Positions 1-64,000 of a stretch of 64,000 bases of DNA are shown piece by piece; position 1 is the stretch's first letter, and every line of letters begins with the position of its first letter. This stretch comes from Minisyncoccota bacterium. GTDB taxonomy: Bacteria; Patescibacteriota; Patescibacteriia; Patescibacteriales; UBA12465. The DNA is taken from contig JAIPJA010000001.1 in NCBI GenBank assembly GCA_021734405.1, positions 1,586 through 65,585 of the forward strand. Reading direction: 5' to 3'. The position numbers and the translations under genes are program-made. The notes beneath the pieces were generated by a model, which was not told the DNA's origin, did not search any database, and saw only the letters and a list, made by a program, of their open reading frames with translations.

Positions 1-11
1 TAAATTTATAA

Positions 12-2207
12 TTATAATTTAACCATTTTTTTAGATTTTTTTATTTTATAACTTTTAATATTATCTTTTGGTAAATAAAAATAAAAAATAGAACCCTTGT
101 TTTTATCAGGTTTAAATTTTAAATCACCACTATGCGCTCGAGCAATTTCCCTAGCAATATAAAGACCTAGACCAGTGCCATCAACATGTTCTGAGGCTGC
201 GTTTTTTGCTCTAAAAAATTTATTAAATAATTTTTTTCTCTCTTCTTTAGGAATGCCGATACCTTGATCCTTAACATAAAAAAATATTTTTTTAGCTTTA
301 AGCTCTTCATATAAAATCACAGTAGTATTATCAGGAGAATACTTAATTGCATTACCTATTAAATTCTGCCAAATTTGTTTAAACTTACCTTCGTCAGCCA
401 TCACTTCCCTGTCTGGAGATAATCTATTAATTATTTTTATATTTTTTTTATTAATTAAATAAGAATTTTCACTAATAACTGAATTGATGATTTTATCTAA
501 CTTAAAGTTTTCTTTATTAATATTAAATTTTCTGCCCGTATCTATATGGGAAACATCTAATAAATCATCCACTAACTTAATCATACTTAAATTATTTTCC
601 TCTACTTGTTTTAACATTTGTGACTGACGCTTATTTAATTTATTTTTTTTATCATTTAAAATAATACCCGTAAACCAACGAATACTGGTAAGAGGCGTTC
701 TTAGCTGATGAGAGACGATACTAATAAATTCATCTTTTAATTTATCTAATTTTTTTAAATCCTTATTCTGTTCTTCTAGTTTTACAGTAGCTTTTTTGAT
801 TTCTTTTTTCAATTTTAAATTAAATTTTCTAACATTTTCGTAAAGTAAAATATTTTCTAAAGCCACTCTAACTTCAATTCCTACTAAACTTAAAAGTTTT
901 AAATCTTTATTGTTATAAGCTTCTCCAGATTCTTTCTTATTAAAAACTAAAATTGTTATTTTTTTGACTTGTCGAATTTTTATTAATATAAACAATTCAG
1001 TTCCTAAATTATATAAGTACTGACAAGCCTCACAGTTTTTAACGAGTGAAGATTCTAAAAAATCATTTCTAACTAGCAAGGTGTTTTTAGAAACTAGCTT
1101 TTCTAAAGATTGACTATATTTCAATTTCTTAATATTTATTTTCTTAAAATTACTATTATAATCAGAGCTCCAGCTTTTAGTTTCATAATTATAACTTAAA
1201 GCTGCTATGGCCTGAACATGCATATTCCCTTGTAAAAGGGTAATTAGAGCTTTAAACATTTTTTTTATATCTAAAGTAGAATGCAAACGATTATTTATCT
1301 TATAAATCAAATCATCAAAGTCATAAAGGCCGGAAAAAAAATATTTATTAGAAACTCGATAATAGTACTTTTTCAATTTAGGAAAAGCTAAAAGAGCTAG
1401 CACAAATGCTATGGAAAAAACTATAAAAATTAATTGCGGATAAAATTTATATACTAAATATATAGCTAAATAAGAAGGCAAGAAAACTGAAACTAAAGAG
1501 GCTATATAAACTGAATAGCTTCTCATTATAACTTTAATGTTCATTAAACCAAAATATACAATCGCGTAAGTTATAACTACGGAAAATAAAAGCGGAGCTG
1601 CTAAAAACACTGGGTAAACAGAAACTTCATAAGCCGGTAAAAACCCTGTTATACCCAATAAGTTTAAACTGGCAAAGCCTAAAATATAATACAATAAACG
1701 CTTTTTTTCTAAAGCGCTTTGTTCGTCTTTGTATTTCTGTATTAAGGAAATAAAAAAAATCAAAGAATAAAAAACAAAAAAAACAACAAAAAAATGATGA
1801 AAAAATTGAGCCTTAGTATGCGCGCCCCAAGCATAATAAAAAACATCATTTAAAAAATAATTAGTTTGGCTGGCAAATAAAAACAACACCGAGAGTAAAT
1901 AGCCTAAACCTAAAAGAATTTTTCTATAAATACTAGTTTTAGTAATAGCTAAACTAAAATGATATTGCAAGGCAGGCCAAAAAACTATACCTACATATAT
2001 AATCCTATCCCAAAAAATTATTTGTTCTGCTCTATCAGCATTAAACATCATAATCGTGCCAAAAATCCAGACATCTAAAATTATAGTTAAAAGAAAAAAA
2101 AGCCTACTTATTAAGCTACGACTTCTTTTTAAAACAATATAGCCCAAAATAATAATAAAAATCAGGCTTAAAAAAGAAAATATTTGTGCAAATAGATAGT
2201 CAATCAT
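12..2207 (-). CDS. Sensor histidine kinase, multi-pass membrane N-terminus with C-terminal HisKA/HATPase
   Basis: The C-terminal half carries the H-box SHQLRTPLTSIRW and G-box GTGLGLYIAREIARAHSGDL. The N-terminal half has at least 7 hydrophobic segments. Confidence 0.8.
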   Translation of the reverse strand: MIDYLFAQIFSFLSLIFIIILGYIVLKRSRSLISRLFFLLTIILDVWIFGTIMMFNADRAEQIIFWDRIIYVGIVFWPALQYHFSLAITKTSIYRKILLGLGYLLSVLFLFASQTNYFLNDVFYYAWGAHTKAQFFHHFFVVFFVFYSLIFFISLIQKYKDEQSALEKKRLLYYILGFASLNLLGITGFLPAYEVSVYPVFLAAPLLFSVVITYAIVYFGLMNIKVIMRSYSVYIASLVSVFLPSYLAIYLVYKFYPQLIFIVFSIAFVLALLAFPKLKKYYYRVSNKYFFSGLYDFDDLIYKINNRLHSTLDIKKMFKALITLLQGNMHVQAIAALSYNYETKSWSSDYNSNFKKINIKKLKYSQSLEKLVSKNTLLVRNDFLESSLVKNCEACQYLYNLGTELFILIKIRQVKKITILVFNKKESGEAYNNKDLKLLSLVGIEVRVALENILLYENVRKFNLKLKKEIKKATVKLEEQNKDLKKLDKLKDEFISIVSHQLRTPLTSIRWFTGIILNDKKNKLNKRQSQMLKQVEENNLSMIKLVDDLLDVSHIDTGRKFNINKENFKLDKIINSVISENSYLINKKNIKIINRLSPDREVMADEGKFKQIWQNLIGNAIKYSPDNTTVILYEELKAKKIFFYVKDQGIGIPKEERKKLFNKFFRAKNAASEHVDGTGLGLYIAREIARAHSGDLKFKPDKNKGSIFYFYLPKDNIKSYKIKKSKKMVKL

Positions 2208-2254
2208 GATAAATAAAGGTTATATAAGAAAATTTTAGCATTTTTTATAAAAAT

Positions 2255-2283
2255 AAAAAAGAGGAACAACAAGCTCCTCTTAA
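2255..2283 (-). terminator. Rho-independent terminator downstream of the 2291..3322 gene
   Basis: Hairpin AGAGGA-acaacaagc-TCCTCT is followed by a T-tract on the minus strand. Confidence 0.45.
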
Positions 2284-2290
2284 TTTAATT

Positions 2291-3322
2291 TCAGAAATCG
2301 ATTACCTCCATACCCTTGTCTAGGCAGAAAAAATCCACTAAAGGAACTTTGGCTTGAATTTGCCTTAAATAATTTTGTAGTAAAGCTTGATTAGCATCAT
2401 TAACGCTAAAAAAGTTAAACTTTTTTAAATTTCCATTTTTAGATTTACTACTTGCCAAGGCCAAGCACAGGGCCTCAGTAAAACATCCATAAAAGAAATT
2501 CTTATTTGGAAAACTTAAAATTTCCGGAGAAAAACTATAATCTATATTCTCTAAATAAAAATCTCCGGCGCTCCAACGTTTAGGTCTTGGTTTAAGCTCT
2601 TTAAAGACTGGCCAAGATATTCCCGGAGGCGCAGCTACATCAATAACAATAGCGTCTTTAGCTAAAATTTTTTGCAAAGTTTGCGCGTCTAAGTTATGTT
2701 TATGAGTGCAAACAATCAAAATTTTAGCCCCCTCCTCTAATTGCTTCACGCCTTGCAAAATCTCAATGTTTGCATGTAAATTTTGAGTATGTGCACTTAA
2801 CAAACTTAAATTTTGTCGACCACCTCTTAACTTAGTTATAAACTTAACTGCCTCTAAACCAAGAAAGCCCCCGCCAATAACCACCACCTTTTCATGTTCA
2901 AAAGTAATTTTTAACCCTTGTTTAATAGTAGCTAAAAAAGAAAGAGTGGTAGCACTGTCACCTATAGAAAAAATAGTTTTTTTGTAATAGGGCTTTTCAA
3001 GCAGATAAACACCATTCTTGCCTGGTAATCTCTTAGTTGAAGCTGTAAAACATACAACTTTAGCGCCACTTTCAACTAACCTGTCAGTGGCTAAAAGACA
3101 GGCCTCTCTAGCTAAAGTCATTTTATGAGAGGAAAAAATATCCCCTGGCTGAATATCTAAAGGAATAATATGCCCCTTTAAATGACCAAAAGAAAATTTT
3201 AAAGGGGGAAAAAATCCCATTTGAGGCTCGCCAAGCTCAGCTTTAAGCGCTAAACGATTAGAAGGGGAAGTGCTGTTGGCAATAATACCAATATCAATTT
3301 CTGGTTTTAAAGAACTACTCAT
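2291..3322 (-). CDS. NAD(P)-binding Rossmann-fold protein (dehydrogenase-like, exact family unresolved)
   Basis: The central VVVIGGGFLGLEAV glycine-rich dinucleotide-binding motif follows an N-terminal substrate-like domain. Confidence 0.4.
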   Translation of the reverse strand: MSSSLKPEIDIGIIANSTSPSNRLALKAELGEPQMGFFPPLKFSFGHLKGHIIPLDIQPGDIFSSHKMTLAREACLLATDRLVESGAKVVCFTASTKRLPGKNGVYLLEKPYYKKTIFSIGDSATTLSFLATIKQGLKITFEHEKVVVIGGGFLGLEAVKFITKLRGGRQNLSLLSAHTQNLHANIEILQGVKQLEEGAKILIVCTHKHNLDAQTLQKILAKDAIVIDVAAPPGISWPVFKELKPRPKRWSAGDFYLENIDYSFSPEILSFPNKNFFYGCFTEALCLALASSKSKNGNLKKFNFFSVNDANQALLQNYLRQIQAKVPLVDFFCLDKGMEVIDF

Positions 3323-3380
3323 GATTCCTCCATTTTTTGATTAACAAATATTAACTTATTATCATAATAGCAAAAAATAA

Positions 3381-4721
3381 CTACAAAAGAAAGTTTTTTT
3401 TAATTTTTAAAAATTTCTTTTTACTTATAAAATATATAACTATAAATAAACAATAATAAATAAGTAAAAAAGATTTTGAAATTTCAGTTTCAAAATACCC
3501 AGCTTTAAAACTAGAAATCACTTCTATATATTTGCCAATAACCAAAACTGGCATAAAACCCAGCAATGGCACCGGTAAAAGTAGGCCTAAAATACCAAAA
3601 ATTAAAAATAAAGGTAAAACTGGTAAAACTAATAGGTTATACAACAAAAAAAGGTAATTGTAACTTTTAAAGTAATAAACTAAAAGTGGCCAAATTAAAA
3701 TATTTACTGCTAAAGAAGCTAAAATAATTCTTATAACTTCTTTTTTAAAATAAGAACTTTCCAAAGAACTTAAAGTAAAACTAAGTTTTAATATTTTATT
3801 TCTCTTTAACTTAAAAATTAATTTATTTAAAAAATACCAAAAACTTCCTTCCAGCTTAGGTAAAATAAACACTATACCTGCCACAGCCATAAAACTTAAT
3901 TGAAATCCAACTTCTCTAAGCCAGCTTGGTCTCATAGAAAGCATTAAAAATAAACACCGCCAGAATCTTCGCTTAAGGTTTTTTTCTTTAAATAAAAACA
4001 AAAAAGAAATCATAAAACCAGCCCTAATAGCAGAAATTGGGGCTCCTATTAAAAATATATAAAATATTAAAAAAAGTAAAAGTAAAAAATTTCTTACCTT
4101 TCTAAGTCTAAGCTTATTTAATAATTCTTTTAAACCGTAAACCAGTAAACCTAAGTGAAGACCAGAGACAGCTAATAAGTGAGCTAAACCTAACTTAGTT
4201 AAAGCTTCTTTTAAGCTTGGCTCTAACTCTGATTTCAAACCTAAAAGCATGGCTTTTAAAATTCCAGCCACTGGCTCTTCTAAATTCTTATCTATTTTTA
4301 AAACCAAGCCTTCCTTTATTTGCCACAGCTTAAAAGACCAATTTTTCCCAGTATAAGACTCTATTTTCTGTAACTGGGGATAAAAACATAATTTGCTTAT
4401 TCCCTGTTTTTCTAAATACCCCTTATAGTCAAAATCAGAATAATTTTCTGGGTTTTTTAAATCACAACTTAAATACAGAGTATCAAATAAATTTAACCTA
4501 GGCCAAGTTTCCAGTCTAGCTAGAAATTTCTGCTTATTTTTTAAACAAAGCACTACTTCCTGACGATCAAAATAGCGCTCAGGCTCCTGACAAACCACAG
4601 CTTTAAAAGAATTAGACTTAATTATATCGTCAAAAATTAGAGTTTTATCCTCTAAATAAAAACCGATTAACCTAAATAAGGCGAGTAAAAATAAGAAAAA
4701 TAAAAAATAACGACTTATCAT
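3381..4721 (-). CDS. ComEC/Rec2-like membrane protein (competence domain only, no MBL domain)
   Basis: It is polytopic and carries the ComEC competence-domain signature HLLAVSGLHLGLLV. Confidence 0.55.
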   Translation of the reverse strand: MISRYFLFFLFLLALFRLIGFYLEDKTLIFDDIIKSNSFKAVVCQEPERYFDRQEVVLCLKNKQKFLARLETWPRLNLFDTLYLSCDLKNPENYSDFDYKGYLEKQGISKLCFYPQLQKIESYTGKNWSFKLWQIKEGLVLKIDKNLEEPVAGILKAMLLGLKSELEPSLKEALTKLGLAHLLAVSGLHLGLLVYGLKELLNKLRLRKVRNFLLLLFLIFYIFLIGAPISAIRAGFMISFLFLFKEKNLKRRFWRCLFLMLSMRPSWLREVGFQLSFMAVAGIVFILPKLEGSFWYFLNKLIFKLKRNKILKLSFTLSSLESSYFKKEVIRIILASLAVNILIWPLLVYYFKSYNYLFLLYNLLVLPVLPLFLIFGILGLLLPVPLLGFMPVLVIGKYIEVISSFKAGYFETEISKSFLLIYYCLFIVIYFISKKKFLKIKKNFLL

Positions 4722-4755
4722 ATCGTTATCTTAATATCTTTTTACTTAAATTATT

Positions 4756-5862
4756 TTAAAGACTCTTTTTCTCTCTTTGCAAGCGTAAATAAGCTTCAAT
4801 AAATGGCTCGATTTCTCCATCTAGAACTTTATCCACTTGATCCGTACTAAAATTAGTGCGATGATCCTTTACCATTTTATAAGGTTGCATAACATACGAA
4901 CGAATTTGTTTGCCCCAAACAGCTACTTTAGCCTCTCCCTTCAATTTATTTTCTTTTTCACTTTGTTTATCTTCTTCTAGCTGATAAAGCTTGGCTTTTA
5001 AAATTTGTAAGGCAGTTTCTTTATTTTGGTGTTGTGATCTCTCTGACTGAGAAGTAGCTGACAGACCAGTAGACACATGAACAATTCTCACCGCTGAATC
5101 AGTCGTGTTAACACTTTGTCCTCCCTGACCAGAAGATCTAAAAACATCAATGCGTAAGTCCTTATCTTGCAACTCTACTTCTTTGGCCTCAGGTAAATCA
5201 GGCAAAACCTCTACCTTAGCAAAGGAAGTATGGCGCATACTCTCAGCGTCAAAAGGGGAAATTCTAACTAAGCGATGAACTCCATTTTCACTTTTTAAAT
5301 AACCATAAGAAAAAGAGCCTGAAATTTGAAAAGTCTGACTTTTAATACCAGCTTCCTGCCCAGGGCTACTATCCACTAATCTAATCTGCCAGCCTTTCTT
5401 TTCACAAAATCTCATAAGCATACGTGAAAGCATCTGAGCAAAATCTTGAGCATCAACCCCGCCTGTGCCTGCGTGTATGGACAAAATAGCATTAAAGCGA
5501 TCATATTTTTCTGAAAATAAAAGTAAAAACTCTAATTTAGAAAACTTATTCTCTAATATTTCCAGCTGAGCTTGAGCTTCCTGATACATAGAGGCGTCCC
5601 CCTCTTTTTGTCCTAAAGCTACTAATTTTTCTAATTCTAAAACTTCTTCTTCTAAATTTAACCATTTAGATATTTCTGCATCTAAATTTTCTGCTCTAGT
5701 GCTTATCTCCACAGCTTGTCTCTGATTCTGCCAAAAACCACTAGCTGTCATTTGTCTCTCCAGCTCTCTTTTTTCTGATTCTAAGCTAGCTATATCTAAA
5801 ATTTTTTTAGCAGAAATAATTTTCTCTCTAAGCTCCTCTAATTGTTTTAATAAATTTTCCAT
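4756..5862 (-). CDS. prfB: Peptide chain release factor 2 (continuous ORF, no programmed +1 frameshift)
   Basis: It has the SPF tripeptide-anticodon motif and the GGQ motif (SGQGGQSVNTTDSAVRIVH). Confidence 0.9.
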   Translation of the reverse strand: MENLLKQLEELREKIISAKKILDIASLESEKRELERQMTASGFWQNQRQAVEISTRAENLDAEISKWLNLEEEVLELEKLVALGQKEGDASMYQEAQAQLEILENKFSKLEFLLLFSEKYDRFNAILSIHAGTGGVDAQDFAQMLSRMLMRFCEKKGWQIRLVDSSPGQEAGIKSQTFQISGSFSYGYLKSENGVHRLVRISPFDAESMRHTSFAKVEVLPDLPEAKEVELQDKDLRIDVFRSSGQGGQSVNTTDSAVRIVHVSTGLSATSQSERSQHQNKETALQILKAKLYQLEEDKQSEKENKLKGEAKVAVWGKQIRSYVMQPYKMVKDHRTNFSTDQVDKVLDGEIEPFIEAYLRLQREKKSL

Positions 5863-5942
5863 AATACTCTGCTTATCACCTCTAATTATTTATTTTTAAC
5901 ATGTTTTTTTTGGGGGGGGTGATGGCATTAAAAATCCTTTAT

Positions 5943-6314
5943 CTAGGTTTCATTTATAAACTCAACTATTCTTTCTCTTTTTTCATTTGCCTGATCCGCT
6001 TTAAAATAAATTTCTAAAAATACAATCCTTTGATCACTGCCTAGATAAGCATATATAACACGAATACCGCTTTTTGCTCCACGCCCTTTTAGACTTTTAC
6101 ATTGAAATTTTTTTACTTTATAAAACTTTAAATTATCAGCATTACTCGCGCCCTCAATTTCAAAAATACTATTACTATCAACCTCCTGACAATGAAATAA
6201 CTCAATACGATATTGTTTGTTTGTTGCAAAATCATCTTTTAAAGTTGGAAATTTCTTCAAAAGCTTTTTGAAATCCCGTTTAAATTGAGCTGTTTCATCA
6301 TAATTAATTTTCAT
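5943..6314 (-). CDS. RelE/ParE-superfamily toxin (HigB/Gp49-like); the real start is probably the internal Met (MKINYDE)
   Basis: The C-terminal KSLKGRGAKSGIRVIYAYLGSDQRIVFLEIYFKADQANEKRE matches the Gp49/HigB fold pattern. Using the internal start gives an 11-nt overlap with the upstream antitoxin stop. Confidence 0.6.
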   Translation of the reverse strand: MKINYDETAQFKRDFKKLLKKFPTLKDDFATNKQYRIELFHCQEVDSNSIFEIEGASNADNLKFYKVKKFQCKSLKGRGAKSGIRVIYAYLGSDQRIVFLEIYFKADQANEKRERIVEFINET

Positions 6315-7086
6315 CGTATTTTCGAACGGAAAATTCATCGACACGAGAAAAAACCGCTTCATAATTAATAGGTTGCAAATCTTCAGTGCCGATCCATGGT
6401 ACGTCCTTATGGGAATAATCTCGCATTTTTGTTGCGTTAAAATCTTTAAATCTTTCAATTTCCCAATCAATCAGTTCTTTTTCTTGGGCAGAAAATTTCG
6501 ACAATTCAGCGGACCTCAGAGGTAAATATTTTTTTTGATCGTGCTGAAAATATTTCTTAGTTACTCTAACTAATTCTCCGTCTTGTTCCATCTGTGCAAC
6601 AATTTCCGGAAAAGCTACTGGTGTTGGTCCAAAATGATTCTTGATATACTTCGCTCCAATCAGCTGTTCTTCAAATTTTTCATAATAATCAAAGTCAATA
6701 AAGTACATAAGCTTGCACACTACGGCCTCTCCGATATTGGGGCGAGCGCCGATTCTTTCTAGAATATACAAGAGCGTTTCTTTAAATTTTTCAACTTTTT
6801 CCTGTGGCACAGAAATACGTACTTCTGGTTTTTGTGCTTTTGTTTTTTTAGCTTTTTTTAATTCAACTCTTGAAGAAGCTGGGTCTTGCCCGCTAATAAG
6901 CTCTTCAAAAGATAGTTTAAACAAATCACCAATTTTCTGAACTTCAGACAAATTAATCTCCCGCTCGCCTTTTTCTATTTGTATATAGGTCGGGCGCGAC
7001 AAACCAAGCTTACCTGCCATAAATTCCTGTGACAAACCTTTTTGTTCTCTTAGGCTTTTTATTCTTTTATATAAATTTTTAATCAT
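6304..7086 (-). CDS. Antitoxin: XRE-family HTH fused to a DUF4065/Panacea (SocA/GepA-like) domain
   Basis: The N-terminus is an HTH_XRE (LREQKGLSQEFMAGKLGLSRPTYIQIEKGEREI). The C-terminal KLMYFIDFDYYEKFEEQLIGAKYIKNHFGPTPVAFPEIV fits the DUF4065 core pattern (K-L-x-Y-F ... GP-x-P). Confidence 0.6.
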   Translation of the reverse strand: MIKNLYKRIKSLREQKGLSQEFMAGKLGLSRPTYIQIEKGEREINLSEVQKIGDLFKLSFEELISGQDPASSRVELKKAKKTKAQKPEVRISVPQEKVEKFKETLLYILERIGARPNIGEAVVCKLMYFIDFDYYEKFEEQLIGAKYIKNHFGPTPVAFPEIVAQMEQDGELVRVTKKYFQHDQKKYLPLRSAELSKFSAQEKELIDWEIERFKDFNATKMRDYSHKDVPWIGTEDLQPINYEAVFSRVDEFSVRKYDEN

Positions 7087-7099
7087 ATATTTAAAATTT

Positions 7100-7152
7100 T
7101 ACACATACTGAGTGTATATTTTTATTATACCTATGTAAAATATTTTTGTCAA
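7100..7152 (-). promoter_or_regulatory. Sigma70-like promoter (TTGACA-N17-TATAAT) plus operator palindrome for the toxin-antitoxin operon
   Basis: The minus-strand -35 is at 7147-7152 and the -10 at 7124-7129. The inverted repeat TACAC-N7-GTGTA (7100-7116) sits between the -10 and the antitoxin start. Confidence 0.5.
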
Positions 7153-7600
7153 ATAAAATGATAATTATTATTGACATTAATATAATAGTCTAACTTCTCA
7201 AGCAAACTTTTTAAAAGCTCTTCGTCATTAACAAGCGCCAATTCTTGTGTCTTATTTTTAGTAACTCGCCATCAACAAACAGCCTTTTATCTTTTTTAAG
7301 AATGTTTATAGGATCGTTTAATAAATTTTGCCTATTATAATATACTAAAAGTAAAATAATCATATTTTTACCTTATAATAGCCATTTTTTATCAGATTTT
7401 CTTGATTTAAAATTTTATAACTCCAAAAACACCCAATTTCGGAGTTATAAAAATTCATAACTCCATTTTCTGTCGTTTTTGGACATTATGACTATATCCA
7501 ATTACATCCAAAAGTATGCCATTGTGGAGCCAGCCAATCACCACTTTTCACTTATATCACTATAAGCGATTATGTGGGATTATTAGGTAAAAACAAAAAA

Positions 7601-7626
7601 CCCGCTGTATTTAGCGGATTTTTTGG
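7601..7626. terminator. Bidirectional intrinsic terminator
   Basis: Hairpin CCGCT-gtattt-AGCGG is flanked by an A-tract and a T-tract. Confidence 0.5.
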
Positions 7627-7759
7627 TATGTAATCTATAGAGATATATTGTCTTAACGTTTTGACCGTTAAGATGCGCGTCAGGCGTGCTTGAGTGAACG
7701 ATAACTTCTAAAAAATGGGCGTCGTTCGTAATGGAAACGATCGCCCGTTTTGTGTGCGT

Positions 7760-8038
7760 TTAGATTTCGTCGTACTTCATTCCAGATAATTCCTCAAGTC
7801 GAACTTTTCTTCCTTCTTGGCTACGAGCATCTTTTGTGGCTTCAACCACTCTTTTGGCTCCTTGCCAGTCTTCAGCTTTGTAAAAAGCTTGAAAAAGCTC
7901 TCTCTGACGATGGTCAAGCCATCGCTCGTCATACTGCGGAAATTGATCAGGATTGGAAGCAACCTCGGTTAAGAAGCTTTCTGCTTCGAAAAGTTTTCCA
8001 CTGTCCAGTGCATCTCGAAATTCTGTGGTGTTTTTCAT
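7760..8038 (-). CDS. Small acidic hypothetical protein (92 aa from the internal Met MKNTTEFRD); relatively GC-rich moron-like gene
   Basis: An AAGGAG Shine-Dalgarno sits 8 nt upstream of the ATG. GC content is clearly above the surrounding sequence. Imperfect ~20-bp direct repeats flank it (7676-7700 and 8117-8147). Confidence 0.4.
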   Translation of the reverse strand: MKNTTEFRDALDSGKLFEAESFLTEVASNPDQFPQYDERWLDHRQRELFQAFYKAEDWQGAKRVVEATKDARSQEGRKVRLEELSGMKYDEI

Positions 8039-8287
8039 CGGTGTCTCCTTTTTTTCTTGATTATCTGTTGGAAAATTTTCACTAAACATAAAATTTTTAA
8101 CGTTTACTCCATTATGGTGCCTGACAGGCACGCTTGAATAGTGGGATCTAATTATCAATATATGTCATTTTTTATCTAACATTACTATACCATACTGGTT
8201 GTAAATGTCAAGGCTTTTTCGTTCTCTTAATTGAGTAGGCTCGATGTTCCAAGTTCACCACAATGGAACACCGAACTCACTCAAGAA

Positions 8288-9196
8288 TTAAAACGCCATT
8301 TTTTGGCGATATACTTTCTCTAGCTCCGCATCCGCTACGCCCATATAAAACATAGTTGTGTTAAGTTTGGCGTGGCCAAGCATCTTCTGCAAATATCTTG
8401 GATGAACATCATGCTCCACTGCCCTCTTGCCAAATCCATGCCTAAATGAATGAGCTGTCACCTTTTTCTCAATCCCTGCAATTTTTCTCGCTTTCCTAAA
8501 CATTTTCTGAACTGCATCTTTGCCAATACGAGATCCAAACTTTTGATTTGATAAATTAATAAATAATGCACTACTCTTATACAATGCTTTCTTTTCTAGT
8601 TTATTTCTTACTTCGAGCCACTTTTGAAGCAACTCATTGGTTTTCTCATCCCAATATATTTCCCTTTTATGATTTGATCTTTTAAACGTTTTGCATACCG
8701 CTTTCATCTCTTCAAAGTTTAAATCAGCGTAATCTATGCTGATCATCTCACTTAACCTGACACCTGTCGCATATAAAAATGTTAATATTGTTTTATCTCT
8801 TAATTGATCGGGATAAAATTCATCAAATACATCCTGCATCCTTTTAACTTCCTCTTTTAACACAAACGGATAATGCTCTTTATCATCCTGCTTTGGCATA
8901 GGAATAACATCATCGCCAAATTCAACCAATTTCTGCCTATGTAACCACCTCCAGAATGTTCGCAAGCTACAAAAATAACTTGCCTGCGTACTCTTTTTAA
9001 CTTTCCTCATCTCTGTTAAATACAAACCGTATTCAACAAAGTCATGCTCTTTGATGTCTACAACATCCTTCTCGGTGCCATCGCACCAATCAATAAAGAT
9101 TTTAAGCCCCCAACGATAAGATTGTACGGTCTCCGGGGAGTGACCGATTGCCAGCCAATCCAAAAATTGGCCGTACAGTTGTTCATTTTGATTCAT
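8288..9196 (-). CDS. int: Phage tyrosine integrase (XerC/D family)
   Basis: The C-terminal catalytic signature is HSFRHGFGKRAVEHDVHPRYLQKMLGHAKLNTTMFY (R..H-R-H..Y). Confidence 0.85.
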   Translation of the reverse strand: MNQNEQLYGQFLDWLAIGHSPETVQSYRWGLKIFIDWCDGTEKDVVDIKEHDFVEYGLYLTEMRKVKKSTQASYFCSLRTFWRWLHRQKLVEFGDDVIPMPKQDDKEHYPFVLKEEVKRMQDVFDEFYPDQLRDKTILTFLYATGVRLSEMISIDYADLNFEEMKAVCKTFKRSNHKREIYWDEKTNELLQKWLEVRNKLEKKALYKSSALFINLSNQKFGSRIGKDAVQKMFRKARKIAGIEKKVTAHSFRHGFGKRAVEHDVHPRYLQKMLGHAKLNTTMFYMGVADAELEKVYRQKMAF

Positions 9197-9209
9197 AACA
9201 CTTTTTGGT

Positions 9210-9250
9210 CGAAAGCCCTTAATTAATGGTTAATTAATGACTTTCGTGTT
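9210..9250. promoter_or_regulatory. Near-palindromic 37-nt element upstream of int (CGAAAG-ccc-TTAATTAATG-gt-TAATTAATG-a-CTTTCG)
   Basis: The direct repeat TTAATTAATG occurs twice and is bracketed by inverted CGAAAG/CTTTCG. A further hairpin lies at 9271-9290. Confidence 0.35.
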
Positions 9251-9457
9251 AAATTAATAATAGCCCCCTACATGGATATGCACATCCATGATTGGGTTAG
9301 AAAAGGCGGATTTTTGGCCGTCTTTTCGTTTTTTAAATATATTAAAACACCCTTTATGGGGGTGTATAATAACGTCGCTTAGCCATTTAAGTCAAGTTTT
9401 GAAGATAAAATAATTATAAAGAAAATATAAAGAAAAAATAAAGTTTTTTCACCCCTC

Positions 9458-9497
9458 AAAAAGCCAAAAGGCCCTCCGAAAAGGGCCTCGTTTTTAT
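9458..9497. terminator. Bidirectional intrinsic terminator ending the XRE-ImmA-hsdRMS-cargo operon
   Basis: Hairpin GGCCCT-ccgaaa-AGGGCC has T-tracts on both strands. Confidence 0.6.
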
Positions 9498-9568
9498 ATA
9501 AATTGTAGAATATTAGCTTTTTCATATCATGATATGCGATTATACCACGATATTGCTCATCAGTCAAC

Positions 9569-10126
9569 CTATTTCTTATTAAAACTCTTAACAATACTAG
9601 GTATCAAAATTGCATTTCTTTTCCAAATATGAGTTGATGAAAATTTCTTTTCATCTAACTTTATTATATCGACAAAACCACGATCAATAATAGCATCTAA
9701 GCAACTCCCCCATTCAATAAATGTTGTTCCAAATAAACTCTTTTTATAAATACCAGCCTGCGTTAATTTTAAATTATGGATACTGACCTCTGTCCCTGAT
9801 TTGATATCATTGATAGTTTTTTGCACTAATGGAGATGTCGCTTTTGACAAAATATAATTAAAATTTTTAAATGACTCCTCACTAGTACTGCTAAAATTTA
9901 AATCAATCTTATTTTTTCTATTATCGACCAATATTATTCTATTAAAATTTCCATGAAAAGTTTTGGCTCCATAGTAACTGGCAAATTGTCGCCAAGACTT
10001 ACATTTAATACTAACAATATCTTTGAAAAATATTCTGTTGCCTTTTTTTTCAATAAAAGTATTGGAAATTTTAACTTTGTACTTTAAATAATTTACAAGC
10101 TCAATTTCCTTTACATCCTCTTGCAT
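9569..10126 (-). CDS. Hypothetical protein, last gene of the RM-associated cassette
   Basis: It is an ORF with no recognisable motif and sits 22 nt from the upstream gene. Confidence 0.45.
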   Translation of the reverse strand: MQEDVKEIELVNYLKYKVKISNTFIEKKGNRIFFKDIVSIKCKSWRQFASYYGAKTFHGNFNRIILVDNRKNKIDLNFSSTSEESFKNFNYILSKATSPLVQKTINDIKSGTEVSIHNLKLTQAGIYKKSLFGTTFIEWGSCLDAIIDRGFVDIIKLDEKKFSSTHIWKRNAILIPSIVKSFNKK

Positions 10127-10148
10127 ATTTTTTATTTTAATAATTAAT

Positions 10149-10685
10149 TTATCCTAGTCGTCCGTAAACAAATTGCTTAAGTAATTCATGTGCATCTTTG
10201 CCCTCTTGTGTTTCGTTGTACGGCTTCTCATCAGTAGACACCCAGTTATACTCATTTAAGATTTTTAATGCATTATTTATATCTTGATCACTAAACTGAC
10301 TTTTAAGATCTTCTATTCTTTCATCTTTATTCTTATCATTTTCCCGATAAACAGCTAAAAAAAGCCTTCTTGCAGATTCATCAATTTTAGAAAAAATGAT
10401 AAAAGGACTATTCTCAATTTCTTTAACCTTACCCTGAAGTTTTAAATAATTATTTTCATCTTTAAAGTCAGCGGGTCCATACAAATTATTTGATTTATTA
10501 TATAAAATGATAAAAAATCCAATTATTGTAAAAAACGGTAACACAAGAAAAGCAATATAAAAAAAATTTGACAGTTTGTCTGACTCAACAAGTTTTGCCA
10601 TAAAACCAAAACCAGTCTCTGATAACAAAAACATAAGTCCGATAATCTGTAATGGCTTATCAATTTTTAATGGGTTAATACTCAT
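10149..10685 (-). CDS. Hypothetical membrane protein (2 N-terminal TM helices plus cytoplasmic domain)
   Basis: Hydrophobic segments are IIGLMFLLSETGFGFMA and FFYIAFLVLPFFTIIGFFIILY. It lies 2 nt downstream of the preceding gene. Confidence 0.45.
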   Translation of the reverse strand: MSINPLKIDKPLQIIGLMFLLSETGFGFMAKLVESDKLSNFFYIAFLVLPFFTIIGFFIILYNKSNNLYGPADFKDENNYLKLQGKVKEIENSPFIIFSKIDESARRLFLAVYRENDKNKDERIEDLKSQFSDQDINNALKILNEYNWVSTDEKPYNETQEGKDAHELLKQFVYGRLG

Positions 10686-10687
10686 AC

Positions 10688-11596
10688 TTATATTGCATTA
10701 TATGATTGTTCAATTAAATTAAACACATAATTCAAATCACTTTCAGAAGCCAAGACTACTTCTGTAACTCCTCCTCCATAGTGACCGATTCTTGTGACAT
10801 CTCTAGCAATTTTCTTTGGATCGTCTAGTTTGTTTATTGGAACTATCAAATGAAGTTTAATTTGAGATTGTTGAAGATGTAAATACAAGAAAGCTGAACT
10901 AGTCCTATATGAAATATAGTGTTTTTTTGCTCTTTCTTCGATATTATCATTAAGAGATAAAATTTTATCTCTCAAAGAATTAAACAACTCTACAACCCCT
11001 TTATTGATGCCATTTGTATGATCTTCAACAGTATAAACCTTAACCTCCTTGCTCACTTTTTCAATTGTTTTATTTTTTGAAATCTTATTTATTGACTCGC
11101 TCCTCTCCGATGATTTTAACTGTTTGTAAAGAATTGTATCATTGTCATATTTTTCTACTTCCCATAATTCAATTGGTAGATCTTTAAAATTAATTGCATT
11201 TTGTTGATATGTAGTAAATGATTGGGAAACAAAAACAACTCTTGATTGCGACCAATCAACATCACTCTTTTTTAAATTATTTCCAGTTTTTTCATTATAC
11301 TCAAGGATAAAATCAGCCTTATTATTAAGCATCAATGACAAATAAGCAAAGCCTTGATCTACTACGCTGAAATTCTTGTCTCTTTTATACTCAATAATCA
11401 CAAAAGATTTATTTTCTTCATCAAATGCCAATGAATCTATTCTAAAATTATGTAAACTGAATTCAGTGCAAACAAAATTGAGACCAAAAATACATTCCAA
11501 ATTATCTTCAGTTAGTTTTTGCAAATCTTTTTCAAGTTTTATTGTAACTTCTTTTATTGGGTTAAGTTTCCCACTTTTGATATTAAATATTGGCAT
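10688..11596 (-). CDS. Hypothetical protein with an N-terminal PD-(D/E)xK-like (HsdR-N-like) nuclease motif
   Basis: NFRIDSLAFDEENKSFVIIEYKRDKN resembles the D...E-x-K core of restriction-endonuclease-fold / HSDR_N domains. Confidence 0.45.
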   Translation of the reverse strand: MPIFNIKSGKLNPIKEVTIKLEKDLQKLTEDNLECIFGLNFVCTEFSLHNFRIDSLAFDEENKSFVIIEYKRDKNFSVVDQGFAYLSLMLNNKADFILEYNEKTGNNLKKSDVDWSQSRVVFVSQSFTTYQQNAINFKDLPIELWEVEKYDNDTILYKQLKSSERSESINKISKNKTIEKVSKEVKVYTVEDHTNGINKGVVELFNSLRDKILSLNDNIEERAKKHYISYRTSSAFLYLHLQQSQIKLHLIVPINKLDDPKKIARDVTRIGHYGGGVTEVVLASESDLNYVFNLIEQSYNAI

Positions 11597-11891
11597 ATAA
11601 TTCCTTGATAATATCCTACAAACATTATCATTATTTTTTATTTCTTTTAAATATTTTTAAATCGCTTAAAGATACTTTCGTTGTTTTTATTTCGATTATT
11701 TCCATATTCCTCAAAATACCTACTACTCCTAGCAACCCATACACTGAACCAATAAAAATTGAAATACATATTGTTACAACTCCAAGCCAAGGAACTACAT
11801 CAAACTTATACATAAAAAAAACCCATTGCAAAAAGTGCCGGGACTATTCCAACCGCTTTCATCCATCCAATTTTTAAATACTGTGCCATAC

Positions 11892-12647
11892 TTATTGATA
11901 ATATTTTTTAACAGTTTTTACATAGCTACAATAATCACAATCATCACCTGACTCTGGAATCTTATCATTTTGCAAACATTTATGAGCCTCGACTATTTTC
12001 CCTTCAACCCAACTATCGCTTCCTTCGTATGGAATTAATGTAATATCAAATTCGAGCTTTGCATCAAATGCTTTTCTGTCTGTTTGGCCATTACAATAAA
12101 CGAAATATCCAGTATTAGAAACTTTGTAGCCATTCTTCCTGAGCAACCACTGATAAATTTCCATTTGTCTTTTATAGCCATCTTGCCAATCTTTATCAAG
12201 TGCCTCAATTTTTTCCGTCTTGCTGGTAGATTTATAATCAACTACGATATACTCCTCTTTTGAATTAATCCATAAATCATCAATCGCTCCAAACATTAAA
12301 AAATTTGTCGGTTCATGCAAGAACTGAACCCCTGTAAAGTTATGTCTCCAAACATCAAGATCTTCATGCTCAACTGGAATCGCATCAACTCCATATTTTT
12401 CTATCAAGGGGTGTTTTTCGTTCTTTAATCTTAAAATATCAAACTCTTTTTTCAATAAAGCATCAACCGCACTATTTAAAGCAAATGGAAATCCGGGCGG
12501 TCTCCCAACTCCCATTTTTCTATCCAAATAAAAACATCTTGGGCAATCAATAAAAAGCTCAAGTTTTGATCGACTTAATTTAAATGGATCCGATGATTTT
12601 GGATCGTAAAGCCCTTTTGTGCGTTGTGAATTATAGTATTGTGACAT
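11892..12647 (-). CDS. Cas4/RecB-like PD-(D/E)xK nuclease with a four-Cys cluster
   Basis: RecB-nuclease motifs are GAIDDLWI (II), IVVDYKST (III) and RQMEIYQW (QhxxY). Cys pairs CPRC at the N-terminus and CDYC at the C-terminus resemble the Cas4 Fe-S arrangement. Confidence 0.6.
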   Translation of the reverse strand: MSQYYNSQRTKGLYDPKSSDPFKLSRSKLELFIDCPRCFYLDRKMGVGRPPGFPFALNSAVDALLKKEFDILRLKNEKHPLIEKYGVDAIPVEHEDLDVWRHNFTGVQFLHEPTNFLMFGAIDDLWINSKEEYIVVDYKSTSKTEKIEALDKDWQDGYKRQMEIYQWLLRKNGYKVSNTGYFVYCNGQTDRKAFDAKLEFDITLIPYEGSDSWVEGKIVEAHKCLQNDKIPESGDDCDYCSYVKTVKKYYQ

Positions 12648-12654
12648 AGCTTAT

Positions 12655-13350
12655 TTATTCTGAAGTTGAAGTTGATATATTGTTTATTTTTTGATTATCA
12701 GGAATATCATTATTTAAATTGTTGTTTTTATTAATCAATTCTTTCATTATCTCTTGGTAAACTCCGATTGTCTCTTCTGATTTATTGTTGTTAATATTTT
12801 GAACAACATCTTCCAATATTTCTTTTCTAATTTCACTGTCCTTATTTGAAATATCATCTCTTAATTTATCTATTTCATTATTGAGAGATCCTGAAGCAAA
12901 AAAATATCCAATAATCAATGAGACTATGGTAGTTAAAATAAAAGCAAAAGAGTCAAAAATTAAATCAATTAAGTTATCTGCCCATTTTCTATTCCATCTA
13001 TTTTTAAATTCTTGCCATTTGGTTATTTTTTTAATCTTCTGTAAATCTTTTGTATCATAGCTTTCTTTTTCTTTTCCAGTTTTGTCTGTTCTATCTATCT
13101 CTTTGATTTTTTTATCACCAATAATCTCTATATCATCTATATCATCTCTTTCATCTTTCTTACTCACTGCATCTGATGTGCTCCTAATATAATTATCAGA
13201 TCGTATAAAATCAAAATATTCTTTTTTTTCATCATCGCTTTTTCCTACATGTCGATCTCTAACATCCAAAGGAGTATTTCTAATTTTTTTAATTTTTTCC
13301 TTTCTCTTTTTCTTTTTTCTTTCAAGTTTTTTTTGTCTACTGCTTATCAT
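12655..13350 (-). CDS. Hypothetical single-pass membrane protein with K/R-rich N-terminus and coiled-coil C-terminus
   Basis: The N-terminus is the charged MISSRQKKLERKKKKRKEKIKK. One TM helix is LIDLIFDSFAFILTTIVSLIIGYFF. It overlaps the upstream gene by 14 nt. Confidence 0.45.
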   Translation of the reverse strand: MISSRQKKLERKKKKRKEKIKKIRNTPLDVRDRHVGKSDDEKKEYFDFIRSDNYIRSTSDAVSKKDERDDIDDIEIIGDKKIKEIDRTDKTGKEKESYDTKDLQKIKKITKWQEFKNRWNRKWADNLIDLIFDSFAFILTTIVSLIIGYFFASGSLNNEIDKLRDDISNKDSEIRKEILEDVVQNINNNKSEETIGVYQEIMKELINKNNNLNNDIPDNQKINNISTSTSE

Positions 13351-14035
13351 ATGAGCTTAACCACTTCGAATACGTTGTCTCTAATTCTGACAATGCTTTT
13401 TTAAGTTGATCGTCTATATTAGCCTTACTTAGTTTACTTAAAGCTGGTATAAAAAACTTCTGGTAATCAAAATTAAATTCTAATTTATCAACCTCTTTGT
13501 TTTTATTTAATCCATAAATAATATTTATATAGTCTTTTACACCCTTTTTTATTAAACCTTCTGTAGTCTGCTTCTTTTGTGAAAATGACATGCTAAAATT
13601 TTGTAGATTATCTACCGTTTTATTTGTTAACAAATCAATTGTTTTTTCAGATATATCAGTATTTTCAATATCGCAATAAAAAAGAACTCCTACCCTATTG
13701 ATATTCTCTATTGAAAATAAATCAAATATAGAATAAAAATATTCAGTAACTTTTTTTGATAAAAAATTGAATTTTTCTTCAAAATTATTATCTACTTTAA
13801 TCGAAACAATAAAATCATCAGAAGTTATCTTTAAATTCTCACCATTATTGTTGTATAGGGTTTTTTCTTTTGAGGAGGTCTCTGTTATTTTTGGAAAGAA
13901 TTTATTGTCAAATGGTGAATTTGGATCGTTTAATATATTATCAATAATCTCACCAGACATGTCTGGGATTCTAAAAGATCTTGAAAATCTAATTCCAAGC
14001 GTTATACCAACTATACTTTTTTTAATTTCTTGCAT
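13337..14035 (-). CDS. Hypothetical protein immediately downstream of hsdS
   Basis: It is an ORF with no recognised motif, 21 nt from the hsdS stop. Confidence 0.45.
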   Translation of the reverse strand: MQEIKKSIVGITLGIRFSRSFRIPDMSGEIIDNILNDPNSPFDNKFFPKITETSSKEKTLYNNNGENLKITSDDFIVSIKVDNNFEEKFNFLSKKVTEYFYSIFDLFSIENINRVGVLFYCDIENTDISEKTIDLLTNKTVDNLQNFSMSFSQKKQTTEGLIKKGVKDYINIIYGLNKNKEVDKLEFNFDYQKFFIPALSKLSKANIDDQLKKALSELETTYSKWLSSYDKQ

Positions 14036-14056
14036 ATTTTTAAAATTATTTAATTT

Positions 14057-15358
14057 TTAGCTAACAGTTATTTGTCCATTCATAAGCATCGGCAAAAGCC
14101 AGTCGCGCAAAGAAGATAATCTTTGATTTTCCTCCAAATTTTTCTGTTTCTTCTCTTCTATTTTTTCCATAAATTCGAAAAAAACATCTAATATTTGATT
14201 ATCAGGAACTACAATATAATTTTTATCTACAAAATTATCAAATAAAAAGTTTTTTATTCCTGAAGTTTTACCTTCGTAGCCAAAAAAAACTTTGCCATCA
14301 TACATCCTGTTCCAAAAATAATAAAAACTATAAATTAACTTACTATTTTTAAGTGTTATTGCTTTACAAAAATTTGAACAAATTAATGGTTTTGAGAATC
14401 TGCCCATTTTCGAATTTGAGATATAAGCAATACGCCCTGTAGATTGAGTTGGACTCCCACCAGATATTTCAATAATCAAATCATAAGGATTTAATATTTT
14501 ATGCGAATTTTTTTCAAGTATAAATCGCCTAGGAGGGTCGCATTGTTCTTTACCATTCAAGCCATTTATATCTGTTCCACGGATGCAAAATACATCTTGA
14601 GTATAATTTCCGGTCTTTTGATCTTTCCCCCAATCACCACTCTTGTCAGCCGATATTAAATCTTTAACCTTCTCAACACTCCATCCTTTGGGAACTTCGG
14701 CAACAAGCTTATTATTCCTATACATTTTACCTCCACTACTTTTATACGGCTTTCCTTGCTTGTTAGGAAACTCGAATTGCACAAACCAGTATTCATAAAA
14801 TGTTTTTGCTATACTATCTAACTTGTCATTTATTTCGTTATTAAGTTTAATTTTGGAATCAATAAACGATAAAATTTCAGCAATTTTTTTTTGATCTTCC
14901 GCTCTTTCAGGCACTTCAAATTTTAAATTACCAATATCTTCTGGCTTAATCGACGGATAAGAAGATGTAGCGTTCATGCCTAGATTATGGAGATATTCAG
15001 TAATTTGCTTTTGTGTTAAAAGGTAATAAATAAATTTGGGATCGATATTTTCATCTACTATATCTATAGTCGTAAATCCAGTTGATACAATTAAATTTTC
15101 ATCTGGATTTTCTAAGTAACCATAATGTTCTTGATTTGGTCTAACTGTCGAATAGATGATTGAGTTATTTTTAACTCGCCTCTTTGCTCTACTAGGTATT
15201 TTATCTTCCTTTGTATCAAGTATTTTCAAATTAACAATACTATTCTTTGTAATATTTCCAGTATCTAGATATTTAATAACATTAAAATTATCATCCTTCC
15301 CTAATGATTTTAAATTAAGATTTGATATTTTACTGATTTGTATAATTCTTCTATTCAT
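14057..15358 (-). CDS. hsdS: Type I restriction-modification specificity subunit
   Basis: It has two target-recognition halves with conserved spacer/C-terminal HsdS blocks (FEVPERAEDQKKIAEIL, RDWLLPMLMNGQITV). It overlaps hsdM by 8 nt. Confidence 0.8.
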   Translation of the reverse strand: MNRRIIQISKISNLNLKSLGKDDNFNVIKYLDTGNITKNSIVNLKILDTKEDKIPSRAKRRVKNNSIIYSTVRPNQEHYGYLENPDENLIVSTGFTTIDIVDENIDPKFIYYLLTQKQITEYLHNLGMNATSSYPSIKPEDIGNLKFEVPERAEDQKKIAEILSFIDSKIKLNNEINDKLDSIAKTFYEYWFVQFEFPNKQGKPYKSSGGKMYRNNKLVAEVPKGWSVEKVKDLISADKSGDWGKDQKTGNYTQDVFCIRGTDINGLNGKEQCDPPRRFILEKNSHKILNPYDLIIEISGGSPTQSTGRIAYISNSKMGRFSKPLICSNFCKAITLKNSKLIYSFYYFWNRMYDGKVFFGYEGKTSGIKNFLFDNFVDKNYIVVPDNQILDVFFEFMEKIEEKKQKNLEENQRLSSLRDWLLPMLMNGQITVS

Positions 15359-16985
15359 ACTTCAAATTATTCAATTTATGCTCAATTTGATCTTCCAATT
15401 GTTTAGATTTATGAAAACATTCTGATAATTCTTTTTTAAAATTATTAATTTTTTCTTCAAATTCTTTTATCGAAATATCAATATGCTCAATATTTATATT
15501 GAAATATTGACCAGTGCTAAAACTATAATTTTTCTCTTTCACCTCATCGAAGCCAACTACGACTGAAAAATTATCGACTTTTTCCTTATTAGTAAAGACT
15601 CTTACAATCTCTTGCTCTTCCTCTAAACTTAATACGGTTTTTTCATTTTTTCCATCAACTTTAATTTTTTCTCCCATTTTAGAAGCATCCATGAATACAA
15701 CTTTTTCATCTATATTTTCCTTATCAATAAATATTACTGAAACATTTGTTCCAGTGGTGGCAAAAATATTACTGGGCATGCTTATCACACCTTTTAGCAT
15801 TTTTCGATCAATTAATTCTTCCCTGATTTTCTTTTCAATTCCGTTTTGTGCTGTTATAAATCCCGTTGGAACAACAACAGCTGATTTACCTTTCTGTGAT
15901 AACGAATAAATAATATGTTGAAGAAATAAAAGATATATTGCCATTGATTGTTTTTTCTTTTTAGGTACAGTTGGTATACCAGCAAAAAACCTCTCACCAT
16001 TCTCCTTGGTATCAATATCCTCTCTCCAATTACTAAAATCCAACTTGAAAGGAGGATTTGAAACAATATAATCAAATTTCATCAATTCCTTTCCTTGCCT
16101 ATGGTAGGGATCTTTTATTGTATTACCTTGGATAATGTTATGAATTGAATGAACTAAATTATTTAAAATAAGATTTAATCGCAAAAGATGTGATGATTTA
16201 TCTGACAAATCCTGCGAATAAATAGTACATTTATCTTCACCAATCGCATGAGCGACGTTCATTAATAAGGTTCCCGAACCTGCTGATGGATCGTATACCG
16301 TAACATTACTCACTGGCTTATCAACCAAAATAGATGCCATAATTTTAGCTATGGCATGGGGTGTGTAATATTCAGCATAAACACCTCCCCCATCTTTATT
16401 ATAATCTTTAATCAAATACTCAAATATCGTTGAAAAGAAATCAAACTTTTGTTCAAAAATATCTTCAAAGTTAACATCAACTAGCTGATTAATTATAGCT
16501 TTTGAAAAATTATCTTTTTGTTTTTCAGAAAAGTTTTTTAAATATTCATCGACGCCATAAAACAACTGAATTTTATTCCCCTCTTCAGTTTTAACCGAAA
16601 ACACGTCATTATTGATTTTTGAAATATCTCTCAATGTATCACTGAAAAGCTTAGCAAACTGTTCACTGTTTTGCTGATTCCATAATGTCGAAATAAAATG
16701 ATCAGGATATAATCTCGCACTATCAGGACTCATTTTTTTAAGCAAAAACTCATAATCACTCTTAGAGTATTTTTTTATTACTTCTTCCCAGTTATCCGCT
16801 TTTTTAAGTTTTGAATCAAGCTCTTTTACTTCATATCCAAATTTGTCATTCATGAACTTATACAAAAAAACTTGGGTGATAATTTTAAATTCATCCCCAC
16901 TATTACCTAATCCATAATCACTACAAATTCCTTTCAGATTATCGATTAACTGTTTAGTTTTTTGAGTAAAATTTTGCTCTACCAT
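15351..16985 (-). CDS. hsdM: Type I RM N6-adenine DNA methyltransferase subunit
   Basis: Motif I is DPSAGSGTLLMN and motif IV is NPPF (YIVSNPPFKLDF). Confidence 0.9.
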   Translation of the reverse strand: MVEQNFTQKTKQLIDNLKGICSDYGLGNSGDEFKIITQVFLYKFMNDKFGYEVKELDSKLKKADNWEEVIKKYSKSDYEFLLKKMSPDSARLYPDHFISTLWNQQNSEQFAKLFSDTLRDISKINNDVFSVKTEEGNKIQLFYGVDEYLKNFSEKQKDNFSKAIINQLVDVNFEDIFEQKFDFFSTIFEYLIKDYNKDGGGVYAEYYTPHAIAKIMASILVDKPVSNVTVYDPSAGSGTLLMNVAHAIGEDKCTIYSQDLSDKSSHLLRLNLILNNLVHSIHNIIQGNTIKDPYHRQGKELMKFDYIVSNPPFKLDFSNWREDIDTKENGERFFAGIPTVPKKKKQSMAIYLLFLQHIIYSLSQKGKSAVVVPTGFITAQNGIEKKIREELIDRKMLKGVISMPSNIFATTGTNVSVIFIDKENIDEKVVFMDASKMGEKIKVDGKNEKTVLSLEEEQEIVRVFTNKEKVDNFSVVVGFDEVKEKNYSFSTGQYFNINIEHIDISIKEFEEKINNFKKELSECFHKSKQLEDQIEHKLNNLKYE

Positions 16986-19978
16986 ACTTTTGTGTTATTA
17001 AAATCGTAAAGATATTCTTGAGTTGCACAATTATTAATTAAATCCGCTGACTTGTTGTCCAATTTAATGCCGTGATTTTCAAAGCTTCCAATCACAATAG
17101 GACTCATGAATTTTATAAAATAATCTTCATTTTGAATCATTCTTGCATTATCTAGGACTTTTTGATCAGCTTGTTTTTTGATATCTGTTAAAGTTTCAAA
17201 AATAGTTATTTCTCTAGCATCAACATTCCTCTCTTCTAAAATTCTTTTATGAATTCTTGCGTATTTTTCATCATTCTCATATTTCGCCTTTAGCTGATTA
17301 TTTCTTCTATTTAGATCCGTAATCGCCTCATATATTTTCTCAAGCTCTTTGATATTAGCACTCATTTCTTCTTGGGTAATTTCATCAAGATTTTTCTTAT
17401 CAAATAATCTTCTCAACTCTTCATATAAAGCCACGAATTCTTTGTCATTTTTATCAAAATTTTTACCCATTTCCTCTCTTGTCTTTTTGAGCGTATTCTT
17501 TAGTTTATCAGCTATAACCATTTCTTCCTCTGATACCTTACGGAAAGTAAATATAACGTCTTCTAACGCAACATTCAAGAGGTTGGTTGTTTCTGAATTA
17601 TTCTCCAAAGAATCCTTTAAATTCACCAAGTTTAAATGATTTTCTGCCTCATTATAAAGCATAGCAAGTTTTTTGAAATCTATTTTATCCAAAAGTTCAT
17701 AATGCCCCATCAAACGAATGATATTATAAAGATTTTTTGCACTCATTAAAGCTTTTTTAATCTCTAAAATTTCTTGCTTATCTTGAATGGCAGATATTTG
17801 TTTAGAAAAATTCTCGGCGTTGACTAAATCAAATCTAAAAAGCCTGTCTTTAATAATTTCAATTTCCGATTCTATTTCTTCTTTAGATAAGAAAATATTT
17901 GAATAAGTCTCCATCTCATCACCAAGTTCGTCTTGCAACTCATCAAAATATGCTTTATTTGTGGCATCAAATTCTTTTCGAATATCGGCAAAATCCACTA
18001 CATATCCAAAATGAAAATCTTTATAAGGTCGGTTTACACGAGTTAATGTTTGTAATAAGTTATGTTTTTTTATAACTCTGCCTAGATATAACTTCTTTAA
18101 CCGCTTAGCATCAAAACCTGTTAAAAGCATATTGTACACAAATAGAAAATCAATCTTACCTTCTTTGAATTGGTCAATTTCATCTTTTCTTTCATCTTTT
18201 GTGCCGATATCATGTAAAATCAAACTCGCTGTTAAATTCTCGCTGTGTTTCTTATTAAATACTTCAAACATTTTTTTTGCCTGATCTGAACTATCACAGA
18301 CCACCAACGCACCAATACTATCATCACCGTACATAATTCTACTTTTATCAAAATCTGCAACAATATAGTCTAACATCGGTTCAACAAATTTTGGATGAGA
18401 ATAAACTTTCCTTTTATCAGCATCACCTTTCAATATTTTTATATCTTTTAATGCTTCTTGTAATTTAATCTTGTAACTAGTTTCAATATCCTCTCTTATT
18501 AATTTTAGAGTATATCCATCAGCTATCGATGAATTATAATAATATTTGTGAATATAGTCACCAAAAATAGCTTTTGAGCTTTTATCTTTACCGATGAGCG
18601 GAGTTCCTGTTAGTCCGATAATTATCGCTTCTCTGTCTGAAGTCATTAAATTAGCAAGAAAGCTTCCTTTTGGATCATAACTTCGGTGTACTTCATCTAG
18701 GAAATAAATTCTTTGAATGTTTGTACTATAAAGTCCGCAGTTTAAAACAGCGGTATCTTCTTTGAATTTTTGGATGTTAACTACAGTAATCTCAAGTTGC
18801 CCCTTTAAATTATGTATATTTTTATTACTCTGAAAATCCTTTAATAACTCATCTTTTGAATTTACAGTATGTACTACCAATCCTCGACTTGAAAATTCTT
18901 TTTTAGCTTGAATCAAAAGATCCAAACGATCAACTATAAAATAAAACTTAGGTATGATTTGTTTTTTCTGAAAATAATCAGTTAAATACTTAACATTATA
19001 ATAAGATAATGCAGTTTTTCCGCTTCCTTGGGTATGCCAAATAATCCCCTTTTTAATACCTTTATCAATTGACTGCTCGATTGCTTTGGTAGCAAAAAAT
19101 TGAGGGTATCTCATTACATGCTTTTGAAGTCCATCATGCTCTTTTACGTATGCGATTGCATATCTCAATAACATTGATAATCTATCTCTGCTAAATAATG
19201 AACTTAAGATTCTGTTAGTTGGTGAATCTATATCCTTGTTAGTTATAAACTCTGGGCTATGTTTTATAACATTTAAATTATTATCTTTTAAAACATAATT
19301 CTCTACTTCTTCGTCTTCTGGTTTTATGATCGAATTAACATCGAGCTTCTCCACTGCCACATCCTCTTTAAAAGCGTTAAATATTGCTCTATTATGTGAA
19401 GTGCTTGAATAATAAGCACCCTCAACCTGACCAATTGATTCCGAATCATACTCCATGTTATTTGAGAAAACAAGGAGTTGAGTAATATTAATAAATTTTC
19501 TAAATTTTTTATTTTGAAAACGAGTATTTATTCTATTCCTTTCAGCGATTATCCCCTCTCTATTGTTTGGCTTTTTTACTTCTATAAATGCCAAAGGCAT
19601 ACCGTTTATTAAAAGCGTGATATCTGGTCGAAATTCCTCATCTCCGTTTTTACAAGTAAGTTCTGTAACGACATGGAGTGAATTGTTATCAAAATTATCA
19701 AAATCTATTAATTTTATTTCATTTGATAGCAACATCTCATAAAACTCCTTTCCTAAGTCCTCATTATCCAAAACCAAAGATATCTTTTCGTATAATTTTT
19801 TTATCTCATCATCTTCAACATCTTTATTTATTGCCTTGATGCTATCAAAAAAAATATCTGTAAAAATATTTGTTTCAACATCCCATTTAGATGTTTTTAG
19901 TGATAAGTATTTATACCCCAATCTACAAAGATGTAATATTGCTGGTATTTTTACCCTTGTATCTTCATTGTAAGCCAT
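16979..19978 (-). CDS. hsdR: Type I restriction enzyme R subunit (endonuclease/helicase)
   Basis: The N-terminal nuclease motif is FRPDITLLINGMPLAFIEVKKPN. The helicase Walker A is HTQGSGKTALS and the DEAH-like box is FLDEVHRS. Size is 999 aa. Confidence 0.9.
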   Translation of the reverse strand: MAYNEDTRVKIPAILHLCRLGYKYLSLKTSKWDVETNIFTDIFFDSIKAINKDVEDDEIKKLYEKISLVLDNEDLGKEFYEMLLSNEIKLIDFDNFDNNSLHVVTELTCKNGDEEFRPDITLLINGMPLAFIEVKKPNNREGIIAERNRINTRFQNKKFRKFINITQLLVFSNNMEYDSESIGQVEGAYYSSTSHNRAIFNAFKEDVAVEKLDVNSIIKPEDEEVENYVLKDNNLNVIKHSPEFITNKDIDSPTNRILSSLFSRDRLSMLLRYAIAYVKEHDGLQKHVMRYPQFFATKAIEQSIDKGIKKGIIWHTQGSGKTALSYYNVKYLTDYFQKKQIIPKFYFIVDRLDLLIQAKKEFSSRGLVVHTVNSKDELLKDFQSNKNIHNLKGQLEITVVNIQKFKEDTAVLNCGLYSTNIQRIYFLDEVHRSYDPKGSFLANLMTSDREAIIIGLTGTPLIGKDKSSKAIFGDYIHKYYYNSSIADGYTLKLIREDIETSYKIKLQEALKDIKILKGDADKRKVYSHPKFVEPMLDYIVADFDKSRIMYGDDSIGALVVCDSSDQAKKMFEVFNKKHSENLTASLILHDIGTKDERKDEIDQFKEGKIDFLFVYNMLLTGFDAKRLKKLYLGRVIKKHNLLQTLTRVNRPYKDFHFGYVVDFADIRKEFDATNKAYFDELQDELGDEMETYSNIFLSKEEIESEIEIIKDRLFRFDLVNAENFSKQISAIQDKQEILEIKKALMSAKNLYNIIRLMGHYELLDKIDFKKLAMLYNEAENHLNLVNLKDSLENNSETTNLLNVALEDVIFTFRKVSEEEMVIADKLKNTLKKTREEMGKNFDKNDKEFVALYEELRRLFDKKNLDEITQEEMSANIKELEKIYEAITDLNRRNNQLKAKYENDEKYARIHKRILEERNVDAREITIFETLTDIKKQADQKVLDNARMIQNEDYFIKFMSPIVIGSFENHGIKLDNKSADLINNCATQEYLYDFNNTKVW

Positions 19979-20033
19979 ATTTATTATTTCTGTTTATTTG
20001 AATTATTTTATTCTTTTCAAATAAAATTGTTAA

Positions 20034-20579
20034 TTATATAACTAAGCTTCCGATTCTAATCATCATTGCTTGTTGACTAACATTATATTTTTTAGCCAAT
20101 TCAGCTATTGTTTTTAAATCATCATCATTATTCTTTATCTTATATTTACCTGATAAATCATTAATCATTTCATTTCTTGGCATCAATAATTCAGCTGCAA
20201 ATTGATTTGCCTGAATTTCTTTTATATTATTTGTATTTGATGTTGCGTTTGCATCTCTAAAATAAACATCAGATGAATCTACATGCATACTGCTGATGTT
20301 GTGCAACATAAAATGCCCAATTTCATGGGCGATTGTAAACCTTTGCCTATGTTCACAATGATCTTCATTTACAACAATAACAGGTTGGCCATCTTTACCT
20401 TTCATCTTTATAGCACCAGAAATTTCATCTTTTGAGAACTTCATCTTAGCTACTTTTATTCCAAGTGATTTTGCCACATCTTCAATTTTTACCGGGTAAC
20501 TATCAATCTCAAGCTTATTCGATATTTTTTCAGCTTCCTTGACGGCTAATTTAATTTTTTGATTAATAAAATTAGACAT
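20034..20579 (-). CDS. ImmA/IrrE-family metallopeptidase (anti-repressor protease)
   Basis: The HEXXH motif is TIAHEIGHFMLH. It pairs with the upstream XRE gene. Confidence 0.8.
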   Translation of the reverse strand: MSNFINQKIKLAVKEAEKISNKLEIDSYPVKIEDVAKSLGIKVAKMKFSKDEISGAIKMKGKDGQPVIVVNEDHCEHRQRFTIAHEIGHFMLHNISSMHVDSSDVYFRDANATSNTNNIKEIQANQFAAELLMPRNEMINDLSGKYKIKNNDDDLKTIAELAKKYNVSQQAMMIRIGSLVI

Positions 20580-20583
20580 ATGT

Positions 20584-20871
20584 TTATATATTATCTAAAT
20601 TCTTAGTATCATCTTTATTTAATAATTTAACATTATTACTAGTATCAATTCCTTTCATTACTTCTGTAATTTTCAAATCTAAAGCCTCTGCAACCAAATA
20701 AAGCTGAAAAGCTGAGATTTGTTGTTTTCCATTTTCTATTGCAGACAATGTGCTTTTATTAATATTTAAACCAGATTCTTTGCTAAATTCATCCAAAGAA
20801 TACCCCTTTTTGGTTCTTTCATCTTTGATTTTTTTCCCTAAATTTAAATAAAAACTTGCTTTATCAAGCAT
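20584..20871 (-). CDS. XRE-family HTH transcriptional repressor (phage cI/ImmR-like)
   Basis: The HTH is KGYSLDEFSKESGLNINKSTLSAIENGKQ. It sits directly upstream of ImmA. Confidence 0.8.
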   Translation of the reverse strand: MLDKASFYLNLGKKIKDERTKKGYSLDEFSKESGLNINKSTLSAIENGKQQISAFQLYLVAEALDLKITEVMKGIDTSNNVKLLNKDDTKNLDNI

Positions 20872-20903
20872 ATATTTTTTTTATCGTAATAATATCTATT
20901 ATT

Positions 20904-20974
20904 AGTATAGTTCAATCAAATATGTTTGTCAATAACAAACAGTGTTGACCTACACAAAACTCTTATGGTAAAAT
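20904..20974. promoter_or_regulatory. Back-to-back divergent sigma70-like promoters (phage genetic switch)
   Basis: On the minus strand, TTGACA (20927-20932) -N17- TATACT (20904-20909) drives the XRE operon. On the plus strand, TTGACC (20945-20950) -N17/18- TAAAAT (20969-20974) drives the small rightward ORF. Confidence 0.5.
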
Positions 20975-20977
20975 AGA

Positions 20978-20997
20978 ATGTGAGCGGTAACTCACAT
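20978..20997. promoter_or_regulatory. Operator-like perfect palindrome ATGTGAG-cggtaa-CTCACAT at the predicted +1 of the rightward promoter
   Basis: The arms are perfect 7-bp inverted repeats. The left arm TGTGAGCGG matches the first 9 nt of lacO1. A related inverted repeat (CCTCACAT-taa-TGTGAGG) recurs at 21254-21271. Confidence 0.45.
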
Positions 20998-21094
20998 CTA
21001 TTTACAGACACGACTTTGACAAGTCAAAGGTCGAGTGCCTTATCAACATATCTAGATTATACCGCTTTTTAAGAAAAATAACAATCGGAAGATT

Positions 21095-21229
21095 ATGTCC
21101 TGCAAAAAACAGCCAAGGCGAACAGCCTACAGGGATTCCGGCACTGGTCAATTCATAACAAAGCGTAAAGCTGAAAGAATGCCCCAGAGAGAAGTTGAAA
21201 AAGAGCGGATTAGAGTTGGAAAAAGATAA
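21095..21229 (+). CDS. Small basic protein (44 aa, MSCKKQPRRTAYRDSGTGQFITKRKAERMPQREVEKERIRVGKR); candidate Cro/Xis-like switch protein
   Basis: It is the only plus-strand gene in the prophage. It has its own promoter/operator and a terminator, with a weak GGAAG ribosome-binding site. The sequence is GC-richer than its surroundings. Confidence 0.35.
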   Translation: MSCKKQPRRTAYRDSGTGQFITKRKAERMPQREVEKERIRVGKR

Positions 21230-21246
21230 AGTCGTGCCTAATCGAC

Positions 21247-21280
21247 AAAAAAACCTCACATTAATGTGAGGTTTTTTTAT
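21247..21280. terminator. Bidirectional intrinsic terminator
   Basis: Hairpin ACCTCACAttaaTGTGAGGT has an A-tract before and a T-tract after. It terminates the plus small ORF and the minus late operon. Confidence 0.6.
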
Positions 21281-21295
21281 ATTATTGGCTATGGC

Positions 21296-21622
21296 TTACT
21301 CAACCAATAATATTTTTGATAAATATTCCTTTATTTCACTACTTCTCCCTCCCAAGCTCCATTGCTTAATTTGCTCTAGGGGAAATCGACTTTTATAATC
21401 ATAAATCGTAAAAACCAAATTCTTGTCATTATTTATTACAAAAGCCCATTCAACTCTTACCTTTTTATCACCTGACTCCCAGTCTCCCGACACAGTACAA
21501 TCATGAGGATCTCCCAACTTTTCTTTTAACTCCTCAAAACTTGAATGAATTGTACCAATCCTACTTGTGCCATTAACCTGCTTGGGGGTTGCGTGTTTAA
21601 TTTTAAAATCTGTTTTTATCAT
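21296..21622 (-). CDS. Hypothetical phage protein
   Basis: ORF sits at the end of the late operon. Confidence 0.4.
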   Translation of the reverse strand: MIKTDFKIKHATPKQVNGTSRIGTIHSSFEELKEKLGDPHDCTVSGDWESGDKKVRVEWAFVINNDKNLVFTIYDYKSRFPLEQIKQWSLGGRSSEIKEYLSKILLVE

Positions 21623-21810
21623 AATCTCTTTAACTCGTCATCTAAATCATCAATGACAATTTTTATTATTTCTTTTCTTGTTCTATTTTTATTCTTGTAA
21701 TACAAACCATGATAAAGCTCAACATGAACATCTATATTCTCGCCAACAATTTCAAGCAAGCTAGAGCCATTCTTAATATCATCCTTCAAATTTCTCTTTG
21801 AGTTCACCAT
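21619..21810 (-). CDS. Small hypothetical phage protein
   Basis: ORF overlaps its neighbours by 4 nt. Confidence 0.35.
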   Translation of the reverse strand: MVNSKRNLKDDIKNGSSLLEIVGENIDVHVELYHGLYYKNKNRTRKEIIKIVIDDLDDELKRL

Positions 21811-21961
21811 AATTTTTCATAATTACATGGATAGTCATGCGACCCAATTTTGACAATTGCGAAACCTTACGAGTGTCAAACATATTTGTAACACCCGATG
21901 CCCTGACTCTCTCATAAGCATTAAATTGTTCTTGGGTTATCTGATCCATAACATTAAACAT
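21779..21961 (-). CDS. Small hypothetical phage protein
   Basis: ORF. Confidence 0.3.
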   Translation of the reverse strand: MFNVMDQITQEQFNAYERVRASGVTNMFDTRKVSQLSKLGRMTIHVIMKNYGELKEKFEG

Positions 21962-22037
21962 AATTTTATTATTGAGGATAGTAACGTAACATCAAACTAT
22001 TGGCAAGTCCCCAATTTGCCCCAGTTTTGCACGCTTT

Positions 22038-22565
22038 CTAAAGCCTTTTTATTAATTCAATTGCTTTGTTTAAAATATTAATCAATTCTTCTTTTATGTT
22101 TTCGTCATCATTTTGAGCCTCTGTCTGGCCATTTACCAAGCTCCGTATAAAAACAATATCCAAATTACTGCCTGGGCAACTTTTTGAAGCATAATCCCGA
22201 TGAAAAATAATATTATCTTTTTTTATTTTGTATTTATCAACCAATTTTCTTAATAAATCCCGTAAAGCGAAAATTTGTGCTGGCTGTGGCTTTTCATTAT
22301 CAAAATGACCATCCAAGCAAACATGAATACATCTGCCGTCATTCATATTTTGCTGATAGCAAGCCGCCGTTGTCTCGCCATCAGCTCTCGCCTGCCTGAC
22401 CTTGCCATTTTTAGCAATCTCATAATTGTATCCCAAATAAAAACCAAGACTGCTTTTAAAATCCCATTGAGCCTTGTGATAATTATTATTTGCCTCAAAT
22501 TGATCGGAATTTCTATCATAAGATACAGCACTATGATGAATCATTATATATTCTGGTTTTTTCAT
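22038..22565 (-). CDS. Endolysin: N-acetylmuramoyl-L-alanine amidase (Amidase_2/PGRP fold)
   Basis: Zinc-amidase signatures are IMIHHSAV near the N-terminus and HRDYASKSCPG near the C-terminus. Confidence 0.75.
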   Translation of the reverse strand: MKKPEYIMIHHSAVSYDRNSDQFEANNNYHKAQWDFKSSLGFYLGYNYEIAKNGKVRQARADGETTAACYQQNMNDGRCIHVCLDGHFDNEKPQPAQIFALRDLLRKLVDKYKIKKDNIIFHRDYASKSCPGSNLDIVFIRSLVNGQTEAQNDDENIKEELINILNKAIELIKRL

Positions 22566-22566
22566 A

Positions 22567-22794
22567 TTAATTTTTGAAAAACATGTAAATTAAATTCAAA
22601 ACATTGCCAATTCCCAAAAGACCTATAAACCATTTTAAGTTTTTTATAGTTGTTGAAACCTCAATGCGAAACTGTGTGTTTTTCTTTACATTTCCATTGG
22701 TCAAATCAAGCCTTTTAATAATTCCGCCATGCTCGGTTGTGTTGTCGTTTTTTAGATCCTTGATTTTATCAAGTATCAAATCCAGCTTATCCAT
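22567..22794 (-). CDS. Holin-like protein with a C-terminal TM segment (the ORF may extend to 22830)
   Basis: The C-terminal hydrophobic stretch is WFIGLLGIGNVLNLIYMFF. It sits immediately upstream of the endolysin. Confidence 0.4.
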   Translation of the reverse strand: MDKLDLILDKIKDLKNDNTTEHGGIIKRLDLTNGNVKKNTQFRIEVSTTIKNLKWFIGLLGIGNVLNLIYMFFKN

Positions 22795-22796
22795 AT

Positions 22797-22954
22797 TAAT
22801 CGATATACTTTTTATAAAATCCCCTACCAATAAAGACAGCTACCCCGATTAAAAGTAAAATCGTGCCTTGCCAAATATTGCTTTGAATAACTGCCACGCC
22901 AGTGCTTACAAAAATTGTAGCCACTGACAATAATAATTCTTTTGTGTAATCCAT
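22797..22954 (-). CDS. Small 2-TM membrane protein (52 aa, MDYTKELLLSVATIFVSTGVAVIQSNIWQGTILLLIGVAVFIGRGFYKKYID); candidate class II holin
   Basis: I translated this myself. It is below the 60-aa ORF cutoff, has two hydrophobic helices, and sits in lysis-cassette position. Confidence 0.35.
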
Positions 22955-22964
22955 ATATTTATTG

Positions 22965-24701
22965 TTAAAAATAATTCCAATTTATCTCTTTTAATTTAAT
23001 CTCATTTGTATTATTTGATCTGCCCTTTAATTTTACGCAACCGATAAGCCTAACTCCTGCATCTTGATTATTCATAGCTTTTACAGTCTTGCTATAAGAT
23101 AAATACCAAATATTATCACCCAAATCTTCGACTGACTGCAACATCATGTCTTGTAAATTCTCGTCATCATCTACAGGCTCTAGACTTATTAATCCATATG
23201 CATCAATTCTTAATAATTGAGCTCCAGTATAATAAGTATTTTTCAAATCTTCAGTCATGGTCAATTTATTGGTAGATATGCTCTGAATTTCTACAATTTC
23301 CATTTTTTCATCTTCCAATAATATTGCTTTATCTCCAACTTCAAAATCACTAGCATCAATTAAATCAACATCTGCTTGCCCTAAATTTGCAATAGCCGAT
23401 AAATTTATTTTTATTGTCACTTCTTGCTTAAAATAACCATTAACAGTAATCGTCTCATTTAAAGCTTTAATTTCTTTCGTAAAATACCAACCATACTTTG
23501 CATATCCTCCCAGATTTGTAATAAAACCACTTACAAGGGTTGGACTTGTGGATCCATCAATTTTGCCTGCCTCAATTCTAATTCGCCCCTTTCCACCATT
23601 TCCTCCATATCCCCAAATATCTCCGCTGGTATTTTTCCCACCGCTTCTTATTCCGCCGTTTGAATGAACTAGGTTAGTTCCCAGTGTCGCTTTATTTAAA
23701 ACCTGAAGATAGATAGTTCCTCCAGCACCACCTCCACCACCTCCTGTGTAATAATTATACGGAGTACCAGCCTCTGTCGCATCTCCTCCATCACAATCAA
23801 TCTCACCATTTACAATCAAGTTTTTGCAATGAATTCTTATAATACCTCCTCCATATCCACCCCTTGAATGTCCTGAACTCTCTGCTCCAGCACCGCCTCC
23901 ACCGCCTGAACCTTTTAAATAGCTTTCTGAAAAATTTGATAATTCACTATCATTATAAGCAAGTCCACCCTGCGGTGTGTTATTCGGTGATGATCCATAA
24001 GTGTAGCCATTTCCACCATTCGTTCCATATCCACCACCTGCTCCACAACTTCTTGATATTGAAGATCCTGATGCATATCCACCGCCTCCACCTCCACCGT
24101 TTCTCTCCCATTGTTGAGTAGATCCTCCCAACTCACTTGCTCCGCAATTTCCATAATATCTTGCTCCGTAACCGCCAGCATGCCCCTTAGCTTTTGCACT
24201 TATTTTTCCACCTGCCTCAATCTCAAAAGTACCTTGGCACTTTATGGGAAAATTTCCATTAACAGTAATGGTGTGTCCGTCTTTTATAAGAACACTTGTA
24301 AAGTTTTTCTCACTTGACCACGTTTCGTTGCCTGTACTTTCAAAGGCTCCGTCACCCCCATCACCAAGATCGGGTGACTGCAATCTTAAATATTGATTAT
24401 TCACCGTATCTAAAACACCTAAAAATTTTCCAATATACGAACCTTCAGGGTACGAATTAGATAAGTTTTCTGTCATTGTCAAAATATTTCCATTAATACT
24501 TTCTATAACTGCATTTTCAAACATCTCATAGCCATCATAAATAATAACCATCTCTCCTACGCTGAATTTTGAGCCATCACCTACAACCACATCTTTCTGC
24601 CCTGAATTAGCAACACTATCAATAAAATCTTTTGTTTCATTGATTTGATCATTTGACGTGAAATCATCTTGTAATATTCCTGTTAATTTTAATATCGGCA
24701 T
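22965..24701 (-). CDS. Tail fibre / receptor-binding protein with a central Gly-rich region and duplicated terminal domains
   Basis: Low-complexity GGGGGGYASG...GGGYGTNGGNGYTYG blocks are present. The N- and C-terminal segments share the repeat VGD.S.F.VGE...ESI.GN.LTMTE.L.N.Y. Confidence 0.55.
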   Translation of the reverse strand: MPILKLTGILQDDFTSNDQINETKDFIDSVANSGQKDVVVGDGSKFSVGEMVIIYDGYEMFENAVIESINGNILTMTENLSNSYPEGSYIGKFLGVLDTVNNQYLRLQSPDLGDGGDGAFESTGNETWSSEKNFTSVLIKDGHTITVNGNFPIKCQGTFEIEAGGKISAKAKGHAGGYGARYYGNCGASELGGSTQQWERNGGGGGGGYASGSSISRSCGAGGGYGTNGGNGYTYGSSPNNTPQGGLAYNDSELSNFSESYLKGSGGGGGAGAESSGHSRGGYGGGIIRIHCKNLIVNGEIDCDGGDATEAGTPYNYYTGGGGGGAGGTIYLQVLNKATLGTNLVHSNGGIRSGGKNTSGDIWGYGGNGGKGRIRIEAGKIDGSTSPTLVSGFITNLGGYAKYGWYFTKEIKALNETITVNGYFKQEVTIKINLSAIANLGQADVDLIDASDFEVGDKAILLEDEKMEIVEIQSISTNKLTMTEDLKNTYYTGAQLLRIDAYGLISLEPVDDDENLQDMMLQSVEDLGDNIWYLSYSKTVKAMNNQDAGVRLIGCVKLKGRSNNTNEIKLKEINWNYF

Positions 24702-24705
24702 AAAT

Positions 24706-25158
24706 TTATCTGTAATAATAAGCTGTTACGCTAAAATTTCTATAAGTGCTATTCCAGCTTGATCCGCAAGTTTGAGTGCATGTTAATACATCACCTGATA
24801 TAGAACTTGCAACTTGACTCCAATAACTCTCACTATCAACACCAGGTTGCTGTTTTAATGTTTGACTCGTAATGCCTTCTCTTGCTAAAACAATTTGACC
24901 GCTCCAATTCCAGCCACTAACTGAATGGGATATTCTTAAAACAATAAAATTACAATCTGGCGGAATTGTTCCTGTGTCAGTGCATGGTGTTGAAGAATTT
25001 GACTGACTATTACTTATACCCTCTGAACTGATAAACTCCCAATGAGCCGATCTGTTCAAAGAAATAATGTTTTGAGCCAAAGCCCTCAAAGCCTTCATTA
25101 TATTATTTATCTCAAAAGCAAATAGCTTATTTTGTCCCTGTTTTTTGTCTAAACTCAT
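24706..25158 (-). CDS. Hypothetical tail-associated protein
   Basis: ORF lies in the tail-tip region. Confidence 0.35.
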   Translation of the reverse strand: MSLDKKQGQNKLFAFEINNIMKALRALAQNIISLNRSAHWEFISSEGISNSQSNSSTPCTDTGTIPPDCNFIVLRISHSVSGWNWSGQIVLAREGITSQTLKQQPGVDSESYWSQVASSISGDVLTCTQTCGSSWNSTYRNFSVTAYYYR

Positions 25159-25345
25159 AACTTCTATATTTTGATATATTCGTTTTATTATTCTTTAAAA
25201 ATAATGCTGGTTTATTTTTCTGATCAAAAACTTCTTTTTTACCGCTAAACTCCGCTTCCTTTATTTTATGTTGCAAGCCAAGCCTGCTAACAATATCATA
25301 TGCTTCCAGTTTATTTTTAACTTCAATTTTTATATTTAAAATCAT
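25127..25345 (-). CDS. Small hypothetical protein
   Basis: ORF. Confidence 0.3.
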   Translation of the reverse strand: MILNIKIEVKNKLEAYDIVSRLGLQHKIKEAEFSGKKEVFDQKNKPALFLKNNKTNISKYRSYEFRQKTGTK

Positions 25346-25908
25346 ACGCTTACAAATGTATATTTTTGGCTTATCACTAAAACCGTATTGTTATCCTTAA
25401 CCCAGTTAATGCCAGTAATATGCGACCACAAACTGCCAGTGTCGAGATTTTCGTTTCCGTCAATTACATTTCCAAATTCTGTAAATGTGCCAGCACATTC
25501 TGTCTCTGTAAAAAATGCAGTTAACAAAACAACATTTTCATCATCTGTTCCACTGGCCATATCATTCCTATAAACCTCATTTATCAAAGTCGTATCACCA
25601 TCACTCGCACTGCCACTACCATCACCCAACAAGGCTTTATTGATATAGCCTGTATAAGTAGTGTCCCCGACCAATCTTTTTATAAGAGCATTGAAACCAG
25701 TTCTGCAAATCACATTAAACCGCCTATTTTCTTGCACTAAATCTCCCAAAATATAATACTTCATAATACTAGGAAATAACGGCCGTAAATTACGCAAAAT
25801 CTTATTAAAAGCTATTTCTCGCTTATTCAGTCTTGATTGATCATAAAACTTAGCCGTAATATCTCCGACTGCATGGGCATTTTCTTTTGTGTGTTTTTTT
25901 ATAATCAT
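25342..25908 (-). CDS. Hypothetical tail protein
   Basis: ORF. Confidence 0.35.
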   Translation of the reverse strand: MIIKKHTKENAHAVGDITAKFYDQSRLNKREIAFNKILRNLRPLFPSIMKYYILGDLVQENRRFNVICRTGFNALIKRLVGDTTYTGYINKALLGDGSGSASDGDTTLINEVYRNDMASGTDDENVVLLTAFFTETECAGTFTEFGNVIDGNENLDTGSLWSHITGINWVKDNNTVLVISQKYTFVSV

Positions 25909-25912
25909 ATTA

Positions 25913-27412
25913 TTAACTTAACTCGCTTGTATCTAAACAAAATTCTCTCTCCGGGTCTGCATGTCCTACTGGAATATATGGTGCCAAAACAAATGTCGGT
26001 CTAACTCCTGCTCCAAACGGATCTTTTTCAATTGACTCTGCCACCTCAATTGTTTTGTAATCCTCCATTTCCTCAACCACACCGATCTCCTCATCGACCT
26101 GAACATCTTGATAATCAAGATAATATTTTTTTAAAACTGCGTTTTCATTCAATGTCACTTTTTTATTTTCTCCGACAAGTAAACTCTGCAAAAAGCTGAT
26201 CATGCCTAAAGTCTTGAGTGTGGCTAGTTCAACCGTCCATTCTCCCTCGGTTGCAGTAAACATTTTTAAACTAACTCTCATTATCAAAAAGTTTTCATTT
26301 ATGCTCCTTGTTGATAAATTAATACTTATTGTCTGTCCTGAACTTAATCCACTTAAATACGTCCTAAACCCTCCCTCTCTTATCGTATTTGCATAAGCTG
26401 ACAATTGAGCCTCTCCGTATTGTTTAGCTTCATTTGTCGTTTTAATGCTTTTATCAATTTTCTTGAACTCAAATCTCCCATACCTTGAAATACTGGCATT
26501 ATCTTCCACCTGAGCCATAATCGGAATAAGATAATATCCGCTAATCTCAATTAAATCTCCGCTTACTGGTGGAACTACAAACCTGACATATTTCTCGTTA
26601 TAACTCCAAAGACAATCATAATCATCATCACTATTTAAAAACTCCGTTCCAACACTCACTTCAATGCTATTCACTTTCACAGTCGGCTTTTTAGAAAATT
26701 TATAATCAGTGGCAAAACTCTTTTGGTTTCCATCGCCTGTGTGCGGTTTTGTCCGCTCATTATCTGATGTAATCTCTCCGCCCTCAATTATTACTACATT
26801 TCTAAGCTGGCTTAAATCATTCTCTATACTCAAACTATCCCTGATGTAGTTATCACTACTGTCTGCAATATTAAACGGTGCAGGTTCATCATTTTTTGCA
26901 AAAAAATGAATATCACGCTCATAATCGATATACCAGCTATAATTGAATAGTTCGCAAAGCTCTGTTAAACACTTACTGACACTTAAATTATTAAAAGCCA
27001 CTACCGTCACTTCTAAATTGCAATTTACATTGTTATAAGTAATTCCAGTACTAGCTAAATAATTTGTAACCAAAAATTCAATAATTTCATTAACTGTTTT
27101 ATTTTCAAATCTTTCAATGACCAATATTCTGTCTAAATCCAAAGTATAATCCTTGGTTTCAATTTCATAATAAATAACATCGCCTTCCGCATAGTTTCCT
27201 ACTCTAATAATTTTGCCTGCAAATATCTTTTCCGCTCCGTCAAATACCTCTACAATATCGCTAATCTCTGGCTTATAATTTTGCCCCTCAAAAACCTTAA
27301 TTGTAAAATTACACAAATTAGGCTGTTCATTGATATTGTCTTCAATTCCAAAGCTTTCCCAATCAACCAAATTTGTCTTTTCCTCTCCCTCAATTTTTAC
27401 AATAATATTCAT
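25913..27412 (-). CDS. Tail component (distal tail/Dit-like, by position after the tape-measure protein)
   Basis: It is a 499-aa ORF immediately downstream of the tape-measure gene. Confidence 0.45.
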   Translation of the reverse strand: MNIIVKIEGEEKTNLVDWESFGIEDNINEQPNLCNFTIKVFEGQNYKPEISDIVEVFDGAEKIFAGKIIRVGNYAEGDVIYYEIETKDYTLDLDRILVIERFENKTVNEIIEFLVTNYLASTGITYNNVNCNLEVTVVAFNNLSVSKCLTELCELFNYSWYIDYERDIHFFAKNDEPAPFNIADSSDNYIRDSLSIENDLSQLRNVVIIEGGEITSDNERTKPHTGDGNQKSFATDYKFSKKPTVKVNSIEVSVGTEFLNSDDDYDCLWSYNEKYVRFVVPPVSGDLIEISGYYLIPIMAQVEDNASISRYGRFEFKKIDKSIKTTNEAKQYGEAQLSAYANTIREGGFRTYLSGLSSGQTISINLSTRSINENFLIMRVSLKMFTATEGEWTVELATLKTLGMISFLQSLLVGENKKVTLNENAVLKKYYLDYQDVQVDEEIGVVEEMEDYKTIEVAESIEKDPFGAGVRPTFVLAPYIPVGHADPEREFCLDTSELS

Positions 27413-27413
27413 A

Positions 27414-29078
27414 CTAGCCTAACAAATTACTTGTTTTTAATTTTCTAATCATCAAGTCTCCAATTCTTTCCGCTCCCTTTCTATCCATTATGGTATTGCC
27501 TGAAATATTTACATTGATAATCATTCCTCTTGACCCTAGCTTGTTATTTGGGATAATATTGCCATTTGAGCTTGGCACAAATAACTCGGGTCCTTGCTCG
27601 CCGACAATATACGCCTTGCTAGGACTTACAAATCCACCGCCCGCTCTTGCACCGCCAAATCCCAATGCATTGCCAATTGCGTTTTTGGCACCTTGTACTA
27701 CATTCAACTTTTTTATTCTCTCAATTAACTTATCAATCCAGCCAACAACTTTTGAAATTGTACTTGTGGTTGCATCCCAAATTCCTTTGAACTTTTCGAT
27801 TCCTGCATTTGCCACTTCAACAATTTTTGTCAAAGTCTGAATCAACACTATTAAACTAACCTCCAATATTTTCACTACTGCAATTAAAGCTCCCAATAAA
27901 ATAACGCCGATAATTTTGGCAAACAACTCTAAAAATGGTTTTAATGGCTCAAGTGCCTCCCAAAGTTTTTGCAATTCAGGAAGTAAATTCTCTTTAAATA
28001 CAAGTGCAACATTTTCCCATGAAGTTCTAAATATTGTTAAAAGCCCTTTGTATTTATCAACCACCTCAATCCCAGCTTTAACTACGTTTATAAAACTTCT
28101 TGAAATATCAATAACCGATTTAATTACTATTTTTAAAGCCTCAAAGGCTTTTAATAACACCTGCCCGATTATATCGGCTGTCGCTTTCAATTGCGGATTA
28201 ATTTCATTCTCCTCGGTAAACGCCCATGACCTAAAGCTTTTAATTGAGCTATAAACATATTCAATCATCGGTTTCATGGCATTATCAAGCATCTCTCCTA
28301 AAATAAGTTTTAAACTGACTATTCCATCCTTTACTGAATTAGACATTTTATACCAACTCCCCATCGCCTCTGTATAAGATCCTTCCATTCTGGTTGCCTC
28401 TCCAATTATTGCGTTATACATAGCTTGGGTTTTTTGAGCATATGTCATTTCGCTGGTTTTAATCCCCAGCTGTTCTGATGCATCTTTGTAAACTTTGACC
28501 AAATTCATCTCAATGCCATATTCACTTAAAAGCTCCGGGCGAAGTTTAACTACCGCCTGCATCATTGCCTTAATTGCCTCATTTGAATTTTTATTTGAAG
28601 CGGCTGCAACATCACGTCCTCTGGCTACAATCTCCAAGGCTTGAGATTCGCTCATATTTGTCATTATCGCCGTCTTTGTTAATTCAATTGCAGTGAGCAT
28701 GTCCTTGTTCTCATCTCTAATGCTTTTTACCAGTCCGTCAATCTGCTTTTTGCTCCAATTATTATTTTCACCCAACTTATAAATAACTGCTTTTGACTGT
28801 CCTAGTTGACCTGTTAAAGTAATGCTTTCTTTGATCAATCCCGATAAACCGCTTGCTAGCCTGCTAACAGTACCCACTATCGCCCCATATGCTAAATTAC
28901 CAACTGTCACAGCTTTGGCCATGGCACCAAAAGAACTTGATGTATTCTTTACATCATCTGTCATACCGTTCAATGCACTGCTGACCTTTTTCATTTCAGA
29001 ACTTGCATTGTCTACGGCTTTTAAAATAATTTGTAGTTCTTTATTATTTGCCATTTTGCTTTTTATTTTTTTCTGCAA
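27414..29078 (-). CDS. Tail tape-measure protein (probable start at MANNKE, 29054)
   Basis: It is alpha-helical and repeat-rich. The conserved C-terminal YIVGEQGPELFVP motif (GE-x-GPE) is typical of tape-measure proteins. Confidence 0.65.
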   Translation of the reverse strand: MQKKIKSKMANNKELQIILKAVDNASSEMKKVSSALNGMTDDVKNTSSSFGAMAKAVTVGNLAYGAIVGTVSRLASGLSGLIKESITLTGQLGQSKAVIYKLGENNNWSKKQIDGLVKSIRDENKDMLTAIELTKTAIMTNMSESQALEIVARGRDVAAASNKNSNEAIKAMMQAVVKLRPELLSEYGIEMNLVKVYKDASEQLGIKTSEMTYAQKTQAMYNAIIGEATRMEGSYTEAMGSWYKMSNSVKDGIVSLKLILGEMLDNAMKPMIEYVYSSIKSFRSWAFTEENEINPQLKATADIIGQVLLKAFEALKIVIKSVIDISRSFINVVKAGIEVVDKYKGLLTIFRTSWENVALVFKENLLPELQKLWEALEPLKPFLELFAKIIGVILLGALIAVVKILEVSLIVLIQTLTKIVEVANAGIEKFKGIWDATTSTISKVVGWIDKLIERIKKLNVVQGAKNAIGNALGFGGARAGGGFVSPSKAYIVGEQGPELFVPSSNGNIIPNNKLGSRGMIINVNISGNTIMDRKGAERIGDLMIRKLKTSNLLG

Positions 29079-29207
29079 TATAAATTAAAACTTCGTTTAT
29101 AAACTCCCATCTCTGCATATTAAACTCATGTTCAGTCCAACCAAGCTCCGCACAAAAATACGCCCTAATTGCTCTAAAACTTCTGTCGCCAAATCTAACA
29201 AACCTTG

Positions 29208-29525
29208 CTATTTCATAGCTTGTTGACTGGCTCGGGCTAAAAAATCTTTTACAAAGCTCAAATTCTCTTGAATAAATTTAATATCATCAATGCTTAGTAA
29301 ATTCACATTTTCAATATTTATCGGTATTTTTTGTTCACTCTCATCAGTTGCATCCCAGTCTTCAATGATTCTAGTTAATAAAACCAGAATTTGCTTAATG
29401 TCGCTTTTTTCTTTTTCTATTTCTTCAATGTCATTTGCTAAAATACCGTCACGCACTCTAACTGTTATTCCGCTTTTGGGAAGCTTGATATTTTTGACAT
29501 CTCTCAAATCTTTAAGTATTGGCAT
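29208..29525 (-). CDS. Tail assembly chaperone (G-like)
   Basis: It is a 105-aa acidic ORF between the major tail and tape-measure genes, with a slippery UUUUUUA heptamer near its 3' end. Confidence 0.4.
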   Translation of the reverse strand: MPILKDLRDVKNIKLPKSGITVRVRDGILANDIEEIEKEKSDIKQILVLLTRIIEDWDATDESEQKIPINIENVNLLSIDDIKFIQENLSFVKDFLARASQQAMK

Positions 29526-29529
29526 ATGT

Positions 29530-30501
29530 TTAATAATTACTTACTTCATTAGTTAGTGTAGCCACCATGCTTTTTGCATCGCTGGCAGAATAAAACGCTT
29601 TAAAGCCGACCGTTACTTTTGCGATTTCATTATTATCTCCAGCCACCAATGGCTCTTTAAATTTTATTTTTGCTAAATCAACCACCAGTTTTGGATTTGA
29701 GCTTGCACCAATGGTTATTCCACTATTTACTATCTCCAATCTCATTGCCTTTTTATTTCCGTTTAAAGCATAATCAAGCAAATCGGTATTTTTAAAAAGC
29801 ATTTCAATATTACCCTCGATTGCCAGCTGTTTATTAAGAAAATCATTCGGCTCAACACTTCCCAACTTATCATCATCTTCAATATTTTTGTTTACGTTTA
29901 TCTCAACGTTTTGCACGTCAATTGCACTGGCACCGCCTATACCTGACAAATCATCAGCTAGCTTAATGCTTATATCCTTACCAAGAAAATAATTCTCTGT
30001 GATATAAGCTGGAATACTCGTTGATGCGAAACCAGCCTTGCCTCTAATTACTGCCTCAAATTTTAAATAATCTTTAGCTACTGCATTGATTTTAAAATTC
30101 TCAATAACCGAATTGGCATATGCTTTTTGCTCATTATCTCCTCTTTTTACTTCCACTGTTAATGTCGGGTGTTTAGCTGACTGTAAAACTTCAAATACAT
30201 GATCATAAACACCTGAATCGGCTGATTCCGTTGAAGTAACATTGCCCAATGTGGCCAGTAAAAATAAACCAAAGCTTTTATCAAAAACTTCGCCTGAAAT
30301 TGTGCCTCCGCTTAATTTTTTACTTATCTCCTGATCTTCACTGTCTTCAATAACTCCAACAGCTCTCTCGCTGGCTATAACCTCTATTTTGTCGTTTATG
30401 TCTTCTGACAATGGTTTAAGCCAATAAGCTGGAGTAATAGCAGTTCCTCTGCTTGTTTCTTTGCCTATACCAATATTAAATTTTCTTTTTAATGTTTCCA
30501 T
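29530..30501 (-). CDS. Major tail protein (by position)
   Basis: It is a 323-aa ORF upstream of the chaperone/tape-measure genes. Confidence 0.45.
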   Translation of the reverse strand: METLKRKFNIGIGKETSRGTAITPAYWLKPLSEDINDKIEVIASERAVGVIEDSEDQEISKKLSGGTISGEVFDKSFGLFLLATLGNVTSTESADSGVYDHVFEVLQSAKHPTLTVEVKRGDNEQKAYANSVIENFKINAVAKDYLKFEAVIRGKAGFASTSIPAYITENYFLGKDISIKLADDLSGIGGASAIDVQNVEINVNKNIEDDDKLGSVEPNDFLNKQLAIEGNIEMLFKNTDLLDYALNGNKKAMRLEIVNSGITIGASSNPKLVVDLAKIKFKEPLVAGDNNEIAKVTVGFKAFYSASDAKSMVATLTNEVSNY

Positions 30502-30505
30502 ATAA

Positions 30506-30691
30506 TTATTTATTCTTTAATTTTTTAAATTTTTCGTCAGCCTCCTCCTTTGAACTGGCTTTTATAGTTACCTTGCCAGGATAATTATATTCTTCCTGAC
30601 CGTCCGAATCCTTAGGACGCTTTTCTTCTAAACCGTCCGAATCTTTCAGACGGATACTTTTGTCCTCAATTTTTGATTTTTTTATAGACAT
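30506..30691 (-). CDS. Small hypothetical protein
   Basis: ORF. Confidence 0.3.
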   Translation of the reverse strand: MSIKKSKIEDKSIRLKDSDGLEEKRPKDSDGQEEYNYPGKVTIKASSKEEADEKFKKLKNK

Positions 30692-30697
30692 AATGAT

Positions 30698-31108
30698 TTA
30701 TATTAATTGTTTTAATTTAATGCATGTTATTTCTATCTCCAACACCCTCATGAGTAGTTCCCTATCTTCCCAAACAAAACTGCTTGAAACTTGAACATCA
30801 TCGCAAATACCGCCCAAGGTGTCATCATTATCGAAAACATCATCTATGGTGTCGGATAAGTTTACAAGCAAATTTTCACCGTCAACTTGACCTCGTGCTT
30901 TCTCGTTAACTTCCTGAAATATTTGAATCTTAAATTTATAAACTTTTTTAATGGTTTTTACGCTTTCTCTTATTTTTTCATTTTCACTGCCTAAAATTAC
31001 AGCGACAGGAAAAGCACTGAAATAACCTTTGTTGTATTTGTAAACATCCTTAATATCCCCTATATTTTTTAATTTTAAATAGATTGCATTTAAAATATTA
31101 TTTCTCAT
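30698..31108 (-). CDS. Tail completion/terminator-like protein (by position)
   Basis: ORF. Confidence 0.35.
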   Translation of the reverse strand: MRNNILNAIYLKLKNIGDIKDVYKYNKGYFSAFPVAVILGSENEKIRESVKTIKKVYKFKIQIFQEVNEKARGQVDGENLLVNLSDTIDDVFDNDDTLGGICDDVQVSSSFVWEDRELLMRVLEIEITCIKLKQLI

Positions 31109-31566
31109 ATTCTTTTGATTATTTTTTCTAAAACTTGAACAAATATCTTCCGTACCTTTGTATTGGTCATATCAACAGTCCTGTCTACAAATGGGTTCGC
31201 CTTTGTGCCTTTTCGCATAATTGATTTTTGCACTGCATAAGGATTTAAACCCTTCTTAATAGCCCAAATTCTAAGCGGTGCTCTTTTATTGTGAACTGGC
31301 ACATAGTGCGGTCTTGTTCCTTCATGGACTGGAATAGCGTATTCTTTCTTAGGCACAATAACCACGCTATTTGCATTTAACCTCATACCAATGCTCTGTC
31401 TTAGATGATTTGTGACACCAATAGGTACTTCTCTTTTTTCTGTCCCGACAATCATTTTTCCAGCTTGCAAAAGCCCCTTACTGATCTCCTGATTAACAAT
31501 CGTGGGATAAGCTTGAAAAAGCTCCCTGATTTCTTTTAAATTTTCTATTTCAATCTCAAATGGCAT
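31105..31566 (-). CDS. HK97 gp10-family tail component
   Basis: The N-terminal pattern EIENLKEIRELFQAYP...GTEKREVPIGVTNHLRQSIG resembles gp10-family proteins. Confidence 0.5.
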   Translation of the reverse strand: MPFEIEIENLKEIRELFQAYPTIVNQEISKGLLQAGKMIVGTEKREVPIGVTNHLRQSIGMRLNANSVVIVPKKEYAIPVHEGTRPHYVPVHNKRAPLRIWAIKKGLNPYAVQKSIMRKGTKANPFVDRTVDMTNTKVRKIFVQVLEKIIKRI

Positions 31567-31567
31567 A

Positions 31568-31876
31568 TTAATTATTTGGCTTAATAACTATGGCTTCAAT
31601 TCTTGATAATGAACGATGCTCAAGTTTTCTTAAATTTTTTACTATATAAACCTCATTATCACATTCAATCTTGTCTGTTTCTTTAATATCCGAATAAATA
31701 TCAGCATACAATTTATGCATTTCCGCTGGGTTCCCCTCGCTAATCATAAGATCTTCTGCTTTTACTGGCATTATTACTCCAAAAATATCATCTATTCGTT
31801 TATACTCTTCTGTTTTATTTATAGAATCGCTCAAGAGTCTATAAACCATTATTCTTTTTTCAAACACAAATCTCAT
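31568..31876 (-). CDS. Head-tail adaptor/head closure protein (by position)
   Basis: ORF. Confidence 0.4.
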   Translation of the reverse strand: MRFVFEKRIMVYRLLSDSINKTEEYKRIDDIFGVIMPVKAEDLMISEGNPAEMHKLYADIYSDIKETDKIECDNEVYIVKNLRKLEHRSLSRIEAIVIKPNN

Positions 31877-32412
31877 ACATTAATCTTTTTATACTTGGAC
31901 AATAAGGCTGATATTTCAGGAGATAAATAATTTTCCCAAGCAACTCCAGCATCTCCCAAGTTCTCATTGCTAATTCCATCGCTTTTGCGTTTATTCCATA
32001 ATCTGCCGACAATTTTTAGAATTGCCACTTTTATATCGCTTGGAATATTTTTGCTGGTAAATCCTGTCTTATAAGTTGCTCTATAATTCATTTCACCCAT
32101 ATTCACATAATTAAATTTAACTACTCCCTCATCATCATAAAAAACATAATTATCACTTGATACTTCCTGCCATGATCCATTTCTTTCATTTTCAATAACT
32201 AAATTTTGCAGATTTAAGTTATAAGTCAAAAACATTTCATTGTTAATTTCATCACCATCAAAATACTCCTCAATCTCAATTTCTTCAATTTTGTTATTAG
32301 TCATAGCCTCTGCCCATTTAACTGCCGACTTTATAAGCAAAGCAATAACATCATCAAAATCATTGGTGTTCAATGTTATATATGTTTTAAAATCTTCTGT
32401 GTTTATAATCAT
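31873..32412 (-). CDS. gp6-like head-tail connector protein
   Basis: The N-terminal pattern EDFKTYITLNTNDFDDVIALLIKSAVKWAE is typical of gp6-like connectors. Confidence 0.5.
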   Translation of the reverse strand: MIINTEDFKTYITLNTNDFDDVIALLIKSAVKWAEAMTNNKIEEIEIEEYFDGDEINNEMFLTYNLNLQNLVIENERNGSWQEVSSDNYVFYDDEGVVKFNYVNMGEMNYRATYKTGFTSKNIPSDIKVAILKIVGRLWNKRKSDGISNENLGDAGVAWENYLSPEISALLSKYKKINV

Positions 32413-32462
32413 AAATTTAAAGCTGTAATTCCTGACCCTATAAAGGGTCAGACATCAAAGTT

Positions 32463-32672
32463 CTAAACCTTTTCACAAAACTTGCCTTTGATTAGCTTTT
32501 CAGCTTCTTCCGGTTCAAGCCCGGCAACATCTCCCTTAACATAAGGAGTATAACTTTTTGCAAATTTTACTCGAACAAGCTTTGTTTTCTTTTTCTTGTC
32601 CTTTTTTTCTTCTTCGGCTGAATTATTATTTTTGTTTTCATCAGCCTGATTGTTTTTGTTGTCGTTTGCCAT
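32463..32672 (-). CDS. Small hypothetical head protein
   Basis: ORF. Confidence 0.3.
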   Translation of the reverse strand: MANDNKNNQADENKNNNSAEEEKKDKKKKTKLVRVKFAKSYTPYVKGDVAGLEPEEAEKLIKGKFCEKV

Positions 32673-32764
32673 AAAATTATCGCTTAATTATTAATAACTA
32701 ACTGCTTTCTCCCTCCCTGCTAAAAATCCCCATGCAGGGAGGGAGTATAGCAATAAGCCAAACT

Positions 32765-33823
32765 CTATTTAACCGCTGTCAACTTTTTACCTGCATCAGG
32801 CAAGGTGTAAACACCATCTACTGCCTCTGCTACAACCAATTCGGTTTGAAGTTTACTAATAACCTTGTCGGTATCAACAAACATCTTCTCGCCATCTTTA
32901 ATCCAGTAGTACCAAGGGTCGAAAAAGAAAATCTCGGTTTCATCAGTTCCTGCCCCCAAATTTGCTGGGATATCAGCACTTTCAAATACTGGTCTGTTAA
33001 AAATGGTTTGATCACGCACATCAAAAATCGGTAGTCCGTTATTATCTTTCAGTTTACGCAACAATTTCATACCAGCACTGGAAGTCATAAACACCGCATT
33101 TTGCCTATACTGCTCTGGCAACTCATAAAACAAATCAACCAAATCATCATAAGAAAATTCAGCACCTGCTTGAGCTAGTGTGCCTAAACTAGCCCCTCTA
33201 AGACCTGTCGGCTTTTCAGAACCGTCTCCTGCTACAAAAGCCACTTCCTCTGTATCTCTTAACTTCCTTGAACATAATTCGCCAATAAAATTGACTATGT
33301 TATAAGCGGAAGTGTTCAACAGTTTGCGTGGAATAAGAACCCTAGCGGCTAAATAATAGTCGTAAAGATTCTTTTTGCTTACAGTTGGGTTGCTTTCGGT
33401 GATTTCTTGATTTTCAGCCACCCAATAAGCAGTAACTCCAGCACCTTCTGTAGGCAACTGAAAATCTCCGCTTAACTGAAAAACAAATGCCAATTTTCTC
33501 ATCTTGGAAATTTTATCCTTTTTAGTAAGAATAAAATCAGCCAATTCAGTCGGCACAGTGTGTCCAAAAGAAGTGTCGCTTGAATCTATAGCTTTCTCTT
33601 CAACCTGTCCTAAACAAACCTTTCTGATAAAATCTGCAGATTTATTTATTTTCTCCTCATCTGTGTCAGACTTTACGTCTTTCACATCCCTTTTAACTTC
33701 TTTCAAAATTTCGCTTTTCATATCAGGCAAAATTTCTTTTATACCATCAGTGATGATATTTTTTAACTCATCCATAGTCACTTCTTTGACTTGGGTTTGA
33801 GTGTTGTTTTTTTCTTTGTCCAT
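32765..33823 (-). CDS. Major capsid protein, HK97 fold
   Basis: Length and conserved blocks (VAENQEITESNPT..., AFVAGDGSEKPTGL) match HK97-family major capsid proteins. Confidence 0.75.
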   Translation of the reverse strand: MDKEKNNTQTQVKEVTMDELKNIITDGIKEILPDMKSEILKEVKRDVKDVKSDTDEEKINKSADFIRKVCLGQVEEKAIDSSDTSFGHTVPTELADFILTKKDKISKMRKLAFVFQLSGDFQLPTEGAGVTAYWVAENQEITESNPTVSKKNLYDYYLAARVLIPRKLLNTSAYNIVNFIGELCSRKLRDTEEVAFVAGDGSEKPTGLRGASLGTLAQAGAEFSYDDLVDLFYELPEQYRQNAVFMTSSAGMKLLRKLKDNNGLPIFDVRDQTIFNRPVFESADIPANLGAGTDETEIFFFDPWYYWIKDGEKMFVDTDKVISKLQTELVVAEAVDGVYTLPDAGKKLTAVK

Positions 33824-33841
33824 ATATTCGTTTAAATTAAA

Positions 33842-34612
33842 TTATTTAGTTATTTTGAGTACAAATTCACATGCCTTGTCGGCTTGCTTTATTGCTTGTC
33901 TGATTCGGAGTATTTTTTTGTCCGTTTCAGGGTCGACCTTTGTCCCTTTTTGATCTGCCAGGGACTTTAAATGCAAAATATATTTATTGCTTAATTTTAG
34001 TCTGGCTATATTACCATCCTTATAATAAATTTTTGCTCTTTCTTTTTTATAATCAATATCAATAAAATTGATTTCCTTTTCCAGCTTCTCCTCTTTAATA
34101 TCAACTAACTCCGTATCAGGATTTGCTCCAGCTAATACTGGTGACCATTCATACAATCTAACTTTTTTAATAATTCTATTGTCATTTTCGTCCCATTCAT
34201 AATCAAGGACCCGAAATCCAATGCTAAACTCGTCAATAATTCCAAATTTAACATCACTGTATGCTTCCTTGCCTCTTTGTGTTTCCAGATTAAATTCCGC
34301 TTTTATAAACAAGCCTTTAGTATCTTCCCTTGCCTCAAGAGTCCTAGCAATCGGCAAATCCCAATTATGCATCCAAACACCCTTGGGTAGTTTCTTTTTT
34401 ATGCTTTCGGCAAATGCACCCTGCTTGATAATATCGCCTACTAAATCAATATTATTGAAAATAGAAACATAAGCCTCAATTATTCCTTTTTGCTTATCGT
34501 CTTTCTCTTCAAGCAATTTAATGTCAGCCTTAACCTTAACCCTGATTAATTTATCAAAATTAAGCTTTTTATCATTTCTTTTTTCTTTTATTTCTTTTAT
34601 AGTTTTTCCCAT
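33842..34612 (-). CDS. Prohead maturation protease (HK97 family, S78)
   Basis: GIIEAYVSIFNNIDLVGDIIKQGAF...WMHNWDLPIA matches the HK97 protease core. Confidence 0.7.
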   Translation of the reverse strand: MGKTIKEIKEKRNDKKLNFDKLIRVKVKADIKLLEEKDDKQKGIIEAYVSIFNNIDLVGDIIKQGAFAESIKKKLPKGVWMHNWDLPIARTLEAREDTKGLFIKAEFNLETQRGKEAYSDVKFGIIDEFSIGFRVLDYEWDENDNRIIKKVRLYEWSPVLAGANPDTELVDIKEEKLEKEINFIDIDYKKERAKIYYKDGNIARLKLSNKYILHLKSLADQKGTKVDPETDKKILRIRQAIKQADKACEFVLKITK

Positions 34613-34631
34613 ATATTTGATTGATTATTAT

Positions 34632-36689
34632 TTAAAGTGGCGTAAAATCACATTTGCAATTTGGATGCACTGGAATTTCACCTTCTATCGATTTAACTGA
34701 CCATTCTTCCTCTGATTTCGCTTGGCAAGTTGGGCATGCCTCAGGCGACAATAGCCATTCAACATCAGTAAATCCATAATGTTCATATGTTTTGCGATGA
34801 GCCTCAACCACTCCTCTCGCACTTTCAGTCCTTGCTATCATTTCCGCCCTGTAATCAACGGCAAACTTAAACACTTCCTCAACCCTCTTTTTTAAGCTTT
34901 CCAAATCTTCTCCTGCCTCTACACCCTCTTTCATTGTTTTTTCAAATGCCTCAATAGTTGTGTTGTTTATACTCTCGCCAATTTCCAGCTCAACTTTGGC
35001 TATCCATTCTTTTATAAAATCCATGTCTACAATCATATCTTCTCCAATAAGCTCGCTAGCTCCAGCAACACCAGTCATGACTGTCTCGTAAAGCAAGGGG
35101 TCTATAATTGCTATAGCTGCTCCCAACTCCTCGGTTTTACTAATCCCGTACTGGGTAGCTACATCTTTTTTATGATTTTCCTCGAGTGATTTTATAAACC
35201 TCTCAAGTTGTCCTTTAAAAAAATCCGCAAATTTCTTTTTCCACAATTTCTCTAGCTTAGCCTCATTATCCATTCTGATTTTATAAAATCTTTCTCGCTG
35301 TTCATTGTCTATCTTAAATTCTTTTTTCTCTACTATTTTTAAAACAACTCCCTTTTTATCAACTAAGCCATTTAATATTTTATTACCTGCCTTTTCACTG
35401 ATTAACTTAAGTTTTAAATTCCTGTTTACGATCCTTTTTTTAATTTCTTTCTGCAATTTTAAATTTAATCTGCCAGTACCTCCTGCCTTTATTTTTATAA
35501 AATCCTTTTTCTCTCCACCGATAACTGGCATAGCTGATAAAGGCATATAAATATAATCTCCACCGTTTACTGGATCTAAGCCCTCACTTTCCCTGATTTC
35601 ATTAGTTGTCCTCCATTTATTCCAGCTGATCTCTTTTTGCTTTAAATTCATCTCTTCATCTTCCTTGGCCAAGGGTTCAAATGACAGCCATAAGTCCGAT
35701 CCGAACATTGGCACTAAAAACTCATTTAATTGTTCAACTAACTCTGTTGCCAAAGGTTCAAGTGTCCATTTATTAAAAACATATTCAGCTGCGATTGCAC
35801 TGGCTCTATTAACATCCTCAAAAACTCCCAAAACTGGCTTTGGCACGCCAAATATTGAAAGTATTTCATCTCGGTTCATTTTTCTGCTTTCAATGAAATC
35901 CAAATCCTTTGGCGGTAAAGTTACGGGTTTAAATTTTATGCCCCCTTCAAGCAATTGCACATTATATGAATTCTCATAACCTTGATATTTTTTTCTAAAC
36001 TCCTTCTTAAGCCTTTTAATCATTTTAGTGTCGGCATTCCCTTCCATTTCCAAAAATCCGCTTGGTCTGGCATTGTTTTTTAAAAGATTACTGTTTGACT
36101 GCAATATATAATCATCATTTTCAGCGGTCATTCTTACCGCTTCAATAATACCAATTCCCTTCTCGGGATTTTTTGGATTGTAATTTTTTAAAAAGATAAC
36201 CTCATCCTTATCAAACTCCTTTTTATACATGCCTATCTCATAGGTGTATCCCACTATATTGCCGTCATCGTCTTTTTTTACTTTAAAAAACTCTGGTCTT
36301 GCAATAAAAATATTGCTCGGCAATTTATCTTCCTTGTTTGTTTTGCTTAATATCCATGGACTGGCACCAAGCAAATCCCTATAAATAACGCTCAACTGGA
36401 TAAAATTATATTTAGTCATTTCAGGATTAACCCGATAAAGCAATTCCAATAATTCGTGCTCGATAATCTCTTCTACTTCGCCGTTTTTTTTAAGCCTATA
36501 TAATTTAAATTCAATTTGAGCCAAGCCCATGCTTCGCCTAGCCACACATGCATAAACCCATGACTTGTAAAAATCCAATGCATCCGACTTGGTAACCACT
36601 GACGACATAACACCTGAATTCACAAAAAATGAATATGGCACCGCCTGTTTTTTAACTATTTGATTGTAAATTTTTTTTATAATATTCAT
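34632..36689 (-). CDS. Portal protein (HK97-type) fused to a C-terminal SPP1 gp7/Mu F-like head morphogenesis domain with a Cys4 ribbon
   Basis: The first ~410 aa are portal-like. The C-terminal third carries head-morphogenesis motifs and CPTCQ...CKC. Confidence 0.7.
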   Translation of the reverse strand: MNIIKKIYNQIVKKQAVPYSFFVNSGVMSSVVTKSDALDFYKSWVYACVARRSMGLAQIEFKLYRLKKNGEVEEIIEHELLELLYRVNPEMTKYNFIQLSVIYRDLLGASPWILSKTNKEDKLPSNIFIARPEFFKVKKDDDGNIVGYTYEIGMYKKEFDKDEVIFLKNYNPKNPEKGIGIIEAVRMTAENDDYILQSNSNLLKNNARPSGFLEMEGNADTKMIKRLKKEFRKKYQGYENSYNVQLLEGGIKFKPVTLPPKDLDFIESRKMNRDEILSIFGVPKPVLGVFEDVNRASAIAAEYVFNKWTLEPLATELVEQLNEFLVPMFGSDLWLSFEPLAKEDEEMNLKQKEISWNKWRTTNEIRESEGLDPVNGGDYIYMPLSAMPVIGGEKKDFIKIKAGGTGRLNLKLQKEIKKRIVNRNLKLKLISEKAGNKILNGLVDKKGVVLKIVEKKEFKIDNEQRERFYKIRMDNEAKLEKLWKKKFADFFKGQLERFIKSLEENHKKDVATQYGISKTEELGAAIAIIDPLLYETVMTGVAGASELIGEDMIVDMDFIKEWIAKVELEIGESINNTTIEAFEKTMKEGVEAGEDLESLKKRVEEVFKFAVDYRAEMIARTESARGVVEAHRKTYEHYGFTDVEWLLSPEACPTCQAKSEEEWSVKSIEGEIPVHPNCKCDFTPL

Positions 36690-37018
36690 ACTGCTTTTGG
36701 TAAATCGCTTTTACAATTGATAACAATATCTCCATAAGTAACCAGTTGCCCATCTTCAAAAGTTGCTTCAATTTCTGCATAATATTTTCCTGCCTCATCA
36801 AAATCACCTTCCTGCACTGTATATTTAACTTCGCCTCCGGGGCTGTCTATGATATTCATTTCACCTGAAAACTTAAGCTCACTTTCCCCGGGGACTTGGG
36901 CTTTAAACAAAATACTGGAAACGCCGTTTAAATTAACCGCTTCTCCGTTGTAATCCGTTAAAGAAAAAAATAAGTCATATCCTTTGTCGTCTTTTGTTAT
37001 ATCAATTATTGTCCTCAT
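36686..37018 (-). CDS. Hypothetical protein between portal and terminase
   Basis: It is an acidic ORF, possibly with an Ig-like fold. Confidence 0.35.
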   Translation of the reverse strand: MRTIIDITKDDKGYDLFFSLTDYNGEAVNLNGVSSILFKAQVPGESELKFSGEMNIIDSPGGEVKYTVQEGDFDEAGKYYAEIEATFEDGQLVTYGDIVINCKSDLPKAV

Positions 37019-37733
37019 GGTTTTGTCTTAAAATAAATTTTCTTGCTTTGGCTTTGATTGAATAAATCTTTTTCTTTACGCTCCTAAATTGCTTTGCAAA
37101 AGTATCCAGATTAACAATCAAAAATGTGTTTTTATTAAATATCACCTGCCTGACTCGAGCTAAAATAAAACTTAATCCTGTATTTACTGTTGCCTGAAAT
37201 TGCCTTATATAATTTGCTGTTTTATTTAATCCAGCCATTCCTGTAGATATCGCATTAAACTGCTCGCTATAAATATTGATTGGTACAAACTCATCATCGT
37301 GCCAAATAATAAACATCGTATCTTTACCGTCTGTATATGGATTTTTGTTATAGGTCATTACTCCGTCTGGATAAGCATCTCCCGTTCTGTACGGTGCTCC
37401 TGACCAAAATCCTGATGTCACTTTAAAATCAACAAAATATTCTGCATTCAAATCGATTTGCAAGGGTTCTGGGAGCACAAATTCTTTCCAACCCACCCCA
37501 TTATTTTGAGGTATTGTTCTTTGATCGGTATAAATCACATCGCCCCCAATACCCCGATAAATTTTCATCTCTATTCCATAGCTTCCTGTATAGTTGTTAT
37601 TGACCTGATAAAATGAAACTTTCGATATATTATTCAAACTGCCTGAATTAAATGTCTGACCGATGCTGGAACCAGTGCTAACATTCCATTGACTACTCCT
37701 TAAATCTTGTTTTATCCCTTCAACTACTGCCAT
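37002..37733 (-). CDS. Hypothetical protein between portal and terminase
   Basis: ORF. Confidence 0.35.
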   Translation of the reverse strand: MAVVEGIKQDLRSSQWNVSTGSSIGQTFNSGSLNNISKVSFYQVNNNYTGSYGIEMKIYRGIGGDVIYTDQRTIPQNNGVGWKEFVLPEPLQIDLNAEYFVDFKVTSGFWSGAPYRTGDAYPDGVMTYNKNPYTDGKDTMFIIWHDDEFVPINIYSEQFNAISTGMAGLNKTANYIRQFQATVNTGLSFILARVRQVIFNKNTFLIVNLDTFAKQFRSVKKKIYSIKAKARKFILRQNHEDNN

Positions 37734-37735
37734 AT

Positions 37736-38149
37736 TTATTGAATTTCAAGCTGGAATGTAAATTCAATCTTGTCTCCTGTTTCCAAGGTAATGCCTGAAA
37801 AATCCCCATGCATCAATAAACTGCCAGCTGTTATATTATTAAATAATCCTGCCTCTGTAATTGTTTTTGCCGATTCGGCTGTTAATGTACCAATCCATTC
37901 AATCACATCAGCACTAGCCTGACTCCTGCTTGCCTCAATTCTTGCTTCGCTTTCTTCATTAAATAAAGTAGTGTTGTTTTTTGATAACGATCCGCTTCCT
38001 GATCCCCATGCTATATGCTCAACGTTGGTCGTTACTTGATTATCAATTTTGTCCACTATCCATTCTTCACAATACTGCGTCATTACAACCGCCATATATA
38101 AAAATTTATTAATGGCTTTTTGAATTTCATTGTTTAATGCTAATATCAT
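37736..38149 (-). CDS. Hypothetical protein between portal and terminase
   Basis: ORF. Confidence 0.35.
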   Translation of the reverse strand: MILALNNEIQKAINKFLYMAVVMTQYCEEWIVDKIDNQVTTNVEHIAWGSGSGSLSKNNTTLFNEESEARIEASRSQASADVIEWIGTLTAESAKTITEAGLFNNITAGSLLMHGDFSGITLETGDKIEFTFQLEIQ

Positions 38150-38312
38150 ATTTTTACTTTTGGCTTATTGTTTAAAATTACTTTATTTGACCATTTTCCT
38201 TCTTTCGCCCTGTAAACCCTTGCCTGAATTGATGATCTGCCAAGAATAACAACTTTTAAACCGCCCTTTATTCCTCTAATAATTTTTAACAATAATTTTA
38301 ATATTAAATTCT

Positions 38313-39677
38313 TCATAAACTTGTAATTTTTGGCGTTGGTTTTTTATCTATTTCAAAATACATTCTAAACATCAATGCATCTGCAATATCTGGCGACCTG
38401 CCAATATTCTCTTTTATCTTATCTTTATCCTCTAAAGTGATTTTGCTGTCCTTATCAATATTCTTCTGCTTTATCTGCTCCAACTCTTCAATAAGCAAAT
38501 GTTTTATTTGGATGTCGTGCGGTTCATCTATTCCGATTTTTCCTTCTTCGGCAAGTTGTGCCATTTTGAAATAACACTGTGTTTTTAAATTGGCATAGTT
38601 TACATGCTTTGTTTTATCTCGCTTAGCTTCATCTGGCTGAATTGCTTGTGAATTATTTATAAAGCCTATACTGCCGTCAATCTGATCAACTACGCCACCT
38701 CCCACACCGTCTTCGTCTAAAATGATATGTGATCTTCTTACTTGTTTCTTTTGGGCATATTTTATAATCCACTCGGCTGAAAGGCTCGTATTTTTTTTAA
38801 TGTCATAATCTAAAATTGTTATTTCCTTTACTTGCAATCCCTCCCAATAAACAATCACCATTTTATCTCTACCCTTTCTTGCAACATCTCCTGTAATAAA
38901 CCTCTCTCTGCTTGGCTCTGCAATATTGGTAAACAAATCACTGATAACGTCATAATCGAACAAGCACGCTGGGTCATCATCATAATTCCAATTACCAAGC
39001 AAAAGCCTTTCTCTCGTTGCCTTATCTTTAATGCTCTTTAAATTATTGATGTAATGTTTTGAAATGTACGGATTGTCAACAGCCAATGCCTGTATAAACT
39101 TTTTTTCCAATTCAAGCTTCTTCTCCTCCCATGGCTTATAAAACTCCTGATATACCCACTGCTTGCTCGGGTTACATGTTCCCAATATTTTCGGTATCAA
39201 TCCAAACTCATCTAGCTTATATCTGATTCTTGATCTAACAATGCTCCAAGCCTTAAAAGTTATCTGGTTAACCTCGTCAATAAACGCTCCTGATATTTCC
39301 AGACTTCCTAAACTGTCAAAATTGGGGTCACTCGGATATAAAAATAAATCTTTTAACAAAATTGAACTGCCATTGGTAAATGTGATTACACCCTCAATTG
39401 AGTTATACTTAAAATCCTCTTCATTTTTTATTTCCCACATTTTGCAAAGATCGAAAAATGTCTGCAATGTTGTTTCTTTCAAACTTTTCAACTTTGACCT
39501 GCCCATTAACCACCTACTCCCGGGATACTGACCGCACATAATAATCAACCATGCACACCCGAGTAAACTCTTTCCTCCACCAGCTCCTCCGCCAAACAAA
39601 ACTTCCAATGTGACTTGATCTATCAAATAGCCCCAAGCTTCATTTTGCTTTTTTGTTTGTTGCCAATTTATCTCCAT
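38313..39677 (-). CDS. Terminase large subunit
   Basis: Walker A is LFGGGAGGGKS, with a nuclease C-terminal domain. The gene ends with a TGA stop. Confidence 0.8.
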   Translation of the reverse strand: MEINWQQTKKQNEAWGYLIDQVTLEVLFGGGAGGGKSLLGCAWLIIMCGQYPGSRWLMGRSKLKSLKETTLQTFFDLCKMWEIKNEEDFKYNSIEGVITFTNGSSILLKDLFLYPSDPNFDSLGSLEISGAFIDEVNQITFKAWSIVRSRIRYKLDEFGLIPKILGTCNPSKQWVYQEFYKPWEEKKLELEKKFIQALAVDNPYISKHYINNLKSIKDKATRERLLLGNWNYDDDPACLFDYDVISDLFTNIAEPSRERFITGDVARKGRDKMVIVYWEGLQVKEITILDYDIKKNTSLSAEWIIKYAQKKQVRRSHIILDEDGVGGGVVDQIDGSIGFINNSQAIQPDEAKRDKTKHVNYANLKTQCYFKMAQLAEEGKIGIDEPHDIQIKHLLIEELEQIKQKNIDKDSKITLEDKDKIKENIGRSPDIADALMFRMYFEIDKKPTPKITSL

Positions 39678-40062
39678 CTTTTTTGTCTCCCACTGTTGAT
39701 ATGCTTATCTTGAACTCCCTGCCTTCCTCGTTTGACCACTCAACGCTTTCTTTGGCTTTACCTAACTGTCTGTCCAAATACTCTTTAATTGCGGTAATAT
39801 TCCCCTTGGCACCTTCTCTAAAAAGAACTGTTAAAAGTATTGCTACTCTAGCCACCTTCTTGCCGTTTACTTCCTCTTCCTCAAGTCCATGACCTGCGAT
39901 TATTTCTTTCATTTCCCTAACTTTTTCATTATCTTCTTTTGGCTTTCTACCTGCATTATTCCTTGCTCCGCCATGCTTTTTTTTGCAACTTGAATTCCGA
40001 TTTTTTTTCAAGTTTTCAAGTTTGGCTGACTTTTTTTGCTTTTTGCCCTGTGTAGTTTTCAT
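39640..40062 (-). CDS. Basic protein, possible terminase small subunit (by position)
   Basis: It is a K/R-rich 140-aa ORF directly upstream of terL. Confidence 0.3.
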   Translation of the reverse strand: MKTTQGKKQKKSAKLENLKKNRNSSCKKKHGGARNNAGRKPKEDNEKVREMKEIIAGHGLEEEEVNGKKVARVAILLTVLFREGAKGNITAIKEYLDRQLGKAKESVEWSNEEGREFKISISTVGDKKDGDKLATNKKAK

Positions 40063-41263
40063 ATCTTTTTATAATCACATCAACGTATTTGGGGTCTAAT
40101 TCCATTGAATAACAAACTCTATCTAACTGTTGGCAAGCCATTAATGTCGAACCTGAACCGCCAAATAAATCAATAACAATATCATTTTTTTCACTATTCT
40201 TTTTTAATGCTCTTTCAGGTAATCTCAAGGGTTTTTGCGTTGGATGCACATAATTTTGCGTAACATCTCTTTTCTCAAACCAAACATCCAGCATCTCGTT
40301 ATAATCATCAAAATCAAGATTAAACACGTCCTTTAAATTATTAATTTTCTTATTTTTATAATGTGTTTTCTTTTTCTTCCAACCAACCACACAAGGCTCA
40401 TATTGCCTGTGATAATCCTGTCCTCGGCTAAACACCATTGAATTTTTAAGCCAAATGATAATTTGACTCATATGCCAACCTGCATTCTCAAATGCAAATC
40501 TGTTTAAATGATTATTTTTATTGGCAAACCACCAATAAATTGTCACATCATCTGTAGTAAAATGATAAAGATTAAACAAAATATCAGTGTAAAAATCTAC
40601 GCAATCTTTATCGCTTTTATTATCATTAAAAATCTTGCCTCCAGTACCTCCGAATTTAGTTGAGCTATAATCCAATCCTCCGGGTGATTTATAATTTACG
40701 TTGTATGGCGGATCGGTAAAAATCATTCTCCCAAGATTGCCATCCATTAATTTCTCAACATCTTCTCTGCTTGCAGAATCACCGCACATTAATCTATGTC
40801 TACCCAGTTGATAAATATCTCCCACTTTTGCTTTTGGTTCTTTTATCTTTTCGTATTCTTTCCCTGCATCAAAATCATCTTCTTTGATTTCAATAATTAA
40901 ATCCGTATCAAATCCTGTAATTTCAATTTTTTCTTTATCAAGCAATTTCAATTCTTCAATAACCAAGTCCATATCCCAATCACTCTCATTCAATTTATTA
41001 TCCGCCAAGCGATAAGCTCTAGCCTGTTTCTCATCCAAATCAACCACTATGCAAGGTATCTCTTTTAAATTTAATATTTGAGCCGCCTCATATCTTCCAT
41101 GACCGACTATAATCATTTTTTTCTTATCCAGTACTAATGGCTGATTAAAACCAAACTCTTTAATGCTTTCCGCAATTTTATTAATTTGTTTAACAGGATG
41201 CTTTTTTGCATTCTTTTCGTATGGTTTGATTTCTTCAATTTTTATCAATTGTTCTTTTTTCAT
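40016..41263 (-). CDS. ParB-like nuclease domain fused to a beta-class N6-adenine/N4-cytosine DNA methyltransferase
   Basis: The ParB-N segment is MIIVGHGRYEAA. MTase motif IV is IFTDPPYNV, followed by motif I DLFGGSGSTLMA. Confidence 0.8.
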   Translation of the reverse strand: MKKEQLIKIEEIKPYEKNAKKHPVKQINKIAESIKEFGFNQPLVLDKKKMIIVGHGRYEAAQILNLKEIPCIVVDLDEKQARAYRLADNKLNESDWDMDLVIEELKLLDKEKIEITGFDTDLIIEIKEDDFDAGKEYEKIKEPKAKVGDIYQLGRHRLMCGDSASREDVEKLMDGNLGRMIFTDPPYNVNYKSPGGLDYSSTKFGGTGGKIFNDNKSDKDCVDFYTDILFNLYHFTTDDVTIYWWFANKNNHLNRFAFENAGWHMSQIIIWLKNSMVFSRGQDYHRQYEPCVVGWKKKKTHYKNKKINNLKDVFNLDFDDYNEMLDVWFEKRDVTQNYVHPTQKPLRLPERALKKNSEKNDIVIDLFGGSGSTLMACQQLDRVCYSMELDPKYVDVIIKRYENYTGQKAKKVSQT

Positions 41264-41639
41264 GTTTTGTAAATTTTATAACCAAGAGCTTATCGATGTC
41301 TTTATTATTAAATTTTCCCTCTTTGATTATTTTTCTAAATACTTTCTCAAGTTCAACTATAATAGCTTTGACTTGTGGCTTATAAGGACCAATATTTTTG
41401 CTGTCTTTACCTTTAATCCCCTGCAAATTTCTTAAATATGGATCTTGTTTTACTGTGATGTGCCTGCTTAAACTGGCAGTTTCCTGTTCTCCGTTTTTAT
41501 AAAATATCGCAATCGGCAATACTCCGATTAAGAAAAAATCTGTTGACTGGCTGACTCCCCCTTTTTTCTTCTTATATTTATTATCGAAATCAACTCTCAA
41601 ATATAAATTATTTCTAATTAGTGATTTTAAATTCTTCAT
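41235..41639 (-). CDS. Hypothetical phage protein
   Basis: ORF. Confidence 0.35.
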   Translation of the reverse strand: MKNLKSLIRNNLYLRVDFDNKYKKKKGGVSQSTDFFLIGVLPIAIFYKNGEQETASLSRHITVKQDPYLRNLQGIKGKDSKNIGPYKPQVKAIIVELEKVFRKIIKEGKFNNKDIDKLLVIKFTKHEKRTIDKN

Positions 41640-42343
41640 AGTCGGTCTTTGTTCGGTCTAAAAAATTTTTTATAACCTGCCTTTTTGGCAAGCCCCATTG
41701 CACATGCTCCTTTGTTTTTTGCATCCATGCTTTGTGATACATCTATTAAAATATTTATAACTGTTTGAAATCCGATCTGACCAACAACCTCTAACCAAGC
41801 TTTGACATTTCTTTGATCATTAATTTTTTCCAAATGATATTCCAACTGTCCCCTTTCAGTGTCTGATAAATTTGCCAATTTTTTGACAACGTTAACGTTC
41901 TTTTTAATATAATGATTATTAGTATTATGATTGTGTTCGTTTTGACGAACGCTAGAGGGGGTTGAGCGTTCGTTTTGACGAACGGTTGGGATTGTAAATT
42001 GGGACGGTGGGGATAAGTCGTTCGTTTTGACGAACACTTCGTCTATTTTTTCTGTTAATTCCACATAAAATTTATTGCCGTCCCTCATTGTTCTTAAAAA
42101 CCCCTCCTTTGCTATTTTTCTAATTCTTTCAGAAATCCTGCTTTTTGACTTAATGCCAAGCATCGGCATCTCTTCCATTAAATAATTAAAATTCACCCAG
42201 GTATACCCATTTTTGCGTTTTTCTTCAACCCTTTTATTACGAGATGAGCATAGATAATATAAATAATCCAAAATAGCTCCATCTATGATATCGAGCCTAG
42301 TTTGCGAAAGCACTATTTGATTGATATTTATATTATATTTCAT
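41636..42343 (-). CDS. Replication initiator / replisome organiser (winged-helix N-terminus) with iterons inside the gene
   Basis: The N-terminal wHTH is MLGIKSKSRISERIRKIAKEGFL. The DNA repeats encode the repeated VRQNE peptide. Confidence 0.5.
   Translation of the reverse strand: MKYNININQIVLSQTRLDIIDGAILDYLYYLCSSRNKRVEEKRKNGYTWVNFNYLMEEMPMLGIKSKSRISERIRKIAKEGFLRTMRDGNKFYVELTEKIDEVFVKTNDLSPPSQFTIPTVRQNERSTPSSVRQNEHNHNTNNHYIKKNVNVVKKLANLSDTERGQLEYHLEKINDQRNVKAWLEVVGQIGFQTVINILIDVSQSMDAKNKGACAMGLAKKAGYKKFFRPNKDRL
41935..42035. repeat. Three iterons GTTCGTTTTGACGAAC embedded in the replication gene (candidate phage origin)
   Basis: Exact 16-mer copies lie at 41935-41950, 41968-41983 and 42020-42035. 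Each is internally inverted (CGTTCG/CGAACG). G-rich spacers separate them. Confidence 0.6.
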
Positions 42344-42471
42344 GTGACAAGCATGGATTATGAGACCGCTTATAGACTTATGAAACGAGAGGTAAGATCA
42401 GCAAAAACCGATCCCACGGACTGTCCCGACCTCTCGCATCACAAGGCTATAAGCCTTGTGTGTTCCATATG

Positions 42472-42678
42472 TTAAAAAAACAAAAATGATTTATATACTC
42501 TGGGCTTTCCAATGTTAAGTTTTTTCTCAATTTCAGCAATTCTCTGACTATCTCTTGCATTTTCCCTTTTTACAATCTGCCTAAATTCACCAAGCAAATA
42601 ATTCCTTGATTGAATTCTTGATTTAAGCCTTATCTTCTCAGAAATTAAATGCGGAACGCTTGGTGATTTACTTAACAT
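42472..42678 (-). CDS. Small hypothetical protein
   Basis: ORF overlaps the upstream ATPase gene by 11 nt. Confidence 0.3.
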   Translation of the reverse strand: MLSKSPSVPHLISEKIRLKSRIQSRNYLLGEFRQIVKRENARDSQRIAEIEKKLNIGKPRVYKSFLFF

Positions 42679-43825
42679 CCTTGCCCTCCTTTCTAGTCTT
42701 TACTGTCTTCTTAGTTGCTGTTTTTTTCTCTTCTGCCTTATCAGGAAACTGCTCGGCAAAATAATCCTGAATAGCTATTTTTAAAGCTTCCAGACCAGCC
42801 TCAAGCTCATCAAGTCCTTTTCTTTTGATTTCCTCCCAACTATTGGTATTAAATATTTTTTCTGATATTTCTATTCTTGATTTTTTATCAGCTGCTCCTG
42901 TGCTTGGCCATGCCTTAACCAATTCGTTGGAAATTTTCTCAAGTACAATTTCTTTGTTTCTAATGTACTCCCTCTTGTCTTCTTCAGTTTTAAAAAGACC
43001 ACTTGAATCGGTTTCCTGCATTTCTCTTGCATCAGGATCTGCCAACATATCATCAATTGCCGGTTCAAAATTCTCAAAACTAGGATTGATAAATGTCATA
43101 CCATCAATTTGAGTTGATCTATCTTTAACAACCGTAGCCTGACGATAAACCTTTTTATCTTTGCCCAAAATTTCCTCAAACCTTTCCATGAGGACCAAAA
43201 TGTCTGGTTCATAAGCTGTTTCACCCTCGACTTTCATTTTGACTCCCGATTTATAAATTTCCCTTTTTCCAGTGTCAGAATTTATCTCATTTTCATACTC
43301 ATATCCTGCTCTACCGCACATAATGATATGATATGGGTCTCTAACCAATGGATCAGAAAATTCAGACTTCCACATTGGCTTCAAAACTCCCCAATCCTGA
43401 AATTGAAGATGGTTGCGGTTCATTTTACGCTTATAAGCCTCGACTGTGTCCTCCCAAACGTGGGAGATAGAATCAATAATGAAAATATCAGAGATTTGTT
43501 GTTCTCTCATAATTCTCATTGATTCTTTCAAATCAGCTAAAGTTCTAGATTCTTTAACTAGCAACTCAATCCCAGCCTCTTTGAATACACGCTTCAAAAA
43601 TTTAGCTGCTTTTTCAGTGTCGAACATAACAATCGGTTTCTTTGATTTAATCTTTTGATGAAGCCCGATTGCTACAAGTGCTGAAGTGTAAGTTTTACCT
43701 GATCCAGCGAAACCCTCAAAAGCCGCCTTAAAATAAGGCTTAGTGTTGGAAACCTCCATAAAAAAGTTCCCAAAATTACCAGTTTTCTGCTTAATAGCAG
43801 TCTTTGTCATAGTTTTAGTTTGCAT
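42668..43825 (-). CDS. Walker-A P-loop ATPase (RecA/Sak4-like phage recombination or replication ATPase)
   Basis: Walker A is GFAGSGKT. It is the first gene of the early leftward operon, with a GAGGA ribosome-binding site. Confidence 0.55.
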   Translation of the reverse strand: MQTKTMTKTAIKQKTGNFGNFFMEVSNTKPYFKAAFEGFAGSGKTYTSALVAIGLHQKIKSKKPIVMFDTEKAAKFLKRVFKEAGIELLVKESRTLADLKESMRIMREQQISDIFIIDSISHVWEDTVEAYKRKMNRNHLQFQDWGVLKPMWKSEFSDPLVRDPYHIIMCGRAGYEYENEINSDTGKREIYKSGVKMKVEGETAYEPDILVLMERFEEILGKDKKVYRQATVVKDRSTQIDGMTFINPSFENFEPAIDDMLADPDAREMQETDSSGLFKTEEDKREYIRNKEIVLEKISNELVKAWPSTGAADKKSRIEISEKIFNTNSWEEIKRKGLDELEAGLEALKIAIQDYFAEQFPDKAEEKKTATKKTVKTRKEGKDVK

Positions 43826-43877
43826 ATTTTTTCCTCATTAACCCCGTGCATAAAGGTTAATATTATTGTTTATTAGA

Positions 43878-44005
43878 TTGACTAATCAGCTTTTTGCTGA
43901 TATAGTTGATTTGAGCCTTTTAATCGGAATGCACTCTGATTAAAAGTGATTCATAACACTTAAGACATCTACCCTGCGAATTCATGGGTAGGTGTCTTAT
44001 TTTAT
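43878..44005 (+). ncRNA. Candidate small RNA or attenuated leader: plus-strand promoter (TTGACT-N17-TATAGT) followed about 50 nt later by a strong intrinsic terminator
   Basis: The -35 is at 43878-43883 and the -10 at 43901-43906. The terminator hairpin AAGACATCTACCC / GGGTAGGTGTCTT (43962-43998) is followed by TTTTATTT. No ORF lies between them. Confidence 0.3.
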
Positions 44006-44140
44006 TTGACCTAATCTGTGTCTGGCATTTTCCAGCATTTGCAAATCACGCCAAATATCATAAGGTTCAAGAGATCCTCCTAATGGATAATCGTCACTAC
44101 AATCAACCACTTCGGTGACCTCTTGGGGTTCTTGATCCAT
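43997..44140 (-). CDS. Small acidic hypothetical protein (47 aa, MDQEPQEVTEVVDCSDDYPLGGSLEPYDIWRDLQMLENARHRLGQIK)
   Basis: I translated this myself. It has a strong AAGGGGGTG Shine-Dalgarno 8 nt upstream and lies in a GC-rich island at the prophage right end. Confidence 0.35.
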   Translation of the reverse strand: MDQEPQEVTEVVDCSDDYPLGGSLEPYDIWRDLQMLENARHRLGQIK

Positions 44141-44211
44141 AAAATCACCCCCTTTCTAGTTATCCCGGACTCTGCCGGAATAAATTATTTTATTAAATTG
44201 TTAAATTAAAC

Positions 44212-44248
44212 AAAAAAATCCACAGATAAAATGACATTTATCTGTGGA
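44212..44248 (-). terminator. Intrinsic terminator of the ribosomal-protein operon (after rpsI)
   Basis: A perfect 12-bp stem TCCACAGATAAA/TTTATCTGTGGA is followed by a T7 tract on the minus strand. A second 13-bp hairpin lies at 44273-44310. Confidence 0.65.
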
Positions 44249-44373
44249 TTTCCACATGAATAATACAAACCAAAAAGGATTGTAATATCGATAATTACAA
44301 TCCCTTTTAAATATATAATGGTTTGAGTTTTTCTGCTAAGGTTACAAGACCTTTTCCATTGTGATACTGAAAC

Positions 44374-44844
44374 CTATCTCTTTGACCACTGTGGTCTTTT
44401 TCTAGCTTTTTTAAGTCCTGGTTTCTTTCTCTCTTTCTTTCTAGCATCTCTAGTTAGCCAACCATGAATTTTTAAAGTCTCTCTTAATTTTTCATCATTT
44501 ATGAGTAAAGCTCGGCTAACACCATGCCTAATAGCTTCGGCTTGAGCTTTAATACCTCCGCCTTTTACCAACACAGATAGGTCAAAGTCCTTAGATACTC
44601 CTAATTCTTTAAGTGGTTGCAAAGCAATATTATGATTCTCTAATTGAAAAAAATCTTTAATCTTTTTATCATTAACCAAAGTCTGACCCTTACCTTTTAA
44701 ATAAAGTCTTACTTGAGCTACAGCTGTTTTTCTTCTGCCTACAGCTCTGATATATTTGCCGGAAAACTTAATTTCTTCTTTAGTCTCTTTAACTTTAGCT
44801 TCCTTTTTTTCAGCAACTTTTTTGGTTTTAGTTTCAGTGGCCAT
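44374..44844 (-). CDS. rpsI: 30S ribosomal protein S9
   Basis: The C-terminus ends ...RKKPGLKKARKRPQWSKR. Confidence 0.9.
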   Translation of the reverse strand: MATETKTKKVAEKKEAKVKETKEEIKFSGKYIRAVGRRKTAVAQVRLYLKGKGQTLVNDKKIKDFFQLENHNIALQPLKELGVSKDFDLSVLVKGGGIKAQAEAIRHGVSRALLINDEKLRETLKIHGWLTRDARKKERKKPGLKKARKRPQWSKR

Positions 44845-44855
44845 AATAAGCTAAA

Positions 44856-45212
44856 TTATTTTATAATTAATCTTTTTAACATATTGTCTCTAAATTTTAC
44901 TGGAGGTAACATTTCTCTAACTGCTCTTTTTAAAACTTCTCCAGGGTTTTGACTATAAACGTCTTTCATTTTCTTTTCTTTTAATCCACCTGGATAACCT
45001 GAGTAACTAAAATATTTTTTTTGTTCCATTTTTTTTCCGGTAAACTTAGCTTCTGAAATATTTACAACCTCAACTATATCACCACCATCTAAATGTGGTT
45101 GAAATTCAGGCTTATTCTTCCCTCTTAAAATTAAAGCTATCTCTGAAGCTAATCTGCCAATAGCTTTATCAGTGGCATCAAATTTATGTATTTGTCTTGT
45201 TATTTCCTTCAT
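44856..45212 (-). CDS. rplM: 50S ribosomal protein L13
   Basis: The motif is AIGRLASEIALILRGKNKPEFQPHLDGGD. Confidence 0.9.
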   Translation of the reverse strand: MKEITRQIHKFDATDKAIGRLASEIALILRGKNKPEFQPHLDGGDIVEVVNISEAKFTGKKMEQKKYFSYSGYPGGLKEKKMKDVYSQNPGEVLKRAVREMLPPVKFRDNMLKRLIIK

Positions 45213-45223
45213 AATTTTAATAT

Positions 45224-45574
45224 CTATACTAATTGAATTTGTACAGTTTTAGCTCCGTCTCCTTGACGATTGCCCAACTTAATTAAGCGAGTATAGCCAC
45301 CTTCTCTATCTTTATATCTTTCACCTAAAACTTCCATGGCTTTTTTTACTGCTAATTTTTGTGGTAAAAAACTTATTAACTCTCTCCTGGCACTAAGATC
45401 TCCTTTTTTAGATAAAGTAATTAGCTTCTCTACTAAAGGTTTAACCGCCTTAGCTTTAGCTTCAGTAGTAGTAACCTTTTCATACATCAAAACACTAGCT
45501 GCTAAATTTCTTAACATCATTTCACGAGGGGCTTTTTTTCTATCTAAAATTGTGCCTTTTTGTCTGTGTCTCAT
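45224..45574 (-). CDS. rplQ: 50S ribosomal protein L17
   Basis: The N-terminus is MRHRQKGTILDRKKAPREMMLRNLAASV. Confidence 0.9.
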   Translation of the reverse strand: MRHRQKGTILDRKKAPREMMLRNLAASVLMYEKVTTTEAKAKAVKPLVEKLITLSKKGDLSARRELISFLPQKLAVKKAMEVLGERYKDREGGYTRLIKLGNRQGDGAKTVQIQLV

Positions 45575-45586
45575 GTTCGTAAATTA

Positions 45587-46372
45587 TTATTTTTCTTTTT
45601 TATCTTTGGTTTCTTTTTTTGAATCTTTTTTATCTTCATCTTTTTCATCCTTTTTGTCTTTAGCCACTTTTTTTTCTTTAGTGCCTTCAGCAAAAGTTAA
45701 AACTGAGAATTGCTCCACTAAAATCTGCACTGCCTTATTAAAAGCATCTTTAGGAGAAATTGTGCCATCAGTAGCAATATTTAAAATCAACTTATCCCAA
45801 TTAGTCATTTTACCTACACGAGCATTTTCCACTTTCAAGCTTACAGCTGTAATAGGAGAAAAAACAGAATCAATTTCTAAATAGCCTATATCTTTATTTT
45901 CTTTCTTATCTGAATCACTCATTTTATAGCCTAAACCTTTAGCTACAAAAATCTCCATATCTAAAGAACCTTTATCATCAGTTATAGTAGCTATTTCTAA
46001 ATCATTGTTTATAATCTCCACATCTGAATTAGCTTCTATATCTTTAGCAGTAACTTTCTTTTTGCCAGTTACATGAAGTTCTAACTTTACCTCTTCATCA
46101 GTAAATACTTTTAGTCTTAATTCTTTCAAATTTAAAAGAAGTTCTAAAACATCTTCCTTAATATGGTCTAGAGCCATAAACTCATGATTAGCTCCTTTTA
46201 TTTTAACACCGGTAACAGCCGCTCCTTCTAAAGAAGATAATAAAACTCTGCGCAAAGAATTACCTAAGGTCATACCATAGCCTATATATAAAGGTTCTAT
46301 AGTAACAATACCTGAATTAGGCTCGTCTCCTTGGCTAAATTCTATTTTATTAGGTAAAGCGACGTTGTCCAT
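45587..46372 (-). CDS. rpoA: RNA polymerase alpha subunit, N-terminal domain only (261 aa; the alpha-CTD is replaced by a short K/E-rich tail)
   Basis: The alpha-NTD blocks are present. The protein ends in KEKKVAKDKKDEKDEDKKDSKKETKDKKEK with no alpha-CTD fold. Confidence 0.85.
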   Translation of the reverse strand: MDNVALPNKIEFSQGDEPNSGIVTIEPLYIGYGMTLGNSLRRVLLSSLEGAAVTGVKIKGANHEFMALDHIKEDVLELLLNLKELRLKVFTDEEVKLELHVTGKKKVTAKDIEANSDVEIINNDLEIATITDDKGSLDMEIFVAKGLGYKMSDSDKKENKDIGYLEIDSVFSPITAVSLKVENARVGKMTNWDKLILNIATDGTISPKDAFNKAVQILVEQFSVLTFAEGTKEKKVAKDKKDEKDEDKKDSKKETKDKKEK

Positions 46373-46392
46373 AAATTTAAAATTAATTTTAA

Positions 46393-46995
46393 TTATTTGG
46401 AATAAAACTCTACAATTGCCTGACTATCAATACTTTGATCTAAATCTTCTAGTTTAGGTTCATGTAAAATTTTACCTGTAAAAGTTTTAATATCAAAATT
46501 TAACCAACTAGGTAAATCTTTTAAATCAAAAGATTGCTTTATGTTTTCAAAATATTTACTTTTCTGACTTTTAGGTCTAACCTGAATTTCATCGCCTAGC
46601 TTTACTTTAAATGAAGGAATATTAACTTTCTGACCATTAACTAAAATATGAACATGATTTACCACCTGTCTAGCTCCAGGACGACTATTGGCTAAGCCTA
46701 AACGATAAACTACATTATCAAGTCTCATTTCTAAAAGCTTTAGGAAATTAAATCCAGCATCACCTTTTAGCTTCTTGGCTTTATCAAAAGTAAGTCTAAA
46801 TTGTTTTTCACGTAGGTTATAAATAACTTTAGCCTTTTGTTTTTCAGCTAACTGCTGACCAAAAGAACTTAATCTACCCCTACCTTTAGGACCGTGAAAT
46901 CCAGGAGGGTAATTTCTTCTTACTAAAGGTGATTTTTTATTGTCTGAAATTTTAATGCCGTAACGGCGACAAATTTTATTGTTATAGAAATTCAT
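46393..46995 (-). CDS. rpsD: 30S ribosomal protein S4
   Basis: The S4 domain is RQVVNHVHILVNGQKVNIPSFKVKLGDEI. Confidence 0.9.
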   Translation of the reverse strand: MNFYNNKICRRYGIKISDNKKSPLVRRNYPPGFHGPKGRGRLSSFGQQLAEKQKAKVIYNLREKQFRLTFDKAKKLKGDAGFNFLKLLEMRLDNVVYRLGLANSRPGARQVVNHVHILVNGQKVNIPSFKVKLGDEIQVRPKSQKSKYFENIKQSFDLKDLPSWLNFDIKTFTGKILHEPKLEDLDQSIDSQAIVEFYSK

Positions 46996-47009
46996 AACTG
47001 TATATATTA

Positions 47010-47717
47010 TTAAACTCTACGTGGTTTTTTAGGTCGACAGCCATTATGAGGGACTGGCGTAATATCTTTTATAGAAGTAACTTCTAATCCATTAGCATTT
47101 AAAGCTCTAACAGCTGATTCCCTGCCTGTGCCAACTCCTGAGACGAAAACAGAAACTTCTTGTAAGCCAAATTCTTCCTTAGCTTTCATGGCTGCAATTT
47201 TTACAATAATAGAAGCTGCATAGGGAGTAGCCTTTTTAGCCCCTTTAAACCCAGCCACACCAGCACTGGCCCAAGAAATAACATTACCTTGCAAATCAGT
47301 TAAACTAACAATGGTATTGTTGTAAGTAGCTTGAATAAAAGCCTTGCCTACTTTAACCTTTACAGCTGTAGTTTTCTTTTTTCTCTTCTTTACTATTTTC
47401 TTCTTAGCTCTAGCAGCCTTATTTTGTTCTAATTTTTTCTTAATTTCCTCAGGTAAATCTTCATCGTCAGAAGTTAGAGAAATTTGAGTTTCTTCCTCTT
47501 CGTCTAACTCATTTTTTAAATCTTCTTTTTTAACGCTAGATTTAACCTTCTTTTTATCATCTAAAACTTTAGTTTTGCTTTTTTTGTCAGCAGAATCTTT
47601 AACTGTTTCAGCCTCTTTCGCTAATTCAGTCTTTTGACCAGCTTCCTCTAAGGAAGTAGTTTTCATTTCTTCTTCCTTAACTTCTTTTTTTGTATCTTTA
47701 GCTTTATTATCACTCAT
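47010..47717 (-). CDS. rpsK: 30S ribosomal protein S11 with a ~100-aa K/E-rich N-terminal extension
   Basis: The S11 core begins around [32 protein letters not shown]. Confidence 0.85.
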
Positions 47718-47765
47718 AAATAATGCCTTAATAATGCTTTCTTATTTAAACTATTAATTAATATC

Positions 47766-48161
47766 TTAAGTTTTTTGAGCAGCTGCCTTATTCTTTCCTG
47801 ATCCCATAGTAAGACGCTTATTACCTCTAACTGTACGACTATTAGTTTTAGTTCTCTGACCTCTAGCCGGTAAACGTTTAGTATGTCTTGAGCCTCTATA
47901 TGAATTTATTTCTTTTAGTCTTTTAATATTACCACTAATTTGTCTACGCAAATCTCCTTCAACTATGTAATTTTTATCAATATATTCTCTAATTTTATTA
48001 GCATCATCTTCTTTCACATCTTTAACCCTAGTACTAGGGTCAATTTTTAAAGAAGATAAAATGCCTTGAGACTGCTTTAAACCAATGCCATAAACGTAAG
48101 TTAAGGCAATTTCAATTCTTTTTTCATTAGGGATGTTTACCCCAGCAATTCTTATAGCCAT
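47766..48161 (-). CDS. rpsM: 30S ribosomal protein S13
   Basis: The N-terminus is [28 protein letters not shown]. Confidence 0.9.
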
Positions 48162-48170
48162 AAATAATAA

Positions 48171-48284
48171 TTAACCTTGTCTTTGTTTATGTTTAGGATT
48201 TTTGCAAATAACATAAACTCTGCCCTTTCTGCGGACAACTTGACAATCTTTACATATTTTTTTTGCACTTGCTCTAACTTTCAT
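48171..48284 (-). CDS. rpmJ: 50S ribosomal protein L36 (37 aa, [37 protein letters not shown])
   Basis: I translated this myself; it is below the ORF-track size cutoff. It has the conserved C..C..C..H zinc-ribbon. Confidence 0.85.
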
Positions 48285-48355
48285 AGTTAAAAATTAAAAG
48301 ACAAACAGCTGAAACTTCCAGCTTTTAATTATTCTTCACCTCAAGATCTAAAAAA

Positions 48356-48625
48356 TTAGAGCCTGTAGGTAATCCTGCCCTTGCTTAAATCGTAAGGACT
48401 AATTTGCAATTTCACTCTGTCGCCAGGCAATAATCTAATTTTGTTCATTCTCATCTTACCTGATAAGTGCGCTAAAATTTCATGCCCATTATCTAAAGCT
48501 ACCTTAAAAGTAGTAGCAGGCATTAATTCTAGAACTTCACCTTCTGTTTCAATAAAGTCTTTGGAGTTTTGCGCTTGCGACTGATTGTTTTGCATTTCTT
48601 GTTTATTGTTTTTTTCCATTAACAC
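48356..48625 (-). CDS. infA: Translation initiation factor IF-1 (the real start is probably internal)
   Basis: The S1-like core is [57 protein letters not shown]. Confidence 0.85.
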
Positions 48626-48660
48626 AAAAAAATTTGATAAAGAAAATAACGCTTTATCAA
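48623..48660 (-). terminator. Intrinsic terminator after alaS
   Basis: A perfect 9-bp stem TTGATAAAG/CTTTATCAA is followed by a T-tract on the minus strand. Confidence 0.5.
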
Positions 48661-48755
48661 AATATATTTAGCAAAATTTTTACCTTGCTTATAAATATAA
48701 GGCTATTATATACACTTAAAGTTTCCTTGTCAAGAGCAAAGAGGATAATAAAAAA

Positions 48756-50528
48756 TTACTCTAAAATCGCCTTAATTCTTCTCACTCCCGCACTGCTACT
48801 TTCTTCTTTTTTTATTTTAAATTTACCTAACTCTCCAGTTCTCTCTACATGAGGACCACCACAAATTTCTTTAGAAAAATAATTTTCTTTCTGACCCACA
48901 CTATAGACTTTAACCATTTCTCCATACTTAGAAGCAAAAACTCCCATAGCTTTTTCTGCTCTAGCTTGTTCTAGGCTAACCTCTCTACAAGTAACTGGCA
49001 AATCTTGAGCAATTGCTTCATTAACTAATTGTTCTACTTCTTGCTTTTGATCTTCAGTCATTTTTTCTCCATGAGAAAAATCAAAACGCAATCTTTCTGT
49101 GGTAATATTGCTGCCTTTTTGTTCAACATGATCACCTAAAACCTGTCTTAGTGCTGCTAAAAGTAAATGAGCCGCTGTATGAAGCCTGACTGTCTCCTTA
49201 TCATCACCTGACAAGCCACCTTTAAATTTACCAGCTGAAGCAGTACGAGAAAGCTCTTGGTGCTTTTCCAGGGCTACAAGATATTCTTTATTAAAATCCT
49301 TACTCAATTTTATTCCTTTTTCTTTAGCTATTTCTTTAGTCATCTCTACTGGGTAACCAAAGCTTTGAAAAAGATTAAAAGCAGTTGCACCATCTATCTC
49401 ACCCTTTATTTGCTCTATTTTCTTCTCCCCCACTACTAAGGTTTTTTCAAACTTCTCCTCTTCTTTTTTAAGTTCTTCCAGTATAAAGTTTTGATTTGAA
49501 GAAAGTTCCAAATATGTATCTTTATATATTTCTATGGTTTTTTTAGCTAAATTAGGCAATAAATTATTATCTTCAATTTCTAAACGACTTTTTAGACCTA
49601 AGGCCCTTCTAATTAGTCGTCTTAAAACATAGCCTTGATCAGTATTGGAAGGAGAAACTCCTTTATGATCTCCCATGATAAAGACAGAGGCACGAATATG
49701 ATCAGCTATAATTCTCATCTCTCGTGTGTAGTTATCATAACTTTTATTACTAGCTAACTCTATTATTTCTATAAGTGGCCACAACAGTTCAGTTCTATAA
49801 ACATCATCTAAACCATTTACTACTGCCAAGACTCTTTCCAGGCCTAAACCAGTATCAATATTTTTTTGCTCTAACTCAACATAAGTATGTTCAGTTTTTT
49901 TATATTCCATAAACACATCGTTCCAAATCTCTACCCAATTTTTATCCTCTGGATTAAAAACTTCTGGCACTGGGTTTGTGCCTGTCCAATAAAACATTTC
50001 TGAATCTGGTCCAGCTGGAGTATTTAAAGAGCCCAGTTCCCACCAATTATCTTTTCTATCTAATTTAGCAATTCTTTTCTCAGAAATCCCTAAATCAAGC
50101 CAAGCTCTATAGGCCTCATCATCAAAAGGCACCTTATCATCGCCTTTAAAAACAGTAAAAGCTAATTTGTTCACATCTAAACCTAAATACTCTTTGGCAG
50201 TTAAAAACTGATAACTCAAAGAAATAGCTTCTTTTTTAAAGTAATCACCTAAGGACCAATTACCACACATCTCAAAGAAAGTATTATGACTAGTATCTCC
50301 TACCTCATCTATATCTCCAGTACGAATACATTTTTGCACATTAGCTAATTTTTTGCCTCCAGCATGCTTCTGTCCTAACAAGTAAGGCACTAAAGGGTGC
50401 ATGCCAGCGGTAGTAAAAAGTACGGAAGGGTCATTTTCAGGAATTAAAGAAGCGCTGGATATAATAGCATGTCCATGTTTTTTAAAAAAATTTAAATATT
50501 TATCTCTAAGTTCTTGAGCTGTTAACAT
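48756..50528 (-). CDS. alaS: Alanine--tRNA ligase, short form (590 aa: catalytic plus editing core, no C-Ala domain)
   Basis: The class II catalytic N-terminus is FTTAGMHPLVPY. The editing signatures are HTAAHLL and CGGPHV. The protein ends soon after them. Confidence 0.8.
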   Translation of the reverse strand: MLTAQELRDKYLNFFKKHGHAIISSASLIPENDPSVLFTTAGMHPLVPYLLGQKHAGGKKLANVQKCIRTGDIDEVGDTSHNTFFEMCGNWSLGDYFKKEAISLSYQFLTAKEYLGLDVNKLAFTVFKGDDKVPFDDEAYRAWLDLGISEKRIAKLDRKDNWWELGSLNTPAGPDSEMFYWTGTNPVPEVFNPEDKNWVEIWNDVFMEYKKTEHTYVELEQKNIDTGLGLERVLAVVNGLDDVYRTELLWPLIEIIELASNKSYDNYTREMRIIADHIRASVFIMGDHKGVSPSNTDQGYVLRRLIRRALGLKSRLEIEDNNLLPNLAKKTIEIYKDTYLELSSNQNFILEELKKEEEKFEKTLVVGEKKIEQIKGEIDGATAFNLFQSFGYPVEMTKEIAKEKGIKLSKDFNKEYLVALEKHQELSRTASAGKFKGGLSGDDKETVRLHTAAHLLLAALRQVLGDHVEQKGSNITTERLRFDFSHGEKMTEDQKQEVEQLVNEAIAQDLPVTCREVSLEQARAEKAMGVFASKYGEMVKVYSVGQKENYFSKEICGGPHVERTGELGKFKIKKEESSSAGVRRIKAILE

Positions 50529-50578
50529 AAATAATCTATTTAATTACAATATTTTTTTATTAAATTAATAATCTTTAA

Positions 50579-50845
50579 TTATTTGTTCAAGTTCTCTTTT
50601 ACGGCTTTTATAAGCTCCTCCTTATTTTGCAAGCCTTTAAGCCTAAACATTTCTTCGCCTTCTTTATCTAGAAAAATAAAGACAGGAATTTCTTTAACAT
50701 CATATTTTTTTAAAAGCTCTTCATTTTCATCAGCATCAAAGTATTCACTTTGCAGTTCTGGAACCTCTTTGGCTATTTCTTCCCACATTGGTTTCATAGT
50801 TAGACACTCTGCGCACCAAATAGCGCCAATTTTTAATACTTTCAT
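50579..50845 (-). CDS. Thioredoxin-family protein
   Basis: It has the WCAEC CxxC active-site motif and is 88 aa. Confidence 0.7.
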   Translation of the reverse strand: MKVLKIGAIWCAECLTMKPMWEEIAKEVPELQSEYFDADENEELLKKYDVKEIPVFIFLDKEGEEMFRLKGLQNKEELIKAVKENLNK

Positions 50846-50935
50846 ATATTTATATTAATTATTAATACTATTAGATTAGTCTATTATCAATTAAAGCCCT
50901 AAAACTTAAATTAAAACAAAATTTTTCTTTATAGA

Positions 50936-51961
50936 TTATTCAATTATATTTACTTCCGGAGTTAGCTCAATGCCAAACTTATCTTTTACTTCACAAATAA
51001 TAGTCTTAGTTAAAAATTTAATATCATTAAAACTAGCTCCACCCTTATTTACAACTATTAAAGCTTGTTGATGCCAAACTCCAGCTAATCCTAAATCTTT
51101 GCCTTTCCAGCCAGCCCTTTCTATTAACCAACCAGCTGGCACTTTAACTAAACCTGAAGGTAAATCATAATACTTTATATCTGGAAATTTTTCCTTTAAT
51201 TTTTCAAATTCTTCCTGACTTATTTCAGGATTTTTAAAAAAGGAACCAGCATTACCAAATTCTTTCGGCTCTGGTAGTTTTGACTTTCTAATTTTCTCCA
51301 CTGCTAACCTCACATCTTCAGCATTAATATTTACCACTTCTTTGTTTATTTCTTCTTGCAAACTACCATAGTCTAAAGCTGGAGCAGGTAAAAGAGATAA
51401 TTTAAAAGTAACTGAAACAATAATATATTTTCCTTTTAAACCTTCCTTAAAAATACTGGATCTGTAGCCAAAATTACAATCTTTTAAATAAAAAGTTCGA
51501 AGGGTTAAATCTTCAATATTTAAAGCCTCTAAAGATACAAAAGTATCTTTAATTTCCCTGCCATAAGCGCCAATATTTTGTACTGGGCAAGCTCCAACTG
51601 TTCCTGGGATATAAGCTAAGTTCTCTAAGCCCCAATAATTTCTTTTAGTAGTATACTTTACTAAATCATCCCAAACCTCTCCAGCTTTAGCTGTAACTAA
51701 AACCTCATTAGAATTTCTCTCTCTGATCTCTTTAATGCCTTTTAGCTTATTAACAATAACTAAGCCCTCAAAATCTCTATCAGAAATTAAAAGGTTAGAA
51801 CCCCCGCCAATTATTAAAAGTGGAACTTCTTTGTCCTTAGCAATCTCTACAGCTTGTCTGATATCAGCTAAATTTTCAGCTTCAACCAAGTATTTAGCTT
51901 TACCACCTATACTAAAAGTGGTGTATGTAGCTAATTTAACATTATTTTGAATATTTAACAT
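50936..51961 (-). CDS. murB: UDP-N-acetylenolpyruvoylglucosamine reductase
   Basis: The FAD-binding block is LLIIGGGSNLL and the C-terminal MurB domain is present. Confidence 0.8.
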   Translation of the reverse strand: MLNIQNNVKLATYTTFSIGGKAKYLVEAENLADIRQAVEIAKDKEVPLLIIGGGSNLLISDRDFEGLVIVNKLKGIKEIRERNSNEVLVTAKAGEVWDDLVKYTTKRNYWGLENLAYIPGTVGACPVQNIGAYGREIKDTFVSLEALNIEDLTLRTFYLKDCNFGYRSSIFKEGLKGKYIIVSVTFKLSLLPAPALDYGSLQEEINKEVVNINAEDVRLAVEKIRKSKLPEPKEFGNAGSFFKNPEISQEEFEKLKEKFPDIKYYDLPSGLVKVPAGWLIERAGWKGKDLGLAGVWHQQALIVVNKGGASFNDIKFLTKTIICEVKDKFGIELTPEVNIIE

Positions 51962-52026
51962 AAAAACTAAACAATTTTAAGATATAATAATTATAATAAG
52001 GATTAGATATTAAAGCAAACTAATAA

Positions 52027-52683
52027 ATTAAAAAACAAGATCTGGGACAATCACCGCAAACAATTAACTTAGCCCTTAATGCTATTAAATTTCTATATTT
52101 AAAAATATTAAAAGATACCAAGAAAATTGATATAAAATTTACTAAAAGAAGTCAAAAGCTCCCTATAGTTCTCTCCCGTTTAGAGATTAAAAAAATTATT
52201 TCAGCTACCACTAACTCTAAATACCGCCTTATTATTTCCCTAGCTTATGGTTCTGGGTTGAGGGTTGGTGAAGTTGCTAAATTAAAAGCCAAAGATTTGG
52301 ATATAGAAGAGTTAGTTATATATATTAAAGAAGGTAAAGGAAGAAAAGATAGAATTAGTATACTACCAGAAACGTTAATAAAGGAGTTGCAAACCCTGTT
52401 AATTTCTAAAGATGGGGACGATTTTCTCTTTGAGTCTAATAGGGGAGCTAAGTTGACCACTGCTTCAATGCAAAAAATGTTTTATAAAAGTCTAAAGCTA
52501 GCTGAAATAAATAAAAAAGCCAGTTTCCATTCTTTAAGGCACTCTTTTGCTACGCACTTATTAGAAAATGGAACTGATTTGCGTTATGTTCAAAAATTAC
52601 TAGGACATAGAAATATTCGCACTACTCAAGGTTATACCCAGGTTACCAACCCTACCTTAAAAAATATTAAAAGCCCGTTATAG
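52027..52683 (+). pseudogene. 5'-truncated tyrosine recombinase (XerC/D-like) fragment; about 100 N-terminal residues are missing
   Basis: The catalytic C-terminus HSLRHSFATHLLENGTDLRYVQKLLGHRNIRTTQGYT is intact. The frame is open upstream to a double TAA at 52021-52026 with no ATG. The first possible start is a TTG at 52258. Confidence 0.55.
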
Positions 52684-52763
52684 GTTTTTAAGTCATTTAT
52701 TAATAAACTTATTTTAATTTTAAATATAAAAATATTAACTTTAAGTATTTAAAACAATTTTTA

Positions 52764-53783
52764 TTATTTATTTCTTAAAAAATAATTCTGAATTCCAATA
52801 GAAAAATCTTCACCGACATCCTCAGAAACAACATCACCGCAAAGACCTTTAATTGGGTCCAAAACCTTACAAATCTGTATCTTTATCTTATAATTCCCTG
52901 GAATTTCATAAATAGGAATTTTTGAAATAACAGGCCATTCATAAAAATTTTCCTTTGAGATAATCAGTGATTCAGCAAAAATTTTATTATTATCACCTAA
53001 AAGCACTAAATTAACAGCTTCTTCTCTATTTAAATTTTCCGTCTTCCAACTTACAGGAATCTTCGTATCTCGACCTAAATTAAAACTTTCTCCACCAGTA
53101 GGCGATAGTAACTTAAGAAATGGCTTAGAAAAAGGATTGTACCAGCTCTTCCAATTTTCTTTGTTGCCAAAATTATCCAATAAAGTAATATAAATCTGCT
53201 CCCATACAGGCAAGTCTTCGTTTTCAGTAAATAAAACAAAATCAACCAAAAAACTAATTAAAGCAAAATTATTATCATTAATATCTTTTATTTTTTCTTC
53301 AGGCATTTTTGCTATAATTTCCTTATTCTCCTTAGCACTTAAAGTAAAATATTTCTTATTTTTATAATAATATTCAATGCAATCGCCTGGGCATCCCCCT
53401 GTATTATTTACTGAATCTTGCAAACTTAAATCTAAAGCAATTGTATGGTCCTGATCACTGCTATTATTAATTATAACCTTATAAGCTTTAGAAATAGTAG
53501 TATTTTCAAATAAATCAGCACTGGCATAAACTTCTATAGTAACGCCATAGTCATTAATCACTCTTTCATCTATTTGCTTAAATTCAAATTGCTCACCTAA
53601 ATCCTGTAATTTTTGTTCAGGCTCACCAGTATCAATTCCTTCAGCAACAAATTCTATTTGCTCTAAATCAATTTGTCTTTCCTTAACTTTTTTTAATGTT
53701 TCTTGAGAAAGATATATTCCTATAGCCAACACAAACAAAATAAATAGGAACATCAAGAATTTAACTTCTTTTTTAATTTGCAT
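52764..53783 (-). CDS. Hypothetical secreted or membrane-anchored protein
   Basis: It has an N-terminal signal/anchor FLMFLFILFVLAIGIYL. Confidence 0.45.
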   Translation of the reverse strand: MQIKKEVKFLMFLFILFVLAIGIYLSQETLKKVKERQIDLEQIEFVAEGIDTGEPEQKLQDLGEQFEFKQIDERVINDYGVTIEVYASADLFENTTISKAYKVIINNSSDQDHTIALDLSLQDSVNNTGGCPGDCIEYYYKNKKYFTLSAKENKEIIAKMPEEKIKDINDNNFALISFLVDFVLFTENEDLPVWEQIYITLLDNFGNKENWKSWYNPFSKPFLKLLSPTGGESFNLGRDTKIPVSWKTENLNREEAVNLVLLGDNNKIFAESLIISKENFYEWPVISKIPIYEIPGNYKIKIQICKVLDPIKGLCGDVVSEDVGEDFSIGIQNYFLRNK

Positions 53784-53811
53784 AATTATAATTAGTTAAT
53801 AAAGATTTAAA

Positions 53812-55338
53812 CTAATATTTATCTAATTCGTTAATCTGCTCTCTTATTTTATTAACTCTATCAAGCTCATGACCATATTTTTTAATTATAGATAAAGTAT
53901 TGTTGTTTATATAATAATCAAGTGCTTCACTATTTAAATCTCTTTGTATATCCAAAGCCTTGTTGTAAAAAGTATAATTTTTACCAACATTAATTTTCAT
54001 TAAAAAACCACCCAGCGTACCAATTAAAGACTCTCCTATACTAGGTTTAAACTCACCAAAATCATTATCTATAAAACTGTAATATATGTAATATATAATT
54101 GGTAAATCCATAGAATAAAAAGTATACTCAATTATTGGTTTAGGAAAAATTATCCCCTTGTAATTATCATAAAGTTTAAAATAACTTGCTGAATTTTTAT
54201 TTTTAAAAAATTCATTATTAACGCTATATTCTAGATTTATTAACTTGCTAAGATTATCTTTAGCCTCTTCAAACTCATCAACATATTTTATTAAACCTTC
54301 ATTAGAGTAATTTAACTCATTCATTTTATCAATACTCAATCTCATTATTGATATCCCCACCAATCTAAAAATATCTTCGTCATCTTTGTCACGAGCTAAT
54401 TGGTCACCAAATAAAAATAATTGCTCAAGATTTTCTCTGGCTAAATCACCTTCACCTTGAGAGGCCTGCTTGTCTGCTAAAACAACTAAACCTCTGCTCC
54501 AAGCTCGCAACCTATCAAGTCTTATTAACAAGCAATCTTTGCATAATATAATATCATCTGGAATATATTGTTCTGATAAACTGAAATGTTTAAATTGATT
54601 AATCTCATATAATAAATTTAAATCTTTTTCCGTCACTTCAATATAATCCTTACTATATCCTTGTATTTTTTTATCAGATTCTAAAAGCTGTCTGTTTGCC
54701 AATGAATTACTTAATTTCACTACCTTCTTAGCTGAATTACCCTCTCTAGTGTGATTATCTGGAAATTGTTCCCAAATATTTGTATTTGGATACAGATAAA
54801 AATCACTCGCTATCCTTGCTTCATCATAGTTCTTATTAAAACTAAAGACATAAACCGAAAAATTGACAGCGTATAAAGCAACTAACAATAACACAATGGC
54901 CCAAAATAGCTTAACATGATTTTTTAAAACAAAAACTGAATAAATAATATTTAAATATATATACATAAACAGGCAGGCTAACAGTGCGCATATAAAAAAC
55001 GAGCTATATAAATCATTAATATTAATATTATTAATATAAGAATATAAAAATAAAATAACATGGTCTAATATAAACTTTAAAACTACAGTGACTAATATTA
55101 GCTTAGAAATATTTTTTTGAATAAACTCTTTATTTTTATCTAATATCTTTACAACAAAAAGGAAAACAATAGCTGACAGAATAAGTGTCACTACTTCATG
55201 AATTAATAAAATAGAAAACCACCTAGTTACTGAGTAATTAAATAATCTAAAAAAACCATCATAAAGCTCAGATAATCCTAAATTAATAAGAATTATTAAA
55301 AAGGAAAATTTAAGATATAAAATTATAATTTTTTTCAT
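53812..55338 (-). CDS. Hypothetical polytopic membrane protein with a C-terminal soluble domain
   Basis: About 6 N-terminal TM helices are present. Confidence 0.45.
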   Translation of the reverse strand: MKKIIILYLKFSFLIILINLGLSELYDGFFRLFNYSVTRWFSILLIHEVVTLILSAIVFLFVVKILDKNKEFIQKNISKLILVTVVLKFILDHVILFLYSYINNININDLYSSFFICALLACLFMYIYLNIIYSVFVLKNHVKLFWAIVLLLVALYAVNFSVYVFSFNKNYDEARIASDFYLYPNTNIWEQFPDNHTREGNSAKKVVKLSNSLANRQLLESDKKIQGYSKDYIEVTEKDLNLLYEINQFKHFSLSEQYIPDDIILCKDCLLIRLDRLRAWSRGLVVLADKQASQGEGDLARENLEQLFLFGDQLARDKDDEDIFRLVGISIMRLSIDKMNELNYSNEGLIKYVDEFEEAKDNLSKLINLEYSVNNEFFKNKNSASYFKLYDNYKGIIFPKPIIEYTFYSMDLPIIYYIYYSFIDNDFGEFKPSIGESLIGTLGGFLMKINVGKNYTFYNKALDIQRDLNSEALDYYINNNTLSIIKKYGHELDRVNKIREQINELDKY

Positions 55339-55416
55339 AATTAATTATTAAGGCTCTAAACTGGCAGGCCAACCTATTAGCAGTATTTTTTAATATTTAT
55401 ATTTATAAATTTAGTC

Positions 55417-56832
55417 TTATTCTTTATTAAGTAAAGCCTCCCCCACCCTAAACACATCCCCTGCTCCCATAAGCACTGCTACTTCTTGAGGCTCTAAGTT
55501 GTTGGCTAAATACTTAGTGGTTTCTTTTAAATTCCCTGAAGCTAAGACCTCCTGTTTAATTTTAGCTTTTTTATTATATGCTTGTATTTTTTTAACTAAA
55601 TCATAACTACTAATTCCTCCCTGCTCTTCCCTGGCAGAGCCATAAATATCTACTACTAATACTTTATCAGCCAAATAAAAACTACGACTAAACTCACTTA
55701 AAAGCGCTTTAGTCCTAGTGTAGGTATGAGGGTGAAATACTACAGTCAAATTATTATCCTCATATTTCTGCCTTAAGCCCTCTAAGGTGCTTTTTATTTC
55801 AGTAGGATGATGACCATAATCATCAATTAAAAGAGCTTTCCTGTAGCGTCCCATAATCTCCTGTCTTCTGGCTGTACCTTTAAAATTAAAAACTCCCTTT
55901 TTTAAAAGCTCTTCCTTAGCTCCCAACTGAAAGCCGGTGGCTATGGCAGAAATAGCATTAGCGAGGTTGTGTCTACCTAAAAGCTTAATTTTAAAATTTT
56001 TGTAAATTTCGTCATTATACTGTAGTGAGAAAATTTGATCACCTTTTTCAAAATCATGTTTTCTAAGTTGCCAAACATTTTTCTTAGTTTTTAATTTTTG
56101 ATTAATAGAAAAACCTATTACTTCCCCCTGGCATTGTTTGGCTATCTTTCTGCAATTTAAATCATCATAGTTATATATTAAAAAGCCTGAAGCTGGGATT
56201 TTTTTTACAAAATCAGAAAAAGCCTTTAAATATTTGTTAAAGGTAGTAAAATAGTCATGATGGTCCCAGTCGATATTGGTTAATATAACTGCCTTTGGCT
56301 GAAAATGTTGTAGTTTATTTTGATATTCATCAGCTTCAATAATTAAAAGCTCTGATTTACCAACTAAACTACTACCTTTAAGTTGAGGCACCCTAGCCCC
56401 TATCAAAGCCTGAGGTGAAAGTTTAGCTTGTTTAAGGGCAAAAGCTGTCCAAGCTGAGACAGTAGTTTTGCCATGACTGCCACAAACTGCTAAACCTTTG
56501 TGGTTATTAAAAATTTCCGCCAACGCTTGAGCATAACTTTTTACAGGAATTTCTTTTTGCTCTAAAACTTGTTTAAGTTCAATATTATTTTTTTCAGTAT
56601 AAGCGCTGGAGTAAACAATTAAATCACAATCTTTTAAAGATTTTATATGTTCTCTGTTAAAACCCTCTAAGACCTTAATTTTACTAGCTTGTAAAACCTC
56701 ATCCGTCATAAAAGTTTCCTTTATGTCAGAGCCTTGCACTTTAACACCGTGCTGGCTCATAAACTGAGCTAACATAGTCATACCCACACCTTTTATGCCT
56801 ATAAAGTAAACTGATTTATAGTTATTTAACAT
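55417..56832 (-). CDS. murC: UDP-N-acetylmuramate--L-alanine ligase
   Basis: The N-terminus is GIKGVGMTMLAQ and the Mur ligase P-loop is GSHGKTT. Confidence 0.85.
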   Translation of the reverse strand: MLNNYKSVYFIGIKGVGMTMLAQFMSQHGVKVQGSDIKETFMTDEVLQASKIKVLEGFNREHIKSLKDCDLIVYSSAYTEKNNIELKQVLEQKEIPVKSYAQALAEIFNNHKGLAVCGSHGKTTVSAWTAFALKQAKLSPQALIGARVPQLKGSSLVGKSELLIIEADEYQNKLQHFQPKAVILTNIDWDHHDYFTTFNKYLKAFSDFVKKIPASGFLIYNYDDLNCRKIAKQCQGEVIGFSINQKLKTKKNVWQLRKHDFEKGDQIFSLQYNDEIYKNFKIKLLGRHNLANAISAIATGFQLGAKEELLKKGVFNFKGTARRQEIMGRYRKALLIDDYGHHPTEIKSTLEGLRQKYEDNNLTVVFHPHTYTRTKALLSEFSRSFYLADKVLVVDIYGSAREEQGGISSYDLVKKIQAYNKKAKIKQEVLASGNLKETTKYLANNLEPQEVAVLMGAGDVFRVGEALLNKE

Positions 56833-57904
56833 ATTTTTCTATTACCTCTGTTATTTTTTCTTCTGCCTGCTTAGGAATTAAATTAAATAAATTATTAGCT
56901 AAATCCTGTCTTTTGTTATCATCTTGCAGTAACTGTAATATATTATTTGTAAAACTAGTTATTGTTAATTGATTTTGATCTAATACTTTACCAGCTTGGT
57001 TTTTTTTAATAATCTCAGCATTATCTTCCTGATGACTAAAGGGCATAGGGATAAAGATTACTGGCTTTTTTAAAAAGGAAAGTTCTGTAATAGAACCCAA
57101 GCCACAACGAGAGATAATTAAATCTGAAGCTATAAAAATACGATTTAGTTTTTCAGCTGACACAAAATTAAAAGCCAAATAACTATCTTGGCTATTTAAA
57201 GTTTTAGCTAAAGAACCAGCAATATGAATAATTTGTATTTCCTTAGTTAAACTATCTAAAGATTCTTTAACTAGATCATTAATAGCTTTAGCTCCTTGAC
57301 CTCCGCCCACCACAGCGATAGTTGGTCTATCGGTTTTTAAACCTAAAGACTCTAAACACTCTCTTTTAGAAAAATTTTGTTTAAAAGCTTGTCTAACTGG
57401 ATTGCCAGTTAAAACAGCTTTATTTCCATAATCTTCCAAGGACTTAGAAAAAGTCACTGTAATTTTTTTAGAGGCTTTAGCCATTAACTTATTAGCCAAA
57501 CCAGGCCTCACATCTTGTTGATGAACTATTACAGGAATATTTAATATTTTAGCAGCCCAAACTAAAGGCACACTCACAAAAGCACCTGCACTCATCACTA
57601 AATCAGGGGAGAGTTTTTTTAAATAAATAAGGCTTTGAAAAAAAGCTAGTATTATTTTAAAAATATCAAGAAAATTTTTAAAAGAAAAATAGCGCCTCAG
57701 CTTACCACTGGATATAGCTATATACTTTAAACCTGCTTCAGCAATCATTTTCCTTTCTAAGCCTGTTTTGGTGCCAAACCAAACAAATTGCCAATTGTCA
57801 TGTTTTTTAGCTAGAAACTGCTTTAAACCTAAAAGAGGAGCAACTGATCCACCAGTGCCTCCACCTGAGAGAACTATTAATTTCTTATTACCTGTCTCTG
57901 GCAT
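56822..57904 (-). CDS. murG: UDP-GlcNAc:undecaprenyl-PP-MurNAc-pentapeptide GlcNAc transferase
   Basis: The N-terminus is LSGGGTGGSVAP and the protein has a GT28 fold. Confidence 0.85.
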   Translation of the reverse strand: MPETGNKKLIVLSGGGTGGSVAPLLGLKQFLAKKHDNWQFVWFGTKTGLERKMIAEAGLKYIAISSGKLRRYFSFKNFLDIFKIILAFFQSLIYLKKLSPDLVMSAGAFVSVPLVWAAKILNIPVIVHQQDVRPGLANKLMAKASKKITVTFSKSLEDYGNKAVLTGNPVRQAFKQNFSKRECLESLGLKTDRPTIAVVGGGQGAKAINDLVKESLDSLTKEIQIIHIAGSLAKTLNSQDSYLAFNFVSAEKLNRIFIASDLIISRCGLGSITELSFLKKPVIFIPMPFSHQEDNAEIIKKNQAGKVLDQNQLTITSFTNNILQLLQDDNKRQDLANNLFNLIPKQAEEKITEVIEKYVK

Positions 57905-59030
57905 ATTTACTAATATTTATTAAAATCCCCATAGCCATAAGTAAAGCTATTATCGAAGAGCCTCCAGCGCTAACAAAAGGTAAAGGCACTCCTGTCATAG
58001 GCACTAAAGCTATCATTCCGCCTATATTTAAAAACACTTGTATTATTATCCAGGTTACTATCCCTAAAGATAGCAAGCTACCAAAGTTATCGTCAATTTT
58101 TTTAGAGATAATAATACCTCGATAAAAAATAAAAATAAACAAGGAGATAAATAATAAGGAGAAAATAAAGCCTATCTCTTCAGAAATAATAGGAAAAATG
58201 GCATCAGCGCTAACTTCTGGCAAGTATAGAAACTTCTGACGACTCTCCCCTAAACCTCTACCTTCTAAACCCCCTGAACCAACAGCAATTAAAGATTGAT
58301 TAATTTGATAACAAATGTATCGAGGGCTAAAACTTGGATCTTGCATGCATTTAAAACGATTAGCCTGATATTCATTAGTACTAACAATGCCATAACCCAA
58401 CAAAGCAATAACGATTACAAAACCTATTAAAAGTCGTTTTTTCACCCCACTGACAAAAATAACCACCAAAGAACTAAAAGCAATTATAGATAAAGTCCCT
58501 AAATCTGGTTGCTTATACATTAAAAAAGCGATAACACCTAAAATAATTAAAAAAGGCCAAAAAACTTGATGAGCATCTTTAACTTGCGACTGCTTAGCCT
58601 CTAACCAAGCCGCTAAGTAAATTAAAAAAGATAATTTAACAAATTCTGAAGGTTGTAAAGAAAAACCAAAGATCTCTATCCAGCTACTGGCACTGCCATA
58701 ATTAGCTCTCAGTCCTGGAATAAAAACCAAAATTAAAAAAACAATTGAACCTAGAAGAAAATATAAAGCATTTTTCCTCCAAAAACGATAATTAATCTTA
58801 GAAAAAATAAATAAAAAAAACAAACCCACAAGAGTAAAAAGTAGTTGCTTCTCTAAATAATAATAACTATTTTCAAATTTAATATAAGCAACTACAGCTG
58901 AGGCTGAAGCTAACATTAAAAGACCAAAGACCAGAGCTATAATAACAGCTATAATTAGAGGCTTGTCCGGTTTATGCGCGCCTTTTCCTTCTTTAGTGAT
59001 TTTTTTAAAAAAATTTTTAAGTCCTAGCAT
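57888..59030 (-). CDS. ftsW: Peptidoglycan glycosyltransferase FtsW/RodA (SEDS family)
   Basis: It is polytopic and ends in GVPLPFVSAGGSS. Confidence 0.8.
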   Translation of the reverse strand: MLGLKNFFKKITKEGKGAHKPDKPLIIAVIIALVFGLLMLASASAVVAYIKFENSYYYLEKQLLFTLVGLFFLFIFSKINYRFWRKNALYFLLGSIVFLILVFIPGLRANYGSASSWIEIFGFSLQPSEFVKLSFLIYLAAWLEAKQSQVKDAHQVFWPFLIILGVIAFLMYKQPDLGTLSIIAFSSLVVIFVSGVKKRLLIGFVIVIALLGYGIVSTNEYQANRFKCMQDPSFSPRYICYQINQSLIAVGSGGLEGRGLGESRQKFLYLPEVSADAIFPIISEEIGFIFSLLFISLFIFIFYRGIIISKKIDDNFGSLLSLGIVTWIIIQVFLNIGGMIALVPMTGVPLPFVSAGGSSIIALLMAMGILINISKYARDR

Positions 59031-59033
59031 AAA

Positions 59034-60083
59034 TTAAAGTCCGCGATCAAGAAAAAATAATACTAAACCAATACTAGCTGAAACCAAGGCAATTAGCCAA
59101 AAACGCATAACTATTTTGGGCTCAGTCCAGCCAATAGCTTGAAAATGGTGATGTATGGGAGTAGATAAAAATATTTTCTTTTTTCTAATCTTTTTAGAGC
59201 TAAGTTGTAAAATTACAGATAAAGACTCAACTACAAAGATTAAACCTATTACTGGCAAAAGTAAAGCATAGTTTGTAAGCATGGCAATGACAGCCAAGGT
59301 GACCCCCAAACTCATGGAACCAGTATCACCTAAATAAAACCGAGCGGGGTTTATATTAAACCATAAAAATGCTAATAAAGCACCGATAATAACTGCACAG
59401 AAAACCGCTAAGTCATAACGTCCCAGAGAAAAAGCAATTACACCATAAACAGCATAAGCTATAAGCATGGTGCCTCCAGCTAAGCCATCTAAACCGTCGG
59501 TTTCATTAACTGAAAAAGCTGTAGCTACAATCACAAAAATAAAAACCGGTATATACCACCACCCGATCTCAAAACTTCCTAAAAAAGGCACATGTAAAAC
59601 TGTCCAATCTAACTTAAAATAAAACCATAAAGCTCCAACTAAAGCTATAAAAGCAAAGATTGCCAATCTATGAGAAAGACTAAGACCACCACCGCCAAAA
59701 ATTCCTTTACCTCTCACATCAAGCCAATCGTCAACTAATCCTATCAAAGCTGTAGCTATTAAAGCGCCTAGAGGTAAAAGAGTTTCTTGTCGAGACAAAA
59801 AATTTAAAGAGCCTAAAAGGGTTCCAGGAAAAATATCACTTAAAAAAGCAAACACAATGATAAACAATAAGACGGTTAACCAAATTAAAATACCTCCCAT
59901 GGTTGGAGTACCGGCTTTATGAGCGTGTAATTTAGAAAAAATTGGTGTCTTGCCACTACTTCTAATGGACTTACCTAACTTATATTTATACAAAAAATGA
60001 GTTAAAAGTGGGGTCCATAAAATAGCAAAAATAAAAGCTAGAGTGGAGAATAAAAGAATTCTTGTAATTTGAAATTCAGGCAT
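59034..60083 (-). CDS. mraY: Phospho-N-acetylmuramoyl-pentapeptide transferase
   Basis: MraY membrane topology and conserved Asp-rich loops are present. Confidence 0.8.
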   Translation of the reverse strand: MPEFQITRILLFSTLAFIFAILWTPLLTHFLYKYKLGKSIRSSGKTPIFSKLHAHKAGTPTMGGILIWLTVLLFIIVFAFLSDIFPGTLLGSLNFLSRQETLLPLGALIATALIGLVDDWLDVRGKGIFGGGGLSLSHRLAIFAFIALVGALWFYFKLDWTVLHVPFLGSFEIGWWYIPVFIFVIVATAFSVNETDGLDGLAGGTMLIAYAVYGVIAFSLGRYDLAVFCAVIIGALLAFLWFNINPARFYLGDTGSMSLGVTLAVIAMLTNYALLLPVIGLIFVVESLSVILQLSSKKIRKKKIFLSTPIHHHFQAIGWTEPKIVMRFWLIALVSASIGLVLFFLDRGL

Positions 60084-60084
60084 A

Positions 60085-60480
60085 TTATCTAAAGTTTATA
60101 AAATAAAGGCTTAACATAGCCATAAGTAAAAATATATTAACAAGTAAAGCGGTTAGGGGTAAAAAATGAGCTAAAAGCGCATAAGCCTTACGTCGATAAG
60201 AACTTAAAACTAATATTAAATTAAGGAGAAAAACCACCAGACCTACTAAGGGTAAAAGGAAAATTTCTTTAGGGTCTCCCACTAAGTCAATACCAAAATC
60301 TATATTATAATGTAAAATTAAAAGAGCTCCGCTGGTATTTTTAAAGATAAAATAGGCTGATAAAAACAGCCCTACATTTAAAAATAAAGTCAGAAGAAAA
60401 TAAATACGTAAATAAACAGGTCTAAAAACCTGCTTAAAAAGCCACAGCCTCCTTCTTAGAAATACTGATATTTTAAGCAT
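60085..60480 (-). CDS. Small hypothetical membrane protein downstream of mraY
   Basis: It has 3-4 TM helices. Confidence 0.4.
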   Translation of the reverse strand: MLKISVFLRRRLWLFKQVFRPVYLRIYFLLTLFLNVGLFLSAYFIFKNTSGALLILHYNIDFGIDLVGDPKEIFLLPLVGLVVFLLNLILVLSSYRRKAYALLAHFLPLTALLVNIFLLMAMLSLYFINFR

Positions 60481-60592
60481 AAATTAAAAGATAAGCTAAA
60501 TTAACCAATACTTAACTAATTAAATCTTATCATATTTTTTAATAATAGAAAAATAATGTTATAATTATAATAGCTTAAAGTTAAAACAAACT

Positions 60593-61681
60593 ATGAAAAA
60601 CTCTATCTTCAATAAAATCATAAACTTATGTCTGTGGGAAAGCTCTGACAAGCTCTTTTTAGAACTTAACCCCAATGGTTTAAGTGTAGACTATAACCAG
60701 GATCAAAGCCAGGACCTATACCTCTCTGAGCTTAGCCGAGATAAACTGGAAAAAGAAATATTAAATCTTAACCATGGTTACTCATTAAATTCAGGAGAAA
60801 GTCTTACTTTTATAGAAACCACTTCTTTTGGTCCTAAAGAAATTACCTTAACTCGATTAGCTGGAGAATCTAAAAAATATTCTTTAGCTATAAAAAAACC
60901 TCTTAAAACTAATTATCGTTTATCAGAATTAGGTTTGCATCATTTCCTACTCAAAAAATTAAAAAATCATTTAATTAATAAAGCTCCTAAAGGATTAATA
61001 ATAGTAGCTGGTGAAAAAGCTACTGACAGAGATAAAACTATTGTGGCTCTAGCCAATCTTTTTAAAGATAAGCCCTACTCACTTCTAAACCTTAATAGTC
61101 AACTTCCCTTACAAGATGTTCTGTCTTTAGATTTAAGTTGGGGACAATCTTTGGGTTTGAGTGCTCCAGAAATTAGTAGCTTAATACGTAAACATCAGCC
61201 TGATGTGGTAATAAGCAACTTAGATAAAAAAGAATTGAAAACAGCCTTATTAGATTTAGCTCAAGAAGACCGCCTAATTATTGCTGGCATTAACTCTCCT
61301 AGCTTACAACAAGCTCTAAGTTCTTTAGCTGAGATTTGCCCTACTTCTTACCTGCAAGAAAATATTAATTTAGCTATATATCAAAAATTTCTGCCTAGAC
61401 TCTGTCCTTTTTGCCAAGCAAAACAATCATTAAATAAATATGAAAAAAATCTTTTAGATGATTTGCAGTATAGATATAATTGGAAAGAACTAGACAAAAA
61501 ATCAAGACAAGCCTTAGGTTGCAAAGAATGTCTTTACAGTGGCAGTCCTGGAGAAATTGGTCTCTTTGAGTTTTTGTCTTTTCGTGATAGAAACTTAAGT
61601 ACTGCTAATTTAATAGATGATGCTAGAAAAAAATATGAGCTAGGATTAATTGATACAACTAGCCTACTTAGCCTTAATTAA
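60593..61681 (+). CDS. GspE/PilB-family ATPase homologue lacking Walker A (probably catalytically dead)
   Basis: The C-terminal tetracysteine CPFCQ...CKEC...GEIGLFEF is typical of GspE. The P-loop position reads GLIIVAGEKATDRDKTIVALANLF, with no GxxxxGK[ST]. Confidence 0.5.
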   Translation: MKNSIFNKIINLCLWESSDKLFLELNPNGLSVDYNQDQSQDLYLSELSRDKLEKEILNLNHGYSLNSGESLTFIETTSFGPKEITLTRLAGESKKYSLAIKKPLKTNYRLSELGLHHFLLKKLKNHLINKAPKGLIIVAGEKATDRDKTIVALANLFKDKPYSLLNLNSQLPLQDVLSLDLSWGQSLGLSAPEISSLIRKHQPDVVISNLDKKELKTALLDLAQEDRLIIAGINSPSLQQALSSLAEICPTSYLQENINLAIYQKFLPRLCPFCQAKQSLNKYEKNLLDDLQYRYNWKELDKKSRQALGCKECLYSGSPGEIGLFEFLSFRDRNLSTANLIDDARKKYELGLIDTTSLLSLN

Positions 61682-62348
61682 AATGACTAAAATTTTTTGC
61701 ATAATTCCCGCCTACAACGAAGAAAAAAATATTTATCAAACTGTTAAAAAAGCTCAAAAATACCTAGAAAATATAGTAGTGGTAAATGATGGCTCTAAAG
61801 ATCAAACCGCTATTAAAGCTAAAGAAGCCGGAGCTAAGGTGTTAACTCACCCTATAAACAGAGGGCAAGGAGCAGCTCTGCAAACTGGCAACGACTATGC
61901 TTTAAAGAGGCAAGCTGATATAGTTGTTCATTTTGATGGAGACGGGCAATTTCTAGGGTCTGAAATTTTTGACTTAATAAACCCTATACAAGAAGAGGGT
62001 TATGAAGCAGTTTTTGGCTCTAGATTTTTAGAAAAAAAATCAGCTATACCTAAATTTAAAACTTATATTATTTACCCTTTAGCTAGAACTATTAACCGAA
62101 TATTTTTAAATGTTAAAACTACTGATCCGCAAAATGGTTTTAGAGCTTTAAGTAAAACCGCTTTACAAAAGATTAGAATTGACAATGACGGTATGGCTCA
62201 TTGCAGTGAAATCCTTTACAAAACTAAAAAAGCTGGGTTAAAATTCAAAGAGGTGCCAGTAACAGTTATATATAATCATTTTGGACAAAAGCTTTCCTCT
62301 GGTATTAAAATATTGAAAGATCTTTTTGTTAATAAATTAAATCAATAA
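61650..62348 (+). CDS. Family 2 glycosyltransferase (polyprenol-phosphate sugar transferase-like)
   Basis: The N-terminus is IIPAYNEEKNI...VVNDGSKDQT and a DxD-like region follows. Confidence 0.75.
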   Translation: MIQLAYLALIKMTKIFCIIPAYNEEKNIYQTVKKAQKYLENIVVVNDGSKDQTAIKAKEAGAKVLTHPINRGQGAALQTGNDYALKRQADIVVHFDGDGQFLGSEIFDLINPIQEEGYEAVFGSRFLEKKSAIPKFKTYIIYPLARTINRIFLNVKTTDPQNGFRALSKTALQKIRIDNDGMAHCSEILYKTKKAGLKFKEVPVTVIYNHFGQKLSSGIKILKDLFVNKLNQ

Positions 62349-62349
62349 T

Positions 62350-62694
62350 ATGTGGCAACAAATTATCGCTCTAATAGTTATCTTATTTTTTTTAACTCGC
62401 CTATTTTCTCAAAAGAATAAAAAAAATATTAGTCAAGCTGAATTCGCTCTTTGGTTAGTTTTTTGGGCACTGGCAGCAGTAGCCATTATATTTCTAAAAC
62501 AAATTGATGCCTTCTTGTATGAATTAGGATTTTCTGGTGGAGGTATTAATTTTCTTCTTTACTTAGCGGTAATGATATTATTTTTCCTAATTTTCCGTTT
62601 GCGCTTAAAATATCAACAGCTAAATCAAAAATTAACTGAAGTTGTGAGAAAAATAACTTTAGAAACCGCTAATAAAGAGGATAGACAAAAGTAA
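62350..62694 (+). CDS. Small membrane protein coupled to the GT2 gene (DUF2304/GtrA-like context)
   Basis: It has 3 TM helices and a 1-nt gap from the GT2 gene. Confidence 0.4.
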   Translation: MWQQIIALIVILFFLTRLFSQKNKKNISQAEFALWLVFWALAAVAIIFLKQIDAFLYELGFSGGGINFLLYLAVMILFFLIFRLRLKYQQLNQKLTEVVRKITLETANKEDRQK

Positions 62695-62696
62695 TT

Positions 62697-63812
62697 ATGA
62701 AAATTGCACAAATAGTCTGCTCATTTCCTCCCTATAAGGGTGGTATAGGTAATTCTGCTTGGCGCTTAAAAAAACTCATAGAACCAGAAATAGACTTAGA
62801 AACCTTTACTTTTAAACAAAGCGACTTAGGTGAAAATGAATTAACAGATAAAAACACTTATTACTTAAAACCTTTAATAAAAATGGGGCAAGCAGCTTTT
62901 TTGCCTCAGATTTTTTTTAAATTAAACAAATTTGATAGTATTATACTTCACTATCCTTTTTTTGGTGTTATGGAAGTAGTTTGGCTACAACGCCTTTTAA
63001 GTCGAAAAAAGTCCAAGCTAATAATTTTCTATCACATGGATGTGCCTCGACTGTCTTACTTAAATCAAATACTGAGCTTACCTGGTCGCTTGTTAGGCAG
63101 GCAACTTATAAAACAAGCTGATAAAGTTGTTGTCTCTAGTTATGACTACCTAGAAAATAGTGCTATAAAAAATATATACAAAAAATATCCTGAAAAATTT
63201 ACTGCCATTCCCTTTGCTATAGATACTGAAAAATTTAGACCTGAAAAAATTGACTACGCCCAAGAAAAAAACTCCCAGGTTCGCTTATTATTCGTGGGGG
63301 GATTGGATAAAGCCCACTACTTCAAAGGCGTAGACAAGTTAATAAAAGCTGTTTCTAATCTAAGAAACAGTAATTGGCACTTAGATATTATTGGTTCAGG
63401 CTCTTTAGTGCCTGAGCTAAAAAACTTAAGTCAAAAATTAAATTTAGAAGCTAAGATAAACTTTGGACAAAAACTTTCTGATAAGGCTTTTCTAGAAAAA
63501 TATAGACAAGCTGATATATTAATATTACCTTCAATAAATAAACACGAAGCCTTTGGCTTGGTAATTATAGAAGCCATGGCTTCAGGCACGGCTATTATTG
63601 CCAGTTCTCTACCTGGGGTGCGAACGGTTTTTTCTGAAGGTAGTGGCTTAAAAGTTAAGCCTGGAGATATAAAAGATTTAGCTAAAAAAATTGATTATCT
63701 TATAGACAGACCTAGACTTTTAGTGGCCATGAAAAAAAAAGCCCGCCAAGAAGCTAAAGATAAATATAATCTAAATAAAGCTAAGGAGTCTTGGCTAAAA
63801 TTACTTACATGA
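62697..63812 (+). CDS. Family 1 (GT4) glycosyltransferase
   Basis: The C-terminal motif is EAFGLVIIEAMASGTAIIAS. Confidence 0.75.
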   Translation: MKIAQIVCSFPPYKGGIGNSAWRLKKLIEPEIDLETFTFKQSDLGENELTDKNTYYLKPLIKMGQAAFLPQIFFKLNKFDSIILHYPFFGVMEVVWLQRLLSRKKSKLIIFYHMDVPRLSYLNQILSLPGRLLGRQLIKQADKVVVSSYDYLENSAIKNIYKKYPEKFTAIPFAIDTEKFRPEKIDYAQEKNSQVRLLFVGGLDKAHYFKGVDKLIKAVSNLRNSNWHLDIIGSGSLVPELKNLSQKLNLEAKINFGQKLSDKAFLEKYRQADILILPSINKHEAFGLVIIEAMASGTAIIASSLPGVRTVFSEGSGLKVKPGDIKDLAKKIDYLIDRPRLLVAMKKKARQEAKDKYNLNKAKESWLKLLT

Positions 63813-64000
63813 AGATTGGGATTATAAACAATTTATACAAACCTTATGAGCGAGGTGGAGCTGAGACTGTAATAGAGACTATTAAATTAGGTTTAGAAAA
63901 AAAGGGTCATCAAGTTTTTGTTATTAGCTCTTATCCTAGTTTTTTTGCTTTTAAGCAGATTAAGATTATTTCTAAAAATTATTTTCTGCCTTCTGCTTAT
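63809..64000 (+). CDS. GT4 glycosyltransferase, N-terminal part (truncated by the window end)
   Basis: MKIGIINNLYKPYERGGAETVIE is a typical GT4 N-terminus. Its ATG overlaps the previous stop (ATGA). Confidence 0.6.
   Translation, partial: MKIGIINNLYKPYERGGAETVIETIKLGLEKKGHQVFVISSYPSFFAFKQIKIISKNYFLPSAY

What the first reader, a model, noticed from the sequence alone, without database searches (positions are those of the whole stretch)
20904..21280. Compact genetic switch with a lac-operator-like palindrome, a structured leader, a 44-aa basic ORF and a terminator on the opposite strand to every other phage gene
Divergent near-consensus promoters sit 12 bp apart. The rightward one is immediately followed by a perfect 7+7 inverted repeat ATGTGAG-N6-CTCACAT. 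Its left arm TGTGAGCGG equals the start of lacO1.

The same half-sites recur swapped in the downstream terminator stem (CCTCACAT-taa-TGTGAGG). A leader hairpin lies around 21008-21035.

A 9-nt sequence CACGACTTT (21010-21018) is perfectly complementary to AAAGTCGTG (21228-21236), just past the ORF stop. It could enclose the whole 44-aa ORF in a long-range stem.

The ORF encodes a very basic peptide and the region is GC-enriched. This is probably the Cro/Xis-like arm of the switch, with an unusual RNA-level layer.
Basis: seen in the sequence. Interest (0 to 1): 0.6.

Follow-up and report, generated by a model that had tools for sequence, protein, structure and literature searches.

The report
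Repressor-controlled small gene with structured leader
This is the control region of a repressor/protease (XRE–ImmA) switch on a mobile element of an ultra-small (CPR/Patescibacteria) bacterium; its only divergent target is a real 44-amino-acid gene of a widespread, unstudied family, sitting behind a conserved folded leader that carries an inward-facing promoter.

Summary

**The ORF.** It is a real gene. Among three lineages, codon positions 1/2/3 are 77/82/30% invariant. It belongs to an unannotated small-protein family of at least 150 members. The AlphaFold model has strands and one short helix, no helix-turn-helix, and no structural match, so it is not Cro- or Xis-like by fold.

**The module.** ImmA←XRE<>small gene recurs in about 11 metagenomic lineages of CPR bacteria. 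It is usually followed by a type I restriction-modification (R-M) operon, and sometimes sits next to phage lysis genes or a serine recombinase.

**The leader (20975-21070).** It is more conserved than the ORF. It contains:
- the operator-like palindrome, whose two arms change together and track changes in the XRE helix-turn-helix region;
- a hairpin and a 7-8 bp closing helix followed by a U-run, both with compensatory changes;
- a convergent promoter (TTGNNN-16/17-TATAAT), conserved wherever it could be read, that would make a ~80-nt two-hairpin countertranscript.

**Rejected.** The lacO resemblance and the "operator" half-sites in the terminator are coincidental. The 5'-3' complementarity is retained but shows no covariation.

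**Verdict.** A new variant of ImmR/ImmA (CapH/CapP)-type switches with a probable antisense/attenuation layer. The small protein's function is unknown.

The parts
20034..20579 (-). ImmA/IrrE-type (M78) Zn-metallopeptidase gene, 181 aa, HEIGH motif
   Evidence: Pfam Peptidase_M78 3e-23. PADLOC capP 5.5e-34. The translation shows FTIAHEIGH.
20584..20871 (-). XRE-family helix-turn-helix repressor gene, 95 aa
   Evidence: Pfam HTH_3 3e-12. PHROG transcriptional repressor families. PADLOC capH 5e-7 and R-M control protein 3e-5.
20904..20932 (-). Leftward promoter P_L for XRE-ImmA (TTGACA-17-TATACT)
   Evidence: TTGACA-17-TAnnnT is found in 10 of 11 lineages.
20924..20940 (.). Second palindrome IR2, GTTTGT-N5-ACAAAC, overlapping the -35 box of P_L
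   Evidence: Unique in the window at 0 mismatches. Perfect in L011 and L033, and 4-5 of 6 positions kept in L001, L005 and L034. No function has been tested.
20945..20974 (+). Rightward promoter P_R (TTGACC-18-TAAAAT with TG extension)
   Evidence: The scan finds it in 10 of 11 lineages as TTGAC[C/T]-16..18-TA[A/T]AAT; the L033 box is TAATAT in the alignment.
20969..21004 (.). Inverted repeat IR1. The perfect core is ATGTGAG-N6-CTCACAT at 20978-20997, about -3 to +17 of P_R. It is the presumed XRE operator, and on the minus strand a terminator-like hairpin.
   Evidence: Both arms change together to ATGTGG/CCACAT in L029/L031; L049/L051 keep a 4-5 bp GTGG/CCAC core. The switch tracks XRE helix-turn-helix changes (SG..NK to AN..SK). 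The minus-strand terminator-like site was flagged.
20982..20989 (+). 5' arm of leader-closing helix P1 (GAGCGGUA). It overlaps the left arm and loop of IR1.
   Evidence: MFE folds. Compensatory G-C to A-U in L029/L031/L049. In the L053 sequence printed, read by eye, AGUGGU can pair with ACCACU (C-G to U-A); the MFE fold does not form this helix. G.U in L051.
21007..21039 (+). Conserved leader hairpin H2 with the near-invariant AGGUCGA segment. It forms at least as well in the minus-strand RNA.
   Evidence: There are 4 pairs with changes on both sides. Most sense-strand mismatches are A.C, which become G.U in the antisense RNA.
21056..21084 (-). Convergent promoter P_as inside the leader (TTGTTA-17-TATAAT)
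   Evidence: TTGNNN-16/17-TATAAT (TACTAT in L053) is found by the scan in 10 of 11 lineages, 77-86 nt from the P_R -10 box; in L033 it is readable in the alignment. The -35 TTG is invariant within an otherwise 36%-invariant block.
20966..21050 (-). Predicted ~80-nt countertranscript: two stem-loops plus a U-rich tail
   Evidence: -26.3 kcal/mol, z = -4.63, against -22.0, z = -3.0 for the sense strand. The antisense strand is more stable in 7 of 8 homologues. RNAalifold gives -19.7 antisense against -13.1 sense.
21060..21070 (+). 3' arm of P1 (UACCGCUU) running into a U5 tract; a possible attenuator
   Evidence: A U-tract follows the P1 3' arm in the homologous leaders (UUUUU, UUUCUU, AUUUUAAU; 8 nt downstream in L053).
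21095..21229 (+). Gene for a 44-aa basic protein of an uncharacterised family (motif T-x-YRDSGTGQF[IV][TS]K ... EKERI)
   Evidence: Codon-position invariance 77/82/30%. Homologues. AF2 pLDDT 83.
21231..21238 (+). Invariant 3'-UTR element GUCGUGCC, complementary to the 5' arm of H2 (21007-21014)
   Evidence: GTCGTGC is invariant in the 9 aligned sequences and present in 10 of the 11 regions scanned, absent only from L051, whose small ORF is unrelated. The duplex is at most 5% likely against shuffles in 8 of 10 lineages. No covariation.
21247..21278 (.). Bidirectional intrinsic terminator shared with the convergent phage late operon
   Evidence: The stem is kept with compensatory changes in homologues.

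Best explanation
The region is the control core of an ImmR/ImmA-type (equivalently CapH/CapP-type) switch carried on a mobile element of a Patescibacteria (CPR) genome.

**Proposed mechanism**
1. P_L makes the XRE repressor and the ImmA metalloprotease. In this window the type I R-M genes follow on the same strand.
2. The XRE dimer binds the 20-bp palindrome that covers +1 of the near-consensus P_R and keeps it off.
3. A damage-type signal lets ImmA cleave XRE.
4. P_R then fires a monocistronic, terminator-bounded mRNA whose only product is a conserved 44-aa basic protein.
5. Output is gated a second time in the ~115-nt leader.
   - The sense RNA can fold into one long hairpin, closed by helix P1 and followed by a U-run. 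This looks like an attenuator.
   - A conserved convergent promoter P_as, about 70 nt downstream of the P_R start, would produce a two-hairpin countertranscript and/or interfere with P_R by collision.
   - The P1 5' arm overlaps the palindrome hairpin, so the two folds are alternatives.

**Status of each step**
- Shown by computation: the gene content, selection on the ORF, conservation of the three promoters, and covariation in the leader helices.
- Inferred: XRE-operator binding, ImmA cleavage, activity of P_as, termination at the U-run, and the role of the protein.

The protein's role is most likely to relay derepression, as an antirepressor-like, recombination-directionality or restriction-modulating factor.
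For: **Gene content.** HTH_3 and Peptidase_M78. capP 5.5e-34 and capH 5e-7.

**Module conservation.** ImmA<-XRE<>small gene, with a 215-224 nt spacing, occurs in every close homologue whose contig reaches that side.

**Operator.** The palindrome is unique in the window. It sits at about -3 to +17 of P_R. Both arms change together in one clade (partly 86), and this tracks XRE helix 2/3 residue changes.

**ORF.** Coding signature 77/82/30%. At least 150 family members.

**Leader.**
- Blocks 20975-20999 and 21046-21070 are 92% invariant, against 30-41% at neutral-like sites.
- The structure count shows 5 pairs and 9 cells changed on both sides. No shuffle of 500 reaches the observed covariation score, and slid controls give 0-1.
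- P1 is compensated at one pair in L029/L031/L049. A second compensated pair in L053 rests on reading the sequence by eye and is not recovered by its MFE fold.

**P_as.** Found by the scan in 10 of 11 lineages at fixed geometry and readable in the L033 alignment.

**Countertranscript.** Fold z = -4.6. A minus-strand terminator-like site was flagged. The L011 T-to-C change gives C.A in the sense strand but U.G in the antisense strand.

**Cassette behaviour.** In L051 the same leader and promoters drive an unrelated 48-aa basic ORF.
Against: - There is no experimental or transcript evidence. The transcription start sites are only predicted.
- Only about 11 related sequences in 6-7 lineages exist, so the covariation counts are few and phylogenetically clustered.
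- P1 has an uncompensated A.C in L033.
- The 121-nt leader alone does not fold better than shuffles (z = -0.54).
- P1 closes a ~70-nt structured insert, which is unusual for an intrinsic terminator.
- Strand assignment is mixed. H2 and the palindrome pair better on the antisense strand, while P1 can only form in the sense RNA. The antisense strand is also U-rich, which by itself favours lower folding energies.
- No second copy of the operator exists near any phage early promoter in the window. How derepression would reach the phage genes is therefore unexplained.
- The small protein has no informative homologue or fold match.
Confidence: 0.55

Rival explanations
1. DNA-only reading. The conserved leader is a set of protein-binding sites (operators for XRE or another factor) plus promoters. 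The apparent helices are just symmetric operators, and there is no RNA-level regulation.
For: IR1 and H2 are DNA palindromes, and the IR1 arms co-vary with the XRE helix-turn-helix region. The leader alone folds no better than shuffles. Few independent lineages are available.
Against: The P1 arms lie 70 nt apart, which is not an operator geometry, and one P1 pair is clearly compensated in one clade, with a G.U intermediate in L051 and a possible second compensated pair read by eye in L053. The H2 stem sequence is replaced wholesale in L029/L031/L049 yet still pairs. The mismatches are strand-asymmetric (A.C against G.U), which DNA recognition does not predict.
Confidence: 0.2
2. The 44-aa protein is the Cro- or Xis-like partner: a DNA-binding counter-repressor or a recombination directionality factor.
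For: It sits in the Cro/Xis position, opposite the repressor. In L001 it lies directly upstream of a large serine recombinase on the same strand, and in L048-50 it is next to one. Distant family members lie near integrases in L023, L035-38, L039 and L041.
Against: No helix-turn-helix or winged helix is present; the model is strand-strand-helix-strand with no PDB or BFVD match. In the window, L033 and L029 no recombinase is adjacent. The terminator is kept between the ORF and the integrase even in L001. In L051 the ORF is swapped for an unrelated one.
Confidence: 0.2
3. Defence-regulator reading. XRE-ImmA is a CapH/CapP-type damage sensor for the adjacent type I R-M and defence island. The small protein is a damage-induced modulator of restriction, working like the restriction-alleviation proteins Ral and Lar.
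For: ImmA matches capP at 5.5e-34. A type I R-M operon follows ImmA in the window, L033, L029-32, L048-50 and L051. PDC-S18 and a Cas4-like nuclease lie further downstream. L051 has the module and R-M with no phage, next to the same rpsI locus.
Against: In the described CapH/CapP systems the regulated operon is the divergent one (10.1101/2022.04.27.489752), whereas here R-M is co-directional. L001 keeps the small gene with no R-M. L051 keeps R-M with a different small ORF. Most distant family members are not near R-M.
Confidence: 0.2
4. Chance or non-functional reading. The ORF and the complementarities are fortuitous features of an intergenic spacer between the repressor operon and the phage late operon.
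For: The 9-nt complement occurs in 7% of shuffles, and the 7-mer recurrence in 3.4%.
Against: The codon-position pattern, at least 150 homologues, the conserved synteny and the conserved promoters all exclude it.
Confidence: 0.02

Closest known systems
ImmR/ImmA switches of ICEBs1 and phage phi105 (Bacillus subtilis), and IrrE/DdrO of Deinococcus
   Same: An XRE-family repressor gene is adjacent to an M78/COG2856 metalloprotease gene. A divergent target promoter carries the operator. In ICEBs1 the first divergent gene is a small basic protein (Xis). This rests on my own knowledge; the relationship is summarised in 10.1101/2022.04.27.489752.
   Different: Here the divergent unit is monocistronic and terminator-bounded. 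It has a long conserved structured leader with an internal convergent promoter. The small protein has no excisionase fold. The host is a CPR bacterium.
CapH/CapP regulators of CBASS and other defence operons (Lau et al., bioRxiv 10.1101/2022.04.27.489752; PMC13228613)
   Same: The best profile hit for the protease is capP, 5.5e-34. The pair is a helix-turn-helix protein plus an M78 peptidase next to defence genes. The operator lies in the shared promoter region.
   Different: In CapH/CapP systems the defence operon is on the opposite strand. Here the R-M operon is downstream on the same strand, and the divergent target is a 44-aa gene.
Phage TF-smORF induction modules (Silpe et al. 2023, PMC10432266)
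   Same: A helix-turn-helix regulator is divergently paired with an unannotated 50-60-aa ORF lacking homologues or domains, sometimes beside late genes. The small protein relays the decision by inactivating cI.
   Different: There the transcription factor activates the smORF, and a separate cI repressor is the target. Here the promoter is near-consensus with an operator over +1, which implies repression. An ImmA protease is present. No separate cI was found.
Countertranscript control of leaders: pIP501 CopR/RNAIII and pT181 RNAI attenuation, P22 sar, and RnaG-icsA (PMC2879508)
   Same: A small helix-turn-helix repressor acts at the sense promoter. A convergent promoter lies inside the leader. 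The antisense RNA is short and forms two hairpins. A terminator-like fold sits in the sense leader upstream of the ORF.
   Different: Those systems control plasmid replication, an antirepressor or a virulence gene. None is coupled to an ImmA protease. Here the antisense RNA would cover the 5' arm of the closing helix, so the sign of regulation is unclear.
lacO1 / LacI operator
   Same: A shared 9-mer, TGTGAGCGG, and a position just downstream of the -10 box.
   Different: The lacO half-sites abut a central base; here they are separated by 6 bp. No LacI/GalR-type domain was found in any of the window ORFs scanned. The arms drift to TGTGG in relatives. The resemblance is coincidental.

Membership tests
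ImmR/ImmA (CapH/CapP) repressor-protease module | XRE-family helix-turn-helix repressor gene | tested here: met
   HTH_3 3e-12; capH 5e-7
ImmR/ImmA (CapH/CapP) repressor-protease module | Adjacent M78/COG2856 Zn-metallopeptidase with an HExxH motif | tested here: met
   Peptidase_M78 3e-23; capP 5.5e-34; HEIGH in the translation
ImmR/ImmA (CapH/CapP) repressor-protease module | Repressor binds an operator at the divergent promoter | tested here: inconclusive
   A unique palindrome lies over +1 of P_R. Its arms co-vary with XRE helix-turn-helix residues.
ImmR/ImmA (CapH/CapP) repressor-protease module | Signal-dependent cleavage of the repressor by the protease | not testable with these tools
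   Needs biochemistry
Cro / Xis (excisionase) proteins | Helix-turn-helix or winged-helix DNA-binding fold, or a match to Cro/Xis profiles | tested here: not met
   No Pfam, NCBIfam or PHROG hit. The AF2 model has strands plus one 6-residue helix. No fold match better than E 0.19.
LacI-type operator | Abutting symmetric half-sites and a cognate LacI/GalR regulator | tested here: not met
   The half-sites are 6 bp apart. The neighbouring genes are XRE, ImmA and HsdR. The arms are not conserved as lacO-like in L029, L049 or L051.
cis-antisense (countertranscript) controlled leader | Promoter on the opposite strand inside the leader | tested here: met
   TTGTTA-17-TATAAT. Found by the scan in 10 of 11 lineages at fixed distance and readable in the L033 alignment. 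This is in silico only.
cis-antisense (countertranscript) controlled leader | Short structured antisense RNA with its own terminator | tested here: inconclusive
   Two stem-loops, z = -4.6. Terminator-like site on the minus strand, but its U-tract is interrupted and paired. No transcript data.
cis-antisense (countertranscript) controlled leader | Attenuator or other responsive fold in the sense leader | tested here: inconclusive
   P1 plus U5 is conserved with compensations, but it closes a 70-nt insert and has one uncompensated break in L033.
Known Rfam RNA family | Covariance-model match to the leader | tested here: not met
   The only matches are terminator-driven and below the gathering score, all at 21187-21343. 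Nothing matches the leader.
Phage TF-smORF induction module | Helix-turn-helix regulator divergently paired with an orphan small ORF | tested here: met
Phage TF-smORF induction module | The small protein inactivates the phage master repressor | not testable with these tools
   Needs genetics or biochemistry

The most novel reading that the evidence does not exclude
A previously undescribed three-layer switch, conserved in mobile elements of CPR bacteria. An ssDNA/damage-sensing protease-repressor pair, a convergent-promoter countertranscript and an attenuator-like leader together gate one swappable small-protein payload. The payload here is the founding characterisable member of a widespread (at least 150 members, many phyla), MGE-borne mini-protein family with a new fold. 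It would act as the diffusible effector, for example by switching off restriction or the repressor after DNA damage.
Probability: 0.25. Interest if true: 0.7.

Novelty: new variant of a known kind. Interest (0 to 1): 0.5.

Why it matters
- Almost nothing is known about gene regulation, lysogeny control or defence regulation in CPR/Patescibacteria. This is a compact cassette, conserved across lineages, that could be tested in a heterologous host.
- It links a well-known sensor pair (XRE + ImmA/CapP) to an antisense/attenuation layer not described for that pair.
- It gives a genomic handle on an unannotated small-protein family spread across phyla and phages.
- If the small protein modulates type I restriction or repressor activity, it would add a new class of small mobile-element effectors.

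Tried and rejected
**Searches that found nothing useful**
- Rfam at a relaxed threshold: only terminator-driven sub-threshold hits, nothing on the leader.
- Pfam, NCBIfam, PHROGs and PADLOC for the 44-aa protein: no hit.
- PDB sequence search: only spurious antibody-framework matches to "YADSVKGRFTISRDNA".
- blastn of the region against 50,697 phage records: no match.
- IMG/VR pattern scans for the leader: none, or one chance hit, L006.
- The metagenome pattern scan returned 14 loci, of which only L011 and L016 are real relatives.

**Ideas rejected**
- The terminator as a second operator: its half-site identity is not conserved.
- The lacO analogy: the half-site spacing is wrong and there is no LacI.
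- A 15-codon ORF at the 5' end of the putative antisense RNA: its ATG is not conserved in L029 or L033.
- An AT-rich palindrome over the P_L start (20882-20909): not conserved.
- A GUCG...CGAC hairpin in the 3' UTR: the CGAC is not conserved.
- A second copy of either palindrome, of the leader or of the small gene elsewhere in the window: none.
Full report
**1. The observation**

The region was read directly and scanned.
- A leftward promoter (TTGACA-17-TATACT, 20932-20904) and a rightward promoter (TTGACC-18-TAAAAT with a TG extension, 20945-20974) have -35 boxes 12 bp apart.
- Three bases after the rightward -10 box lies the perfect inverted repeat ATGTGAG-N6-CTCACAT (20978-20997). It is unique in the 64-kb window even with three mismatches; 0.01 matches are expected by chance.
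- The 44-codon ORF (21095-21229) encodes a protein of pI 11.3.
- A strong bidirectional terminator follows (21247-21278).
- GC rises to 0.42-0.47 across the ORF, against 0.13-0.32 in the upstream flank (20500-20900).
- The 9-mer CACGACTTT is at 21009-21017, one base left of the stated coordinates. It is perfectly complementary to 21228-21236. Such a match occurs in 7% of shuffles, and the recurrence of the operator 7-mer in the terminator in 3.4%.

So every feature is real, but the two "echoes" are not significant on their own.

**2. The ORF is a real gene of an unannotated family**

- Four close homologues (73-86% identity) were found first. An exhaustive HMMER scan then found remote ones. 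A profile search found at least 150 proteins of 37-93 aa sharing T-x-YRDSGTGQF[IV][TS]K...EKER[IV].
- Among three independent lineages, codon positions 1, 2 and 3 are 77%, 82% and 30% invariant. This is a clear coding signature.
- There is no model for the family in Pfam, NCBIfam, PHROGs or PADLOC. One member is mislabelled "multidrug transporter".
- AlphaFold2 with a 75-sequence alignment gives a confident mini-fold (pLDDT 83): strand 8-14, short strand 20-21, helix 23-28, strand 34-40. There is no helix-turn-helix.
- Foldseek finds nothing better than E 0.19 in PDB or BFVD.
- It is therefore not Cro- or Xis-like by sequence or by fold.

**3. Context**

Left of the switch lie:
- the XRE gene (HTH_3) and an ImmA/M78 peptidase gene with HEIGH. 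The peptidase matches the PADLOC capP model at 5.5e-34;
- a complete type I R-M operon, hsdR/M/S;
- two ORFs with no family hit, a Cas4-like nuclease, the candidate defence gene PDC-S18 and two more ORFs without an informative match;
- a tyrosine recombinase.

Right of the shared terminator, on the minus strand, lie phage genes: lysin, tail tube, capsid, protease, portal, terminase and a ParB-methylase. The host ribosomal genes follow from 44374. No integrase lies between 21.3 and 43.9 kb.

The closest named relatives are Candidatus Falkowbacteria, a Parcubacteria bacterium and a Patescibacteria bacterium. The host is therefore a CPR bacterium. This fits the short RpoA and AlaRS, and the S4-RpoA-L17-L13-S9 synteny with L051.

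**4. The module recurs**

In every close homologue whose contig reaches that side, the small gene is divergent from XRE-ImmA at 215-224 nt. What flanks the module varies:

| Loci | Flanking genes |
|---|---|
| Window, L033; L034 and L003 (lysis side only) | Type I R-M on one side, phage lysis genes on the other |
| L029-32 | R-M plus Abi, Shedu-like and SLFN genes, and a reverse transcriptase |
| L048-50 | A serine recombinase, with R-M |
| L001 | A serine recombinase directly downstream, and phage lysis genes instead of R-M |
| L051/52 | R-M beside host rpsI/EamA, with no phage |

In L051 the promoters and leader are conserved, but the payload is an unrelated 48-aa basic ORF. The unit therefore behaves as a regulatory cassette.

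Distant family members are also on mobile elements:
- some next to M78/XRE genes (L022, L023, L024, L035-38);
- others next to an OLD nuclease, conjugation genes, integrases or phage structural genes.

**5. The leader is the most constrained part**

- Among three lineages, 20975-20999 and 21046-21070 are 92% invariant.
- Third codon positions, the P_L region and 21071-21094 are only 30-41% invariant. No Shine-Dalgarno sequence is conserved.
- Adding L029, L031, L033, L034, L049, L051 and L053 gave about 11 sequences.

Three things emerge.

(a) *The palindrome.* It is kept, and both arms change together to ATGTGG/CCACAT in L029 and L031; L049 and L051 of the same clade keep only a 4-5 bp GTGG/CCAC core. 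That clade also carries different XRE helix 2/3 residues: FS..SG..NK becomes FI..AN..SK. This fits an XRE operator placed at about -3 to +17 of a near-consensus promoter, which implies repression.

(b) *RNA helices with compensatory changes.*
- Hairpin H2 (21007-39) has four pairs changed on both sides. Its stem sequence is replaced entirely in L029, L031 and L049, yet it still pairs.
- A closing helix P1 (20982-89 with 21060-67) turns almost the whole leader into one long hairpin followed by a U-run in nearly every homologue.
- P1 shows G-C to A-U in L029, L031 and L049, a G.U in L051, and one uncompensated A.C in L033. In L053 a C-G to U-A change can be read from the sequence, but the MFE fold of that leader does not form P1.
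- On the 8-sequence alignment, 5 pairs and 9 cells changed on both sides. No shuffle of 500 reached the observed covariation score, and slid controls gave 0-1.
- The P1 5' arm overlaps the palindrome's left arm and loop, so the two folds are mutually exclusive.

(c) *A third promoter.*
- TTGTTA-17-TATAAT on the minus strand (21084-21056) faces P_R.
- Its -10 box is invariant (TACTAT in L053). A TTG is kept at 16-17 nt inside an otherwise variable block.
- The scan finds it in 10 of 11 lineages, 77-86 nt from the P_R -10 box. In L033, where the scan could not anchor on P_R, TTGCGA-17-TATAAT is readable in the alignment.

Transcription from this promoter would give an RNA complementary to the first ~70 nt of the leader.
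- It folds into two stem-loops (-26.3 kcal/mol, z = -4.63).
- The second stem-loop is the extended palindrome followed by a U-rich tail, which the scan flags as terminator-like.
- The antisense strand folds more stably than the sense strand in 7 of 8 homologues and in RNAalifold (-19.7 against -13.1).
- Most sense-strand mismatches in H2 and the palindrome are A.C, which are G.U on the antisense strand. One example is the T-to-C change in L011.
- The antisense strand is U-rich, which inflates this effect, so strand assignment remains tentative.

No Rfam family matches the leader.

**6.

- Only the 6-8-nt core survives in relatives: leader GAC[A/G][C/U]G[A/G]C with the 3'-UTR GUCGUGCC. The TTT/AAA extension does not.
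- Variation on the 5' side is tolerated through G.U pairs. No pair changes on both sides.
- GUCGUGC is nevertheless invariant in every lineage that has this ORF family, within indel-rich flanks. It is absent from L051, where the ORF is replaced.
- The predicted duplex beats shuffles at p of 0.05 or less in 8 of 10 lineages, most strongly in the divergent L053 at -20.7 kcal/mol.
- The full-length MFE and centroid folds use this pairing (z = -3.3).
- It competes with the local 3' arm of H2.

I rate it plausible but unproven.

**7. What was rejected**

- The terminator as a second operator. In relatives its stems read CTCACTA, CTCACTG or CTCATT while the operator arms are unchanged.
- The lacO likeness: a shared 9-mer, different half-site spacing and no LacI.
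- A second copy of either palindrome, the leader or the small gene in the window.

**8. Mechanism**

Best supported:
- This is an ImmR/ImmA (CapH/CapP)-type switch.
- XRE holds P_R off through the +1 palindrome, and ImmA relieves repression.
- P_R makes a monocistronic mRNA for the 44-aa protein.
- The leader adds a second gate, built from the P1/U-run fold, the alternative palindrome hairpin, and the convergent promoter with its countertranscript.

The logic resembles CopR/RNAIII control in pIP501, sar in P22, or RnaG-icsA (PMC2879508).

What the protein does is not known. The positional analogues are:
- ICEBs1 Xis;
- the orphan smORF antirepressors of phage TF-smORF modules (PMC10432266);
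- given the R-M linkage, restriction-alleviation proteins.

None of these could be tested here.

**9. Novelty and score**

- The sensor pair and the divergent-promoter layout are known.
- The conserved structured leader with an internal convergent promoter, the swappable small-ORF payload, the CPR host and the unannotated protein family are new.
- I file it as a new variant of a known kind, with interest 0.5.

Noticed in passing
window 9189-9203 and 43947-43961: A 15-nt exact direct repeat, TGATTCATAACACTT (blastn-short E 0.008). It brackets a 34.8-kb segment holding the phage structural genes, the switch, the type I R-M operon and the other defence genes. The left copy overlaps the start codon of the tyrosine recombinase gene (8288-9196). 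These are candidate att sites.
   Followed up: partly
window 10688-11596 and 11892-12647: The first ORF matches the candidate defence protein PDC-S18 at 3e-121 (it also carries DUF5655). The neighbouring ORF is a Cas4-like PD-(D/E)XK nuclease. Together with the type I R-M operon (14057-19978) this looks like a defence island riding in or next to the prophage.
   Followed up: partly
L051/L052 3337-3483 (minus strand): The same promoters and leader drive an unrelated 48-aa basic ORF (MVNKKNSVRTSKSVAKTASEALTNK...) in place of the YRDSGTGQF family member, and the GUCGUGCC 3'-UTR element is lost with it. This is a payload swap within a conserved regulatory cassette.
   Followed up: partly
window 44374-48161 and 48756-50528: The host genes look CPR-like: RpoA of 261 aa with no match to a C-terminal domain, AlaRS of only 590 aa, and S11 with a ~120-aa N-terminal extension. 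The order S13-S11-S4-RpoA-L17-L13-S9 matches the S4-to-S9 stretch held for the Patescibacteria contig L051.
   Followed up: partly
window 20872-20895, 20580-20600, 21071-21094: No recognisable Shine-Dalgarno sequence lies upstream of the XRE, ImmA or small-protein start codons. The stretch before the small ORF is the least conserved part of the leader. This suggests SD-independent initiation in this host.
   Followed up: no
window 6304-7086: An HTH_3 + SocA/Panacea-domain protein (antitoxin-like) lies just outside the candidate element. A 673-nt gap (7087-7759) follows it, in which no ORF of 90 aa or more was listed.
   Followed up: no
window 40016-41263: A ParB-N-terminal domain fused to an N6/N4 DNA methylase in the phage early/packaging region. 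This may be a phage self-protection methylase, relevant to the co-resident type I R-M operon.
   Followed up: no
L024 1976-3067 and L035-38 4239-5309: In distant lineages the small-protein family sits beside an M78 peptidase plus a 'Beta_protein' (PF14350) gene pair. This is a recurrent trio whose function was not looked into.
   Followed up: no
window 20005-20033 (minus strand): A promoter-like site, TTAACA-17-TAAAAT, lies in the 55-nt gap between ImmA and hsdR. The R-M genes may therefore also have their own promoter rather than relying only on P_L.
   Followed up: no
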